From a virus, in the IMG/VR virus record IMGVR_UViG_3300034140_000006, positions 1-44,008 of that record: a stretch of DNA of 44,008 bases. The stretch is one strand, 5' to 3'. Made by a program: the position numbers and the translations under genes. Under the pieces are notes generated by a model. It saw nothing but the letters and a program-made list of their open reading frames with translations. It was not told where the DNA came from and ran no database searches. Shown here piece after piece: positions 1 to 44,008 of this stretch. Within the stretch, counting starts at the first letter, position 1. Every line of letters starts with the position of its first letter.

Positions 1-127
1 AAATTATTATTAATTACCTCGCATTATCACTTTTGTTACCCGAATTGTTACCCGATTTCTATTTCAGATGAACGCCACCATTCAGGTTGAGCTAAAACTG
101 CCAGCAAAAGCAGATGGCACACGTACA
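1..127. repeat. Terminal direct repeat, copy 1 (identical to 43882..44008)
   Basis: Direct comparison of the first and last lines of the window. The repeat includes the first 60 nt of the integrase ORF, so it is an overlap of a circular molecule rather than a biological terminal repeat. Confidence 0.9.
33..55 (+). promoter_or_regulatory. Tandem 11-bp direct repeat TTGTTACCCGA x2 (33..43 and 45..55), just upstream of the int start
   Basis: Read directly. Period is 12 bp and the repeat ends 12 nt before the int ATG. Candidate binding sites for a recombination-directionality or regulatory protein. Confidence 0.5.
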
Positions 128-1282
128 ATTTATATCCGAATCACCCAAAATCGAAAACACTGGCGCGTACCAGTGGGTTACTCCATCGAAGCAAAACACT
201 GGAATTCGGCAGCAGAATTTGACAAGAAAGTTAAAAGCTCCCATCCACTCCACAAAGTCATTAACGCAGCCATTCAGCAAAAATATTTAGAAGCAAAATC
301 AGAGCTTTTGAAAAGTAAAGTCAATCAAAACGCCCTTACACCAGCACTACTGCAAAGGGAACTAACCGGCCAAAACTCACAATCGTTTTTTGCTTTTTCT
401 GACATTATTGCAGCCCGGATTCGGCAAAAGAATTTCAACACATTCGAGCAGTACCAGACCGCACTCAACAAACTAAAAAAATACCTAAAAAACAAAGACC
501 TTTCTTTCGATGATCTGACCGTGCCTTTTTTAAAGTCTTACCAGGCTTACCTGCAGGGACTAGGAAACAACCAAACAACCGTATATAATTCTTTCAAGGT
601 GATCCGGGCGGTTTATTACCACGCCATACAGGACGAACTAGTGTCACAAGATAAAAACCCATTCTTTAGATTCCGGTTTTCGGCTGGGAAAGCGAACCGT
701 ACAAAACTAACTCAGGAAGAGATTGGACGAATTGAAGCATTAGAGTTAGAGAGGAACACACCCATCTGGCACGCACGAAATTACTTTCTATTTTCCTTCT
801 ACTGCGCAGGTATGCGCGTACGTGATGTATTACAGTTGAAATGGGTTAATGTGCGGAACGGCAGGATTGACTACGCAATGAGCAAAACCGGCGTGGCAAA
901 ATCAATTAAATTAATTGACAGAGCAGAAACGATACTTTCCTATTATCGTCCAGAAAAAATAACGATGACTCACTGGATCTTCCCGGCACTTAGCAACACA
1001 CGCGAGTACAATGATCAGTTGCTGAGGATGCATATTCGCAGTGTAGTTCCACGAATAAACAAGTGGTTGAAGGTGGTTGCAGAAAGAGCCGGCATCAATA
1101 AGCCCATATCCATGCACGTTTCCAGGCACTCAATGGCAGACATTGCTCGGACTAAAGGAGTAGACCTATATAATATAAGCAAGCTGTTGGGGCACTCTTC
1201 ATTGAAGATCACAGAAGCATACCTGAAAAATGATGACGAAAAATCAAGAGATTCTGCGATGGATAATATTTATAATAGCTAG
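68..1282 (+). CDS. int: Tyrosine integrase (Bacteroidota-type site-specific recombinase)
   Basis: 404 aa. N-terminal arm-type domain plus SAM-like core. Catalytic-box motifs AGMRVRD (R), HVSRHSMA (H-x-x-R) and LLGHSSLKITEAYL (H...Y). Confidence 0.95.
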   Translation: MNATIQVELKLPAKADGTRTIYIRITQNRKHWRVPVGYSIEAKHWNSAAEFDKKVKSSHPLHKVINAAIQQKYLEAKSELLKSKVNQNALTPALLQRELTGQNSQSFFAFSDIIAARIRQKNFNTFEQYQTALNKLKKYLKNKDLSFDDLTVPFLKSYQAYLQGLGNNQTTVYNSFKVIRAVYYHAIQDELVSQDKNPFFRFRFSAGKANRTKLTQEEIGRIEALELERNTPIWHARNYFLFSFYCAGMRVRDVLQLKWVNVRNGRIDYAMSKTGVAKSIKLIDRAETILSYYRPEKITMTHWIFPALSNTREYNDQLLRMHIRSVVPRINKWLKVVAERAGINKPISMHVSRHSMADIARTKGVDLYNISKLLGHSSLKITEAYLKNDDEKSRDSAMDNIYNS

Positions 1283-1315
1283 AGGCAGACACGCAAAACA
1301 AGGATTGAAACGCGC

Positions 1316-2818
1316 CTAATGTGCTGCCTGCATCTGAGGTTGTGGCAAGAATTTAATACACAACTCCCAGATGTGTTCGTAGGGAATGATCTCAATCTCG
1401 GTGTAGGCATCGCCCTCAGTGGGCAAGGAAGCCAGTTTATCCGAAAGGTATTGGCAGCGACGACGCATCTGATTCGGATCAAGATAGTAATTTTGGGATA
1501 GGGCGCGAAAAAGCTTGAAGAGCGTGCGCACGCGATCACTGAAGGAGGATTTCAAGTGTTTCACTATGTATTCATTAAGGGCATCGACTCGGTACATCAA
1601 CGAATCCATATCCTGTTTCTTCAGGAAGTAGAGGAACTGCAATACTAAGATAGCTACGTTTAAACCGGCCTTGTCCTTCCGGTAGTGAGGCAGTTGGGAA
1701 ACTAACTGGTTAAAGTCAAACTTGCGATCCACTTTCGGGGGGGGTAGCAGAAAGTGCAGGTAGGCCCGGTAGAGTGTCCATCGTTCTTGAGCTAGGGGAG
1801 AAATCTTGTGCCGATACGGATTTAATAATACGCTGGTCAGCAGGTGCTGGGCCAGGTCGTAGTTTTTCATGTGGAGAGCAAGCAGTACGTAGTTTTCCAT
1901 ATATGGAAACCAATGCCAATCCGATTCATCGAATGACTCCAGGTGCGCTTCAGCGTATTGAAGTCCGGCCTCGTACTGTTTGGTACGCAGGTATGCGTAC
2001 ACTTTTATGTAGCGGTTGTAGCGATGGTCAAAGCATTGTTCATTTATAAGCCCCTTCCCACAAAAGTCAACCGCTTGGTCAGTCAATTGAATAATTTCTT
2101 CAAAATTGTTGGTCAACTCCAAATACCAGATGTGTAATTTATAGTATTGCTCGAAAACTCCAAATGATTGGGTTAGCTGCCACAGCTCTTGCAGCCTTTT
2201 AACTGCTGCCATGACTTCTTGCAATAATTCTTGTCGTTGTTTAACAGACTGGTTCAGGCGTAGTTTCAGACCTAAGAATAAATGATTGGCTTCCTGTTCA
2301 TATTGAGCCATTTTTTGGTAGTGCTGAACCTTTTCCAGGTTTTTCTGATAGAGAACTGGCTTGTGTTGCTGCACGTAGAGGTATTGCAACGCTTCCAAAC
2401 CAGAGAGCAAAAATGAATTAAAGCCAGCTTTGGTAGATAAATCCACCAGTTTACAAGCCAGCTTTTCGGCATATTCGGCGCACCCCTTCGCCTGGAGCAC
2501 CTTGATTAAGTGAAACAATCGCCGGCACTCGTGCTCCAGTGCATTAGCCGGGTGGTTGCCAGGCTTTGCGAAATCCACAAAAAAAAGATTATTCAACAGC
2601 TTTCTCTTCAAACGCTTTTTCAGTGTCAGATAACGAAAGTCAGATTGATTTGTGCCATATATCGCCGCCGCTGCCTGTTCATCATTTTCGAAAGACCCCT
2701 CCACAATGCCTTTTAGATAGGTCAGCTCCTTACCCTGCTTTGATTTAAGCGAAATTAACGGGAGTGGCTGCTGCATGTCATCGGTCATGATATTAGCTAG
2801 CACCTTTAATTCTTTCAT
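1316..2818 (-). CDS. Helical-repeat (TPR-like) protein with HTH-like N-terminus; function unknown
   Basis: 500-aa ORF with ATG at 2818, convergent with int across a 33-nt gap. Leu/Lys/Gln/Tyr-rich with helix-pair-like segments (YEAGLQYAEAHL, NYDLAQHLLTSVL). The N-terminal stretch AAAAIYGTNQSDFRYLTLKKRLKRKL looks like an HTH. No catalytic motif recognised. Confidence 0.7.
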   Translation of the reverse strand: MKELKVLANIMTDDMQQPLPLISLKSKQGKELTYLKGIVEGSFENDEQAAAAIYGTNQSDFRYLTLKKRLKRKLLNNLFFVDFAKPGNHPANALEHECRRLFHLIKVLQAKGCAEYAEKLACKLVDLSTKAGFNSFLLSGLEALQYLYVQQHKPVLYQKNLEKVQHYQKMAQYEQEANHLFLGLKLRLNQSVKQRQELLQEVMAAVKRLQELWQLTQSFGVFEQYYKLHIWYLELTNNFEEIIQLTDQAVDFCGKGLINEQCFDHRYNRYIKVYAYLRTKQYEAGLQYAEAHLESFDESDWHWFPYMENYVLLALHMKNYDLAQHLLTSVLLNPYRHKISPLAQERWTLYRAYLHFLLPPPKVDRKFDFNQLVSQLPHYRKDKAGLNVAILVLQFLYFLKKQDMDSLMYRVDALNEYIVKHLKSSFSDRVRTLFKLFRALSQNYYLDPNQMRRRCQYLSDKLASLPTEGDAYTEIEIIPYEHIWELCIKFLPQPQMQAAH

Positions 2819-2962
2819 ATAGGTTTTATTCGTTTGCTTTCTATCCTCACATATATATATCTGCTAAACAGCTGATAAAAAAACAGTTAAAAATACGTGC
2901 ATCCGCTTAACGCTCATTATTCGAAGGTCATGCAAATGGCGAAAGGCTCTTTATTTTTCTAG

Positions 2963-3012
2963 TGCCATAATGATACTTTAGTCACACTAAACTAACTCAT
3001 ATCATTATGGCA
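2963..3012. promoter_or_regulatory. Perfect 13-bp inverted repeat (tgccataatgata / tatcattatggca) with a 24-nt spacer, enclosing the ATG of the 44-aa ORF
   Basis: Arms 2963..2975 and 3000..3012 are exact reverse complements. The 3' arm contains ATG 3007..3009. Confidence 0.6.
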
Positions 3013-3141
3013 ACTCTATTATTAACCCTACTCCTTTATTTTACCGCTCCCCTTACAGACCCCGATCAGAACTCAGCGCCTACGCCCAACACTACCTTTC
3101 AAACGAATGGAGGAACAGGTGCATGGAGTGAAAAACTTTAG
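3007..3141 (+). CDS. Unannotated 44-aa ORF, pre-peptide-like (hydrophobic N-terminus, polar tail)
   Basis: ATG 3007 and TAG 3139..3141. Sequence MATLLLTLLLYFTAPLTDPDQNSAPTPNTTFQTNGGTGAWSEKL. Below the ORF-track cutoff. Divergent from the 500-aa gene and followed by a strong terminator. Coding status is unproven. Confidence 0.3.
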   Translation: MATLLLTLLLYFTAPLTDPDQNSAPTPNTTFQTNGGTGAWSEKL

Positions 3142-3211
3142 TATGGGGACACATTTGTAATAATGGCATAATGTTTTCCTACAGGAAAGGAAATTATTGA
3201 GCACAATGTAA

Positions 3212-3226
3212 CATGTAAATTACATG
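3212..3226. promoter_or_regulatory. Palindrome CATGTAA-a-TTACATG
   Basis: 7-bp arms read directly. Lies between the 44-aa ORF and the terminator. Confidence 0.35.
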
Positions 3227-3238
3227 CTATTACTAAGG

Positions 3239-3280
3239 ACACAAATGGCCTCTTAGAAATAAGGAGGCCATTTGTGTTTT
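3239..3280 (+). terminator. Rho-independent terminator (+ strand)
   Basis: Perfect 14-bp stem (acacaaatggcctc / gaggccatttgtgt), 11-nt loop, then a short T run. Confidence 0.8.
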
Positions 3281-3397
3281 AGAGTTTATAAAAAATACGC
3301 TTATATAATCAAAAAAATAACATATAGTTTGCAGCAAGGTGGTTAAAAGATCTTGCGAGTTGCAAAAGTGCGGACAGTTGTCTTTCTTAGCGGCCCA

Positions 3398-3520
3398 ATG
3401 ATCCGTCGCGCCGTTTCGCGTTCCCTCCACGGCGGGGGCTGGGAGCCGCCCGGGTGGTTGCTGGTGATCGTGTGGGGAGTGATACTGTACGGTGTGCTGA
3501 AGGGGTGCGATGTGGTGTAG
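3398..3520 (+). CDS. Possible 40-aa single-pass membrane peptide inside a G+C-rich patch
   Basis: ATG 3398 and TAG 3518..3520. Sequence MIRRAVSRSLHGGGWEPPGWLLVIVWGVILYGVLKGCDVV (basic N-terminus plus a hydrophobic helix). May be a chance ORF in a G-rich tract. Confidence 0.2.
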   Translation: MIRRAVSRSLHGGGWEPPGWLLVIVWGVILYGVLKGCDVV

Positions 3521-3558
3521 TTGCAGGCAATACCCGAAGGTGCAATTGAGAGTGGGGG

Positions 3559-3870
3559 TTAAGCTAATAACCCGTGGTGTGCAATGTAGTTGAACTTAGC
3601 AAGGGACTTTAAGAGGCCAAAAAACTGTTTTGCTGTCACGTAATGCGTCTTGTCGATGGTTTTACCGCCGTAAACAAAATTATGGTTCTCGTCCTTCTCC
3701 ACCATCAAAAGCCCATATCCTTCATCGTTAGCGATTTCTACACGATCACCAGCCTCATTCAAGCGATGGTACTCCAGCGTGTTTCCAGACATTACCGCTT
3801 CTATTGTAGTCTTTTTGCCATCAAGCACTTCCGTAAACTTTGCGATGCTCTTTCCTTCGATATTTCCCAT
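3559..3870 (-). CDS. Hypothetical protein (103 aa)
   Basis: ATG at 3870. Last gene of a minus-strand two-gene cassette. No motif recognised. Confidence 0.6.
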   Translation of the reverse strand: MGNIEGKSIAKFTEVLDGKKTTIEAVMSGNTLEYHRLNEAGDRVEIANDEGYGLLMVEKDENHNFVYGGKTIDKTHYVTAKQFFGLLKSLAKFNYIAHHGLLA

Positions 3871-3906
3871 ATTTAATAGTATTTATGTGTATGATATAAT
3901 TTGAGA

Positions 3907-4122
3907 TTAAAGCACTTTACTGACGATTTGCTTTCCTGGGTAAATAGCAGAAAAATAATTGATCACATCTTGATCAGTATCACCAGGCAATGCAGGCGTT
4001 TCTCCTTTGTCAAGAACTTTAATCGTTCTCATTATCTGTCCAGGCTCCTGCTCGCAAAGTGAAGCCTTGAACTTAATTGTGTTATCTCTTCTCCATTCCC
4101 CATTGATGATTACCTTTTCCAT
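3907..4122 (-). CDS. Hypothetical small protein (71 aa)
   Basis: ATG at 4122 preceded by the leader ACTACGACG. The palindromic element lies about 35 nt upstream. Confidence 0.6.
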   Translation of the reverse strand: MEKVIINGEWRRDNTIKFKASLCEQEPGQIMRTIKVLDKGETPALPGDTDQDVINYFSAIYPGKQIVSKVL

Positions 4123-4155
4123 CGTCGTAGTGTTAGTGTGAATGATGTGTTAAAT

Positions 4156-4181
4156 TTCGTACATATATACGTACGAAGCAA
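4156..4181 (-). promoter_or_regulatory. 26-bp promoter/operator element ttcgtacatatatacgtacgaagcaa, copy 1
   Basis: Identical to 5067..5092. Inverted repeat TTCGTAC-N8-GTACGAA around a TATATATG box (TAnnTTTG-like on the minus strand). Confidence 0.6.
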
Positions 4182-4205
4182 GAGAAGTAACCGATATTTT
4201 GAAAA

Positions 4206-4460
4206 TTATTTTTGTGCTGCCAATTCTGCGTTTTTATCGTAGCCAAGCCGTTCGCATTCAGCCGTCAGCGGTTCTAGATAACGGGCAGGCAGTTTCTTGG
4301 GTTTGCCGTGGTCGTGGGTTTCATTCACCCAGTGCAGTAGCGCGCTATAGTTAATCTCTACCTTCTGTGCCAGCCGACGAAAGGAGATACGACGAATGGA
4401 GATATCCCCCTTCATCGAGACTAGCCACAGGCGTAAGTGTTCGGTTTGTTCTATTTCCAT
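4206..4460 (-). CDS. Small HTH DNA-binding protein (84 aa), candidate cassette regulator
   Basis: ISFRRLAQKVEINYSALLHWVNE reads as helix-turn-helix. Last gene of a three-gene cassette. Confidence 0.55.
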   Translation of the reverse strand: MEIEQTEHLRLWLVSMKGDISIRRISFRRLAQKVEINYSALLHWVNETHDHGKPKKLPARYLEPLTAECERLGYDKNAELAAQK

Positions 4461-4524
4461 AAGGTTGTTTTCAATTTTTCAATTCCGTGCCCCGGAGGGC
4501 GGTACGATTAGGGGGTATCTACTA

Positions 4525-4743
4525 TTATTCTACTTTGTACTTGATTTTTTTTACGCCTGCCTCTTCTTTAAGGTCTTTCAACAACTCTTTTAGGCTCGTA
4601 TTTCGACCGTGCGTATAACTCATCACAGCGTGTGCGTTTTCAGCGGATATTTCTTCTATTGAAACAGGAAACTCTATACCGTTGTCGCTATAATCCCTTA
4701 CATTTTGCCAGCCCTGGCAGCAATACATCTTTACCGTTCTCAT
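4525..4743 (-). CDS. Hypothetical small protein (72 aa)
   Basis: ATG at 4743 preceded by the leader ACTACGACA. Confidence 0.55.
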   Translation of the reverse strand: MRTVKMYCCQGWQNVRDYSDNGIEFPVSIEEISAENAHAVMSYTHGRNTSLKELLKDLKEEAGVKKIKYKVE

Positions 4744-4781
4744 TGTCGTAGTTATTTAGTGATGAACTGATGAATCAAAGG

Positions 4782-5036
4782 TTAGTGAATCTGATAAGGA
4801 AGATTTTTTGCCCGCAAGTACGAAGTAACAGCATTAACAGCTTCCTCTTCAGTTTTAAAAACTTCATCTACTGTCGGAGCGTAGTTGCCTTCAATTTTGC
4901 CCAAAAAATTTAACACGTTAAGGCTGACACGTCCGTAATCGTCATCAATGCATACGAGTCCTCTTTTAGAGGTAGAAACAGTAATTACGTTTTGCAAAGA
5001 GGTGTTTGCGAGCGCTAAAGTAGTAATAGTTGTCAT
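4782..5036 (-). CDS. Hypothetical small protein (84 aa, trimmed start)
   Basis: The track ORF runs to 5105, but that extension would cover the promoter element. The internal ATG at 5036 has the same ACTACGACG leader as the gene at 4122. Confidence 0.55.
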   Translation of the reverse strand: MTTITTLALANTSLQNVITVSTSKRGLVCIDDDYGRVSLNVLNFLGKIEGNYAPTVDEVFKTEEEAVNAVTSYLRAKNLPYQIH

Positions 5037-5066
5037 CGTCGTAGTCGTTTTAATTGTTATGCCAAG

Positions 5067-5092
5067 TTCGTACATATATACGTACGAAGCAA
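5067..5092 (-). promoter_or_regulatory. 26-bp promoter/operator element, copy 2
   Basis: Exact copy of 4156..4181, about 30 nt upstream of ATG 5036. The flanks are also similar for about 20 more nt. Confidence 0.6.
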
Positions 5093-5140
5093 ATAAGGTG
5101 ACCATTATTTTTCAACTTTCTGCAAATTATTTTCAAGCAC

Positions 5141-5170
5141 AAAAAAGCCCGTCCTTTTCAGAGCGGGCTT
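5141..5170 (-). terminator. Rho-independent terminator (- strand)
   Basis: On the minus strand: aagcccg ... cgggctt stem followed by TTTTTT, directly after the stop at 5175. Confidence 0.7.
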
Positions 5171-5174
5171 AGAA

Positions 5175-5687
5175 CTACAGAGCACCTTTTACCCTGCACA
5201 TTTCCCAAACCCAATCAGGAATAGCCCTTTTGCCACCCTCCCAATCCGCTATGGTGCGGAATGTGTTAGGTGCGTTAGGAACCAGCCACTGATGAAACTC
5301 CGTCTGGCTGAGTCCTAGCTGTTTTCTTATTGACAGCAGACGGGCTGCATCATCCTGGCTTGCTTCCTCAACTAGTTCGGGTGCCCACATACAGCGCGCT
5401 AACTCACGTTTCGCTTCACTATCCACATCATCCCAACGATCCATATAATTGTAGAAGGACTCAAAACTAAACCCAAGGCCCTCGTTTTTCATAATCATTA
5501 GGATCTTATCCAAGATCGAACCTACCTCATCATAACGACGATCCAGCAATTCGTTAAAATAAGTTATGCGGATTTTTGCTGTAGCTTCTCCGCGATGGTG
5601 AACAAACCTTTTGAGGGCAGCCCCAAAGTCCACCTCCTTCCTGTCCTTTGGTGAGTTGTACTTAGTTAACCACATCGGACATCTCAT
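5175..5687 (-). CDS. Protein with a C-terminal XRE-type HTH (170 aa)
   Basis: C-terminus LLSIRKQLGLSQTEFHQWLV...TIADWEGGKRAIP is Cro/C1-like. N-terminal ~110 aa unassigned. An alternative ATG lies at 5675. Confidence 0.6.
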   Translation of the reverse strand: MRCPMWLTKYNSPKDRKEVDFGAALKRFVHHRGEATAKIRITYFNELLDRRYDEVGSILDKILMIMKNEGLGFSFESFYNYMDRWDDVDSEAKRELARCMWAPELVEEASQDDAARLLSIRKQLGLSQTEFHQWLVPNAPNTFRTIADWEGGKRAIPDWVWEMCRVKGAL

Positions 5688-5961
5688 TTAATCGTGACAA
5701 GCCTGATTCAAAAGCGAACTTCTTTTCTTCCCGACGCGCTATCTTGTTTTTATTATCAGACTGGCTTTTGTCAAACCAAGCTTGTACCCGACACACTTCA
5801 AAAACGCCTGAAGCAAGGTCACCTTCCCACGTATTTCTTTCCAATAGCCCTGAAGTTGTTCCATCACTGTAAACAGCAACTTGATAGTTGCTATTAACTG
5901 AATAACGCTCAACTTGATCTAAGGCATTTTCAATTGCGGACTTAAGTTCTTTTGCTTCCAT
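5662..5961 (-). CDS. Hypothetical protein (99 aa, trimmed start)
   Basis: The track start at 6021 is TTG and overlaps the palindrome. ATG 5961 (MEAKELKSAIE...) is preferred. Confidence 0.55.
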   Translation of the reverse strand: MEAKELKSAIENALDQVERYSVNSNYQVAVYSDGTTSGLLERNTWEGDLASGVFEVCRVQAWFDKSQSDNKNKIARREEKKFAFESGLSRLNEMSDVVN

Positions 5962-5993
5962 TGTTGTCTTGTTAGTGTGATTGATGATGTAAA

Positions 5994-6010
5994 TATACGC
6001 AATGCGTATA
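5994..6010. promoter_or_regulatory. 17-bp perfect palindrome TATACGCA-a-TGCGTATA upstream of ATG 5961
   Basis: Read directly. Overlaps a TATATTTA box on the minus strand. The half-site TGCGTA also occurs in the rep-gene iterons. Confidence 0.55.
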
Positions 6011-6051
6011 ATGCAAGTCAACCATTAGTTAATATTTATTTTTCGGAACAC

Positions 6052-6080
6052 AAAAAAGCCTGCACTATAAGCACAGGCTT
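6052..6080 (-). terminator. Rho-independent terminator (- strand)
   Basis: On the minus strand: aagcctg ... caggctt stem followed by TTTTTT, downstream of the stop at 6127. Confidence 0.7.
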
Positions 6081-6126
6081 TTCCCTTATTTCACTTCTTT
6101 ATCAAACTTAATAAACCAATTAACTA

Positions 6127-6375
6127 TCATTCAATCCTTCCTTCTTCGTCCAGTTCCTTAGGAGGGGCACCAGTCCGATCGGCATCTTTGCTTGCAATAT
6201 GCCCCAAGCCTGTTGCCAACGCAGTCAGCAGGGCCCCAATTTTCGCAGCCTGATCTTCTGTAATCACTCCAAACACTGCCAGAGCGCCTGTGAAAAAGAC
6301 GATGAACAGGATAATAACGCCCACAGAGGTCGTTTTAATCGAGTTGAGGAAGGGGTTTTTTGAGAGCTTTGCCAT
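6127..6375 (-). CDS. Holin-like small membrane protein (82 aa, trimmed start)
   Basis: From ATG 6375: two hydrophobic helices (VGVIILFIVFFTGALAVFGVI and IGALLTALATGLGHIA) and a charged C-terminal tail. Sits at the end of the lysis region. Confidence 0.5.
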   Translation of the reverse strand: MAKLSKNPFLNSIKTTSVGVIILFIVFFTGALAVFGVITEDQAAKIGALLTALATGLGHIASKDADRTGAPPKELDEEGRIE

Positions 6376-6717
6376 ATTATTTGTATATTTATGTATCAGT
6401 GCGCACAATCCAACGGAGGAAAGCCGAAAGGTGAAGGACACTCAAAAGGGATTCAGGAGGCAAAGACTTAGAAAGCCCTGACCACTGTAAGCTTAGATAG
6501 TGCCGGAACGCCTCTTTACAATGCGTACCCCTCGACCTGAATTGACAGGTATCGCCGGATTGATCATCCGGAATCGGCCTTTTCTTCTCCCTTGCCACTT
6601 GGAAGGGCTGAATCAGAAAACGTCTGGACAAAGAATCCGGGCGTTTTTTGCTTCCATAGTTAAATTCAGCCTCCTTAACTTAACTAGCCACTTCTTTAGT
6701 TAAGGCCAGCGACATTT

Positions 6718-7392
6718 TTACGCCTTTCTCTGTAACGCTTTGCCAAGGAAATAGAACAGCAAAAACGCCAAGAGTGCTCCGACTCCCATTGCTACCCACG
6801 ACTGCCAGAATGATAGCCATTCCCTAGGGATATACTTAGGAACCGGAGGGCACGGAACCCGCTTCTCTGTCGGCACTTCAATTCTGTCTTCCCATAGCTG
6901 ATGTCTTAATTTCCCCTTATATAAATAAGCCTCGGACCTGGCATTCTTACCCACTATCGTAGACGTATCAGTGTTCGGCCGGCCGTTCTCTATGACACTC
7001 TGAGCTGCCCGGCCAGCCAGTTCCCGGTACATATCCCGTTCAGTAAGGGCCATTTTGAACGAGTCCCGTCTGGAATCTTCCCTCTCAATGAAGATGCGCT
7101 TCAATCGCTCTACTTCGTCCCTGCTATAGTGCGTATTTGCCTCTTTCTCCGTTTCGGTGTGCGCTCCCTCTATAATTACAGTGTCCCGGACGGTAACCGT
7201 ATCACTGATTCCCATTTCAGGGAATTCTTCCAGTGCTGCTTTGACGGCCTTTTTTGCCAGCACCTTATTTTTTCGCACAGTATTAAGGAAACCGGCTTCT
7301 TTCTTTGCCTGTCGAAACGCCTTGAAAGGCCCGCACGACTGGAGATTAATACCGACGAGGAGAACGAGGACGTATAGTTTCTTCATCAGCAT
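6718..7392 (-). CDS. Lipoprotein with a C-terminal transmembrane helix (o-spanin or u-spanin-like)
   Basis: 224 aa. Signal and lipobox-like MKKLYVLVLLVGINLQSC, a charged middle region, and C-terminal WVAMGVGALLAFLLFYFLG. The start overlaps the upstream gene by 47 nt. Confidence 0.55.
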   Translation of the reverse strand: MLMKKLYVLVLLVGINLQSCGPFKAFRQAKKEAGFLNTVRKNKVLAKKAVKAALEEFPEMGISDTVTVRDTVIIEGAHTETEKEANTHYSRDEVERLKRIFIEREDSRRDSFKMALTERDMYRELAGRAAQSVIENGRPNTDTSTIVGKNARSEAYLYKGKLRHQLWEDRIEVPTEKRVPCPPVPKYIPREWLSFWQSWVAMGVGALLAFLLFYFLGKALQRKA

Positions 7393-7717
7393 CTAACATT
7401 TTTTGCAGTCTTTCATTCAATTTCTTATTGCTCTCCACCATCTCTTTAAAAGATTTGCGGTCTTCCATTATCTCACTGTGTTCGTACCTTAAGATTGTCC
7501 ACTCTTGAGTGGGAATCTGCTGGGTTTTAATGGTAGTCACATCCGCTTCAATGTTGCTCACGCGCGAAAACAAAGCGAACACCAGCGTAAACGTCCCGAT
7601 AATTGCCGCGCTTGCTAAACCCAGCAACAATGGTATGATTGCCCGCGGTATACCAACGTATACTTTATCTTTATCCTTCGTAGTGCTCACGTTTATTTTT
7701 TGCGATAACAGACACAA
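7346..7717 (-). CDS. i-spanin-like type II membrane protein
   Basis: 123 aa. There is no ATG, so the start is TTG 7717 or GTG 7690. N-terminal TM IIPLLLGLASAAIIGTFTLVFALF followed by a charged helical region. Overlaps the lipoprotein gene as in Rz/Rz1-type pairs. Confidence 0.5.
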   Translation of the reverse strand: MCLLSQKINVSTTKDKDKVYVGIPRAIIPLLLGLASAAIIGTFTLVFALFSRVSNIEADVTTIKTQQIPTQEWTILRYEHSEIMEDRKSFKEMVESNKKLNERLQKMLDADEETIRPRSPRRY

Positions 7718-7776
7718 TAACAGCTTGTTATGTCAATTTTTTTGCTTATTTTGTATAATCTAATTCACGAAAAACT

Positions 7777-8262
7777 ATGGCAAACAGAACCAAATCCCCC
7801 GAAGAGTTTGAGTTGTTTTTTTGGAACAAAACCAACAAGAAAGCAGGACTTGGACCTAATGGTGATTGCTGGGAATGGCCCGTAAGTAAAAAGGGCACAT
7901 ATGGAAGGCTTCGTCACGGCAGAAAAGATCTGTCGGCTCACCGTTGCGCCTACGAAATAACACATGGTCCGATTCCAGAAGGCTTTGTAGTTTGTCACAA
8001 CTGCGACAATCGCGCTTGTGTAAACCCGGATCATTTGTTTTTGGGCACACACAAAGACAATTCCTGGGATATGGTAAAAAAGGGTCGTCATAGTAACGGA
8101 CAGCGCAGTAAAACACATTGCCCTAAGGGTCATCCTCTTGCTGGTGACAACCTTGTTCCTTGGCTCAACAAACGTCGTTGCCTTACCTGTAACAGAGAAA
8201 ATGCAAGACGCAAGCAGGCAATTTATCAAGCACGCAAAAGAGCACAAGCGACTCCAGCTTAG
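7777..8262 (+). CDS. HNH homing endonuclease
   Basis: 161 aa. Motifs CWEW...[35 protein letters not shown] and DN are the classic HNH_3 pattern. Opposite strand to all flanking genes. Confidence 0.9.
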
Positions 8263-8302
8263 TATGGCGTCCTTAACTGTAATCGTAGATGTTGCTAAGT
8301 CC

Positions 8303-8638
8303 TTATCGGCAGTTTTCACAGTCCTTTTTTTTCGGTACTATATCGTAGTTTTCGTATAGGTCTATCAACAGATTCGCGAAATCCTTTTCGGCAATGAGGC
8401 TTTTTGCTAACGATTCCGCTTCCATATCGTCTACCATCCGGCCTTGCAAATCATAGACGTGGGGCAAGGTATTCCTGATGTTATTAAGTCCGTCAATATT
8501 GCGCCGGGGTCCAAGGACCAAATGCGAGTACGCATAGATAATCTGGTCAATGAAGGGTCCGCCCAATGGCCTTCGTTGCGGTTTCTTGTATATAATAAAT
8601 AGGTGTAGGAATCGAATTCTCCATTTCCAGACTTTCAC
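8303..8638 (-). CDS. Hypothetical protein (111 aa; GTG start)
   Basis: Only long ORF between the endolysin and the HNH gene. The start codon at 8638 is GTG, so the exact start is uncertain. Confidence 0.45.
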   Translation of the reverse strand: MKVWKWRIRFLHLFIIYKKPQRRPLGGPFIDQIIYAYSHLVLGPRRNIDGLNNIRNTLPHVYDLQGRMVDDMEAESLAKSLIAEKDFANLLIDLYENYDIVPKKKDCENCR

Positions 8639-8677
8639 TGCAAAAACCTCCCGGCATCAGGCCATTAATCAACAAAT

Positions 8678-9274
8678 TCATTTCGTAATACTCTTAGTTG
8701 CTGAATCGGGCATTAAGGCCAAAAAGAATATCTTCGCATAAGATGCGATGAGGTCCGCTTTGTCCATGCCGTTAATGATTTTTCGAGCATTCACCCAGTC
8801 CTGAACCGTAACGTTGAAGTACTGAGACAGCTTACGACCTGTGAAACTCCCCCGGCTCATACCGTAGAAGCATATCTTTATCGCTACGTCTGCATCTAGT
8901 GCCCGTTCCGGCTTATTCACCAGATCAATTCCGAACACCTTCCCCATATTTTCATAATTGTACTTCCACGTCAGCTGCACATACCCACGACCGTAGTACG
9001 TTTCGCCGGTAATCGGGTCGGGTTTTCCGTAGGAATGCGCTTTGCCCTTTCCGTATTCCTCAATAGGCTGCATTGTCCTAGCAGTTTCGTGGTACGCCGT
9101 AGCTAAGATATAAGCCAACCAACGCCGGTCCCGGCCAGCGGGGGGATAGCCAATAATGTCAGCTACTTGCCAAAAGTCTAAGAACTTTTCCAGGCCCTCA
9201 AACGACTGAGTAGGGATACCCTTAGGAAAGAATCCATTGCGGACAATGTGGTAAAAGTGGTCCCTGTCTATCAT
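8678..9274 (-). CDS. Endolysin, glycoside hydrolase family 19 type
   Basis: 198 aa. YHETARTMQPIEEYGKG and YYGRGYVQLTWKYNY match the GH19 catalytic Glu and GRG-x-QLT-x-x-x-NY signatures. Confidence 0.85.
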   Translation of the reverse strand: MIDRDHFYHIVRNGFFPKGIPTQSFEGLEKFLDFWQVADIIGYPPAGRDRRWLAYILATAYHETARTMQPIEEYGKGKAHSYGKPDPITGETYYGRGYVQLTWKYNYENMGKVFGIDLVNKPERALDADVAIKICFYGMSRGSFTGRKLSQYFNVTVQDWVNARKIINGMDKADLIASYAKIFFLALMPDSATKSITK

Positions 9275-9286
9275 CTATTGCCAATC

Positions 9287-12200
9287 CTAGTATACCTTAA
9301 AATTGTCAAACCGCGGAGTGGTTCCAACGTAGCCAGAACCGCTTACTAGCATAAGTCCCACCTTAGTTTGTAATTGATTGAAATTGTCGACTACGTTGGT
9401 TAGTTCGGGAATACCCACGCCGTCACGGTAGACGGAAATTAAGTTATTGCTTAGAACCACCTTGTAGGTGTGCGTACCGGGTGATTGGTCAAGGTCGGAG
9501 GCTGCGGCCACACTCTGGAAGGCACCACCGGCAACTTTCTTATACAGGACTTCGTTTCTCGTTGTCCCATTGAGCGTCACGTCCAACATCCAAAAGTTGT
9601 TCCCATCTAAATACCGAAAAGCCACCCCGTTTTCCGATATGCCGCCGCCCACACTAGTCAAGTCAACCTCGACGGAACAGTTGCCAGAGGCGTAATCCAC
9701 ATAGGCAATGTTAACGAGCGTACTACCACTTCCAAGGGCTGATGAACAGTATGCCTGATTATTACTAATCCCCCATGTGCCAACTGCTGGTATCCAGGCC
9801 ACCGTGTTGGGAGAGGTCAGGTTACCCAGGCTACTGCTGTTGTCCGCCCTGGAGAAGTTGTCGGCATACTGGACATTATTCACGAAGCTCCATACACCCG
9901 GATAGGTGAATGCTTGTCCGATTTGCCCCGCCTGCCACTTATAATCAATATCTGTGTTCGTGCTACCCGTTGAGTTTATATTAGAGGTGTAATCCTTAAT
10001 CTGACCCTTGCCGATGGTTACAGAGTCGCAATTGGTTACTTTAATGGCGGGCTGGTTGACTGTTCCGCCCCAATCCCGAATCAGGAAATCACTAATAATC
10101 AGGTCCCGCATCAAGTCAATATCGATGCAAGGGCCGGTGGACCCCGACGCTGCGAACTGATTAGAAGTAATGTGGATGTTGCGAACGTAAGGATCGACAA
10201 TGCCCTCCAATTTAATGGCGCTTACCTGCCAGTTTTCGAAGCTGTTAGCAGTGATAATAATGTCGCTGGTTGCGTCCAGCGTGTTGGAACAATACACCAA
10301 GTACTTGAACATGGTAGCGGTCAGAAACGAACTTGCATCGAACTTGCAGCCAATTATTTTCATACCGCCTCCCGCGTACCACCAGATAGCCATGGTCCCC
10401 AGTGTTGCCGTGTCAAACGTTCCTGGCACAAACACCGAACTGGTTACCGACATATCGCCCGTATCCGTGCGGATGTTGTTGCCTGTCTTCAATCCAGCTT
10501 TGGCCGGCGCGGAAAATACGCACTTATCGATGTGGTAGTGAAAGGCACTCTGTATGTCTACCTGAAGGAACCCCCCGTAAAATGACGTGCTTTCAATCAC
10601 CATGTCCTGATTCATTCCCTTCACCACCACGAAGGCCCCGGCGGTATTCTTACCTATTCCGTCACCCTCAAAATGTAGGTCGTGAATCTTAACATGAGGC
10701 TTGACGTCGTCCGGTGTTTCGAATACGAAACCGTCGGTGGAGTTTTCGCACATCAGCAACACACTGTTGTACTGGACGGGCCCTAAACGATCCTTTGCAA
10801 GAACGCCGCCCGAAATCTGGTTCGCCATACCGCCCGCCATTCCAGCACCCTGGATGCGAATGGACTTGTTGATGGTAATGGTAGATTCTATTTCGTAGAA
10901 TCCACCAGGGAAGTAGAGTACCCCGTTGCCTTCCGCCTGGGCGGCGGAGATGGCGGATAGGATTGCCGCCCGATCTGGCGTACCGTAATGGTATTTCGTA
11001 TTCGAAACTGTTGTTGACGCGCTTAAAGCGAGTGTTACTTGCGTTGCTGACGTACGGGAGGCAATGGTAGTAACCAGGGGAGCACCAGCAGCACCCGCTC
11101 CGGTTACCACCACGCGTTTGCCTACGTCAGATGTGGCGAATGTTCCGCCCGCACTAGTCAGTGTGGCTGACCCTGACGTCATGGCCCCGTCGAACTTCAT
11201 TACCCCATCTCCCTTTGCGCCAAAATCTTTGACGTTATAATAAGGGAGGTTCTTAATTGCGCGGGAATCTAGTCGGTTAGCACCAGTAAGAAGCTCTAGC
11301 TTAGTTTTTATCGTTGCGCCTGTTTCTGAACTGCCTCCAGCACCAACGTATGCGGAGCCATTCCAGCGATACTGCAGGTTTGTGTCTTTGGCTAGGTATA
11401 GGAGGTCTGCTTCTCCGGTTGCAGGAAACGCAGCAAGGTTGTCGTATTCAATGTACTCGTTATCAGAAACGCCTCCAACACCAGCACCTGGCTCATCAAT
11501 TACCTTAAGCGCGGAAAATCGGGAAGTGGCTGGTGCTGACCCTACATAGTCATTGCGTACTGCATAGGTGCCAGCTTGAAGGTTAGTAATCGGACGGGTT
11601 GCATCAACCAGGAAGTCCTTGTCGATCACCAGGCCGCCGCCTAATATTCTAATATTAATAGGAGTGAATTGAGCGTTAGTCGGGGCTGTCGTGACCATCG
11701 AATGAAATCCTGAACCGCTTGATATCCTTACGCCATCGAACCAATATTCAGCGCCTGGTTCGCTTTTCAAGAAGCGCAGCCCGTCTTCTATACTATCAAT
11801 GTGCGTGTCTTCGAAGTGCAGCCGACCATAGAAACTGTTACTCGTCCCTGGTCCAGATGAGGTTTTTATCGTCGTCGCATTAATGTTGCAGTTATAGAAT
11901 CGGTAGATTACGAACTGTGTATAAGGTGCATCTTCTTCGTAGAAATTAAGCGCGCCCGACATGACGAATCGCGTATTGGCGAACTCAATTAATCCCGTGT
12001 TTTCCCTGAAAAAAGTACCGCCGGTTGATAGTGTAGTAATTGTTCCAACCTCGAAATGTGCCTTGGGTATCAGGCGTAAGCCCCAATCAGCCGACGCGCC
12101 AAGGTTAAGGACTCTCCCTTTGTATCGGATGCTACTAGCGTTTTCATTATAGAAGTTAGCAGTCAGGTTTATTTGGTCGAACTCCATGTCAATCGAACCC

Positions 12201-12688
12201 GTGCTCGTGAAGCCGATGACCGTCCCCGAAAACTTGCCATTCCCTCGTATAATCAGTGAGCCAGACGCGGCATTAATGACAGCAGAGGAGAAGGTAATAT
12301 CTGCCCCTAGAGGAATATAGTACCTAGCTGTTTTGCCGACAATCCCTAGCTGCGCTTGGTTGGTGTACGTCCCTGGTTGAATCCAGATAACATCTCCGTC
12401 TACGAATACCGCCTGTGCTGCTGCTATTGTAGAATAAGGCTTGTTGCTGTTGCCCCGTTCGCCCGTGGTATTGCTGCCCGTCGGGCTGACGTAGACCACA
12501 TTCCCCGCGTTCGCCGGGGGGGTGTAGGGTCCTGCGGATAGCGCATCCTGCTGATCAATATAATTCAGGATAAGCTTTCGATTCAGCTTGTCCTCTTTTC
12601 CACTTGTGCGGCCTGGCACAGCAACATTATTATCCTTGATTTTGGAATCAATGTCGTTATCGACCTGCGTCCTAGTTATCAGTGGCAT
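9287..12688 (-). CDS. Tailspike/tail fibre with two beta-helix (depolymerase-like) regions and a C-terminal lectin-like domain
   Basis: 1133 aa. aa ~80-110 NKPYSTIAAAQAVFVDGDVIWIQPGTYT marks a right-handed beta-helix N-cap. aa ~420-447 FPATGEADLLYLAKDTNLQYRWNGSAYV is a fibre linker motif. aa ~484 YNVKDFGAKGDG is the pectate-lyase-3 signature. The C-terminus NGVAFRYLDGNNFWML...YKVVLSNNLISVYRDG looks like a jelly roll. Confidence 0.8.
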   Translation of the reverse strand: MPLITRTQVDNDIDSKIKDNNVAVPGRTSGKEDKLNRKLILNYIDQQDALSAGPYTPPANAGNVVYVSPTGSNTTGERGNSNKPYSTIAAAQAVFVDGDVIWIQPGTYTNQAQLGIVGKTARYYIPLGADITFSSAVINAASGSLIIRGNGKFSGTVIGFTSTGSIDMEFDQINLTANFYNENASSIRYKGRVLNLGASADWGLRLIPKAHFEVGTITTLSTGGTFFRENTGLIEFANTRFVMSGALNFYEEDAPYTQFVIYRFYNCNINATTIKTSSGPGTSNSFYGRLHFEDTHIDSIEDGLRFLKSEPGAEYWFDGVRISSGSGFHSMVTTAPTNAQFTPINIRILGGGLVIDKDFLVDATRPITNLQAGTYAVRNDYVGSAPATSRFSALKVIDEPGAGVGGVSDNEYIEYDNLAAFPATGEADLLYLAKDTNLQYRWNGSAYVGAGGSSETGATIKTKLELLTGANRLDSRAIKNLPYYNVKDFGAKGDGVMKFDGAMTSGSATLTSAGGTFATSDVGKRVVVTGAGAAGAPLVTTIASRTSATQVTLALSASTTVSNTKYHYGTPDRAAILSAISAAQAEGNGVLYFPGGFYEIESTITINKSIRIQGAGMAGGMANQISGGVLAKDRLGPVQYNSVLLMCENSTDGFVFETPDDVKPHVKIHDLHFEGDGIGKNTAGAFVVVKGMNQDMVIESTSFYGGFLQVDIQSAFHYHIDKCVFSAPAKAGLKTGNNIRTDTGDMSVTSSVFVPGTFDTATLGTMAIWWYAGGGMKIIGCKFDASSFLTATMFKYLVYCSNTLDATSDIIITANSFENWQVSAIKLEGIVDPYVRNIHITSNQFAASGSTGPCIDIDLMRDLIISDFLIRDWGGTVNQPAIKVTNCDSVTIGKGQIKDYTSNINSTGSTNTDIDYKWQAGQIGQAFTYPGVWSFVNNVQYADNFSRADNSSSLGNLTSPNTVAWIPAVGTWGISNNQAYCSSALGSGSTLVNIAYVDYASGNCSVEVDLTSVGGGISENGVAFRYLDGNNFWMLDVTLNGTTRNEVLYKKVAGGAFQSVAAASDLDQSPGTHTYKVVLSNNLISVYRDGVGIPELTNVVDNFNQLQTKVGLMLVSGSGYVGTTPRFDNFKVY

Positions 12689-12701
12689 AGCGCGTTATGA
12701 G

Positions 12702-13643
12702 TTAAGCGTAGTCTAGTGAAGAATAATCTTCTGATGAATAATCAAGCATCCCTATAGGCAGCGATGGCACGTCAGGTTGACAACCATAATTGCGGAGGTC
12801 GAAATCTTGAGTGAAGATATCGATCCTTGCCGTAGCTGATAAGCCGCGCTCCACGTTCTCAATGTTGTAGGCCCCAACCGCAAAGTATTGGCAGCTATTG
12901 ATGAAAAAATACCGGTGCTTGCTTGCTGAAATAAGGCATTGATGGGTACGTTGATCCATTGCAGCCGTGCGCATTTCCTGCTTCTCATCAATGTAGACGT
13001 TGCCAAATCGCCGGTACCCATTAGACTGCCGGTAAACCGCCTCTTCGACCTGGTATTCAGGGAAAACAACCTCAACGTGTAGCCTAAACTGCTGATAAAA
13101 AGACAAGTCGGTACTATAATCGAATCCAAAGGCCTGCGTATCGTCTCGAAACCGGATTACGCTTGTTCGCCGGTGAAGGCCGTAGTGAAGGCAGGCCGAC
13201 AATGCCACCGCAGTAGGTACCAATCCATACGTTCGTTGTTGGTTGACCAACTGGTAACCAGTGTTATTTCCGCCTCCATCCAACTCGCAGGACGTACTAA
13301 CCGTTACCCAATCCGAGGTGTAATTGACCGTGTTGGTGTAGATTAATAGATTGTAATACCCGAATCCTAGTCCTGCAGGAATGTTTGCCGTACCGTAGAT
13401 GCCTGTAATCGTTCCTATATTAGCATTTATCACCACCCCGTTTTTCATCAGAGCAACCATTAAAGAAGTAGGTGAGGCATTCGGATAGATGAACTTCAGT
13501 ACGTCACCCCCACGCACGGGTAGCGCGTAAGTTCCCTCTTTCTGAATACAATCCAGGATAGCAGATAAGGGAGACGCATTTGCGTAGCCTTGAATGCCGG
13601 CGGGTGGTGTTTGCCACGTGAGGAAGTTATTATTTGCAGCCAT
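12702..13643 (-). CDS. Tail/baseplate-associated protein (313 aa), function unassigned
   Basis: Position between the distal tail genes and the tailspike. No motif recognised. Confidence 0.6.
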   Translation of the reverse strand: MAANNNFLTWQTPPAGIQGYANASPLSAILDCIQKEGTYALPVRGGDVLKFIYPNASPTSLMVALMKNGVVINANIGTITGIYGTANIPAGLGFGYYNLLIYTNTVNYTSDWVTVSTSCELDGGGNNTGYQLVNQQRTYGLVPTAVALSACLHYGLHRRTSVIRFRDDTQAFGFDYSTDLSFYQQFRLHVEVVFPEYQVEEAVYRQSNGYRRFGNVYIDEKQEMRTAAMDQRTHQCLISASKHRYFFINSCQYFAVGAYNIENVERGLSATARIDIFTQDFDLRNYGCQPDVPSLPIGMLDYSSEDYSSLDYA

Positions 13644-13646
13644 ATC

Positions 13647-14147
13647 TTAACAGCTTTGAATTTCGATTACTGCTCCTGAGACGTCAAGCCGGATAGACTG
13701 ATTAGTATCAACCAACTTATAATAGCCAGCAGGAAGTGTTTGTGTTAAGGCTTCGTCGCCGTAAATCACAGTTCCAACACCAAGCACTGCGTCGGTTTTC
13801 CGGGCAAAAGCACCACCACCACCCGAACAGGCATCGGAGTGACTAGACTTCGTTGAATTAGAAATAGCGAACTGGTAGTAATTAGTACAGCTGCCGTTTG
13901 CGTTTGCATTAGCCTGGGTATCCAGGGCATTAGCTGCAGCATTAGCTTGAGCGTCGGCATCTGCTTGACTTACATTCGAAGTGTAGGCGCCGGCCGCTAT
14001 GACAATATTCCAGCTCGTTCCGTCGAAGCCGCAATTATTCCGGGTAAGGGTTGAGGGCCTGAAAATAGCCGCGCTTTGAAAGGCGACTATCGGCAATGGG
14101 CACGCACTGGTATTAAGCACCCGTAATTGTCTCGTCTCTGTTGGCAT
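13647..14147 (-). CDS. Tail-associated protein with an Ala/Asn/Gln-rich motif (166 aa)
   Basis: RNNCGFDGTSWNIVIAAGAYTSNVSQADADAQANAAANALDTQANANANGSC resembles, from memory, the Bacteroidota DUF5977-type motif. Needs an HMM check. Confidence 0.55.
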   Translation of the reverse strand: MPTETRQLRVLNTSACPLPIVAFQSAAIFRPSTLTRNNCGFDGTSWNIVIAAGAYTSNVSQADADAQANAAANALDTQANANANGSCTNYYQFAISNSTKSSHSDACSGGGGAFARKTDAVLGVGTVIYGDEALTQTLPAGYYKLVDTNQSIRLDVSGAVIEIQSC

Positions 14148-16158
14148 TTGCTTTGATAAGTTTGAACATGGCCATTCCGCCCTCCCTGTTGGGTTCGTAA
14201 GTCACTTCTCGAATGAAGGCCGGTTGAAAATCAGTATTGGAACACGAATAATGCAGCGCATACACCGCGTTTTGCTTTAGCAATAGAAAATCCCCGAACG
14301 TCATGGGCTGCTCGAAAATCACCTCAATGGGGATAAACAACGCGTTTTCAACGTCTCCGTCTAAATTTGCCCGTTCTGAAATGCCACCAGCTACTAATTC
14401 GTAGTTACCTGTGCCAGACACGAACTTTGCTACTTGATCCGAACTCCTGAACAGGCATCCGGCAAATATTTTTCGCCATCTCAACAGGCAACGAACCGGG
14501 GAAAACCGCAAATTATAAGCAGACCCGGGGCTGATGAGGTTGCTTACCGGCTCGTATCCTTCGTTCCTTTCCGGGCGTATGATCGTGCTATCCCGCAAGC
14601 AGGCAATGAAAAACAGGTTGTTATCGGTAGGGTAGTCAGTAGTACCGTTCGTCTTAAAAAGCTGACGGCGGGTAAACTCTATGGCATAGCCGGAGGTGAT
14701 AACTGTAGTTCTGATCTCCAGCTTATTTTTATGCTGCCGGATGGGTAGCACATAATTGCGCTTGGTATTGAACTCATCCAGCTTATTAAGCTGCTTGGTA
14801 TCTCCCTGGTTTTGATAGTCGAACTCAACCTCTGAATATACATCCGATAGGGACACATTTTCCTGAATGTCTGCCACATAGGCAAACTCCCGGGTACCTT
14901 TGAGCTTATAGAAATACGCTTTTGGCTCTATGCGCAGGTGCATGCCTTCAATGCGAAAGCCTAAATTATAGATAGCATTCAGCCCTTCGAATACCTCTTT
15001 GAAGCTACTTACCACCGGTTTATCGGCAAATTGACGCAAGGCAAAGCCGTTTGTCAGGGCCGTAAGCGCACCTACACCATCAGCCCCGTAGGTTAGAGGT
15101 ATCGAGTCAAGGCGGCCTAAGAAGTTGCTCCTAAGCACATCTGTTTGGCCAGTAACAGATTCCAGTATTCGATTCAGCGCCTCGTATACCAGATATGCTT
15201 TTGCAGTGGACGGCGGGAAAATGCTTGCTTCGTCCATAGTGAGGAAGCTCAACTGATCGTCCCACGAGAAAACACCCCTGGAACCTATAACCTGCACGAA
15301 GAAGTTGGAATCAGGAGGAAATGAAAATACCTGATCGAAAGAATAGTCTACGTTCGTGGTGCCTCCTAGAGGAGAGGTTGGCAGGGGAGTGCTATCGATT
15401 ACGGTATAAATAGTCTCACTTTGAACGCCGAAAACCCCCAGCCTAATGTATACAGGAGGAACGGCAACAAGTGGCCCGACACTGCTTTGCGCAAACTTGA
15501 TGCGTCCCTTGATCCTAATTGTACGAACCGCTACGCCCGCCGGATAAGTAAATCCTGAGTAAAATAGTGGGTTATTAAGATCGTAGCTGCCTGGTTCTAG
15601 TGCTTCGTCAATGTCTGAAGTAATAATTTGAAAGGGGGGCACACTGGCCAGCTCGTCCTCAAAGAAAGTGTAATCCTTCAGCAGTGGGTTAATTTTATAC
15701 TGTGCTGTGAAAAAGATTTCTTTGCTGTGCAACGGCAGCATAATCGGGGTTATGGCCGTAAGCGTATTGCCTTCTAATCCGGCTGCCTTGCTAAGGTCTA
15801 CGGGCGTTTCGTAGCGGTTGGTGAATAGGTTTGAAAAGGACGATTCTTTGATTCCTACCGCGATGCTGTGCGCTTTCTCCTTATAGAGAGAGAAGTTAAG
15901 AACGCCGTTGTAGGTCCAACCCTGGCAGTGTTCAATAAGGATAGGCACGTAGGCATCAATGAAGTCCGCTTGGTAAGCCTTCCGGACGATTTGGGCAGCC
16001 AATCCGTCGAATTCTAGGCTGTCGGAGAAGGTAAAATCGTATCCCGAATCATTTTGTGCCCTTCTCAGCGTGAACTTCACCCGGTCCCATCCAATAGGTT
16101 CCCAACCGTTAGGAATAACGATGCTATTAATGGTGAATGTCCAGGGGTTGAAGGCCAT
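14113..16158 (-). CDS. Distal tail / baseplate hub protein (681 aa)
   Basis: Immediately downstream of the tape measure gene, with a 1-nt TGATG overlap. Assigned by size and synteny only. Confidence 0.6.
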   Translation of the reverse strand: MAFNPWTFTINSIVIPNGWEPIGWDRVKFTLRRAQNDSGYDFTFSDSLEFDGLAAQIVRKAYQADFIDAYVPILIEHCQGWTYNGVLNFSLYKEKAHSIAVGIKESSFSNLFTNRYETPVDLSKAAGLEGNTLTAITPIMLPLHSKEIFFTAQYKINPLLKDYTFFEDELASVPPFQIITSDIDEALEPGSYDLNNPLFYSGFTYPAGVAVRTIRIKGRIKFAQSSVGPLVAVPPVYIRLGVFGVQSETIYTVIDSTPLPTSPLGGTTNVDYSFDQVFSFPPDSNFFVQVIGSRGVFSWDDQLSFLTMDEASIFPPSTAKAYLVYEALNRILESVTGQTDVLRSNFLGRLDSIPLTYGADGVGALTALTNGFALRQFADKPVVSSFKEVFEGLNAIYNLGFRIEGMHLRIEPKAYFYKLKGTREFAYVADIQENVSLSDVYSEVEFDYQNQGDTKQLNKLDEFNTKRNYVLPIRQHKNKLEIRTTVITSGYAIEFTRRQLFKTNGTTDYPTDNNLFFIACLRDSTIIRPERNEGYEPVSNLISPGSAYNLRFSPVRCLLRWRKIFAGCLFRSSDQVAKFVSGTGNYELVAGGISERANLDGDVENALFIPIEVIFEQPMTFGDFLLLKQNAVYALHYSCSNTDFQPAFIREVTYEPNREGGMAMFKLIKANANRDETITGA

Positions 16159-18629
16159 CAGATGCTGAATTGCTCGTTAAGGATTTTCGTTTTGCTGGTG
16201 TTGGTTTCTACTACGCGTATGAGTCCCGATTCTTTGATTTCGGTACTATAGACCTTCATTCTCTTGATTGCCTGGGTGGTTTCTTTCGTAGCGGCCAGTA
16301 GTTCTTTCATATGCAGCGAGGAAGTGCCACCATTGCGATATATGTCAGCCAATCGGGGTAATTCAGCGTTAGGGATGCCCATCAGTGAGCTGTTAATAGC
16401 TTTGGGTACCAACCGTTCACCTTCGTCGCCGTACATTAGGATGGTGTCTGTGCCGGCAGGTTCGCCGTTGGTGCGTTTCAGGTATTCAGTACCTTTTGCA
16501 TATTTGGGGATAGGCCGAGCTGCTACTACTGCTGCCTGGATAGCACCCGCAGCAGCAATTAAGGCTACGAAAGGGGCACCAATTGGCAGGGGGGTTACGC
16601 TTAACTGCTTTATTATTGCAAGCGCTGTGTTTATGCCAATCCCAAATAGCGCACTGGCTTTGTCAGCAATAGCTTGCTTTCTTTTAATGTCTGCTTGTTT
16701 CTTGTCGAACTTGTCGTTTATGAATGATTGCGCCTGTTTGTCGTCACCAACCCGCTTGAGTTCTTCTTTGCGCTTGATGTCATTTTCTTCGAGAGACTTC
16801 TGATTTTGTTGGGCGTTGATTTCAAACAGGGCATTGACAAATTGTGCCGCCGTTTCAATTTCTTCCTCCTGCAGAGCCTCGCGGTATTCCTTTACCTTTT
16901 GTAGCCTTTCCTTGTCGGCTTCGGCCGCTATATCCCGGATTTCATTTAGTCGGTCGGTGTGCTTCTTCTCTAAGTCGGTAAGCTTATCGTATTGATCCGT
17001 TGCAGATGGAATAAGGCTTTCGAGTTTGGCCGGCACCTTCAGCGGGTCTATTGCATCAAGTGCGGACTGTGCTTTTTGCTTTATTTCATCAACTTCTTCA
17101 GTTGACAGATCGATAGTTGCCTCAATTCGTGTTTTCTGTCTTGGATTCAGTAGCTGCTCAATCTGGACTTTTACATCTTCAATCTCCTTAGTGATAGCAG
17201 CAATACGGGCCTTACTTCTGCTTTCTAACTGCTCTTTTTGCAGTGCTGTAATCTTATCCTGCAGCTCTTTTAGTAAGCCTAACTCATCATCACCTGCTTT
17301 TTCGTCCTCCTTTTTCTTGTCTTTGTAGTAACCAGTAATCAGGTCAAGTTTTTTCTTGTTTGTCGCTAAGGCTAATTCCAATCGCTTTTGTTCAGCGCCT
17401 TTTTCGTCAACTGTATCTTCAGTTCTTACGCCTCTGTTATTCTCAAAGCCTGGTCTTTTGCGCGCCGCTTCTGCCCTTGCAATAAGGAACTCTTGGGCAG
17501 CAATAGCTCTATTTATTTGATCTACGTAGCCTTTCTGGACCCCTTCACCCATCTTTTTGAAGTCCTCTATGAAGCGATCAGCGCGGGTATTGGCTATCTG
17601 ATTGTTCCACTCTTCAGTGGACGTAAGGGCTTGCTTGACAAAATTGACATACTGCGTCAACTGCCCCAATAGAAAGCTGAAAGGTCCGGCCGATCCTTTG
17701 CCGATGGTGACAAACAACTGATCTAAGGCATCGCCAAAGTTGGAGATTTGGCCTTCCAGCGTCTTACTGATGGCAGCCGTTGATCCGGAAACGCCCTGCA
17801 AATCACCAAGGGAAAGAATGTATTCCTTTACTGCTTCCTGCGTGTTCTTTACCTCTGTGGTAATGCCTTTAAAAGTAAACTGGGTAGTGTCACCCGTTTT
17901 CTTAGCAGTGATTCCGAACTCTTTTAGGCGTTCATTCTCTCCGGTGAAGCTGTCTAAGGCTGCTTCTGTGAGTTGGTCAATAGATTTGCCGGTGGAGTTG
18001 GCTATATCAGCCAGCTTCAGAAGTTCAGTTTGGGTAAGCTTAACGCCCCGATTGGCAAACTTTACGTAGGTGTCAGTAAGCTGCTGTACTGAGAAGTTGG
18101 TTTTAGCCGCTGCATCAGCTACTTTCTGTTGGGCGATTTGGGCAGCGGTATTACTCCCGAGCGTGTTAGTTAAGACAGCTTCGTACTTCTGGAATTCAGA
18201 GGTAACCTGTATGACCCGTGTAGCAAACTCTTTGAGCTGGTCAACGGCAAAGTATGCAACAACGGCCGCGCCGACGGATTTGAGGGAACTTTCCTGCTTT
18301 TTTAGTGCATTGGATTGTTTTTCAGTGGAGGAAGTTAGCTTCTGTATCTCCTTCTCGGTTTCTTTGATTTTATCATTGAAGCGCTGAATGGCGGTTGGAT
18401 TGAAGCTGCGATCCCGGGCCGCTGCAAGCTCTGTAATGCGTTGCTTTAGCCCATTAACGAGTCCGGCTTGCTGCTTGACCGGCTCGTTGGCTTTTGCGGC
18501 CGCATCGGCCATGGACTTCCAGGCAGCGGCTAACTGATCTATCTTACTTTCTAACGCATCGACGCCGGCTTGTGCGGCCTTGGTGTCATCAGTGGCGGTA
18601 AGGGCTATCCTAACGTTTTGCAGAGCCAT
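16158..18629 (-). CDS. Tail tape measure protein
   Basis: 823 aa, the largest helical protein in the tail module. Long coiled-coil stretches and a hydrophobic segment ALFGIGINTALAIIKQ...IAAAGAIQAAVVAA near the C-terminus. Confidence 0.85.
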   Translation of the reverse strand: MALQNVRIALTATDDTKAAQAGVDALESKIDQLAAAWKSMADAAAKANEPVKQQAGLVNGLKQRITELAAARDRSFNPTAIQRFNDKIKETEKEIQKLTSSTEKQSNALKKQESSLKSVGAAVVAYFAVDQLKEFATRVIQVTSEFQKYEAVLTNTLGSNTAAQIAQQKVADAAAKTNFSVQQLTDTYVKFANRGVKLTQTELLKLADIANSTGKSIDQLTEAALDSFTGENERLKEFGITAKKTGDTTQFTFKGITTEVKNTQEAVKEYILSLGDLQGVSGSTAAISKTLEGQISNFGDALDQLFVTIGKGSAGPFSFLLGQLTQYVNFVKQALTSTEEWNNQIANTRADRFIEDFKKMGEGVQKGYVDQINRAIAAQEFLIARAEAARKRPGFENNRGVRTEDTVDEKGAEQKRLELALATNKKKLDLITGYYKDKKKEDEKAGDDELGLLKELQDKITALQKEQLESRSKARIAAITKEIEDVKVQIEQLLNPRQKTRIEATIDLSTEEVDEIKQKAQSALDAIDPLKVPAKLESLIPSATDQYDKLTDLEKKHTDRLNEIRDIAAEADKERLQKVKEYREALQEEEIETAAQFVNALFEINAQQNQKSLEENDIKRKEELKRVGDDKQAQSFINDKFDKKQADIKRKQAIADKASALFGIGINTALAIIKQLSVTPLPIGAPFVALIAAAGAIQAAVVAARPIPKYAKGTEYLKRTNGEPAGTDTILMYGDEGERLVPKAINSSLMGIPNAELPRLADIYRNGGTSSLHMKELLAATKETTQAIKRMKVYSTEIKESGLIRVVETNTSKTKILNEQFSI

Positions 18630-18897
18630 CGCTGACTCCTTCCTGGGGGAAAGAAGCCATCCGGTGCTGTTCCTTTAGGCAGGACAAGTACAACTGATAG
18701 GCAATCACGAAATTATCTTGACCGAACACCTGCATCCACTCAATGCACCCTTTCACCGACTCCAATATGTCCGAATCAGTCATCTTCAAGGCATAGGCTT
18801 GCTTTACCAGGGCCTTACAGCAACCCTTTTCGATATCCAAGGCTTTCTCTATCCTACGATGCAGCGGCTGTATCCCGAGTGCTGTTTTGAAAGACAT
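18610..18897 (-). CDS. Hypothetical protein (95 aa), tail-chaperone position
   Basis: Directly upstream of the tape measure gene and overlapping it by 20 nt. Confidence 0.5.
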   Translation of the reverse strand: MSFKTALGIQPLHRRIEKALDIEKGCCKALVKQAYALKMTDSDILESVKGCIEWMQVFGQDNFVIAYQLYLSCLKEQHRMASFPQEGVSDGSAKR

Positions 18898-18969
18898 TTC
18901 CGTTCTGTTTATTTTCTGTCAGGTGCTTTTGAAGGATGCACAACTGATGGTGGTGATACTGGTCTATCG

Positions 18970-19626
18970 TTAACTGGCTAAGGGCACGAATCCCCTCAGC
19001 CGATCCATTTGCTTGCGTAAATTTTTGATGGTAGCGCTCTCGTTCTCTATCTCTGAGAGATTCGATAAGTGGCGCTCGTAAATCGCTAGTTGCGTTTCCA
19101 GGCTCTGCTTGGTAAAGTTCCGGAAACTCTCCTCTATAGTATCGACTAAGGGCATGTATTGAGCGATTGGCGTGCTCAAAAAAAAAGCAAGCGTTGCCTT
19201 ATCCTTTTGCCAGTGCTCGATCTTAGATTCACAGTAATCTTTATCCAGCGAGTATGGGTTTTCCGACTGATCAAAGTACCAGACCGAAGCTAGGTTATAC
19301 AGCAGCGGTACGTGGTAGCAGTAGGACCGAATAGCACGGATATTACCAGATAGCCTGGCCGCTTCTACCAGATTCCCGGTATTGTGATACTCATCTAGCG
19401 TATTGAGGAAAATATCAAAGTCCTGATGCGTGAGTTTGTGGTGTTCAAAGGCCCAAATCATATCCACGGCAGCGGCGTACCGTTCGTAGTACTTAGCAAA
19501 ACCGGACCCTTTGAAATGATAGTAGTCAATCCCGCCGCTAGTGAAGGCGAACTCAATGTCGGCAGCCTGGAACTTTTGAGGGGTCCGGCGAAAGAGGGCG
19601 CGTATTTTATTATAGAGATTAATCAT
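18970..19626 (-). CDS. Hypothetical protein (218 aa), tail-chaperone position
   Basis: TGATG coupling to the upstream gene. No motif recognised. Confidence 0.55.
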   Translation of the reverse strand: MINLYNKIRALFRRTPQKFQAADIEFAFTSGGIDYYHFKGSGFAKYYERYAAAVDMIWAFEHHKLTHQDFDIFLNTLDEYHNTGNLVEAARLSGNIRAIRSYCYHVPLLYNLASVWYFDQSENPYSLDKDYCESKIEHWQKDKATLAFFLSTPIAQYMPLVDTIEESFRNFTKQSLETQLAIYERHLSNLSEIENESATIKNLRKQMDRLRGFVPLAS

Positions 19627-19988
19627 CAGTTTTCCCTTTGACAGGGGATTACAGCTTCTGAATGATGATCAGCACCTAGCTTATTGATCAAGCCCCCCAT
19701 AGGGAAATTAGGTGTCGGCAATGCGTTTTGTGCGTTTCTTTCTGCGCACTGTTCCATCTTTTCCAGCAGCAAATCCATAACAACGAGTGCCGATTCTTCA
19801 GATAAGGCTTTACTTTCGTATGCGTCAATCACACTCTTTGCACAGTAATGCAAGCACTTCATTTCGACAAACGCCCCACTAGGCTCACCAGGTGTCTTGC
19901 CAAAACAATTAGAAAGGCCTTCAACCCAGGCAAAGGATGCCGTTGAGATTGTAAAAAACTGCTTAAGCTTGTTTATTTTTTCGCTCAT
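19626..19988 (-). CDS. Hypothetical protein (120 aa)
   Basis: ATG at 19988. In the tail module. Confidence 0.55.
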   Translation of the reverse strand: MSEKINKLKQFFTISTASFAWVEGLSNCFGKTPGEPSGAFVEMKCLHYCAKSVIDAYESKALSEESALVVMDLLLEKMEQCAERNAQNALPTPNFPMGGLINKLGADHHSEAVIPCQREN

Positions 19989-20004
19989 GATAGATTAGTT
20001 TTCC

Positions 20005-20496
20005 CTACTGTGACTCTTCACAACAAATGTCGGTTACGTATCGGTATAGGTCGTAATTGAAAGCGAAAACGTAGTAATCCTGGTTATACCCTTCGTGCTT
20101 TAGCGGATCATCTATCAGAAAATACTTTTTCAGCACATCCAAAGCACTGTGATTATAGCCGGTTGTCTGAATAGTGACCCCTGACATCCTCAAAGCCTCC
20201 AAAGCTGCCACTATCACATCGTGCGTTTCAGCGTCCTTACAGTAGCAGCACAGGGCCATAGGGACCGTTTCCTGCGTAACAAAGCGCAGAGGGGTAAACT
20301 TGCTATCCCCATCTCTTTTATGAAAGAAGATGTTATCGTATCGATCATCGATCATAATCACATCTTGACCGATAGCGTTTACCACCTTACCATTGTAAGC
20401 CTTTTCCGTGACCGCCCCATAAACAAGGCTGTTTCCGCTCACCTGCTGGCTTATGGCTTCGTTGATCTGGCAAACAATGGATGTTTTATCGCTCAT
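20005..20496 (-). CDS. Hypothetical virion protein (163 aa)
   Basis: ATG at 20496 (the track start at 20499 is TTG). In the tail module. No motif recognised. Confidence 0.55.
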   Translation of the reverse strand: MSDKTSIVCQINEAISQQVSGNSLVYGAVTEKAYNGKVVNAIGQDVIMIDDRYDNIFFHKRDGDSKFTPLRFVTQETVPMALCCYCKDAETHDVIVAALEALRMSGVTIQTTGYNHSALDVLKKYFLIDDPLKHEGYNQDYYVFAFNYDLYRYVTDICCEESQ

Positions 20497-20510
20497 CAAA
20501 TGAGGTATTA

Positions 20511-20720
20511 CTAATTGTTGTGTTTATTGGCACTATACAATCCTTTAAAAGACGGCAGGGTCTTTATATTTTGCTTTAATTCAGCAACGTACATTTCCTC
20601 TCTCTTTAGATCATCTTCTGCTTTAAGTAACAAATCATATGCTGATTCGGCTGCTTTTAGCAACAACCAAAAACGCCAAAGCAACACGGCAATAAAGGAT
20701 AAGTAAAACAGATGTATCAT
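20511..20720 (-). CDS. Small membrane protein (69 aa)
   Basis: N-terminal TM LFYLSFIAVLLWRFWLLL followed by a charged helix. Confidence 0.5.
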   Translation of the reverse strand: MIHLFYLSFIAVLLWRFWLLLKAAESAYDLLLKAEDDLKREEMYVAELKQNIKTLPSFKGLYSANKHNN

Positions 20721-20730
20721 CTTGTAGGAT

Positions 20731-21204
20731 TTATAGGTTGTTTATCTTTTCCAGTATCTCAGCAATGGCCCCATCTACTACTGCTTTTTCTTCAGCTGCT
20801 GATAATTCGTAAGTAGTACCGTAATAAGCCTCATTATATTCTGCGATCTGTGCAGCCCTATCATTCAAGAACCCTATTTCCACGCTGTTCGCATCAGCAC
20901 TGATGATGTCAAACGACCGTTGAGTATCACCTGAGAAGTTCAGATCAACCGTTGCAATCTGTCTACCCTGTTGACGTCTGCGTTTGGCGTGACCGGCAGA
21001 GTAAGCCCCTGTAGTCTTCTTAGCCTTACTTCTTCGTGCCCTTCCATCACTACCGGCACCTTTCTGCTGATTACGATTCAGGATCATAGCGACCGCCGTA
21101 AGGCCCGCAGTACGTAGCACGTTGGCATTGTCACCCAATGAGTCCAATTGCTCACGGACTTCGTCGAGTTGCTGCTTATAGTTGCCGGTGATCGTGTAGC
21201 TCAT
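20731..21204 (-). CDS. Virion morphogenesis / tail-completion-like protein (157 aa)
   Basis: The pattern GR...K...YS..HAKRR...GR...VDLNFSGD resembles Mu G / Phage_tail_S-type proteins. Assigned from memory. Confidence 0.45.
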   Translation of the reverse strand: MSYTITGNYKQQLDEVREQLDSLGDNANVLRTAGLTAVAMILNRNQQKGAGSDGRARRSKAKKTTGAYSAGHAKRRRQQGRQIATVDLNFSGDTQRSFDIISADANSVEIGFLNDRAAQIAEYNEAYYGTTYELSAAEEKAVVDGAIAEILEKINNL

Positions 21205-21412
21205 CGATAGCTTCGTTAAGCTGATTTCTTAATTGATTGCTTTCTTTTAGTGCAGCAGACAGGTTTCTCATTTCCATGTCGTACAGTCTCTTCAGGTGAA
21301 TATAATTTTCTATCAGTAAACGAACTGATTTTAATAAAGTCCACTGTTGAAAGTGCTCTGGAACTCGTTTATAATACCAAGCAAACAACCAATGATTTAT
21401 TTTTAGAATCAT
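21176..21412 (-). CDS. Hypothetical protein (78 aa)
   Basis: ATG at 21412, overlapping the upstream stop by 4 nt. Confidence 0.45.
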   Translation of the reverse strand: MILKINHWLFAWYYKRVPEHFQQWTLLKSVRLLIENYIHLKRLYDMEMRNLSAALKESNQLRNQLNEAIDELHDHRQL

Positions 21413-22455
21413 ACTAAAGAATCATACCGATAGCCACTCACGCCATTGCAATTAAAGCAAATGGTGTTTTCGTCTACCGGTATGCGTTGAATCGTTAAGT
21501 TGAGATACTTCTTATAGTCGGCCTCGTACTCAGTACGAAGATCTGCAGTCATTTCCAGGTTGCCATTAGCCCAAAAACCAAGCTTGTAACTCCCTAGCTT
21601 CTGCTTCATCATTTCAGCAGCGCATAGGTATTGCCAGGTTTGGGCGAAATGATGCTTGTTTTCGCATAGGTAGGAGTCAATGCCGCACAGGATTTCCGCA
21701 CGTAAGTTTACCCCAAAGGTCTGTAATCGCGTGGTGAGGCTGTTAGTTATTCCCAACAATGGCATATGCACATAAGAAGCTGGTCTAATATGGAAATAAG
21801 CTACCTCATCATTGTGGCACGGATTGCAGAAACACCCATCCCAACCATTACCCAGCATATCGTACCAGTAGTAATCCTGCTGCAGATTTTCGTATAGGTC
21901 TAAAGTGGTAGCATCCATGCCCACAAAAACTTCCATACTCTCCGTATTCAGCGTAAGTGTCTTGTTGATCTCCACCGCATTGAATCCAATGACTACATTT
22001 ACAGGGTCGCTTTCATACACCTTTTCGCCGGTACGCACATCAAAGCCCCTCACAAGCGTCGTTCCGGTCGTAGCTGAGTAGAACTCCAACGAGCCTAGTC
22101 TAATGCCGCCATACTGCGCAAATGGGGCTTGAATCACTACTCCAACGTAACCCGCCGTTACCGGCAATAGGGTAGAAGGGCGTTTTAATGATAGTCTTCT
22201 TGTCTGATAGACTACGGTATTGAAGTTAAGCTTCTTCACCTGCTGCATAGCACCACTTACGTCTGCTTGCAACCGCCCCCAGGCACGTTTCTGAACCTTT
22301 TCCCACGTCTGAACGAATGAAGGCAGCTCCTTGGGCGTAATGGCCTGTACGAGTTCTGTTTCCATTCCTGGAAGATCGTTGAGGTACAGCCCGCTCTTTG
22401 GCTCCGGCAGTCCGCAACCTAGCAATCCGACATAATCCTGAAGACAGAAGGCCAT
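21409..22455 (-). CDS. Virion structural protein (348 aa), function unassigned
   Basis: Large ORF in the head-tail joining region. No motif recognised. Confidence 0.6.
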   Translation of the reverse strand: MAFCLQDYVGLLGCGLPEPKSGLYLNDLPGMETELVQAITPKELPSFVQTWEKVQKRAWGRLQADVSGAMQQVKKLNFNTVVYQTRRLSLKRPSTLLPVTAGYVGVVIQAPFAQYGGIRLGSLEFYSATTGTTLVRGFDVRTGEKVYESDPVNVVIGFNAVEINKTLTLNTESMEVFVGMDATTLDLYENLQQDYYWYDMLGNGWDGCFCNPCHNDEVAYFHIRPASYVHMPLLGITNSLTTRLQTFGVNLRAEILCGIDSYLCENKHHFAQTWQYLCAAEMMKQKLGSYKLGFWANGNLEMTADLRTEYEADYKKYLNLTIQRIPVDENTICFNCNGVSGYRYDSLV

Positions 22456-22628
22456 TATTTGGGTCTATTATATTCCTCTATTAATTTCATCTGGAGCTTA
22501 AGGTTCTCTCTTAACTCTTCATCCTTTGCCTTTTGTTCTGCAATGAACCTATCAACGTCACGTTGAAGAAACGACAAAAACACCAAATCTGCTAAAGGGA
22601 CTTGATTAAACAGAAAAGGAAAACTCAT
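22455..22628 (-). CDS. Hypothetical protein (57 aa, trimmed start)
   Basis: ATG 22628 forms an ATGA overlap with the stop of the upstream membrane-protein ORF. The longer track version would overlap it by 73 nt. Confidence 0.45.
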   Translation of the reverse strand: MSFPFLFNQVPLADLVFLSFLQRDVDRFIAEQKAKDEELRENLKLQMKLIEEYNRPK

Positions 22629-23014
22629 TTCCATAGCCTTTGAAAAGTTCGTAAATACAGATACTGCATTCCCCAAAACAGGGGTAAATACAGCCAATGA
22701 AGTTCAAGAAACAGAAAGAAGGTGATCCAAGCGATATGCGCAGAGTAACAATATACGCAGAGGCCAAAAGGCTTTAACCAGAATCGCTTCCAATGGTGCT
22801 CTTTCCTATGCCACACCACCCGCCACAGGTACACCAGCAGCAGATAGTACCGGCCAAGAAGATTTCCCGGCTCCAGACACTTTTCCAGAAACAGAGACGC
22901 GCCCGTTACTAGAAGGGAGTAGAAAAGGATGCCAGATTCGGGGCGAACAGCCAGGCTTTCCGCAACCGGAGAGATTGAATTGAGTTGCCATAGTATGTTT
23001 ATTTTAATGATCAC
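22625..23014 (-). CDS. Trp-rich multi-pass membrane protein (129 aa; GTG start)
   Basis: About 4 hydrophobic segments (ILFYSLLVTGASLFL, YYLLLVYLW, FGLCVYCYSAHIAWITFFLFL, LYLPLFWGMQYLYL). The only ORF that fills this interval. Confidence 0.5.
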   Translation of the reverse strand: MIIKINILWQLNSISPVAESLAVRPESGILFYSLLVTGASLFLEKCLEPGNLLGRYYLLLVYLWRVVWHRKEHHWKRFWLKPFGLCVYCYSAHIAWITFFLFLELHWLYLPLFWGMQYLYLRTFQRLWK

Positions 23015-23017
23015 TGT

Positions 23018-23284
23018 TTAATCTTGATCTGGGTTAGCTACAGATACAAAAGACCTCCATAGTTTTACAAACGCTTCACGTTTCATTTGTGGCAGCGTAC
23101 CCTTATGGTCATATTTGCGTTCTTCATATATCTCAATGAATAATCCCCCATCGAAATAAACCTTATAGGTGAGCCAAGAGCTGTCCCCCTGAACAGGCCC
23201 AACTCTATAGACTTTGCTTATATCAATCGTTTGATCACCAATATCTATAATCGGTCCTTGATCCATATCTTTTAGGTCTGTCAT
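23018..23284 (-). CDS. Hypothetical protein (88 aa)
   Basis: ATGA overlap with the upstream gene. Confidence 0.55.
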   Translation of the reverse strand: MTDLKDMDQGPIIDIGDQTIDISKVYRVGPVQGDSSWLTYKVYFDGGLFIEIYEERKYDHKGTLPQMKREAFVKLWRSFVSVANPDQD

Positions 23285-23712
23285 ATATTGTATTCATCGG
23301 AGAAGTCGCTGCTTGAGTATTCAGCCTGCCCATTGTACGCGCAATCGGTCAGGTCAATGAGGTAATCCGTCTCACTGTCGAGCGTATCAGCTACTCTGAA
23401 CTGTACGCCCGGGTAAGTCTTTCCTTCACAGTCCCGATACAGGAAGTCATCCACGAACAACACGAAAACACCAGCCCACGGATTCATCAGTTTGGCCGGC
23501 AGGTCGCTTTCGTTGCCTCGTAGTTGGAGGGTAATTTCGCCTTGATTGTTTGTTTTCTTTCTTAGGACATACACTTTGCCGTTAGGTGCCCGTAATCGGA
23601 ATACTTTCTTGTCGTCATCATTGCCACTTATCAACGTGGTTTTAATCCGGAGTGTGGATAGACAGTCAGGAATCGAGGGAATGCGGTATACGTTCTTAGG
23701 TAAACAGATCAT
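23281..23712 (-). CDS. Hypothetical protein (143 aa), first gene after the terL terminator
   Basis: ATG at 23712. Confidence 0.55.
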   Translation of the reverse strand: MICLPKNVYRIPSIPDCLSTLRIKTTLISGNDDDKKVFRLRAPNGKVYVLRKKTNNQGEITLQLRGNESDLPAKLMNPWAGVFVLFVDDFLYRDCEGKTYPGVQFRVADTLDSETDYLIDLTDCAYNGQAEYSSSDFSDEYNI

Positions 23713-23778
23713 AGCTGCAAATCTTGACCCTAAGATAAAACACGCGTTTCACGTTGCTTAGCCAACAAAGGAGGGCAC

Positions 23779-23808
23779 AAAAAAGACGGTAGCGGGAGTG
23801 CTACCGTC
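23779..23808 (-). terminator. Rho-independent terminator (- strand) after terL
   Basis: Perfect 9-bp stem gacggtagc/gctaccgtc with a 6-nt loop. On the minus strand it is followed by TTTTTT. Confidence 0.8.
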
Positions 23809-23820
23809 TTCAACAGTTGC

Positions 23821-23869
23821 AAACTGGAATGTTGACAAGCTTGGCGGCATATGGAAACATTTCCAGTTT
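23821..23869. repeat. Long imperfect inverted repeat (aaactggaatgtt / aacatttccagttt, 22-nt spacer)
   Basis: Read directly. The arms are 13 and 14 nt with one extra base in the second arm. Confidence 0.5.
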
Positions 23870-23965
23870 TAGTATCGGCACCTAACTTAAGTACCAGCAC
23901 TTGGCTACAAAGCTTACTAAACTATAATAACCCGTAACAAACTTAGCGAAAAACACAGCCTTATC

Positions 23966-25273
23966 CTAGGCAACTGCCTTATGATTGAGCCCTAGCATCT
24001 GGAATTCATCGTAATGGAAGGCAACGTGGTCGTATCGGAAAGCATCAGCCACGTGCCCATAGTCGTGCTTATTACAGTCGTGCTTATCAAGTCCGCCATC
24101 TGATGACGTCTTGGTTCGCTGAATGTCTGATATCAATGTCGGACAGCCCTGCTCTGAGATGCGTAAGTCAGGGGAGAAGGTGAGGAGTCCATTGGTGATT
24201 AGCCGACTGTTAACGTAAGACACGGGCGCAGTGAGCACCCGGGAAAAGTCGCCTTCTGGAATACATTGCCGAATTATCTGGTACCCTGAGATATTACCAG
24301 CAGAGAAAGCCGAACCGCCATTGCCCGAAGGGTCACCCGTAATGAAGTAATAAGGGGCCGGAAACATAGCTTTCACCGTCGCACACAGGCCATAGAGGTC
24401 TAAGCCTGGTTCATGAAACTCCTTCAGATAGTGATTAGACCGCATAGGCGTCTTCTGACTAATAAGGCAGGTTTCCCGCTTACTATTGAAGTCAAAGGAT
24501 AGGTAAACCGGTTCATTCCGGTTAAATTCAAGTTCCTTGCTTACGTGCTTGGCATAGTTGAATTTGGAGAAGAAGGGGTTTTCGGGTCGGATGATTCCCC
24601 AGTTTCCAAGGGCGTAGACTTCGTAGTACAAGGGGTCGATTTCCCGCATTCGGTTGAGTACTGCCGCATAATCTGACCCGACAAAGCGATTGTCCAGATA
24701 TGTAGTCTTAAGAGTGGTGGTATCATCAGGATTGCCGGTAAAGAAGCGTTTAACAAGCCAATGTTCTTTGTTGATGGGGTTGAAGGAAAGGAATATCTTT
24801 TTGCGTTCGTCGGATTCACCGCGCAAACGAATGTCGATCTGGTTGAATTCTTCCTTGGATAGTTCGGTAGCCTCTTCTACCCAAATCTCTTGCATTTCAG
24901 CTAGTGACTTGAGCTTTTCAGGGTCGGATACCCCAAAGAACCATATCTCATTTCCGTTGATGTGAATTTCAAAGCGTCCATCGAAGAAGCGTACTTCGTC
25001 TTCAATGTTCCATCGTTTGGCAACGTCTTTGAATTGCTGATAGACTGATTTCCGGATGGTATCAGCTACTTTGCGAATGACGGCATATTTGCGCCCCCGG
25101 GTTTGGAGGCACTTAATGAACAATCTGGCCGCTAAGAAGTCGCTCTTGCCACTTCCACCACCACCATAAGCAACGTTATAACGGGTATCCGTTGCCAGGA
25201 GAGGCAGATACACGTCATTAAAAAAGGAATTATCAATTAGAACATCATCTTCCTCAAGTTGTAGGGACGTCAT
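23966..25273 (-). CDS. terL: Terminase large subunit
   Basis: Walker A motif VAYGGGGSGKS. Overall resemblance to PBSX-family terL. ATG at 25273 (the track start at 25276 is TTG). Confidence 0.9.
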   Translation of the reverse strand: MTSLQLEEDDVLIDNSFFNDVYLPLLATDTRYNVAYGGGGSGKSDFLAARLFIKCLQTRGRKYAVIRKVADTIRKSVYQQFKDVAKRWNIEDEVRFFDGRFEIHINGNEIWFFGVSDPEKLKSLAEMQEIWVEEATELSKEEFNQIDIRLRGESDERKKIFLSFNPINKEHWLVKRFFTGNPDDTTTLKTTYLDNRFVGSDYAAVLNRMREIDPLYYEVYALGNWGIIRPENPFFSKFNYAKHVSKELEFNRNEPVYLSFDFNSKRETCLISQKTPMRSNHYLKEFHEPGLDLYGLCATVKAMFPAPYYFITGDPSGNGGSAFSAGNISGYQIIRQCIPEGDFSRVLTAPVSYVNSRLITNGLLTFSPDLRISEQGCPTLISDIQRTKTSSDGGLDKHDCNKHDYGHVADAFRYDHVAFHYDEFQMLGLNHKAVA

Positions 25274-25742
25274 CAACGCCCCCCTTTCCTGGAATACTTG
25301 GAATATTGAGGTTAACTACAATCTTGCGTTTGGGCTTGCTTTCTTGCGCTTTCTCTTTGTCTTTGGCATAGAAACCAATATGTCGGGCAATCTGATCAGT
25401 GGCTTTATTGGCTCCAGCACTATCGAATTTCCATTCACCAGTCTCTTTCAGTTCCCCGTCGATCCACTCCATCACTGGTTCGGCCGCCATACAACGGTTG
25501 GATATGTCTACAAAGCGTTGTAACACCCAATCAGCCTCTATTTTAAGGCGTTCAGAGCGCTTTTGCTTCAATTCATCTATATAATGCTGAATGTTAACTT
25601 TTGTCAACATCGTTGAAGCAATAGAGCGTGCCGTTTCTGCACTATATCCGGCTTCAATAGCCGCTCTAGTGGCGTTCAAGTGAACAAGGTAACATTCGCA
25701 AAAAGTGCGTTGTTTATCGTTTAACTCATTGACATCTGACAT
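25254..25742 (-). CDS. terS: Terminase small subunit (Terminase_2 type)
   Basis: LNDKQRTFCECYLVHLNATRAAIEAGYSAETARSIASTMLTKVNIQHYI is the typical N-terminal HTH of P27-family terS. ATG at 25742. Confidence 0.85.
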   Translation of the reverse strand: MSDVNELNDKQRTFCECYLVHLNATRAAIEAGYSAETARSIASTMLTKVNIQHYIDELKQKRSERLKIEADWVLQRFVDISNRCMAAEPVMEWIDGELKETGEWKFDSAGANKATDQIARHIGFYAKDKEKAQESKPKRKIVVNLNIPSIPGKGGVDDVPTT

Positions 25743-25950
25743 AATGTTGCACACCTCCTACCGTCGTATTAACCTTTTTGAGGCGCTCTAAATCGTCCCC
25801 GCATTTGGTACCTAGATCAATTTCATTTCTGGCCACGACACCGCCGGTTGAATTGACTGTTACGTCCATACACTTCTGGCAGGTTTCGGTTTTCTTACAG
25901 GAAATAGATAGGGAGGCAATCAGGGCAATCGAGAGGATACACTTTTTCAT
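25726..25950 (-). CDS. Small Cys-rich lipoprotein (about 74 aa)
   Basis: Signal and lipobox-like MKKCILSIALIASLSISC. The mature part has 5 more Cys. An alternative ATG lies at 25965. Confidence 0.6.
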   Translation of the reverse strand: MKKCILSIALIASLSISCKKTETCQKCMDVTVNSTGGVVARNEIDLGTKCGDDLERLKKVNTTVGGVQHYVRCQ

Positions 25951-25990
25951 CGCACTTGTTCGCATCCGGGGGATGGTTTACCCTGATGCC

Positions 25991-26122
25991 GAAATAAAGG
26001 TAGGATATTCCCTAGGGATGAGCAAGCCGCAGTGTGATGAGTGGAAATAAAGGAAGTAATGTTCTTGCTTTATTGTGTACGATGTCGTACATTTATGACA
26101 ATGAAAGCAGACGAAATAAAGG
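25991..26122 (+). repeat. Three copies of the decamer GAAATAAAGG (25991..26000, 26044..26053, 26113..26122)
   Basis: Read directly. The first two lie in the divergent intergenic region and the third lies inside the XRE ORF. Confidence 0.45.
26076..26091. promoter_or_regulatory. Palindrome TGTACGA-tg-TCGTACA, ending 4 nt before the XRE gene ATG
   Basis: 7-bp arms read directly. Shares the hexamers GTACGA/TCGTAC with the 26-bp early-cassette element. Confidence 0.5.
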
Positions 26123-26265
26123 ATATACGGCAAAAGCTGGGATTAACACAGCTAGAAATGGCTGAAAAGCTAGGTTGTCGGCGGGCTTCTGTAAGTGATT
26201 GGGAAACGGGTCGAAGAAAGATTTTACCGGCTTATGCAAAATTAATCGAACAACTAATCAAGTAA
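26095..26265 (+). CDS. XRE-family HTH transcriptional regulator (56 aa)
   Basis: IKDIRQKLGLTQLEMAEKLGCRRASVSDWETGRRKILP is a canonical Cro/C1 HTH. ATG 26095 is preferred over the GTG at 26041. Confidence 0.85.
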   Translation: MTMKADEIKDIRQKLGLTQLEMAEKLGCRRASVSDWETGRRKILPAYAKLIEQLIK

Positions 26266-26266
26266 T

Positions 26267-26665
26267 ATGTCAGATAAAAGACAAGTCCGCTACTATGTCA
26301 ACGAATTGACGGGCGAAGAACGATTTATGGAAGTAGGACCAAAGTCTACTTATATCAATCTTTATTACGAACCCATTTCCCTAGAAGCTGCATTGAATGC
26401 CGGATTAGAAATTGATGAAATGCTTTATCTAAATGGAGTGGACAATGACACCTTTAGGGCATATGTCATTCACTATGGAAGCCTTCTTAAGACTGAAAGT
26501 CAAAAAATCCTTCTTTGTAACAGCTGGCTGAGATGCTTGTGGAAGGTGAGAGATAGGGAAATCAATTTTAATGAAAAACCAAGTGGAAAGGCTTTTGTAA
26601 AATCGCTTGAACTAGAAATAAGAAAACAGAAGCTGGAAATAAAAAAGAAAAAGAAACTGCGGTAA
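26267..26665 (+). CDS. Hypothetical protein (132 aa), tightly coupled to the XRE gene
   Basis: The ATG lies 1 nt after the XRE stop (TAAtATG). Lys-rich C-terminus. No motif recognised. Confidence 0.65.
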   Translation: MSDKRQVRYYVNELTGEERFMEVGPKSTYINLYYEPISLEAALNAGLEIDEMLYLNGVDNDTFRAYVIHYGSLLKTESQKILLCNSWLRCLWKVRDREINFNEKPSGKAFVKSLELEIRKQKLEIKKKKKLR

Positions 26666-26689
26666 ACCAACCCTCATAATAACTAGATA

Positions 26690-27025
26690 ATGGAGAATCC
26701 CTTTGAAATCATTAATAGACGACTTAGCAATATTGAGGCACTATTACTTGATATTAAGCATAATCGTAGTGAACCCCTTACACGTGCAAACTCAGCTCCT
26801 GATATTGGAGACGTAAAATTGGCTGAAGAAGTCACCGGATTAGCTAAGCAAACCATCTATCAAATGGTAAGCGCCCGCCGTATCCCTCACCGCAAGCAAG
26901 GCAGACGCCTCTACTTCTCCCGTACCGAACTTCTGGCCTGGATAGCATCCGGCAAACGCCTTACAAATGAAGAAGTTGATGCCGAACGAGACGAATTCCT
27001 AACTAGCAAGCAAAAATCACTATGA
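26690..27025 (+). CDS. HTH_17 / excisionase-family DNA-binding protein (111 aa)
   Basis: N-terminal helix MENPFEIINRRLSNIEALLLDIK followed by LAEEVTGLAKQTIYQMVSARRIPHRKQGRRLYFSRTELLAWIASGK. This architecture is very common in Bacteroidota mobile elements. Confidence 0.8.
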   Translation: MENPFEIINRRLSNIEALLLDIKHNRSEPLTRANSAPDIGDVKLAEEVTGLAKQTIYQMVSARRIPHRKQGRRLYFSRTELLAWIASGKRLTNEEVDAERDEFLTSKQKSL

Positions 27026-27369
27026 AAGCCGCTGAAATTATTGCTGGAGAGCACACGATTGTTGACTTTTTGATGGATGTTAACAATATAAAATATTTTA
27101 AGGTTAAGCCAATAAGCGAAGACGATATTGTTAAGAAAATTTCAGTAAATGATTATCTCCTTCTGAATAGAAAACGGATGTCTGAAGAGCTAAAAAAAAC
27201 AGAAAAAAACACGAGGAAAAAGATCACATATTTAAATATAATGCTTAAAAAGACTCGCGCTCTCAAAAGATCTTTTCCGATTTTAAAGGAAGAAATAAAT
27301 GGTGCGATTAAAGAAATAAATAGGTGGATAGAATATTACAAGTTACACCTTCTCATAGAAAGGAACTAA
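27022..27369 (+). CDS. Hypothetical Lys-rich helical protein (115 aa)
   Basis: ATGA overlap with the upstream gene. Hand-counted lines in this gene give 25-30% G+C. Confidence 0.6.
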   Translation: MKAAEIIAGEHTIVDFLMDVNNIKYFKVKPISEDDIVKKISVNDYLLLNRKRMSEELKKTEKNTRKKITYLNIMLKKTRALKRSFPILKEEINGAIKEINRWIEYYKLHLLIERN

Positions 27370-27391
27370 CCTTAACCGAAATAGCAACGAT

Positions 27392-27565
27392 ATGAACCAG
27401 TTAAAAGAGATAGCAAAACAGGTAAGTATGTTTATGCAGGCAGAATTGGCTTGTCCGGGGATAATTCACAAATATGCATCTAACGCCATCGAATTAAACG
27501 ATAAAAAACAGCGTGAAGAAGCAATAAATACAGCATTAAAAAACGCCCTCCAATCCGAAGACTGA
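27392..27565 (+). CDS. Unannotated small ORF (57 aa)
   Basis: ATG 27392 and TGA 27563..27565. Sequence MNQLKEIAKQVSMFMQAELACPGIIHKYASNAIELNDKKQREEAINTALKNALQSED. The 3' end overlaps the capsid terminator. Confidence 0.4.
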   Translation: MNQLKEIAKQVSMFMQAELACPGIIHKYASNAIELNDKKQREEAINTALKNALQSED

Positions 27566-27572
27566 AGGGCGT
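27538..27572 (-). terminator. Rho-independent terminator (- strand) after the capsid gene
   Basis: On the minus strand: a 13-bp stem (including 2 G-U pairs) capped by a UUCG tetraloop and followed by TTTTTT. Confidence 0.8.
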
Positions 27573-27591
27573 ACCAAGAGCAAATGCTTAA

Positions 27592-28716
27592 TTAAGCCGC
27601 TTGCGTAGCAGTATAACGGAACATACCGTTTACCCCGTTCAGCGGGTCGCCTGCACCCATCGGGGCTGGTGGTACGAATACTTCGTAGGAGAGAGACAGG
27701 ATGAACAACCATCCGGGCGTAACGCAACCAGACTCATCTACTGCAAGGTCAAACTGAAGCCCTGGCAATTCATCGAAAGTAACCCGTCCGTAGGAAGTGT
27801 TTGCCATCCGCTGAATCTGAACACCGTTGATAGTATAACGGTTAGCGGTTACCAGCTTATGAGCACCTGCAGAGATTACGGCGAATTGGTTAGCACCGAA
27901 ACCGGCAGTAGCATCATCCACCAAAGGATCAAAGTAAATCCGGTAAGGATTGATAGCATTGATCTTATTGTAATCCACGCCATCTAATGAGCAACATCCG
28001 TATCCAAGGGATTCAAAGAAAGACACAATCCGGTTACCACCTAAGATGATGGGGCGTCCAATACCTTCATTGAAACGATAGTCGGCCATCAACTGATCAA
28101 TACCAGCGCTAGTCCGGGTGCCATCCGCTTTGTACAGTTCGATGTTTTGAGCAGTGGTGTTGGTAGAACGAGCGTTTACCCCAAAAGCGCTTTTCAAGCG
28201 CAGCAACACGTCCTTATCCAAGTCCTGAACAAGCTTACGGGCGTGCATCCGAAGGATAGTAGCCAGTTCGTTCATTACGGGCGTGTTAGGCACGGAGGCC
28301 CTCATTCCTCTGCTGTTAGTCACAATACGGGCAGCATCACCACACAGGGATTTAGCACGGTCAACAGAGAATGAGAAAGACTGCTGAAGATACTTAGTCA
28401 GCGTGAAAGTGTCTTCAATAGGGGCGGCAGCTGGATCCGCCGCGCAAGTGGGGGTAGTTACGGATGCCGCATTGATGTTTCCGTAGTGACGGATACGCAC
28501 TTTCGGCAGACCGGCAGCGGTTCTTTCTACGGTAGCGACGGTATCAGTAGACTTACCTAATAATTCTCCTTCGGTGAGTACACTTAGTCCCTGAAGGGCT
28601 TCAGGATCACGAAGAGCTTTTACAGCTCCGATGTTTCCAAAGGTGGTTCCCTGTACACCAGGGGCAACATTTTCAAGTGCAACGATTGCGGCAGCACATG
28701 CGCCTAATTGAGCCAT
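27592..28716 (-). CDS. Major capsid protein (probably HK97-fold)
   Basis: 374 aa, directly downstream of the scaffold-like gene and followed by a strong terminator. Assigned by synteny and size. Confidence 0.7.
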   Translation of the reverse strand: MAQLGACAAAIVALENVAPGVQGTTFGNIGAVKALRDPEALQGLSVLTEGELLGKSTDTVATVERTAAGLPKVRIRHYGNINAASVTTPTCAADPAAAPIEDTFTLTKYLQQSFSFSVDRAKSLCGDAARIVTNSRGMRASVPNTPVMNELATILRMHARKLVQDLDKDVLLRLKSAFGVNARSTNTTAQNIELYKADGTRTSAGIDQLMADYRFNEGIGRPIILGGNRIVSFFESLGYGCCSLDGVDYNKINAINPYRIYFDPLVDDATAGFGANQFAVISAGAHKLVTANRYTINGVQIQRMANTSYGRVTFDELPGLQFDLAVDESGCVTPGWLFILSLSYEVFVPPAPMGAGDPLNGVNGMFRYTATQAA

Positions 28717-28757
28717 TTTTTACGTTTTCTCCGCACATCCGGGGCGGGCGGTTTGAC

Positions 28758-29627
28758 CTACTCGGTCGTGAGGTCTACTGAAAACCTCTTAGCCGTAGCG
28801 GTTCCACTTGTCGGGGCATCAATCACAATGGTTGAATTACCACCTACAGGGGCATCCGATACGGAAAGCAATTTGTGTTCGCCTAACACCCGATCGGTGA
28901 ATGTGGCCAGGTCTACTTTTTTATTGGTGGCCGGGTCGTAGAACTCCTCAAGCCCATTACTGCCTTTCTTACCCAAAGCTAGTCTACCGGAGGCATCCAG
29001 GTCGAAAGTCAGGCCTTCGTGCTGATTCATTGCCCGTTCAATTTTGGCCTTTACCAAAAGAAGTCCATCCGGATCGTCGAGAATGTGCCTTGGAAGCTTC
29101 TGAGAACGCAAATAGGCGTCCAGTTCCCGGTTTACCTCCCGTTGGTGGTACTTCGTCTCCACTTCAGAGATAGATTTGGCCGCGTTCTCTTTCTCCTGCT
29201 TAATGGCGTCCTTTATGGCAGCTAATTCAGCATTGAGGCGCTTTACCTCATCCTTATCCCCGTCGGCAGAGGCTGTTTTGGAAGCCTTTTTAAGTTCTTC
29301 CATCTTGTCAGCAAACAACTCCAACCGCTTGTAGGTGGATGTTTCGCCTTTGATTGCTTCGTAGGCATCGGCCGGCAAATACTTCTGTGAACGGTCAAGC
29401 AGGGTTTCGTCAGCAGTTTTGAGAAAGTCTGCTTTCAGACGGGACTTAACGGCCGGATTGGAAACGGCAGCTTCAAAGCCCATCAACGAATCAAAACTTT
29501 TGTTTAACTCAGTAGGGATTTCGATTTTAGCCAGGTCCTGATTTGCCAAAATGAATTCTCTTACTTTGTCAGCGGGGGCTCCCCCTTTTTCTAATACATC
29601 ATTTAACTTGTCCAGCAGTGAGCTCAT
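28758..29627 (-). CDS. Scaffolding protein
   Basis: 289 aa, highly charged Lys/Glu/Ala-rich helical protein immediately upstream of the capsid gene. Confidence 0.65.
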   Translation of the reverse strand: MSSLLDKLNDVLEKGGAPADKVREFILANQDLAKIEIPTELNKSFDSLMGFEAAVSNPAVKSRLKADFLKTADETLLDRSQKYLPADAYEAIKGETSTYKRLELFADKMEELKKASKTASADGDKDEVKRLNAELAAIKDAIKQEKENAAKSISEVETKYHQREVNRELDAYLRSQKLPRHILDDPDGLLLVKAKIERAMNQHEGLTFDLDASGRLALGKKGSNGLEEFYDPATNKKVDLATFTDRVLGEHKLLSVSDAPVGGNSTIVIDAPTSGTATAKRFSVDLTTE

Positions 29628-29682
29628 AATTGTTCGCCCTTACGGGCCGGTTAATATTGAAAATAAAATGTCGGATGCTTAC

Positions 29683-29997
29683 TTATGCGGGGTTTTCACT
29701 ACCTGCAGCATCCTCCTCATTTGAGTCCTCTTCATTTGAATCAGAGCCTTCAGATGCTTTTGCCTTCTTCGAAGATTTAGCTTTGGGCTTATCTACATCT
29801 CCATCGGCGCCTTTAGCTGCAGGAGCCTCCTTTTTTTTCAGATCTGCGACCAATACCGCGATATTTCTACCATCCTCACGGATGTTGACCCCCTCACCCA
29901 AGTCTTCGAATTCTTCAGCTTGAGAAGTTTTTGCAAAAGAGGCATCAAACAAGTGCTCAATACCGGATGTTTTGTGTCTAAAGATGTGGTCTGCCAT
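29683..29997 (-). CDS. Head-module protein with an acidic tail (104 aa)
   Basis: The C-terminus ends in SEGSDSNEEDSNEEDAAGSENPA, encoded by a short tandem DNA repeat. Confidence 0.55.
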   Translation of the reverse strand: MADHIFRHKTSGIEHLFDASFAKTSQAEEFEDLGEGVNIREDGRNIAVLVADLKKKEAPAAKGADGDVDKPKAKSSKKAKASEGSDSNEEDSNEEDAAGSENPA

Positions 29998-30046
29998 GGC
30001 TAAAATTGTTAGGGTTTTAAAGTAATATATATTGATTCAAAAGTAG

Positions 30047-30883
30047 TTATCCCTTCATAGCCTGGTAAGCCGCTTTGGTGATGGGTATGAAGCGATGCTT
30101 GCAGCCATACCCCCCGGCCCGTACCAGAATGTTTCCCGCGTTGGTACCGGGAATCTTTCCAGACCAACTATCACCGGCCATTTCAAGCACTTGCGCCCGG
30201 GTAAATACCTTTCCAACCTTCTCCGCACACCACGTACGGGTGCTGTCTATCTGAACACCTGCGTAGAGGTAATGCTGTAATCCTAAATCAGCGCTTACCG
30301 TTTCAGTATAGTTGCGGCTAAACTGATACAGCCCATCATTCACTTGATTCTTTGCCCATTTAGCCGACAAACCGTTTTCTGAAAGCGTTTCGGTGAGGGT
30401 TTGCGTTAGCTGCTTACTGGAAGCTTGACCGGACACCCCTTGCTGGAGCACTTTCATTAGCGGCTGTTCGTAGTTGGCTTTCAAGCCCGATGCCAACAGG
30501 CTTTCCTTCGTGGTTTCAAGCGTTTGCCGGAACACCTCTCTATAGACTGCTTTAGGCTCAAATCCTTCAACGGCCGCATTGAAATAGGCATTGCTTATGG
30601 TCGTGATCCTGAAAAGAGAGGTAAGCACCTCACTGGCTGCTTTCCCATAGGTACCTTTCAGTAGGATGTTATTTACCGAATTGGTGTATTTCAGGCCTTT
30701 TTTTAAGTTAGTCACCGTGGCCCGAATGCTACCAGAAGGCGACTTGTCGAGCGTCGCAATAAATGCTTTTAAATCGTCAAGCATTTCAGCATTGGCAGTG
30801 TTGACACCAGACGCGAAGCTTTCCGACGCTGAAGAGATCGTTTTTTCAAGCTCATCGATAAACTTCTGTCCGTCGAATTCCAT
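30047..30883 (-). CDS. Minor head / head morphogenesis protein (Mu F / SPP1 gp7-like)
   Basis: Downstream of the portal gene. The C-terminal GGYGCKHRFIPI resembles the family's H-x-x-C-R-C...P motif. ATG 30883 lies 1 nt after the portal stop. Confidence 0.6.
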   Translation of the reverse strand: MEFDGQKFIDELEKTISSASESFASGVNTANAEMLDDLKAFIATLDKSPSGSIRATVTNLKKGLKYTNSVNNILLKGTYGKAASEVLTSLFRITTISNAYFNAAVEGFEPKAVYREVFRQTLETTKESLLASGLKANYEQPLMKVLQQGVSGQASSKQLTQTLTETLSENGLSAKWAKNQVNDGLYQFSRNYTETVSADLGLQHYLYAGVQIDSTRTWCAEKVGKVFTRAQVLEMAGDSWSGKIPGTNAGNILVRAGGYGCKHRFIPITKAAYQAMKG

Positions 30884-30884
30884 G

Positions 30885-32717
30885 TCATGCGGCGAAAGGT
30901 GGATTTTCTGGTATTGGCTGGGGCGGTTCCACTGCCAAGGGAGGTTCAGTAGCCATGGCCGCATCAACTAGTGCATACAGCGCATCTTTTTGCTCCGAAA
31001 ACTTCTTATCAAAGAATGTCGGGTCAGCTTCAAAAGCGGCCCGGGCAAAGTAGTTAAATTGCGCTGAAAGGGTATACTCCCGTTTCGTGCAGCCCCCATT
31101 TGCCAGAATAGTAAACCGGTCATCTTCGGTTTTGAAGGGCAACGGGTCGTGTTGGGCTGCCAGGGTAACAAGCTTATACTCCATCGAATCGGAACCAAAC
31201 TCTTTACTTGCGTATTCGGCTTGTAAGGCAAAGATTACGGCAGCGTCCATCTTGTTTCCTACTGCCTCTTTTATTTGCGCTGCCAGGGTTTCGATTGAGA
31301 AAGTATCAAACTTACGAGGTACCGGAATATAGGGCAGACTATCCACCAACTGCTTTTCTGGCAATACCTTTCCATAGCGCATACAGGCAATGTAGTAGAC
31401 CGTAGGACGAAGGATGTTTTCCACCAAATGCCTCGCAATTTCAAAATAGAAGTTGTTTACTTCCTGCCGGTCGTAGCTTTTGGCTACCCCGGACTGTGCT
31501 AGGGGAGTTGTCTTTGCGTACTCCATATTCAGCGCCTTCATTGCCGACATTAAATCATCCTGCACCTGCTGTTTTAGCAGTTCGGTAGGTGCTAAAGGCT
31601 TTTCAATGTAGCCTTTATGGGGTGGGGCAATGGTTTTGCCGTTTTCCCCGGGGATGCCAGTACTGTCGGGCGTGAAGGTGGTAATACCTAAGCCCGAAGT
31701 GGGGGTAATATGATACTTTTGCCCGTTACAAGAATTGCAAGTATGGGAGACGCCTTCAACGAAACGGCTGCCGGTACCATTACACGTAACACATTTGCTC
31801 GTTACATACTGCCAGGCTTCGGAGTGTACGTGGTACACCATCTGCACTAGAAAGTCACTTTGACGCTGCAGTGCCTGATTCAAGTAGGTTAGACAGGGCG
31901 AAAGAATGCTCTTATACAGCCGTTGGCCGTTGTAGCGGGTTTTTACGATCTTTCCACCGCCTAATTTGAACGCCGGCATCCATTCGTTTGCGTAATGCAG
32001 GTTGGCTACGAGCTTGCGGTTTTCGGTAAGGTCCACCACCTGCGCCTGGTATTGCGGTCGTTCTCTATCACCTACCTGAATCGCCTTAATGTAGCTTTCT
32101 TTGTCTAGGAACCAGTACACCTTTCCGGAGGCATTGCGGAGGGTTTCGCCGGTTAAAACGCTCTTTTCGTCGGATAGCAGGCAACAAAACTCCCCTTCAA
32201 TAAAGTCAATGACTCTCTCAGAAGGGAAATAGTAGGGATACGGCCGGATATAATCAAGTTCGTTTGCCGGCGTGTTGGAAGGCAAAACTGCAACAACCCC
32301 GTTCGGGTCCGACAACAAAGGGGAAATAATGTAGCCAAATAGCCAGTTCCTCAGGCTGTTATCAATCGGAAAGTCTTCTTCCAGGTATACTTTTAGATTG
32401 TCTTCTTCAGCAATCCTAGCAGGCATCTCAGGATACGTGAAAACAAAATCGTCCGCTTGGTTTACCTTCTTGATTGACGTGGCAATCGAATTTACCGCCG
32501 GTTCGGTAATCGGGGTAAAGTTCTCTCTTCGGTATTTTTTTTGGGCTTCGGTTTCGTGCGGCCGCGTAATATCTATCAGGTGCTTAGGATACATACCATC
32601 CACGTGCACCCGTAAGTCACGGGCTATTTCAATGTTTTCATTAAAAAAGGGGTATACCTCACCAGCCGAATCGGGCGCTAGCTTAAGATATACCCCTATC
32701 TGTTCGATGGTGAGCAC
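30885..32717 (-). CDS. Portal protein (610 aa; GTG start) with an embedded CxxCxGxG zinc-finger-like insert
   Basis: Size and position upstream of the MuF-like gene. Contains CVTCNGTG...CNSCNGQK. The portal assignment rests on synteny only. Confidence 0.65.
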   Translation of the reverse strand: MLTIEQIGVYLKLAPDSAGEVYPFFNENIEIARDLRVHVDGMYPKHLIDITRPHETEAQKKYRRENFTPITEPAVNSIATSIKKVNQADDFVFTYPEMPARIAEEDNLKVYLEEDFPIDNSLRNWLFGYIISPLLSDPNGVVAVLPSNTPANELDYIRPYPYYFPSERVIDFIEGEFCCLLSDEKSVLTGETLRNASGKVYWFLDKESYIKAIQVGDRERPQYQAQVVDLTENRKLVANLHYANEWMPAFKLGGGKIVKTRYNGQRLYKSILSPCLTYLNQALQRQSDFLVQMVYHVHSEAWQYVTSKCVTCNGTGSRFVEGVSHTCNSCNGQKYHITPTSGLGITTFTPDSTGIPGENGKTIAPPHKGYIEKPLAPTELLKQQVQDDLMSAMKALNMEYAKTTPLAQSGVAKSYDRQEVNNFYFEIARHLVENILRPTVYYIACMRYGKVLPEKQLVDSLPYIPVPRKFDTFSIETLAAQIKEAVGNKMDAAVIFALQAEYASKEFGSDSMEYKLVTLAAQHDPLPFKTEDDRFTILANGGCTKREYTLSAQFNYFARAAFEADPTFFDKKFSEQKDALYALVDAAMATEPPLAVEPPQPIPENPPFAA

Positions 32718-32735
32718 GAAAGGGGCTTTCTTTGT

Positions 32736-33584
32736 TTAGGACACGACAACCTTGATACGAACCAGACCATATATACCACACGGATTTTGCACCCGTATGT
32801 CGCGGGTATAGGTACCGGGCGTTGTTGGTGTTCCGCTTAAAATACCGCTTGTCGTATCTAGCGTTAGTCCCGGGATTGCCGTTCCTACCAGGCTCCAGGC
32901 AAAAGGCTGAGTGGATGTGTCGGAAGAGTTGAAATCAATGCTGCCAGCCGTAGTAGAGGCAATAGTGAAAACCTTACCGGTGGTTTCAACAAATCCGCTC
33001 GGGTTCGCATTCGTTATATTGATAAGCATCGGACGGTTGAGTGCTGAACGAATGCCTGCCAGATACACCGGTACCGGTTCGCCTGACTGGTTCCACTTAA
33101 TTGAAAACTGCCCCTCAATGGGCGTTTTGCCGTCTTCAGCAATGACAGTGCCGAACGAAACCGATGCCTCGGAGCCGGTAACCAGCCAATAGTAGTTGTT
33201 AGAAACGTAGAAGAAATTCTGATCAGAGGCATCCTTCACTTTGTCGTTCCACCATGGCACGTTGTCTAAGTGGTCGCGGTCAAAGCCAGAAAGGGTATGG
33301 TCGGTAGAAAGCACCTGTGGATTGGTACGATTCCCGTAGTTTTTTCCGGATGTTACTTCAGCGGCCAATGGCTTAGAGGCCACTAGGTTCTGAATGATCG
33401 AAGCCTTACAAAGCAGCACCTGCGCACGTACGAAGGTAACGAAGTCGGAGACTGTAGCGAACGCTGGAATTACCACGTCGCCATCAATGAAGCCTAATGC
33501 ACCAATATTCGAGGTTTCGAACGACTGGCACAACAAGTTTTTTCTAGGAGGCGCTTCTTCAGCGCAAAATATGCTACGAGCCAT
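32736..33584 (-). CDS. Virion protein with a C-terminal Ig-like domain (282 aa)
   Basis: LVGTAIPGLTLDTTSGILSGTPTTPGTYTRDIRV matches the 'putative Ig' (He_PIG/cadherin-like) repeat signature. First gene of the head operon. Confidence 0.65.
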   Translation of the reverse strand: MARSIFCAEEAPPRKNLLCQSFETSNIGALGFIDGDVVIPAFATVSDFVTFVRAQVLLCKASIIQNLVASKPLAAEVTSGKNYGNRTNPQVLSTDHTLSGFDRDHLDNVPWWNDKVKDASDQNFFYVSNNYYWLVTGSEASVSFGTVIAEDGKTPIEGQFSIKWNQSGEPVPVYLAGIRSALNRPMLINITNANPSGFVETTGKVFTIASTTAGSIDFNSSDTSTQPFAWSLVGTAIPGLTLDTTSGILSGTPTTPGTYTRDIRVQNPCGIYGLVRIKVVVS

Positions 33585-33589
33585 TTGGA

Positions 33590-33614
33590 CAGTATTTTTT
33601 CTGTGAAAATACTG
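33590..33614 (-). promoter_or_regulatory. Perfect 9-bp-stem hairpin (cagtatttt / aaaatactg), 5 nt upstream of the ATG at 33584
   Basis: Read directly. No T run follows on the minus strand, so it is not a canonical terminator. Confidence 0.45.
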
Positions 33615-33661
33615 CTACACAATGGTCGTGCTAAGCCACATTGTTTTAGCCCTGTTTTAGC

Positions 33662-34240
33662 TTAGCAGAAACCGCATTTACGCTCCATTGATTCGGACAA
33701 CATTTGCAAGTCCCTTATGTTTACTTTATCTGTTCTCGCGTCTAAAACGCGAAACACCCAACGCAGCGAGGCGGTCAAACAATCACGAAGCGTCTTTTTA
33801 GGTGGGTCGCATTTATCCAGCATATAGGAATATTGCTCATAAGGAACTTCGTCGAGGCGCTTTGTGACTTGGCTATATTTACCAGACTTCACTAACGGCG
33901 TTAGCTCCTGAACTAATTCTAATGTCGGGGCCAGATACTTTTCTTCCTCTTTTATAAATTCTTTTGTCAATGAGTGCCCTTTCTTTTTCTTAATTGCAGC
34001 GGTTGGGACTGTTGGTTTGGGATGAAAAGTCAGCGGTAATTGACCAGGTGAAAAGTAGTAATACGGCTTAGGTCGCTTTAAATGTAGCCGTCTTCTTAGT
34101 ATTTCAATCGCTTCAGGCGTGGTACCATACAGGTGGGCCAACTCCCGATCAGACAGGTGCAGATAGCTTTGCTCAAGCTGCCGCAGCTGTGAGTTACGCC
34201 ATACGTGGTAAGTTCTTTTTTTAAGGGTTTCCATAGACAT
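33662..34240 (-). CDS. Myb/SANT-like DNA-binding protein (192 aa), candidate late regulator
   Basis: YHVWRNSQLRQLEQ...LAHLYGTTPEAIEILRRRLHLKR. Paralogous to 36394..36588. Last gene before the head operon. Confidence 0.5.
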   Translation of the reverse strand: MSMETLKKRTYHVWRNSQLRQLEQSYLHLSDRELAHLYGTTPEAIEILRRRLHLKRPKPYYYFSPGQLPLTFHPKPTVPTAAIKKKKGHSLTKEFIKEEEKYLAPTLELVQELTPLVKSGKYSQVTKRLDEVPYEQYSYMLDKCDPPKKTLRDCLTASLRWVFRVLDARTDKVNIRDLQMLSESMERKCGFC

Positions 34241-34332
34241 TCTGAATAATAGTGTTATTCCCTTATAAATTTACACATTCTTACAAAAATGCAGCCAAAG
34301 CCTGTTCCTTTTTCGCGTGACGTGCAGGTGGC

Positions 34333-34560
34333 TCATTGGGGTGGGGTGGAATAGTGTTTTACCAACTGTTCATGATATTCTTGACTGACAAGAACTTTGC
34401 CTTCATTTTTCAATACCAGATAGTGTATCTTCTTTCCAGTGAGCCGATAAATAGGATTGCCATCTTCATCATACTCGCCTGTAAATTCGTCGTCGTCGAA
34501 TGGCAAAAGCGGGCTTACAACCACATCAACGCTAAATAAGAAAGGGTTATGGCGGCTCAT
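34333..34560 (-). CDS. Hypothetical protein (75 aa)
   Basis: ATG at 34560, overlapping the upstream stop by 4 nt. Confidence 0.55.
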   Translation of the reverse strand: MSRHNPFLFSVDVVVSPLLPFDDDEFTGEYDEDGNPIYRLTGKKIHYLVLKNEGKVLVSQEYHEQLVKHYSTPPQ

Positions 34561-34769
34561 CTCGCGGTGCTTTTTACAATGTGATAGCCCATTTCGTTGA
34601 GTTTGGTGACTAAATCTGTTGCTAAACCAAACGGGGACTTCTGATCCAAATAGTCGTGAACAGGGTAGTCAGAATGCTGTCCTGCCAGATAATCCATAGC
34701 GCACGCCCTAAGGGCTGTATAAACGGTTTGGGCCTCTTCGTTAGGTAATAAATCAGAATCGCAGCTCAT
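34557..34769 (-). CDS. Hypothetical protein (70 aa)
   Basis: ATG at 34769. Confidence 0.55.
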   Translation of the reverse strand: MSCDSDLLPNEEAQTVYTALRACAMDYLAGQHSDYPVHDYLDQKSPFGLATDLVTKLNEMGYHIVKSTAR

Positions 34770-34770
34770 C

Positions 34771-35538
34771 TCAGGAAGTTTTGCGGTTGTCTAGTGTAAT
34801 ATTGTTCATCGCTTCGAGCTGGTTGTTCCTGGCCTGAAGTTCGGAGATACGGGAGAGCAGGGCGCGTTTCTCTTCGTCGGCTTCTTTGAGTTGGGAGGTG
34901 AGTTGGGCCTTATCAGCGAGGTGCATTGCCTCACGAACAAAAAAGTCTTCAGCTATCTCCTCTTCCTTTTGTGAGCTGTAAGCCTTTTGAATGTCAAGCC
35001 AACCCCTAACCTGCGCTATCTCCTCATCCTTCTTAGCCAGTTCAGCTTTCAGGTCTGTTATTTGGCCTAAAGCGCCCCGATAGTTGGTCTGGCTTTGTTC
35101 TAGGAAGCCCCTTAAGTTTGCATTTCTGTCTTTCAGGTCGTTGTATATTGCCTGATTTACTTCATCTTCATTTTTCATCTGCTCACGGAGCTGTAGGGCC
35201 TCTTCACCGAACTTCATCATCGCCTCCTTTACGTTCTGATAGTCGGCTTCTTTCTGCTCCAGCTCAACAAACAGTTCTTCGTTCTTTTCAACTGCCTTCT
35301 GAAGCTGATGATAAAGTTGTCCTTCTTCACGCGTGCAGTTATAGCCCTCCATATAAGCTTCATCTTTCACTCTAGCCAGTTCAGCGGCGAACAGGGCGGT
35401 GAGGGCGTCGGATGTACGCTCTTTCGATTCGTCTGTAGCAAACACAGCGTAAACCGAACCTTCAGGAGGGTGTCCTGTGAAATCATATTGCAGGGTAGTA
35501 TCTAGTATTTCAGAAAACTTTTGCTTCAGTTCGTCCAT
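34771..35538 (-). CDS. Coiled-coil protein (255 aa)
   Basis: Glu/Lys/Gln-rich with heptad-like stretches through most of its length. Confidence 0.6.
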   Translation of the reverse strand: MDELKQKFSEILDTTLQYDFTGHPPEGSVYAVFATDESKERTSDALTALFAAELARVKDEAYMEGYNCTREEGQLYHQLQKAVEKNEELFVELEQKEADYQNVKEAMMKFGEEALQLREQMKNEDEVNQAIYNDLKDRNANLRGFLEQSQTNYRGALGQITDLKAELAKKDEEIAQVRGWLDIQKAYSSQKEEEIAEDFFVREAMHLADKAQLTSQLKEADEEKRALLSRISELQARNNQLEAMNNITLDNRKTS

Positions 35539-35549
35539 TGTGTTAGGGG

Positions 35550-35786
35550 TTAGCAGCGAACAGTAATACCGTTGGTGGGTTTCTGGAACAGGTGAGGATT
35601 TTGCTCTTTAAATCCATCGTGTACCGCTTGAGAATTATCTCCTTCCTTGTACTGCTTATCAATGTCGTGCAGGAAAACGAGGTTAAGATGATTCTTAATG
35701 GTTGCTACCTGATCTTGAGATAGGTCTTTAGCGTTGGACACTTCGAAGAATCCTTGTAGCCAGTAGGCAAAATCGCGGGGTGTCAT
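35550..35786 (-). CDS. Conserved small phage protein (78 aa)
   Basis: The motif FAYWLQGFFE...IKNHLNLVF recurs in many phage genomes. Function unknown. Confidence 0.6.
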   Translation of the reverse strand: MTPRDFAYWLQGFFEVSNAKDLSQDQVATIKNHLNLVFLHDIDKQYKEGDNSQAVHDGFKEQNPHLFQKPTNGITVRC

Positions 35787-35792
35787 ATTTGT

Positions 35793-36002
35793 CTATCGTT
35801 TTGTGAAAGTGAATTGATACTCCTTACCTGCTGCTGTTTTCCACGTCAGCACGTCGTCGGATGTATGGCTAATGTTAGGGCAATGGCGCTCTATGTGATC
35901 GAGAAAGAAGCCGGTTACCTGCTCATCTGATGATGCTACCTTTCGCTTCGTCTTGGTTGGCTTATCGGAGCCGTATTGGGCTTGGAACTCGGATGACTTC
36001 AT
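35793..36002 (-). CDS. Hypothetical protein (69 aa)
   Basis: ATG at 36002, overlapping the upstream stop. Confidence 0.5.
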   Translation of the reverse strand: MKSSEFQAQYGSDKPTKTKRKVASSDEQVTGFFLDHIERHCPNISHTSDDVLTWKTAAGKEYQFTFTKR

Positions 36003-36394
36003 TGGGCGGCTTGGTAGATAAGATGAGGAGATTCGTAAATGTTACCTATCACTTCTATATCACCCCAAAACCATAAACCTTCACCTTCATAGCCGAAAAA
36101 TTCTGCATCAATCCAAAAGGAATGGTCCATGTATTTCACAAAAGAGATTTCTTCTACCTGGTATACTTCATCACCATCTGGATTGTCAAAGTTGTATCGG
36201 GTATCAACTCGCTTAACAATATCCCCTTCATAGATCTCGACGCCGTTTTTATCCTTCAGTCCGGTGTACTGCAAGGGGATAATATCATCTGTGAATTCTG
36301 GAATAATCTTACCTACTTCCTGCAAAGTGTGGGGATAAGTCATCTTCTTGGTGTGACCTAGCCAGAAACGAAACTTAATTTCTCTCTTCTCCAT
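35999..36394 (-). CDS. YopX-family protein
   Basis: IKFRFW...LQYTGLKDKNGVEIYEGDIV...VIGNIYESPHL is the YopX signature. Confidence 0.85.
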   Translation of the reverse strand: MEKREIKFRFWLGHTKKMTYPHTLQEVGKIIPEFTDDIIPLQYTGLKDKNGVEIYEGDIVKRVDTRYNFDNPDGDEVYQVEEISFVKYMDHSFWIDAEFFGYEGEGLWFWGDIEVIGNIYESPHLIYQAAQ

Positions 36395-36588
36395 TACGCT
36401 GCTTTGTTAAGTCGTGAATTGCGGGTACTCTCTCTAAGCAAGTTTAACCGCCGTCTGATGTTCTCAACTGAGTAGACAGTACAGTTGAACCTTTGGGCGT
36501 AATGCGCATCGTCAGGGTGCGGGAAAGTGGCAATGAGATAGTTTATCTCGCTGGTCTTCCACTTGTGATATTGTCTAGGGCTACTCAC
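36394..36588 (-). CDS. Small Myb/SANT-like protein (64 aa; GTG start)
   Basis: YHKWKTSEINYL...VYSVENIRRRLNLLR. Paralogue of the N-terminus of 33662..34240. Confidence 0.5.
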   Translation of the reverse strand: MSSPRQYHKWKTSEINYLIATFPHPDDAHYAQRFNCTVYSVENIRRRLNLLRESTRNSRLNKAA

Positions 36589-36964
36589 TGCTCACCTCCT
36601 TCTCCACGGGCGGGGTGGGTACGATGTAGGGTGTCCAGGCAACGATGTTGTGTGCATAGTAGTCGTGGCCTCTTTCACTTGTAAATACGTGAAGGGGATA
36701 TCTCGGATCCGTATCATCGTAAAAGTACTGGCATCTGAAGGCTTCCTTAGCGTGAGGTAAGCAAACGAAAACTTCCTGTTCGTCAGTTGGCAGCTCCCCC
36801 TTCTCAGGATACCACCACTTCGGCTGCACCAGCTCATTGATGCGGGCGGCGGCAGTTTCTATTGTGCTTAATTCAACGTATGCCAAGATGCCCTCTTCTT
36901 CGTATTCAATTTCTGCATCTAACTCGTATTGCATTATCTGCTCAATCTCTTTCGTGTGGTTCAT
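36581..36964 (-). CDS. DUF551-like protein (127 aa, trimmed start)
   Basis: KWWYPEKGELP...VFVCL...IVAWTPYIVPTPP resembles DUF551. ATG 36964 forms an ATGA overlap with the upstream stop. Confidence 0.5.
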   Translation of the reverse strand: MNHTKEIEQIMQYELDAEIEYEEEGILAYVELSTIETAAARINELVQPKWWYPEKGELPTDEQEVFVCLPHAKEAFRCQYFYDDTDPRYPLHVFTSERGHDYYAHNIVAWTPYIVPTPPVEKEVSSE

Positions 36965-37203
36965 ATCCAATCTTCTTTTATTCGTGTGTACATAATTCGC
37001 CTGTATGGGTAGCATTTCCCTCCACTTTGAATTTCCACACTCTCACTTCCTCCCCAAATCACATCATCCAGGCAGGGGGTGAAAGTGGGATCCAGGATTA
37101 CTAAGAAGGGTTGTCCAGGGGGGTCGCGGTCCAGGGACTTAAGGTGTAACTTCAGCCCATCGTCTACTTTTTCAAATGCGGAAATTCTAGCGGATATGCT
37201 CAT
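36961..37203 (-). CDS. Hypothetical protein (80 aa)
   Basis: ATG at 37203. Confidence 0.5.
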   Translation of the reverse strand: MSISARISAFEKVDDGLKLHLKSLDRDPPGQPFLVILDPTFTPCLDDVIWGGSESVEIQSGGKCYPYRRIMYTRIKEDWI

Positions 37204-37376
37204 ATGATTGTCAGTTGATTGTTCTCACTCTGTTTCTTCTTCAGTTCCTTTTCAGCAAGATCCTTGACGTACTGATCGAATTCGATTTGCTTGATTTCTT
37301 TCCTCACTTTCTTCTCTTCAGCGTGGGAGAGGGTCCGGGAGGCTAGGAGGGCTGTGAGTTCGGGGATTGTCTTCAT
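37200..37376 (-). CDS. Hypothetical protein (58 aa, trimmed start)
   Basis: ATG 37376 shares 1 nt with the methylase stop (TGATG). The longer version from 37430 would overlap the methylase gene by 55 nt. Confidence 0.45.
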   Translation of the reverse strand: MKTIPELTALLASRTLSHAEEKKVRKEIKQIEFDQYVKDLAEKELKKKQSENNQLTII

Positions 37377-38215
37377 CAGGCAAAGAGTTTTAAGGATTGC
37401 CCTTCCAATTGGTAATTCCACGTGAGGCATTCGATCTTCTTTTTCCCTTGTGTTGAGTTCCCGCTTACAGCTAAATTTTGCTGCATGTCCCGACTAAAAA
37501 AGCCGTATTTTCGACGGACAAGTTCTAATTTTTTTGAAGGATAAGAGGACATTAACCACTTACCTTTCAGGGTTGGTAGCAACTCCAACAGCCGGTAGTA
37601 CACATCTTTTCCGGCTTCGTAGTGCCCACATTCAGCTTCAGGGTAAGGAGGATCGAAGTAGAAGAAGGTGTGTGCTGCATCCTTCAGCTTAATTAGTTCC
37701 AACGCGTCACGATTAAAGATCTCAGTGTGTTTTAGGCGATCGGAAAAGTCCTTAACAAAGCCGACTCTTCTGTTATATCCCCGCTTAGAAGGAGGGGTAT
37801 TGCCGCCTCCTTTTAGGAGTCCACCACTAAATGCAAAACCTCCGAAAACAATACTGCTATAACTCATCTGGGTCTGCACCCAAAAGGCCCATGCGTAGTC
37901 TACCTTGTTGGTGCATTCACCTTTCAGTATGCTTTTTGCCTGGTGGTAGATGTATTCGTGGTGAAGGGTAGACTGAATCCGTTCTTGCAAGGCTTCAAAG
38001 TCAGTTTGAAGCACCTGCCAGAAGTTTGCAACCCTCAAATCATAATCATTAATGACTTCGTGCTGGCTAGGCTTCTTTGCCCAAAACAAGGATGCTCCAC
38101 CGCAGAAGGGCTCCACGTACTGAATATGACGCGGGATCATTGGTAGCAATTCTTTGATCAGGTTTTGCTTTCCCCCGTAGTAGCTTATAGGTGTCTTCAT
38201 CTCACTTTTCATCAT
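37376..38215 (-). CDS. dam: DNA N6-adenine methyltransferase (Dam / D12 class), orphan
   Basis: PISYYGGKQ, YVEPFCGGASLFW (SAM-binding FxGxG) and FYFDPPY (DPPY catalytic motif). No adjacent endonuclease gene. Confidence 0.9.
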   Translation of the reverse strand: MMKSEMKTPISYYGGKQNLIKELLPMIPRHIQYVEPFCGGASLFWAKKPSQHEVINDYDLRVANFWQVLQTDFEALQERIQSTLHHEYIYHQAKSILKGECTNKVDYAWAFWVQTQMSYSSIVFGGFAFSGGLLKGGGNTPPSKRGYNRRVGFVKDFSDRLKHTEIFNRDALELIKLKDAAHTFFYFDPPYPEAECGHYEAGKDVYYRLLELLPTLKGKWLMSSYPSKKLELVRRKYGFFSRDMQQNLAVSGNSTQGKKKIECLTWNYQLEGQSLKLFA

Positions 38216-38251
38216 TTCCAGTTCGTTAAGGTTGCTCCGTAGAAGTCGCTG

Positions 38252-39058
38252 TTAGCTTGCATTGAGTTCATCGTCATCAATTCGGAAAAGGCTTGCCTCG
38301 AATTCTTCGATCTTATTCAGTACCTCCACCATCCCCTTCTTTCTGGCAACCGTTTTCAGCATATCAATCTCTTCAGGGGTGGCAACAGGCAAGGCCATTT
38401 CCAGATCAGCCAAATAGGTTTCCAATGTGTCTTTGTGGAGTGCTTCCTGAATGTTTGGAGTAGGCTTTAATCCTTTGCCTATCTTCTTGATTACTAGCTT
38501 AGTTTCTTCAGGCAAAGCCTTCAGCATCGCCATTTGGTCACTGTCCTGCTGTGCTTTTAGATTGGTCCGCTTGTTTTCAAAGTAGTACACTCGCTCCTCT
38601 TCGTACTTGGTTATAAAAGAGAAGATGGTAGCTTGATCCAAACGATTATAAATCTGGCCATACTCTCCTTTTTTGGCTTTGCGAAGGCAAAGGATGAGGT
38701 CCTTTACAGAATTCAATGGGTAGGTAACAATGTATTCGCGGGCTGTTTCAATGATTTGCATTGCAGACATCGAAGGCACGTTCAGCGAGTCATTGAACTG
38801 CTTTAAGACAACAACAATCAGTTTCAGCAAAGCAGTATCGCCTAGTGACTTGGAAAGCTGCATCATCTTTGGGGCCGTAGTAGCAACTTCAAAATTGGTA
38901 GCTGAAGATATTTCCATCAGAGCCGCAGCAAGTGAGTTGTTAGTCGGTCCATCAACCAGTTTACTTATATCCGAGGAATGCAAAAGCCTCATCAAAGTCT
39001 GCTCCGGTAGGGGTTTGTTTTGCTGAATGTCCGTACCCGTTTGTTTTTGGATTTCCAT
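38252..39058 (-). CDS. Hypothetical replication-module protein (up to 268 aa; start uncertain)
   Basis: ATG 39058 overlaps the rep gene by 98 nt. Alternative ATGs lie at 38992 and 38917. No motif recognised. Confidence 0.55.
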   Translation of the reverse strand: MEIQKQTGTDIQQNKPLPEQTLMRLLHSSDISKLVDGPTNNSLAAALMEISSATNFEVATTAPKMMQLSKSLGDTALLKLIVVVLKQFNDSLNVPSMSAMQIIETAREYIVTYPLNSVKDLILCLRKAKKGEYGQIYNRLDQATIFSFITKYEEERVYYFENKRTNLKAQQDSDQMAMLKALPEETKLVIKKIGKGLKPTPNIQEALHKDTLETYLADLEMALPVATPEEIDMLKTVARKKGMVEVLNKIEEFEASLFRIDDDELNAS

Positions 39059-39923
39059 TGACTACTTGAGCGATTATATTATTGAGATTCGAATTAATTT
39101 CAATGAGCTTAAATTTTGATCGGTAGAAGGGTTCGATTTGGTCCCACTTGCTAAAGATCTGCTTCAGCAATAACAAGCCATCTTCAGATGATTTACTCTC
39201 AGTTATGGATATCAGGTAAATTTGAATTTGCTTCATCGCTCCGAAATCCTGCCCTGATAATTTTGGTGCTACCCGATTGCGCTGTTTGAAGAAATCCGAG
39301 TAGCAGGAAATGTAATCTTTGAAAAGTGGATCAGGCGGCGGCTTTGGTTTGCTTGTTTTTTTCGCGGCCCCAGTTTGCGGAGCTTTTTTTTCTTCTACCC
39401 ATAAAGGCAAAACTTTAATTTCCTCTTCAATCACAACATCAACAACCGGCGCGGCGTCAGCCGCTACTTCTTTAATTTCCTCCTCCTCTTCTATTTTATT
39501 ATTAATTGTATTATTAACTTCTGTATTATTATGGTACGCAAAATTGCGTAGGGGGGGGTACTCATTTTCGCGTAGGGGGCTACTCATTTCTGCGTATACC
39601 CCTTCATCTTTTTGCGTAGGGGGGGGTACGCAATTTTGCGTAGGGGGGGTATCCAGTACATAGATTCTACGGTCAAAAGATCCTTTCTCGTTTTCAATCT
39701 GCTTTACCTCAATGTACTTCTTATCTGACATCAGGGAAATCCAACGGCTTATCGTATGCTTATGCACCCCGTATAGTTCTGCGAAGTAGGAATTAGACGC
39801 CCAACTGTAGCCTTTTTCATGGGACAGCGCAGTAATTTCTCCATACAATAACTTTGCGCCTGCACACAAGTCTTTATCGTATCTGATATTGGAAGGAATT
39901 ACCGCGTAGTATGAAGGATTCAT
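38961..39923 (-). CDS. Replication initiator / replisome-organiser-like protein (HTH_36-type N-terminus)
   Basis: YAVIPSNIRYDKDLCAGAKLLYGEITALSHEKGYSWASNSYFAELYGVHKHTISRWISLMSDKKYIE. The central part is encoded by iterons, followed by an acidic low-complexity linker. Confidence 0.7.
   Translation of the reverse strand: MNPSYYAVIPSNIRYDKDLCAGAKLLYGEITALSHEKGYSWASNSYFAELYGVHKHTISRWISLMSDKKYIEVKQIENEKGSFDRRIYVLDTPPTQNCVPPPTQKDEGVYAEMSSPLRENEYPPLRNFAYHNNTEVNNTINNKIEEEEEIKEVAADAAPVVDVVIEEEIKVLPLWVEEKKAPQTGAAKKTSKPKPPPDPLFKDYISCYSDFFKQRNRVAPKLSGQDFGAMKQIQIYLISITESKSSEDGLLLLKQIFSKWDQIEPFYRSKFKLIEINSNLNNIIAQVVNGNPKTNGYGHSAKQTPTGADFDEAFAFLGYK
39534..39650. repeat. Iteron cluster (GCGTA followed by G5-G8 tracts, 4-5 copies) with two TACGCAA-NN-TTGCGTA palindromes; putative origin of replication
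   Basis: Copies at 39545..39560, 39569..39582, 39613..39628 and 39637..39650, plus a degenerate copy at 39591. Palindromes at 39534..39549 and 39626..39641. An AT-rich stretch at 39490..39533 adjoins the cluster. Confidence 0.6.
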
Positions 39924-40327
39924 TTTCTAAAGGCTTTGGCTGAATCCGAATTAACTAAGGGGTATCCCAACTCTTTGCCGAATTTTATTAAATCGTATTC
40001 ATCAAAAACATTTGATGAAAGAATTAATATTTTCATCATATTACCTGAAACCAAATTTTCAATAAAGCGCCTTTCAAAATCTTTATTTACGTGACGATGA
40101 TTAAGGCAATTAAGGGTATGTGCAATAAGTCGCTTTCTAATATTTGTGGACGCTCCAACATAGAAGTCACCCATTAAATAAACGCCCCAGTTGGTATGCG
40201 TACTTTTTGAAAATCCAAAGACTTCACTTAAAAAAGAATTATTGTCAACTAGGTTATAGGTGTCCTTTCCAGTGATGGACTTCGTTCTGATTATAGAGGC
40301 AGGTAAATTATTTATCTCCTTAAACAT
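39920..40327 (-). CDS. GIY-YIG-like nuclease domain protein (135 aa)
   Basis: WGVYLMGDFYVGASTNIRKRLIAH resembles the GIY...YIG plus Arg core (compare UvrC GVYLM...YVGKA.NLRKRL), with a shortened hairpin. Hand-counted lines give 25-30% G+C. ATGA overlap with the rep start. Confidence 0.5.
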   Translation of the reverse strand: MFKEINNLPASIIRTKSITGKDTYNLVDNNSFLSEVFGFSKSTHTNWGVYLMGDFYVGASTNIRKRLIAHTLNCLNHRHVNKDFERRFIENLVSGNMMKILILSSNVFDEYDLIKFGKELGYPLVNSDSAKAFRK

Positions 40328-40467
40328 TCAATGAAATCTTTAATAGTAGTGAAATACGCCGTTCATAATCCTTATCTAAATGTACATATAATATCTTACG
40401 TATCAATGATATTATTCAGATATTTTTCATACATTTGATATTGTTTATACATTTAACCCCTTCAACT
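40328..40467. promoter_or_regulatory. AT-rich divergent control region
   Basis: Contains an 8-bp palindrome ATGTACAT (40380..40387) and a direct repeat ATACATTT (40429..40436 and 40447..40454). Confidence 0.45.
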
Positions 40468-40665
40468 ATGATTAACCAAACCATTTTCCCAATGGCTAAC
40501 TTGAAACCAGGCAAGTATCCGCATCAGGTAGCGGTAAATCTTGATCCGGATAACTTCCAATACTTTTCTAATCTGGCTAAGAAAGACCAGCGTAGACTAG
40601 GAGAATATATTCGTATTATGCTAGACCGTTTGCGACTTGCAGAGCTGGAAAAGGAAAAGCCCTAA
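40468..40665 (+). CDS. Possible ribbon-helix-helix (CopG/Arc-like) regulator (65 aa, or 57 aa from ATG 40492)
   Basis: HQVAVNLDPDNFQYFSNLAKKDQRRLGEYIRIMLDRL fits a strand-helix-helix pattern. The only + strand gene in the early region. Confidence 0.4.
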   Translation: MINQTIFPMANLKPGKYPHQVAVNLDPDNFQYFSNLAKKDQRRLGEYIRIMLDRLRLAELEKEKP

Positions 40666-40868
40666 GGACTAACCTGGAATGCTTTATACATCAAAGCGAA
40701 GAACATAACGGCGATGATGGCACCAAGGCCCCAGGCGCATAGCTGCACTAGGAATTCGGAGACGTGCTCACGGGCGGGTTCCGGCTTGTTGTCTTCGTTG
40801 AGCTTGATGTAGTGCTCAACGTGGGGTAGCTCGTTGGCGCAGCAGTCGGTTTCGGTTTCAGTTAGCAT
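40662..40868 (-). CDS. Small membrane protein (68 aa)
   Basis: C-terminal TM LCAWGLGAIIAVMFFALMY. Its stop overlaps the stop of the convergent + strand gene. Confidence 0.5.
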   Translation of the reverse strand: MLTETETDCCANELPHVEHYIKLNEDNKPEPAREHVSEFLVQLCAWGLGAIIAVMFFALMYKAFQVSP

Positions 40869-40919
40869 TGTGGTAGTTTGTTAGGGTGGAACTGAAGTGC
40901 ATAGCTGTGAAGGGGAAAT

Positions 40920-41174
40920 CTATTGAGGTAGGTTTTTCAAACAGCGAATGCACATGGCTGCTGTCTGAATTAATTCTTTTCGAAGCTCATCAAGATTGCC
41001 GCGTTCGTAGGTATATTGAAGGGCCGCCCGAATTGCTTCACCGGCTTCCTCATTCATAATTGCTACCTGATGGATCACATCATCAGGCCAATCCGGGTGT
41101 TTGACTTCGGCTTTAGCAAGCTCAACACTGATTTTGATGAGCAAGCCGTTATGTACATTAATGAGACTTTCCAT
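40920..41174 (-). CDS. MazG-like nucleotide pyrophosphohydrolase-like protein (84 aa)
   Basis: [28 protein letters not shown] resembles the EE-x-GE helix of small phage MazG-type proteins. Assigned from memory. Confidence 0.4.
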
Positions 41175-41175
41175 A

Positions 41176-41937
41176 TCAGGCGGGAGTGTTAGAGGTGGAA
41201 CGTTCTGCTATCGTCTTCTTCAGCTTCACAATAGCTTCTTCTGCCCTGGTAGTGTCGATGCTTGACAGCTTCTCTTTCATCGCATCTCGTTCATTCTGAG
41301 TAATCGTAGAATGGTCAAGCAGAAGGAGAATCTGGGTTTTCTGTTGCGTACTGATGGGCACAATGAACTTTGCTCTAGCCTCATTCATTGCCTTCAGGAA
41401 GGTGTCATTCTTGTGAAGAGACTTGTTGCCCTCCCATATTTCAACCAGCTCATCCATCGTTACCGCGCCCTCAATAGCATCCATAAGGCCATCCATTATG
41501 TCGACCTTTTTAGTGGGTTTTGCCTTGGAATCTGCTTTTTGTTGTTTCGATTGATCCGATGCAGCATTTGCATCATCGTCATCGTCAATGTTGAGTCCCA
41601 ATACTGCACCCAATGCATAGCGTCGCTGATAAGTGATTGCAGAGCCTATTCCCTGTGGATCTACTTTTACAGGCCTCATTATATAGGTCTCCATTAAGAA
41701 TTCCCCACTTTCTGAGTGCATTAGTATTGTTGTCAGTCCGCTTTCACCAGTAGGAAACTGGCTGAAAGAAAGGCCGGCACTGGCTAGTGGGTCTTGAATG
41801 GCATCTAATATATTTGACAGTGATGCGTACTTGCTTTTGAAGAATGGGTTTGCACTGTCTTTCTTTACCTTGCCAACACTGGACTGAAAGGAGCAAAGTG
41901 CTTTTGCCAGGTTCTGAATACTTGCTGATTTTTCCAT
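41176..41937 (-). CDS. erf: ERF-family single-strand annealing protein
   Basis: [23 protein letters not shown] and [17 protein letters not shown] match ERF signatures. Acidic DDDDD linker. Confidence 0.8.
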
Positions 41938-42089
41938 TATATTTTGCTTCGTGAATGTCCTTTTACAATGCTATAGATTGTCCTTTCGGCGACCTTGTAG
42001 AATGCCGCTATCTCCTTGTGCGTCCAGTTCCCGGCTGCCGCAACCTGTCGGATAGCAAGAACTTCAGCCGGTGAAATCTTGACGGGCAT
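41937..42089 (-). CDS. Unannotated small HTH protein (50 aa)
   Basis: MPVKISPAEVLAIRQVAAAGNWTHKEIAAFYKVAERTIYSIVKGHSRSKI. Its stop overlaps the erf ATG (TAATG). Confidence 0.55.
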   Translation of the reverse strand: MPVKISPAEVLAIRQVAAAGNWTHKEIAAFYKVAERTIYSIVKGHSRSKI

Positions 42090-42093
42090 ATGC

Positions 42094-42390
42094 TTAGTTA
42101 ATGCTCTGCATCAATATGGTGAACGCCCGCTGCACGTACTGAAACTTATCAGCCGTGCTAGTGCCCTTTGGGAAAGTGCCAGTCCTTTGAGGCTGATCAC
42201 ACACATAGATTACCCAGTCATTGCGGACGATCACCGCTTTAAAGAACTTGTTCATCGAAGCGTACCAGGTCCATTCGTCGTTCTTTTCCCAATCCAGATA
42301 GGTGCTGATCGTTACGTGGTGCTTGTCGGCGGTTCTGCCTATCGGCTGCTCGAAGCGGTAGCCGGGGGCGATTGCGGTTGCGTTACTCAT
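42094..42390 (-). CDS. Hypothetical protein (98 aa)
   Basis: ATG at 42390, overlapping the upstream stop by 8 nt. Confidence 0.55.
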   Translation of the reverse strand: MSNATAIAPGYRFEQPIGRTADKHHVTISTYLDWEKNDEWTWYASMNKFFKAVIVRNDWVIYVCDQPQRTGTFPKGTSTADKFQYVQRAFTILMQSIN

Positions 42391-42649
42391 GGTCAGCCTC
42401 CTTCCGGGCTCGGATCATGGCGTCTGCTATTTTGTAAGCCTTTTTGCTAAGGGCTTCTGGGTTGTTGTGATTACTTGCTCCGCCACCACCATGTGCGATC
42501 AGGAGTGCATTCATTGCTTTAGCTGCGAAATAGTCCCGTAGGCTCATTCCATCCTGTCCTTCAGCCTCTTCATTTTCGTTTTGAAATCCTGGACGTGGAA
42601 AGGCGAACCCGCCGTCATCAATCTTGTTATTCTTCTCAGAGTTTTGCAT
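42383..42649 (-). CDS. Conserved phage protein (88 aa, trimmed start)
   Basis: The motif DGGFAFP...GMSLRDYFAAKAM recurs in many phages. The track start at 42676 is TTG, so ATG 42649 is preferred. Confidence 0.55.
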   Translation of the reverse strand: MQNSEKNNKIDDGGFAFPRPGFQNENEEAEGQDGMSLRDYFAAKAMNALLIAHGGGGASNHNNPEALSKKAYKIADAMIRARKEADHE

Positions 42650-42689
42650 ATTTGCGCTGTTTATCGTGGTGTACAATTATTTGGAATTG

Positions 42690-42723
42690 GCCCCTGCTGC
42701 GTGGATTCAGCAGGGGCTTTTTT
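42690..42723 (+). terminator. Intrinsic-terminator-like hairpin whose T tract is on the + strand
   Basis: Perfect 10-bp stem gcccctgctg/cagcaggggc with an 8-nt loop, then TTTTTT on the + strand. An A run precedes it, so it may act in both directions. Flanking genes are all on the minus strand. Confidence 0.6.
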
Positions 42724-42958
42724 ATTTAAGGGGTAAGTCGAATTCGAAGGGTGTGACCGGATTGCCATTATCGAAGGCCGTTATAAATGCTTTGACTGCC
42801 TCTGGTATTTCGAATTCCTGACCCCGAACTAGAATGGTGGATAACACCATTGCGAAATCTGTCTCTAAGGCCTCTTTAACAGCGAGGGCAATCGCGCATT
42901 GGCAAGGGTCGTCGCGATAGCCTAGGTTAATGTGCCTTTGTTCTACCTTGATTTTCAT
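42722..42958 (-). CDS. Hypothetical protein (78 aa, trimmed start)
   Basis: ATG 42958 lies 4 nt after the upstream stop. Confidence 0.5.
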   Translation of the reverse strand: MKIKVEQRHINLGYRDDPCQCAIALAVKEALETDFAMVLSTILVRGQEFEIPEAVKAFITAFDNGNPVTPFEFDLPLK

Positions 42959-42962
42959 CTTC

Positions 42963-43121
42963 TTATCCCTTAGCTGTCTGCTTAATCCTGTTTTGCCTGT
43001 CGACTGCCTGCTGAATGAGCCGGGCTTGTGCTTCCTGCATCGCTTGCTGGTTCTTAAGCAGATCATCCATTTTCTTTTTGCTCTCTTCGTAGCGGGCTTG
43101 AATTGCTGTTAAGTCGTTCAT
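42963..43121 (-). CDS. Hypothetical coiled-coil protein (52 aa, trimmed start)
   Basis: ATG 43121 avoids overlap with 43154..43336. Confidence 0.45.
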   Translation of the reverse strand: MNDLTAIQARYEESKKKMDDLLKNQQAMQEAQARLIQQAVDRQNRIKQTAKG

Positions 43122-43153
43122 CGTGTTGGTGTTTATAGATGGATTATTGGAAA

Positions 43154-43336
43154 TTATTTGAAAGGGACAATTTCGCCAGTGTCTATAATTCGATAAGTAA
43201 AAAAAGAGGCGGACCTCCACTCAGTATCCGTATTGGTTCGAAAGTCGATCATATTATCTCTTTCGTTAAGTTCGCCTGCAGAACCGATGAACGTTTTGGC
43301 CCAATCTGTTTTGGCGTCTATAATGAGTACTTTCAT
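43154..43336 (-). CDS. Hypothetical protein (60 aa)
   Basis: ATG at 43336. Confidence 0.5.
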   Translation of the reverse strand: MKVLIIDAKTDWAKTFIGSAGELNERDNMIDFRTNTDTEWRSASFFTYRIIDTGEIVPFK

Positions 43337-43367
43337 AGTTGTGTGGATTATTTTATTGGAATTGAAA

Positions 43368-43496
43368 CTAGTTGCCTGATGGCCGGCACAGAGCGGCTAC
43401 ACATTCTTCGTAGTAATTCTCAGCCTGATCATTGCTTATAAGGAAGTCAATCAGGGCGCCTTCAATGTTTTTGGTGGAATCTTGGAGCGTTTTCAT
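43368..43496 (-). CDS. Unannotated small ORF (42 aa)
   Basis: MKTLQDSTKNIEGALIDFLISNDQAENYYEECVAALCRPSGN. A/C-rich leader. Confidence 0.4.
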   Translation of the reverse strand: MKTLQDSTKNIEGALIDFLISNDQAENYYEECVAALCRPSGN

Positions 43497-43518
43497 AGTG
43501 TGGATTGGAGTGTGTGGA

Positions 43519-43617
43519 TTAAATAAGTACTGCTAGCACGATTCCGAGCAACAGGGCGAATACAGCGTCTTCGATGTGGCGTCTGCGGTTGTGGAGTTTG
43601 AGGAATAGATTTTTCAT
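43519..43617 (-). CDS. Unannotated small membrane peptide (32 aa)
   Basis: MKNLFLKLHNRRRHIEDAVFALLLGIVLAVLI. Confidence 0.35.
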   Translation of the reverse strand: MKNLFLKLHNRRRHIEDAVFALLLGIVLAVLI

Positions 43618-43637
43618 AGCGTTTTGGGAGAATGAGG

Positions 43638-43814
43638 TTAGTACTGCGCTTTTACTTCAGTAGCCTGATAATAATTATCAATGTGCTTTTGAAAGAAGGT
43701 GACCTTTTTGCCTACCTGGTTGTAGCCGATGATTCTTGCTTTACGCCACCGATCTAGCGTTACCACGCTTACGCCTAAAATGTCAGCAGCTTGTTTTCGG
43801 GTGTATTTTTCCAT
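43638..43814 (-). CDS. Unannotated excisionase-like / HTH_17 DNA-binding protein (58 aa)
   Basis: MEKYTRKQAADILGVSVVTLDRWRKARIIGYNQVGKKVTFFQKHIDNYYQATEVKAQY. MerR/excisionase-type winged HTH. Divergent from int and first gene of the minus-strand early operon. Confidence 0.7.
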   Translation of the reverse strand: MEKYTRKQAADILGVSVVTLDRWRKARIIGYNQVGKKVTFFQKHIDNYYQATEVKAQY

Positions 43815-43819
43815 CTGTG

Positions 43820-43864
43820 ATAACTGTTGTTATTATATGATGGCAAATGTATAACTATCGTTAT
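43820..43864. promoter_or_regulatory. Two ATAAC-N4-GTTAT palindromes (43820..43833 and 43851..43864) in the int / xis-like divergent region
   Basis: Read directly. Centres are 31 bp apart. Confidence 0.55.
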
Positions 43865-43881
43865 TACAAAACAAGTGTTTA

Positions 43882-44008
43882 AAATTATTATTAATTACCT
43901 CGCATTATCACTTTTGTTACCCGAATTGTTACCCGATTTCTATTTCAGATGAACGCCACCATTCAGGTTGAGCTAAAACTGCCAGCAAAAGCAGATGGCA
44001 CACGTACA
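43882..44008. repeat. Terminal direct repeat, copy 2 (duplicate of 1..127, including a truncated int 5' end at 43949..44008)
   Basis: Identical to 1..127 with an offset of 43,881 bp. Confidence 0.9.

Follow-up and report, generated by a model that had tools for sequence, protein, structure and literature searches.

In the RRNPP quorum-sensing systems of Firmicutes (PlcR/PapR, NprR/NprX, Rap/Phr and PrgX/PrgQ-cCF10) a cytoplasmic TPR-type receptor, carrying an N-terminal XRE/Cro-type HTH domain except in Rap, is encoded next to a secreted pro-peptide of about 40-60 aa, and the mature peptide is re-imported by an oligopeptide permease (Opp). In the arbitrium system of SPbeta-like Bacillus phages the co-directional aimR-aimP-aimX genes, the last a regulated sRNA or small gene, sit beside the lysogeny genes. 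The streptococcal Rgg/SHP and ComR/XIP systems use small hydrophobic pro-peptides without a classical signal sequence, often divergently transcribed from the receptor gene, exported through PptAB/Eep and re-imported by Opp/Ami. These systems are regarded as traits of Firmicutes; the RRNPP_detector survey analysed only Firmicutes genomes (PMC10075063), and a literature search found no paper linking RRNPP or arbitrium to a system in Bacteroidota.

Here we describe a gene pair adjacent to the integrase of a temperate Bacteroidota phage, a strong candidate, from sequence comparison alone, for peptide signalling outside the Firmicutes. The window, the whole 44,008-nt stretch analysed (IMG/VR record IMGVR_UViG_3300034140_000006), is a complete circular temperate tailed-phage genome with no near-identical relative among GenBank phages. 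Similar to RRNPP systems, a predicted cytoplasmic TPR-like protein is encoded next to a small precursor whose C-terminal part is the likely active unit, an Opp-type importer is genetically linked in chromosomal relatives, the divergent orientation resembles prgX/prgQ, and the systems occur on chromosomes and mobile elements. However, no homology to RRNPP receptors was detected, the putative DNA-binding domain is not XRE-type, the precursor lacks the basic n-region of a Sec signal, precursors hold up to 11 units, the Trp-Gly-rich unit is invariant, the importer appears from gene order to be dedicated and co-transcribed, and the hosts are Gram-negative. As in arbitrium, a putative receptor and pro-peptide pair lies on a temperate phage beside or inside the lysogeny module, and the window has an inverted repeat with a long 24-nt spacer, although the genes are divergent, the peptide motif differs, no homology to AimR was detected, the inverted repeat is not conserved in relatives, and a role in lysogeny is inferred from position alone. 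The precursor resembles those of Rgg/SHP and ComR/XIP in being small, with a hydrophobic N-terminus that lacks a basic n-region, and in its divergent orientation, although those receptors have XRE-type HTH domains and are homologous to RRNPP, and no equivalent of PptAB/Eep is seen here. Tandem identical core units, implying proteolytic release of many copies, also occur in unrelated precursors such as yeast alpha-factor and cyanobactin PatE; no processing enzymes were identified here.

Organization of the locus

The initial annotation proposed a peptide-receptor module composed of a 500-aa helical-repeat protein with an HTH-like N-terminus beside the integrase, a divergent and unannotated 44-aa ORF, a perfect 13-bp inverted repeat, a palindrome and a terminator, the last two defining a short self-contained transcript. 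The observation was confirmed, with all sequence features at the positions given there and the helical repeats confirmed by an AlphaFold2 model. Three points required correction: JGI had called the small ORF as a hypothetical protein (P0077), the HTH-like N-terminus remains unproven, and the inverted repeat is specific to this phage. The features are as follows.

68..1282 (+), tyrosine integrase, convergent with the putative receptor gene; Pfam Arm-DNA-bind_5, Phage_int_SAM_5 and Phage_integrase
1316..2818 (-), 500-aa predicted cytoplasmic TPR-like protein, the putative peptide receptor or regulator
2555..2818 (-), its N-terminal four-helix domain (residues 1-88), a possible but unproven DNA-binding HTH of sigma-70 region-4 type
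2819..3006, 188-bp divergent intergenic region with the putative pre-peptide promoter: a -33-like TTTATTTTT at 2950-2958, a -7-like TACTTTAG at 2974-2981, and a conserved 5' UTR at 2981-3003
2963..3012, perfect 13-nt inverted repeat, arms TGCCATAATGATA (2963-2975) and TATCATTATGGCA (3000-3012) with 24 nt between them, bracketing the -7 box, with the ATG inside the 3' arm; a possible operator
3007..3141 (+), 44-aa pre-peptide gene encoding MATLLLTLLLYFTAPLTDPDQNSAPTPNTTFQTNGGTGAWSEKL
3007..3054 (+), uncharged hydrophobic N-terminal segment MATLLLTLLLYFTAPL, the presumed export or membrane-targeting leader
3109..3138 (+), C-terminal unit GGTGAWSEKL, the presumed mature-peptide region
3209..3229, palindrome in the 3' UTR with 10-nt arms at 90% complementarity and the core CATGTAA-A-TTACATG at 3212-3226
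3239..3282 (+), perfect 14-bp stem (3239-3252 / 3264-3277) followed by TTTT, the likely terminator of the pre-peptide transcript

The 3' region 3142-3295 folds far better than shuffled sequence (-46.8 kcal/mol, z = -6.8), although a simple terminator scan did not call the hairpin because the loop is 11 nt and the T-run only 4. Relatives carry a different GC-rich hairpin at the equivalent place. The promoter blocks are conserved in all six phage-clade loci, their assignment to the Bacteroidota -33/-7 consensus having been made by eye. The inverted repeat is absent from the closest relatives, in which the left arm falls in the variable promoter spacer. When the repeat arm and the conserved 5' UTR were searched for elsewhere in the phage as possible further operators, only an arm copy with one mismatch was found at 6803-6815, which is not significant. 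An alignment of 42 Hymenobacter-type intergenic regions showed recurring TGTGAC-like blocks that did not resolve into a defined operator.

No aimX-like RNA was found. Rfam returned no match at gathering thresholds on the whole window or at permissive E-values on 2819-3620, and the downstream GC-rich stretch 3340-3560 is neither structured (z = 0.39) nor conserved in relatives. ARAGORN found no tRNA or tmRNA.

Conservation of the gene pair and its chromosomal neighbourhood

The conservation of the small ORF in relatives, which the initial annotation had named as a test, was evaluated in phage, mobile-element and chromosomal loci (designated by L numbers). A divergent ORF is conserved together with its promoter blocks in all six phage/mobile-element relatives; the ORF encodes 43-47 aa in L001, L088, L003, L004 and L090, with in-frame indels and substitutions biased to third codon positions (219:119:263 by codon position). 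These results show that the small ORF is a conserved coding gene. Similarity between the window and seven relatives' loci is confined to about 1325-3143, exactly the two genes, indicating that they move as one cassette. In prophages L088 and L089/L004 the cassette lies between the integrase and a Cro/C1-type repressor. A protein search with the 44-aa peptide returned only itself.

The cassette is not phage-specific. At least 577 species genomes encode a relative of the large protein, and the system is mainly chromosomal in Cytophagales, from which phages have captured it. About 71 of 80 chromosomal relatives carry a divergent small ORF of the same architecture, comprising an uncharged hydrophobic N-terminus (family consensus M-[LI]-E-L-[LI]-x-x-A-L-L-Q-[FL]), a Thr/Ser-rich spacer and a C-terminal GG-x-G-x-W unit, with the motif 3-7 residues from the C-terminus across the family. 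The unit is amplified by internal tandem repeats (2-11 copies, 23 of 64 loci), reaching 11 within one precursor in Hymenobacter, or by tandem gene copies (L008, L015, L090), as expected for a released peptide whose dose matters. Genes for an Opp/Dpp-type peptide-binding lipoprotein (SBP_bac_5) and two permeases (BPD_transp_1) lie on the peptide strand in 68 of 80 loci, and in 64 of 80 the peptide gene heads this operon, with a median gap of about 80 nt between peptide stop and SBP start. This importer, the third component of RRNPP logic, could not have been seen from the phage sequence and is absent from the phage cassette; the evidence for re-import is genetic linkage only, and the opp-like operons lack ATPase genes. 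Distant family members in Chitinophagales lack both the W-peptide and opp. Peptide-unit divergence tracks receptor divergence after controlling for the permease (partial Mantel r = 0.38, p about 5e-4), which is weak evidence.

K or R occurs in the first 12 residues in only 4 of 70 family members and an acidic residue in the first 5 in 42 of 70, often at position 3, unlike the MKK-type lipoprotein signals of the neighbouring binding proteins in the same genomes. Sec export is therefore doubtful, and no exporter or protease is conserved nearby. Readings of the leader by eye as a double-glycine type or a pilin-like N-terminus were rejected as inconsistent across clades. Clustering of the neighbourhoods of 85 loci found only the binding protein, the permeases and clade-specific unrelated genes.

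Predicted structure and homologues of the 500-aa protein

The large protein has no signal peptide or transmembrane segment and belongs to a large unnamed Bacteroidota family, with 76 word-indexed homologues of about 500 aa and 4,010 representative clusters at 50% identity. Pfam, PHROGs, NCBIfam and PADLOC gave no family for either gene; a weak DDE_Tnp_1_2 hit (E 7e-4, below the cut-off) is spurious. Scans of viral and metagenome contigs with the single protein found little, although an alignment-based viral scan found two IMG/VR contigs. The AlphaFold2 model is entirely alpha-helical (pLDDT 89.5, pTM 0.85) and a confident TPR-like solenoid. Its concave face is lined by the near-invariant residues W303, E308, E345, W347, Y353, D382, K383, N387, R429 and the EIIPYE motif. 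Foldseek matched only generic TPR proteins such as LGN, MalT domain III (the second hit), OGT/SPY and PilF with probability about 1.0, although E was only 4e-3 to 4e-2 and TM 0.2-0.48.

No sequence or specific structural similarity to AimR, PlcR, NprR, Rap or PrgX was detected. No Pfam family of RRNPP receptors (RNPP_C, AimR) was hit in the query or in 66 family members, in which TPR_12 and TPR_14 were each hit once; a profile search of all PDB chains at E <= 10 gave six unrelated hits; and no RRNPP structure appeared in the top 50 Foldseek matches. The N-terminal 88 residues, modelled with pLDDT 73, form helices 2-14, 30-40, 46-54 and 61-78, for which the best Foldseek matches were SigD4, SigL region 4, RpoE and UPF0122, all at the non-significant E >= 1.4, while an XRE-type protein (HigA) ranked fourth with probability 0.06. 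No Pfam HTH was hit in 9 N-terminal fragments. On these searches the domain is not of XRE type, and any HTH or DNA binding is conjectural. The combination of a helical-repeat sensor with a small sigma-70 region-4/LuxR-like helical domain recalls MalT and ECF sigma factors with TPR extensions, at fold level only, since domain order and size differ and there is no ATPase or sigma-2 domain.

Interpretation of the cassette

The proposal of the initial annotation, an analogous receptor, pro-peptide and short-RNA unit controlling lysogeny, is partly supported: comparative genomics supports the RRNPP/arbitrium-like logic of peptide, importer and cytoplasmic receptor, whereas membership of RRNPP and an aimX-like RNA are not supported. 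We consider it about as likely as not that the cassette (1316-3282), derived from the chromosomal Cytophagales system, works like RRNPP/arbitrium without being homologous to it. In this view the hydrophobic N-terminus would take the pre-peptide to or across the inner membrane, and proteolysis would release a C-terminal peptide of about 8-11 residues containing G-x-W (here from GGTGAWSEKL), which would accumulate outside the cell, be re-imported by the host's cognate Opp-like transporter and bind the groove of the solenoid. The regulatory output would probably be transcription through the N-terminal four-helix domain and may include the pre-peptide promoter itself, giving the phage a density- or infection-history-dependent input to lysogeny or induction. 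The analysis shows the conserved coding gene, its conserved promoter blocks and terminator hairpin, the two-gene boundaries of the cassette, the chromosomal linkage to importer genes, the amplification of the C-terminal unit and the position in prophages; secretion, processing, re-import, peptide binding, DNA binding and control of lysogeny are inferred, without expression, peptide or phenotype data.

It is possible, although tentative, that the cassette belongs to a previously unrecognised peptide-based cell-cell signalling system of Gram-negative Cytophagales, with a new family of TPR-like receptors of thousands of members, Trp-containing pro-peptides that are often multi-copy and a dedicated co-transcribed Opp-like importer, from which temperate phages and integrative elements captured the receptor and peptide pair into their lysogeny modules; this would be the first arbitrium-like communication outside Firmicutes phages. 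If the module works as proposed, it would show convergent evolution of the three-part logic in a Gram-negative phylum, give a function to an unnamed family of about 4,000 clusters and to hundreds of mostly unannotated small ORFs, supply a peptide language of G-x-W units that can be synthesised and tested directly in culturable Hymenobacter, Pontibacter and Adhaeribacter, and extend phage communication over lysis and lysogeny beyond Bacillus and Clostridia phages.

Other explanations are less likely. The small protein could remain in the cell, tethered to the membrane by its N-terminus, and sequester the TPR protein through its G-x-W motif or motifs in the manner of an anti-regulator, the opp-like operon being only a regulated target. 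The lack of a basic n-region and the frequent acidic residue at position 3 would, by the positive-inside rule, leave the C-terminus in the cytoplasm; TPR domains typically bind short linear motifs, repeated motifs could titrate several receptor molecules, and no exporter or protease is conserved nearby. This unlikely alternative does not explain the co-oriented peptide importer in 64 of 80 genomes, the hydrophobic stretch of about 12-15 residues is short for a transmembrane helix, and gene-level and internal amplification of the unit fit a released product better. Equally unlikely is that the phage receptor senses the host's own chromosomal peptide and so reads host rather than phage density, as vibriophage VP882 VqmA-Phi reportedly senses a host autoinducer, with the phage peptide or the receptor perhaps also interfering with the host circuit; the cassette would then be a host-takeover moron rather than phage-to-phage communication. 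The host-type system is widespread, the phage cassette must rely on the host's importer, and phage and chromosomal peptides share the GG-x-G-x-W core. However, the phage clade keeps its own peptide gene with conserved promoter blocks in all six loci, and the residues flanking W differ from those of the chromosomal clades (for example WSEKL, WHDR and WVER against WDDSN, WDTRD and WGDGH).

The conserved leader, variable spacer and repeated cores also resemble multi-core RiPP or bacteriocin-like precursors, in which the conserved Trp could be a modification site, the 500-aa protein a pathway regulator or scaffold, and the ABC components would serve transport or immunity. This is very unlikely, since no modifying enzyme (radical SAM, cyclase, prenyltransferase or C39 peptidase) is conserved in 80 neighbourhoods or present in the phage cassette, the transporter is of importer type, and Foldseek places the large protein among TPR scaffolds and not among enzymes. 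That the small ORF is only a cis-acting leader peptide (uORF), or a chance ORF within a regulatory region or attP, is suggested by its position directly upstream of the chromosomal opp-like operon but is already largely refuted: in all phage and mobile-element loci it is followed by a terminator and no operon, the amino-acid motifs, in-frame indels and repeats are conserved across families at 30-40% receptor identity, and similarity ends exactly at the stop codon.

Organization of the two-gene cassette in the phage genome

The window was found to be a complete temperate tailed-phage genome encoding a large terminase, tape-measure protein, portal, replication initiator, ERF recombinase and a tyrosine integrase. 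The first 127 nt (1-127) are identical to the last 127 nt (43882-44008), indicating that the assembly closes into a circle of 43,881 bp in which the integrase gene starts just after the junction. The sequence features on which the initial annotation was based were all confirmed at the following positions.

68-1282 (+), tyrosine integrase
1316-2818 (-), ORF encoding a 500-aa protein
between the two divergent ORFs, a spacer of 188 bp
2963-2975 / 3000-3012, perfect 13-nt inverted repeat, the 3' arm of which covers the ATG of the small ORF
3007-3141 (+), ORF encoding a 44-aa pre-peptide
3209-3229, small palindrome
3239-3277, perfect 14-bp stem followed by TTTT

The region 3' of the small ORF folds much better than shuffled sequence (z = -6.8). 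A GC-rich, G-skewed non-coding stretch at 3340-3560 (52-58% GC against approximately 40% nearby), located between the likely peptide terminator and the next gene, gave no Rfam hit, folds no better than shuffled sequence (z = 0.39) and has no similarity in any related locus; it might be attP or a remnant of host DNA.

The 13-nt arms of the inverted repeat, separated by 24 nt, bracket the -7 box and overlap the start codon. The geometry recalls that of AimR operators, which are 6-mer inverted boxes 25 bp apart (PMC6458997). However, the left arm lies in a promoter spacer that varies among relatives, none of which has such a repeat. The repeat is unlikely to be due to chance, with a rough estimate of about 6e-4 for this interval, and is specific to this phage, where it may serve as an operator or a translational hairpin. 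A one-mismatch copy of the arm (TGCCAGAATGATA) was located at 6803-6815 inside the ORF at 6718-7392 (-), although this match is not statistically compelling.

The 500-aa protein and its predicted helical-repeat fold

Searches of Pfam, PHROGs, NCBIfam and PADLOC with the 500-aa protein returned no family. Nevertheless, the protein belongs to a large and uniform family of proteins approximately 500 aa in length. A word-indexed search revealed 76 relatives, and a full HMM search of 1.84 billion representatives revealed 4,010 clusters at E <= 1e-3. At least 577 species genomes carry a relative, mainly those of Hymenobacter, Pontibacter, Rufibacter, Adhaeribacter, Cyclobacteriaceae and Roseivirgaceae. 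Receptor paralogues also occur in tandem (locus L093, 8497-11491; 494 aa and 496 aa in Pontibacter diazotrophicus), and one representative (P0142, 1032 aa) appears to be a fusion of two receptor-length halves.

An AlphaFold2 model built on 66 homologues was confident (pLDDT 89.5, pTM 0.85) and entirely helical. Comparison of the model with the PDB by Foldseek returned only generic TPR or solenoid proteins at weak scores (E >= 4e-3, TM 0.2-0.48), among which MalT domain III ranked second, and no RRNPP receptor appeared in the top 50 matches. A profile search of all PDB sequences found nothing relevant. When modelled alone, the N-terminal 88 residues formed four helices (pLDDT 73) for which the best structural matches were sigma-70 region-4 domains (SigD4, SigL, RpoE and UPF0122), all non-significant (E >= 1.4), and no Pfam HTH model was hit. 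Thus, the helical-repeat assignment of the initial annotation is confirmed, the HTH assignment is only a lead, and homology to RRNPP receptors is not supported.

Conservation of the small ORF and its chromosomal relatives

In order to determine whether the small ORF encodes a protein, the window was compared with the closest relatives (receptor identity 71-79%), in which the same divergent ORF is present with the C-termini listed below.

Partial sequences of the pre-peptides in the window and in related loci (L numbers)
window: MATLLLTLLLYF...NGGTGAWSEKL
L001: ...NGGIGAWSEKL
L088: ...NGGSGTWHEKL
L003: ...DGGAEGWHDR
L004/L089: ...DGGSGEWVER
L090: ...DGGSGTWPDR

The ATG is conserved, indels are in frame and substitutions fall 219:119:263 across codon positions 1, 2 and 3, results showing that the ORF codes for protein. 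The upstream blocks TTTATTTTT and TACTTTnG and a 5' UTR of about 25 nt are also conserved, and by visual inspection fit the Bacteroidota -33/-7 promoter consensus. Each ORF is followed by a hairpin. A tblastx comparison between the window and seven related loci revealed similarity only across approximately 1325-3143, a span comprising the two genes and the spacer between them, whereas the flanks are unrelated. The pair therefore moves as a cassette. In the IMG/VR prophages L088 and L089 (the latter equal to L004) the gene order is integrase, two small ORFs, peptide (minus strand), receptor (plus strand), Cro/C1-type HTH repressor (minus strand) and early genes. The proteins in L001 and L088 (sample 3300039306) match P0002 and P0003, for both of which the longest contig has 297,872 nt. 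That contig therefore appears to carry two cassette copies with different peptide units (IGAWSEKL and SGTWHEKL), one inside an IMG/VR-predicted provirus, a situation resembling coexisting 'pherotypes' in one lysogen.

The key evidence was obtained from the chromosomal relatives. Upstream of the receptor homologue, about 71 of 80 genome loci have a divergent small ORF with the same three-part build. The N-terminus is uncharged and hydrophobic with the consensus M-[LI]-E-L-[LI]-x-x-A-L-L-Q-[FL]-A-S-L, in which K or R occurs in the first 12 residues in only 4 of 70 members and Gln is at position 11 in 53 of 70. It is followed by a spacer rich in Thr, Ser, Ala and Pro and by a C-terminal unit GG-x-G-x-W-x(3-6). 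In many Hymenobacter species the unit is repeated in tandem within one precursor, for example EHGTGGWGDGHIVA six times in locus L051, GGSGGWGGDVA[AS]L about ten times in L080 and eleven units in L066. Upstream of the gene at 4001 in the Hymenobacter loci L066, L080, L067, L051, L058 and L041, the precursors carry 6-11 tandem, nearly identical units of 12-15 aa, such as GGSGGWGGDVA[AS]L or EHGTGGWGDG[HY], and reach 202 aa. Other genomes instead carry tandem copies of the gene (L008 and L015, in the upstream regions, and L090, at about 5500-5850); in L090 the distal copy has lost the Trp (…AGGMGQLGDLK) and may be decaying or a variant. Of 64 scored loci, 23 have at least two units. An alignment of 42 Hymenobacter-type intergenic regions revealed a strikingly constant receptor to peptide spacing of 350-385 nt and recurring TTGTGAC(AT)-like and AAAGGAA blocks that may be operator or promoter elements.

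Clustering of the neighbouring ORFs showed that in 68 of 80 loci the peptide strand carries a lipoprotein of about 575 aa followed by two permeases. Precomputed Pfam annotations identify these as SBP_bac_5 and BPD_transp_1 x2, an Opp/Dpp-type peptide importer. The gap from the peptide stop codon to the start of the binding protein is usually 35-145 nt. In L092 (4157-8825) and L093 (3204-7901) the opp-like operons contain the binding protein, two permeases and a conserved ORF of about 86-88 aa, but no ABC ATPase genes, indicating that the ATPase must be encoded elsewhere. The conserved unit is therefore a receptor-like gene facing an operon of pro-peptide, peptide-binding protein and permeases, of which the phage and mobile-element clade has kept only the receptor and the pro-peptide.

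Proposed mechanism and comparison with RRNPP systems

The most economical reading is RRNPP-like logic in which the pre-peptide would be exported, a C-terminal G-x-W peptide released (several from multi-unit precursors), taken up by the linked Opp-like importer and sensed by the cytoplasmic solenoid, the regulatory output of which would then change. On the phage this would couple lysogeny decisions to peptide concentration, using the importer of the host. The analysis itself establishes that the pair is conserved, that the small ORF is coding, that the two genes move as a cassette, that in chromosomal relatives they are linked to the importer, that the unit is amplified, the fold class of the large protein and the position inside lysogeny modules, whereas export, processing, import, peptide binding, DNA binding and any lysogeny phenotype are inferred. 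The proposal of the initial annotation, an RRNPP/arbitrium-like receptor and pro-peptide unit controlling lysogeny, is supported only in part. A partial Mantel test showed that peptide-unit divergence tracks receptor divergence (r = 0.38) and binding-protein divergence (r = 0.42) after controlling for permease divergence, with p about 5e-4, although the test controls only crudely for phylogeny and counts as weak support.

The N-terminus of the peptide is not a classical Sec signal, since it has no basic n-region and often has Glu at position 3, while the binding proteins in the same loci have MKK-type lipoprotein signals. No exporter or protease is conserved nearby, and the operons lack ATPase genes. 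An intracellular partner switch therefore remains possible, although this model does not explain linkage to the importer. A phage that eavesdrops on the host peptide, or jams the host circuit, is a plausible variant of the main model. Interpretation of the small ORF as a RiPP precursor lacks any modifying enzyme, and interpretation as a uORF or chance ORF is contradicted by the stand-alone, terminated gene in mobile elements.

In function the module resembles RRNPP systems, with a divergent orientation like that of prgX/prgQ and non-Sec pro-peptides like those of Rgg/SHP. However, it fails the homology and XRE-HTH criteria and should not be filed as an RRNPP or arbitrium member. Literature searches found no description of such a system in Bacteroidota, and the RRNPP_detector study analysed only Firmicutes genomes. 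The module is apparently non-homologous to the systems that it resembles in function, and is of interest in that it is widespread, unannotated and directly testable with synthetic peptides.

Distant family members in Chitinophagales (about 25% identity) lack both the W-peptide and opp, results indicating that the triad is characteristic of Cytophagales rather than of the whole family. One distant Chitinophagales member (locus L095) has a divergent 49-aa ORF at 6136-6285 (-) of similar build, with a hydrophobic uncharged N-terminus, a polar spacer and the C-terminus KGVVIIDTDEL, but no Trp, and may represent a different peptide type for the same receptor family.

Follow-up and report, generated by a model that had tools for sequence, protein, structure and literature searches.

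Between the terminator of the putative capsid gene and the start of the small terminase gene (terS) of this phage lies a region, from about 25743 to 27535, that we take to be a horizontally acquired, self-regulated accessory ("moron") cassette; this reading is probable, with a fair measure of doubt attached. Judged from its sequence, the cassette is of the ordinary acquired accessory kind, with main proteins that have no relatives, and no defence, toxin-antitoxin or immunity system can be recognised in it. The accessory part of the reading (an acquired operon that regulates itself) is well supported, and the biological target is a guess. The new element is a comparative result, namely that terS of related phages stands directly after the capsid terminator. 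This comparison corrects two over-readings: there is no evidence for a known toxin-antitoxin or defence system, and there is evidence against a phage immunity region. If our reading is right, the cassette would provide a textbook-style case of accessory cargo entry in a poorly sampled phage lineage of the Bacteroidota type, where the cargo settled in a gap of a few bases separating a strong terminator from the next start codon, in reversed orientation and with its own regulator included.

The capsid-terS junction in this phage and its relatives

We begin by considering the setting of the cassette in the window, by which we mean the whole stretch of 44,008 nt that was analysed. The phage is complete, circularly assembled (43.9 kb) and temperate, with an integrase of Bacteroidota type. 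Apart from the five rightward ORFs of the cassette, which we call the island, the - strand carries every gene except the integrase gene, an HNH gene and one small ORF at 40.5 kb. On the left, the insert is flanked by terS (25254..25742, - strand; Terminase_2, 4.3e-29), whose relatives are 46-53% identical. On the right, and outside the insert, the island is flanked by the gene of a 374-aa putative major capsid protein (27592..28716, - strand). This gene comes after portal, MuF-like and scaffold-like genes, and its product has no match in Pfam, PHROG or the PDB sequences; its assignment as capsid, made from gene position alone, is putative.

The sequence-only reading had placed a capsid terminator beside the island, and the hairpin is indeed found at 27543..27572 with a T run on the - strand, where it forms the right edge of the insertion slot. 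Read on that strand, it has a 13-bp stem and a 4-nt loop followed by the T run (-23.9 kcal/mol, z = -5.2). Read on the + strand, it folds less stably (-14.2 kcal/mol) and lacks a U run. It is an intrinsic terminator of the capsid transcript for the - strand only; this same hairpin stands at the 3' end of the island, where its U run serves the opposite strand only.

The relatives that were recovered represent two lineages (L008-L013 and L014), whose contigs are partial and are compared at the capsid-terS position. The putative capsid is 66% identical in L008-L013 and 60% in L014, and terL is 73% identical. In both lineages the genes follow the order portal, MuF-like, scaffold, capsid, terS and terL with a capsid-terS gap of about 80 bp, and the ATG of terS lies 15-20 nt past the U run of the capsid terminator. 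A strong hairpin with a U run is found 3' of the capsid gene in all three phages (this phage, L009 and L014). When the proteins are searched against L008-L014 with tblastn, none of the six proteins of the insert finds a match, while all the flanking genes do (36-73% identity). Because terS follows the capsid terminator so closely in the syntenic relatives, the island together with the adjacent small lipoprotein gene is probably an insertion of ~1.8 kb specific to this phage. The insert, as delimited from the sequences, spans 25743..27535 (the right boundary being approximate) and holds the lipoprotein gene, a control region and the five-ORF operon. A comparison of the capsid-terS junction had been proposed as a check on the idea of a moron; now that it has been run, it supports that idea, the relatives having terS directly after the terminator and no trace of the island or of the lipoprotein gene. 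From their absence in related phages it also follows that these are not conserved late genes.

At 60-66% identity, the three capsid lineages stand at roughly equal distances from one another, so that one loss in the common ancestor of the two relatives could give the same pattern; base composition and strand favour a gain. The G+C content is 39% for the insert and 37.7% for the island, against 45.6% for the window, and the value for the island is the lowest among 851 sliding windows of the same size, tied with the 39-40.5 kb region. The G+C at third codon positions (GC3) is 0.33-0.38 in the island, compared to 0.41-0.55 in the core genes. Earlier counts made by hand agree with the recounts: three lines at 27061..27240 (25-30% by hand) give 26.7%, 30% and 25%, and a tailspike line at 10381..10440 (about 53% by hand) gives 55%.

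These properties are those of phage morons and prophage accessory loci of the HK97 and lambda type (such as lom, bor and rexAB of lambda and the antisense locus of ST64B, PMC7067206). The island shares with them the absence from close relatives, the slot between conserved genes by a terminator, the deviant composition, a control region of its own, the antisense orientation to the lytic genes and the small genes of unknown function. A classical moron, however, consists of a single gene that has a promoter and terminator of its own and usually shares the strand of its neighbours, whereas the present cassette runs in two directions, comprises six ORFs including two regulators, and breaks the capsid-to-terS junction by its insertion. 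Since this insertion parts terS-terL from the head operon, the phage may be unable to do without the cassette.

Coding content and control region of the cassette

The cassette is built as two back-to-back units around a control region of 129 bp (25966..26094), with a lipoprotein-like gene running leftward and five packed small ORFs running rightward. These five + strand ORFs encode an XRE/HTH_3 protein, a 132-aa protein, an HTH_17 protein, a 115-aa protein and a 57-aa protein, and all of them are present at the coordinates that had been claimed for them. The junctions between them also agree with the earlier description: the 132-aa ORF begins at 26267, one base past the stop codon of the XRE gene (TAAtATG), and the Lys-rich 115-aa ORF is joined to the HTH_17 gene by a stop/start overlap of 4 nt (ATGA). 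The two pairs of a DNA-binding protein and an ORFan (XRE with p132, HTH_17 with p115) thus look translationally coupled, as far as spacing can tell.

The coding status of the island is supported in two ways. Among 2000 dinucleotide-preserving shuffles of the island, not one yields three or more same-strand ORFs with 100 codons or more. With a codon model trained on the core genes of the phage, the annotated frame is the best of six for all five ORFs and for the lipoprotein gene, while for an antisense control ORF it is not. The last ORF of the island, p57 (27392..27565, + strand; 57 aa), is a possible gene with the best-of-six frame and a 3' end that enters the capsid terminator hairpin; its length by itself is within chance, and the antisense strand has an equally long ORF. 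The sequence-only reading was right about the existence of this ORF and mistaken in calling it unannotated, as public gene callers report it.

The control region separates the lipoprotein gene from the XRE gene and holds a set of repeats that can serve as candidate operators. A decamer, GAAATAAAGG, occurs in three exact copies on the + strand and nowhere else in the window: at 25991..26000, at 26044 and at 26113..26122, the last being within the XRE coding sequence. The second copy has an imperfect inverted partner (AATAAAGGAAG-N7-CTTGCTTTATT, 26044..26074), and the inverted repeat found there has 11-nt arms (26046-26056 and 26064-26074) that are 91% complementary. Further to the right, a perfect palindrome of 16 bp with 7-bp arms, TGTACGATGTCGTACA (TGTACGAtgTCGTACA), occupies 26076..26091 and ends 4 nt ahead of the XRE start. 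This candidate operator is unique in the window, where 0.15 matches would be expected by chance even with 3 mismatches allowed. The palindrome and the repeated decamers noticed earlier are thus both found, and both are confined to the control region of the island; neither is present at the early promoter region at 43.8 kb or in the repeat-rich divergent region at 40.3-40.5 kb. The early regions bear repeats of their own, unlike those of the island control region. The stretch at 40328..40470 looks more switch-like than the island: long inverted repeats accompany an exact TACATTTG box and a + strand ORF that, judged by eye, resembles a ribbon-helix-helix protein.

For the rightward operon, no promoter can be picked out with confidence. 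A near-consensus Bacteroidota -7 box, TACATTTA, can be read by eye at 26088..26095, where it overlaps the palindrome. A scan for sigma-70 promoters finds none on the + strand, and there is no exact Bacteroidota TAnnTTTG box within the control region. One exact box of this kind is present at 26244..26237, inside the XRE gene and ~270 nt upstream of the lipoprotein start.

In the leftward direction, the lipoprotein gene starts at the control region with its operator-like repeats and its end overlaps the start of terS by 17 nt. It is conceivable that a leftward promoter of the cassette, under XRE and HTH_17, now drives lipoprotein-terS-terL because the cassette has split terS-terL from the head operon, and that the two regulators gate the packaging genes. 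The short gap between capsid terminator and terS in the relatives leaves no room for a promoter, which would be in keeping with such a novelty. We nevertheless regard this form of late-gene control as highly improbable: no - strand promoter is identified in the control region, the exact TAnnTTTG box lies inside the XRE gene, and terS would be expressed too if transcription ran through the terminator, as it presumably does in the relatives, and on across the island.

The two regulators and their partner proteins

The XRE-family regulator (26095..26265, + strand; 56 aa) is a bare DNA-binding domain, with HTH_3 (3.8e-12) spanning residues 8-54. Beyond the HTH it has no toxin-neutralising segment, and it has no oligomerisation or sensor domain. 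Its likeness to HipB, the 434 repressor, the C-terminal domain of MqsA and Y4mF is generic and concerns the HTH only; family scores are far under the cut-offs (e.g., 38.5 bits against 61.8 for MqsA). The second regulator (26690..27025, + strand; 111 aa) is an HTH_17 protein of the excisionase/MerR-like kind (1.8e-11) with a conserved N-terminal helix (MENPFEII...). It also matches phrog_25262 (function unknown, 4.8e-15) and has 78 relatives of 25-44% identity in Bacteroidota genomes, mostly as stand-alone genes in variable islands. The earlier identification of both HTH proteins therefore holds. In PADLOC the two match generic HTH models only (HTH_VI, RmrA N-terminus, capH, control protein, mad1).

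The nearest relatives of the XRE protein in IMG/VR occupy the cro position in genetic-switch regions, and it had been suggested that the island is the immunity region displaced into the morphogenesis module; XRE and/or HTH_17 would then be the prophage maintenance repressor. This arrangement would recall the cI/cro regions of lambdoid phages and immI of P22, in which an XRE-type HTH gene likewise stands at a divergent control region of ~130 bp with repeated sites. The island is also on the non-lytic strand, the same as the integrase gene, and no classical CI (an HTH with an S24 peptidase or M78 partner) is detected elsewhere in the window. In contrast to cI/cro and immI, however, the gene divergent from XRE is that of the lipoprotein and no repressor partner is found; the 56-aa protein carries no C-terminal oligomerisation or cleavage domain; and the motifs are confined to 25991..26122, away from other promoters. 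The whole region is missing at the capsid-terS position of the syntenic relatives L008-L014 (partial contigs), and 40328..40470 looks the likelier switch. The idea of a displaced immunity region thus gains no positive support; we consider it very unlikely, and it is the least supported among the immunity, toxin-antitoxin and anti-defence readings.

The first partner protein, p132 (26267..26665, + strand; 132 aa), is a basic ORFan (pI 9.2) with a Lys-rich C-terminal helix. It has no homologue in 5.8e9 clustered proteins, in 1.84e9 representatives searched with full HMMER, or in GenBank phages, plasmids and the PDB, and its AlphaFold2 model is poor (pLDDT 46). The second, p115 (27022..27369, + strand; 115 aa), is a Lys-rich ORFan (pI 9.7), for which 1.8-5.8 billion proteins, GenBank phages, plasmids and PDB sequences yield no homologue. 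In its AlphaFold2 model, helices 42-84 and 86-114 form a C-terminal hairpin that is predicted with confidence (pLDDT about 90) and for which Foldseek returns generic hairpins only, none at E <= 0.001. Neither protein has a family match in Pfam, PHROG, NCBIfam or PADLOC, and neither has a transmembrane segment. For p57 there is no family match and no IMG/VR relative in family, cluster and IMG/VR pattern searches, and PADLOC (PADLOC-DB v2) gives nothing for p132, p115 or p57. The earlier remark on the non-HTH proteins, that none matches a family, therefore holds for all three in the family libraries, and p132 and p115 stand without any homologue among billions of sequences.

The option preferred by the sequence-only reading was a type II toxin-antitoxin or abortive-infection pair, in which XRE would be the antitoxin and autorepressor and the coupled p132 the toxin, with HTH_17 and p115 maybe forming a second pair. 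The layout is that of type II systems with XRE/HTH_3 antitoxins (HipBA, MqsRA, HigBA) and of the C proteins of restriction-modification systems: a small HTH_3 gene comes first, a palindromic candidate operator lies at its own putative promoter and a downstream gene sits where its translation could be coupled, here after a spacer of 1 nt. HipB, MqsA and Y4mF have HTH domains similar to the XRE domain, the sizes of the two proteins are typical and the cassette is carried by a prophage. Differing from these systems, p132 belongs to no toxin or nuclease family, and p132 and p115 are in no toxin family of Pfam, NCBIfam or PADLOC and have no homologues. The bare HTH of 56 aa leaves no separate toxin-binding segment, all of its matches fall far under the curated cut-offs (as for MqsA above), and both partners are basic (pI 9.6 for XRE and 9.2 for p132). 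As Pfam, NCBIfam and PADLOC give only generic HTH likeness, a defence or toxin-antitoxin cassette finds no positive support here, and we judge such a pair to be quite unlikely.

An anti-defence operon of the acr-aca type has to be weighed as well. In such an operon p132, p115 and p57 would inhibit host defences, and the HTH proteins would shut a strong promoter via the inverted repeats after an early burst. Anti-CRISPR proteins are typically without Pfam domains and homologues (PMC9765179), and p132 and p115 are likewise. The island fits the short-gene operon heuristic of AcaFinder (same strand, gaps <250 bp, proteins <200 aa, HTH protein <150 aa; PMC9765179), having its ORFs on one strand with gaps <250 bp, proteins <200 aa and HTH proteins <150 aa. 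The inverted repeats overlap the putative promoter, the p132 gene is immediately upstream of an HTH gene, and the combination of ORFans of <150 aa with small HTH regulators in an accessory slot of a temperate phage is also shared with acr-aca operons. The differences are that p132 and p115 have no known Acr homologue (in collections including NCBI and UniRef sequences), which is to be expected because they have no homologues whatsoever, and that the XRE protein has no match to Pfam Aca2_YdiL, Aca2 being the only Aca family compared. Most acr genes are upstream of aca (PMC8633003), yet in the island an HTH gene comes first and not last. The operon moreover runs counter to all early, middle and late lytic genes, which fits expression in a lysogen better than immediate-early expression. 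We therefore think an acr-aca operon unlikely.

The leftward unit encodes a small Cys-rich lipoprotein-like protein (25726..25965, - strand; 79 aa), also called by public gene callers. Its sole hydrophobic segment is N-terminal, forming a putative signal peptide that ends ...SLSIS|C, and its lipobox is imperfect. It has no Pfam, PHROG or NCBIfam match and no IMG/VR relative, and its PADLOC matches are not significant (E = 0.02-0.03). With the exclusion lipoproteins (Ltp of Streptococcus phage TP-J34, Llp of T5, Cor of phi80/N15) it shares being a very small accessory protein of a temperate phage that is, here putatively, secreted or lipidated. It differs from them in having no sequence similarity (Pfam, PHROG), in being on the late strand and in being fused by overlap to terS.

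Expression and possible roles

We return to the acquired, self-regulated accessory cassette and to how it may operate. The insertion would have gone into the 15-20 nt between the terminator of the capsid gene and the start codon of terS. The XRE protein, and perhaps HTH_17 too, would bind the local candidate sites and repress its own promoter, and this self-repression would make the operon an autonomous, self-limited unit. The capsid terminator would shield the operon from late transcription, and any late transcript running on into terS would lie antisense to the operon, silencing it in lytic growth. Transcription of the operon is probably independent of late transcription, and its position on the non-lytic strand, shared with the integrase gene, makes expression from the prophage most likely. 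Genes that run antisense to the lytic genes of a prophage from a promoter of their own are described as characteristic of accessory (moron) loci (PMC7067206).

As small, basic, cytoplasmic proteins with no catalytic signature, p132 and p115 would most likely be stoichiometric binders of protein or nucleic acid, not enzymes. They may act in phage-phage or phage-host conflict, as factors of the exclusion or inhibitor type; because they are ORFans, nothing positive links them to such functions. The lipoprotein is a plausible exclusion factor that would act at the surface. A more far-reaching version, which we put forward tentatively and hold to be doubtful, is that the cassette is an undescribed conflict module (for exclusion and abortive infection, or for anti-defence) made of two pairs of an HTH regulator and a coupled small binding protein, with effectors that have no detectable homologue, and that it may also put the terminase operon under its divergent XRE-regulated promoter.

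The cassette comprises six ORFs, with two regulators among them and clear candidate operators, and is a small and well-delimited candidate for screening for new defence or anti-defence functions. Because its proteins are singletons found in this phage only, a function discovered for them would initially stand as an isolated case, not as a widespread system. A comparable layout is seen in an unrelated phage contig (L007). There the gene for a homologue of the HTH_17 protein overlaps the start of an unrelated ORF, runs counter to the head genes and diverges from a small lipoprotein gene.

The junction between the putative capsid gene and terS

We begin by considering the phage genome as a whole. 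The first 127 bases of the window are identical to the last 127 (43882..44008), and the source is a 44,022-bp MEGAHIT contig, which gives a 141-base k-mer overlap at the ends; the sequence is therefore a complete genome of 43,881 bp, circular or terminally redundant. A tyrosine integrase gene (68..1282, +; domains Arm-DNA-bind_5 and Phage_int_SAM_5) and the island described below share the non-lytic strand, and nearly all other genes lie on the - strand, among them those for an ERF recombinase, a replication initiator and a Dam-type methyltransferase, as well as the series portal, MuF-like, scaffold-like, 374-aa putative capsid, then terS, terL, tape-measure protein, tailspike and endolysin. 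Neither Rfam families nor tRNA genes are found anywhere in the window. The domain types of the integrase and the genomic relatives of an island protein with an HTH_17 domain, all 78 of which are in Bacteroidota, point to a Bacteroidota host.

The putative capsid protein (27592..28716, -) has no match in Pfam, PHROGs or PDB sequences, so that its label is given by position only. It has just three relatives among 5.8 billion proteins (60-66% identity), and sampling of the whole phage lineage is very sparse. To see whether the slot between the capsid terminator and terS is a hotspot for cargo, further relatives were sought by megablast against phages, which returned nothing, and by searching IMG/VR and JGI metagenomes with capsid and terL, each as a single sequence and as an alignment, where nothing exceeds about 33% terL identity.

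The comparison of the junction rests on contigs, from Logan and ENA, that carry two of the three capsid relatives; the relatives were recovered from the runs SRR20363588-663 and SRR32059652. In both, the gene order is that of the window (portal, MuF-like, small protein, scaffold-like, capsid, terS, terL, tail genes), and all the flanking window proteins have homologues at 36-73% identity, with terL at 73%. The five proteins of the island, which is the group of + strand ORFs at about 26095..27565, have no tblastn match in these contigs, and neither has the adjacent 79-aa lipoprotein-like protein (25726..25965, -). In each relative the capsid gene ends at a strong hairpin and U run (-24.3 and -25.0 kcal/mol), and the terS start codon follows 15-20 nt past them; the equivalent terminator of the window has -23.9 kcal/mol. 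It follows from the shared gene order lacking the island genes, and from the short distance between terminator and terS, that about 1.8 kb (~25743..27535) lies between these two elements in this phage alone. The sequence-only reading had proposed that the junction be compared in related phages, and the outcome is that the island is absent there and terS comes directly after the terminator. The same reading had grouped the lipoprotein gene with terS and terL. Since the relatives do not have it, we assign this gene to the 1.8-kb segment; its end overlaps the start of terS (25254..25742, -) by 17 nt.

As an observation in its own right, the order portal, MuF-like, scaffold-like, putative capsid, terS, terL and tail (window 23966..32717) is common to all the relatives (contigs L008, L009 and L014), with the terminase genes between the head and tail modules and not preceding the portal gene, and with terS close behind a strong terminator.

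Composition and layout of the probable insert

The five + strand ORFs are all found where they had been placed from the sequence. They encode a 56-aa XRE protein (26095..26265), p132 (132 aa), a 111-aa HTH_17 protein (26690..27025), p115 (115 aa) and p57 (57 aa). The 132-aa ORF starts 1 base past the XRE stop and the 115-aa ORF is joined to the HTH_17 stop by an ATGA overlap, spacing of a kind typical of translational coupling. When the island is shuffled 2000 times with its dinucleotides preserved, no shuffle puts three or more ORFs of 100 codons or longer on the same strand; the length of the 57-codon ORF alone can be explained by chance. Under a codon model fitted to the core genes of the phage, the annotated frame scores highest for the five island ORFs and the lipoprotein gene, and an antisense ORF as long as the 57-codon one does not obtain the best score.

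The island is AT-rich, as had been claimed, with 37.7% G+C against 45.6% in the window. The hand counts behind that claim are correct, three 60-nt lines at 27061..27240 having 26.7%, 30% and 25% and one tailspike line (10381..10440) having 55%. Among 851 windows of the same size the island has the minimum G+C, tied with the region at 39-40.5 kb, and its GC3 is low too. Low G+C, low GC3 and reversed orientation favour a gain of the 1.8-kb segment. A single ancestral loss in its place would be compatible with the three capsid lineages being roughly equidistant, but is less likely in view of these three features. Judged by composition and by the comparison of junctions, the segment is most probably an acquired block, and its composition is foreign.

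Two back-to-back units, the island and the lipoprotein gene, flank a 129-bp control region (25966..26094) with unique palindromic and repeated sites. The palindrome and the repeated decamers reported from the sequence are both present. The former, the 16-bp TGTACGATGTCGTACA, is unique in the window; it stops 4 nt short of the XRE start and shares bases with TACATTTA, which is close to the consensus of a Bacteroidota -7 box. The decamer GAAATAAAGG occurs exactly three times in the window, only at 25991, 26044 and 26113, and its second copy doubles as half of an inverted repeat with 11-nt arms that overlaps the expected -33 region. Promoter scans give no consensus promoter in the control region, where the near-match TACATTTA is the one candidate box. 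At the other end, the hairpin at 27543..27572 is confirmed as an intrinsic terminator that acts for the capsid (-) strand only, and it separates the capsid gene from the island.

Combining these elements, we propose how the cassette may work. The XRE protein, perhaps together with the HTH_17 protein, would bind the local candidate sites and act as a repressor at the promoter of the operon, which would in this way be autonomous and limit its own expression. Read-through of the terminator would be the only way to terS in the relatives; in this phage, read-through past the capsid terminator would be antisense to the island and would silence it late in infection. Placement on the non-lytic strand is the pattern of prophage accessory loci (PMC7067206). 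An unlikely rival reading is control of the terminase operon, in which the leftward promoter of the cassette would now drive lipoprotein-terS-terL.

The island proteins and the readings of the cassette

The XRE assignment holds (HTH_3 at 3.8e-12), and since the match covers residues 8-54 of 56, the protein is an HTH domain with no further part. Its similarity to HipB, the 434 repressor, the C-terminal domain of MqsA and restriction-modification controller proteins is about equal, and in each case below the family cut-off. Its nearest IMG/VR relatives occupy the cro position of Firmicutes-type switches (46-53% over ~40 residues), which is weak evidence because the search depends on shared exact peptides. 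The genes downstream of two such cro-like relatives (loci L093 and L095) look like HTH_17 by eye, an assignment that Pfam did not confirm.

The HTH_17 assignment also holds (1.8e-11). The protein is one of a family that is found across Bacteroidota and is marked by a conserved helix, MENPFEII, at the N-terminus; it also falls in phrog_25262, of unknown function. In the 78 Bacteroidota genome loci it is mostly stand-alone within variable islands, has an integrase nearby in only about 6 and has no conserved downstream partner. Its recurrent neighbours there are DUF6943, DUF6266, DUF5675, SNase and SRAP, none with a known role in this context; a literature search on the three DUF families gave nothing of use. 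Genes of the MENPFEII type (L015-L092) are widespread in Flavobacteriia, Paludibacter and other Bacteroidota, recurrently beside divergent DUF6943 and DUF6266, or 3' of a set of DUF6266-like, DUF5675 and small-membrane-protein genes, a neighbourhood that is conserved and uncharacterised.

A similar layout is found in an unrelated phage contig (L007, IMGVR_UViG_3300011708_000018, 7414..8979). There the stop of an HTH_17 homologue (29% identity, 9e-17) is overlapped by the start of a 136-aa ORF. The pair runs against the direction of the head genes; it diverges from a small lipoprotein gene and converges on an XRE-like gene that adjoins a MuF-like gene. The 136-aa protein is unrelated to p115, and we rejected the HTH_17 gene and its downstream gene as a conserved pair. 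This one example hints, as a lead only, that regulator-led mini-operons may recur in Bacteroidota phages.

Pfam, PHROGs, NCBIfam and PADLOC give only the two HTH domains among the island proteins, and these proteins and the lipoprotein are all singleton clusters at 90% identity. For p132 and p115, a word-indexed search of 5.8e9 proteins returns self-hits only, tblastn against GenBank phages and plasmids gives nothing at E <= 0.1, and PDB sequences give no match; a full HMMER search over 1.84e9 representatives, made for p132 only, adds one low-complexity match (E = 3e-4) to the self-hit. By these searches p132 and p115 are true ORFans. The single-sequence AlphaFold2 model of p132 is unusable (pLDDT 46), so no fold search was made with it. 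That of p115 has a confident C-terminal helical hairpin, for which Foldseek against PDB and BFVD finds generic hairpins only and no match at E <= 0.001. Hydrophobic segments are absent in all island proteins, and all are basic except the acidic p57 (pI 5.7). Because the putative effectors p132 and p115 are small, basic and have no catalytic signature, stoichiometric binding or an inhibitor role would be likelier than an enzymatic one. They may serve in phage-phage or phage-host conflict.

It had been suggested that the island is a defence or toxin-antitoxin-like cassette. The gene order does fit a toxin-antitoxin or abortive-infection pair, but this reading fails the tests that were run: no toxin family is matched, and the 56-aa HTH protein has no toxin-binding extension. 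An anti-defence operon of the acr-aca type is a further rival, since the island satisfies the published heuristic for short-gene operons (PMC9765179) and anti-CRISPR proteins are typically ORFans. Against it, the protein searches with p132 and p115 give no Acr homologue and the XRE protein has no Pfam Aca2_YdiL match, the operon begins with its regulator, and its orientation fits expression in the lysogen better than immediate-early expression.

What does stand is the view of the island as a moron, an accessory cassette acquired by the phage. It has in common with prophage accessory loci that it is absent from relatives, deviant in composition and antisense to the lytic genes. By the features compared, it is best classed as an accessory cassette that was acquired, is led by a regulator and consists largely of ORFan genes, and appears to lie outside the known toxin-antitoxin, defence, Acr/Aca and immunity families. 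The finding is genuine and its limits are clear; to a specialist the cassette would be a typical moron of unknown function.

The immunity reading and other regions of the window

The least supported reading is that the island is the immunity (repressor) region, displaced into the morphogenesis genes. No classical CI is found anywhere in the window, which would leave room for it, but the region is missing at this junction in the syntenic relatives, its motifs are absent at every other promoter region of the window, its divergent partner is a lipoprotein gene, and it resembles a switch or an origin less than 40328..40470 does. The latter, an AT-rich divergent region (~31% G+C), has a 36-nt imperfect inverted repeat (40377-40412 / 40420-40455), three tandem 18-mers and, at 40430, an exact Bacteroidota -7 box, TACATTTG, ahead of an isolated ORF on the + strand (40492..40665, about 57 aa) that looks ribbon-helix-helix by eye and has no family match. 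The region may be a genetic switch or an origin of replication, and is a better candidate for a switch than the island.

A second divergent region, of 134 nt (43815..44008 / 1..67), separates the integrase gene from one for a 58-aa HTH_17 protein (43638..43814, -; 2.7e-08). It has TTGTTACCCGA twice in tandem and a TACATTTG box at 43851..43844 on the - strand, and probably contains the early promoter; integrase arm sites or attP are perhaps also located there. Convergent with the integrase gene is that of a 500-aa protein (1316..2818, -) with no significant family and a sub-threshold DDE_Tnp_1_2 match only. An HNH_3 endonuclease gene (7777..8262, +; 1e-14) stands amid - strand genes directly past the lysis region and shares bases with a - strand ORF of 184 aa, probably a spurious one. 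The cargo region between the lysis genes and the integrase gene encodes a 170-aa protein (5175..5687, -) with a sub-threshold Aca2_YdiL match (E = 0.007) and a C-terminal HTH weakly similar to the island XRE protein (phmmer E = 0.004), the sole paralogue signal inside the window.
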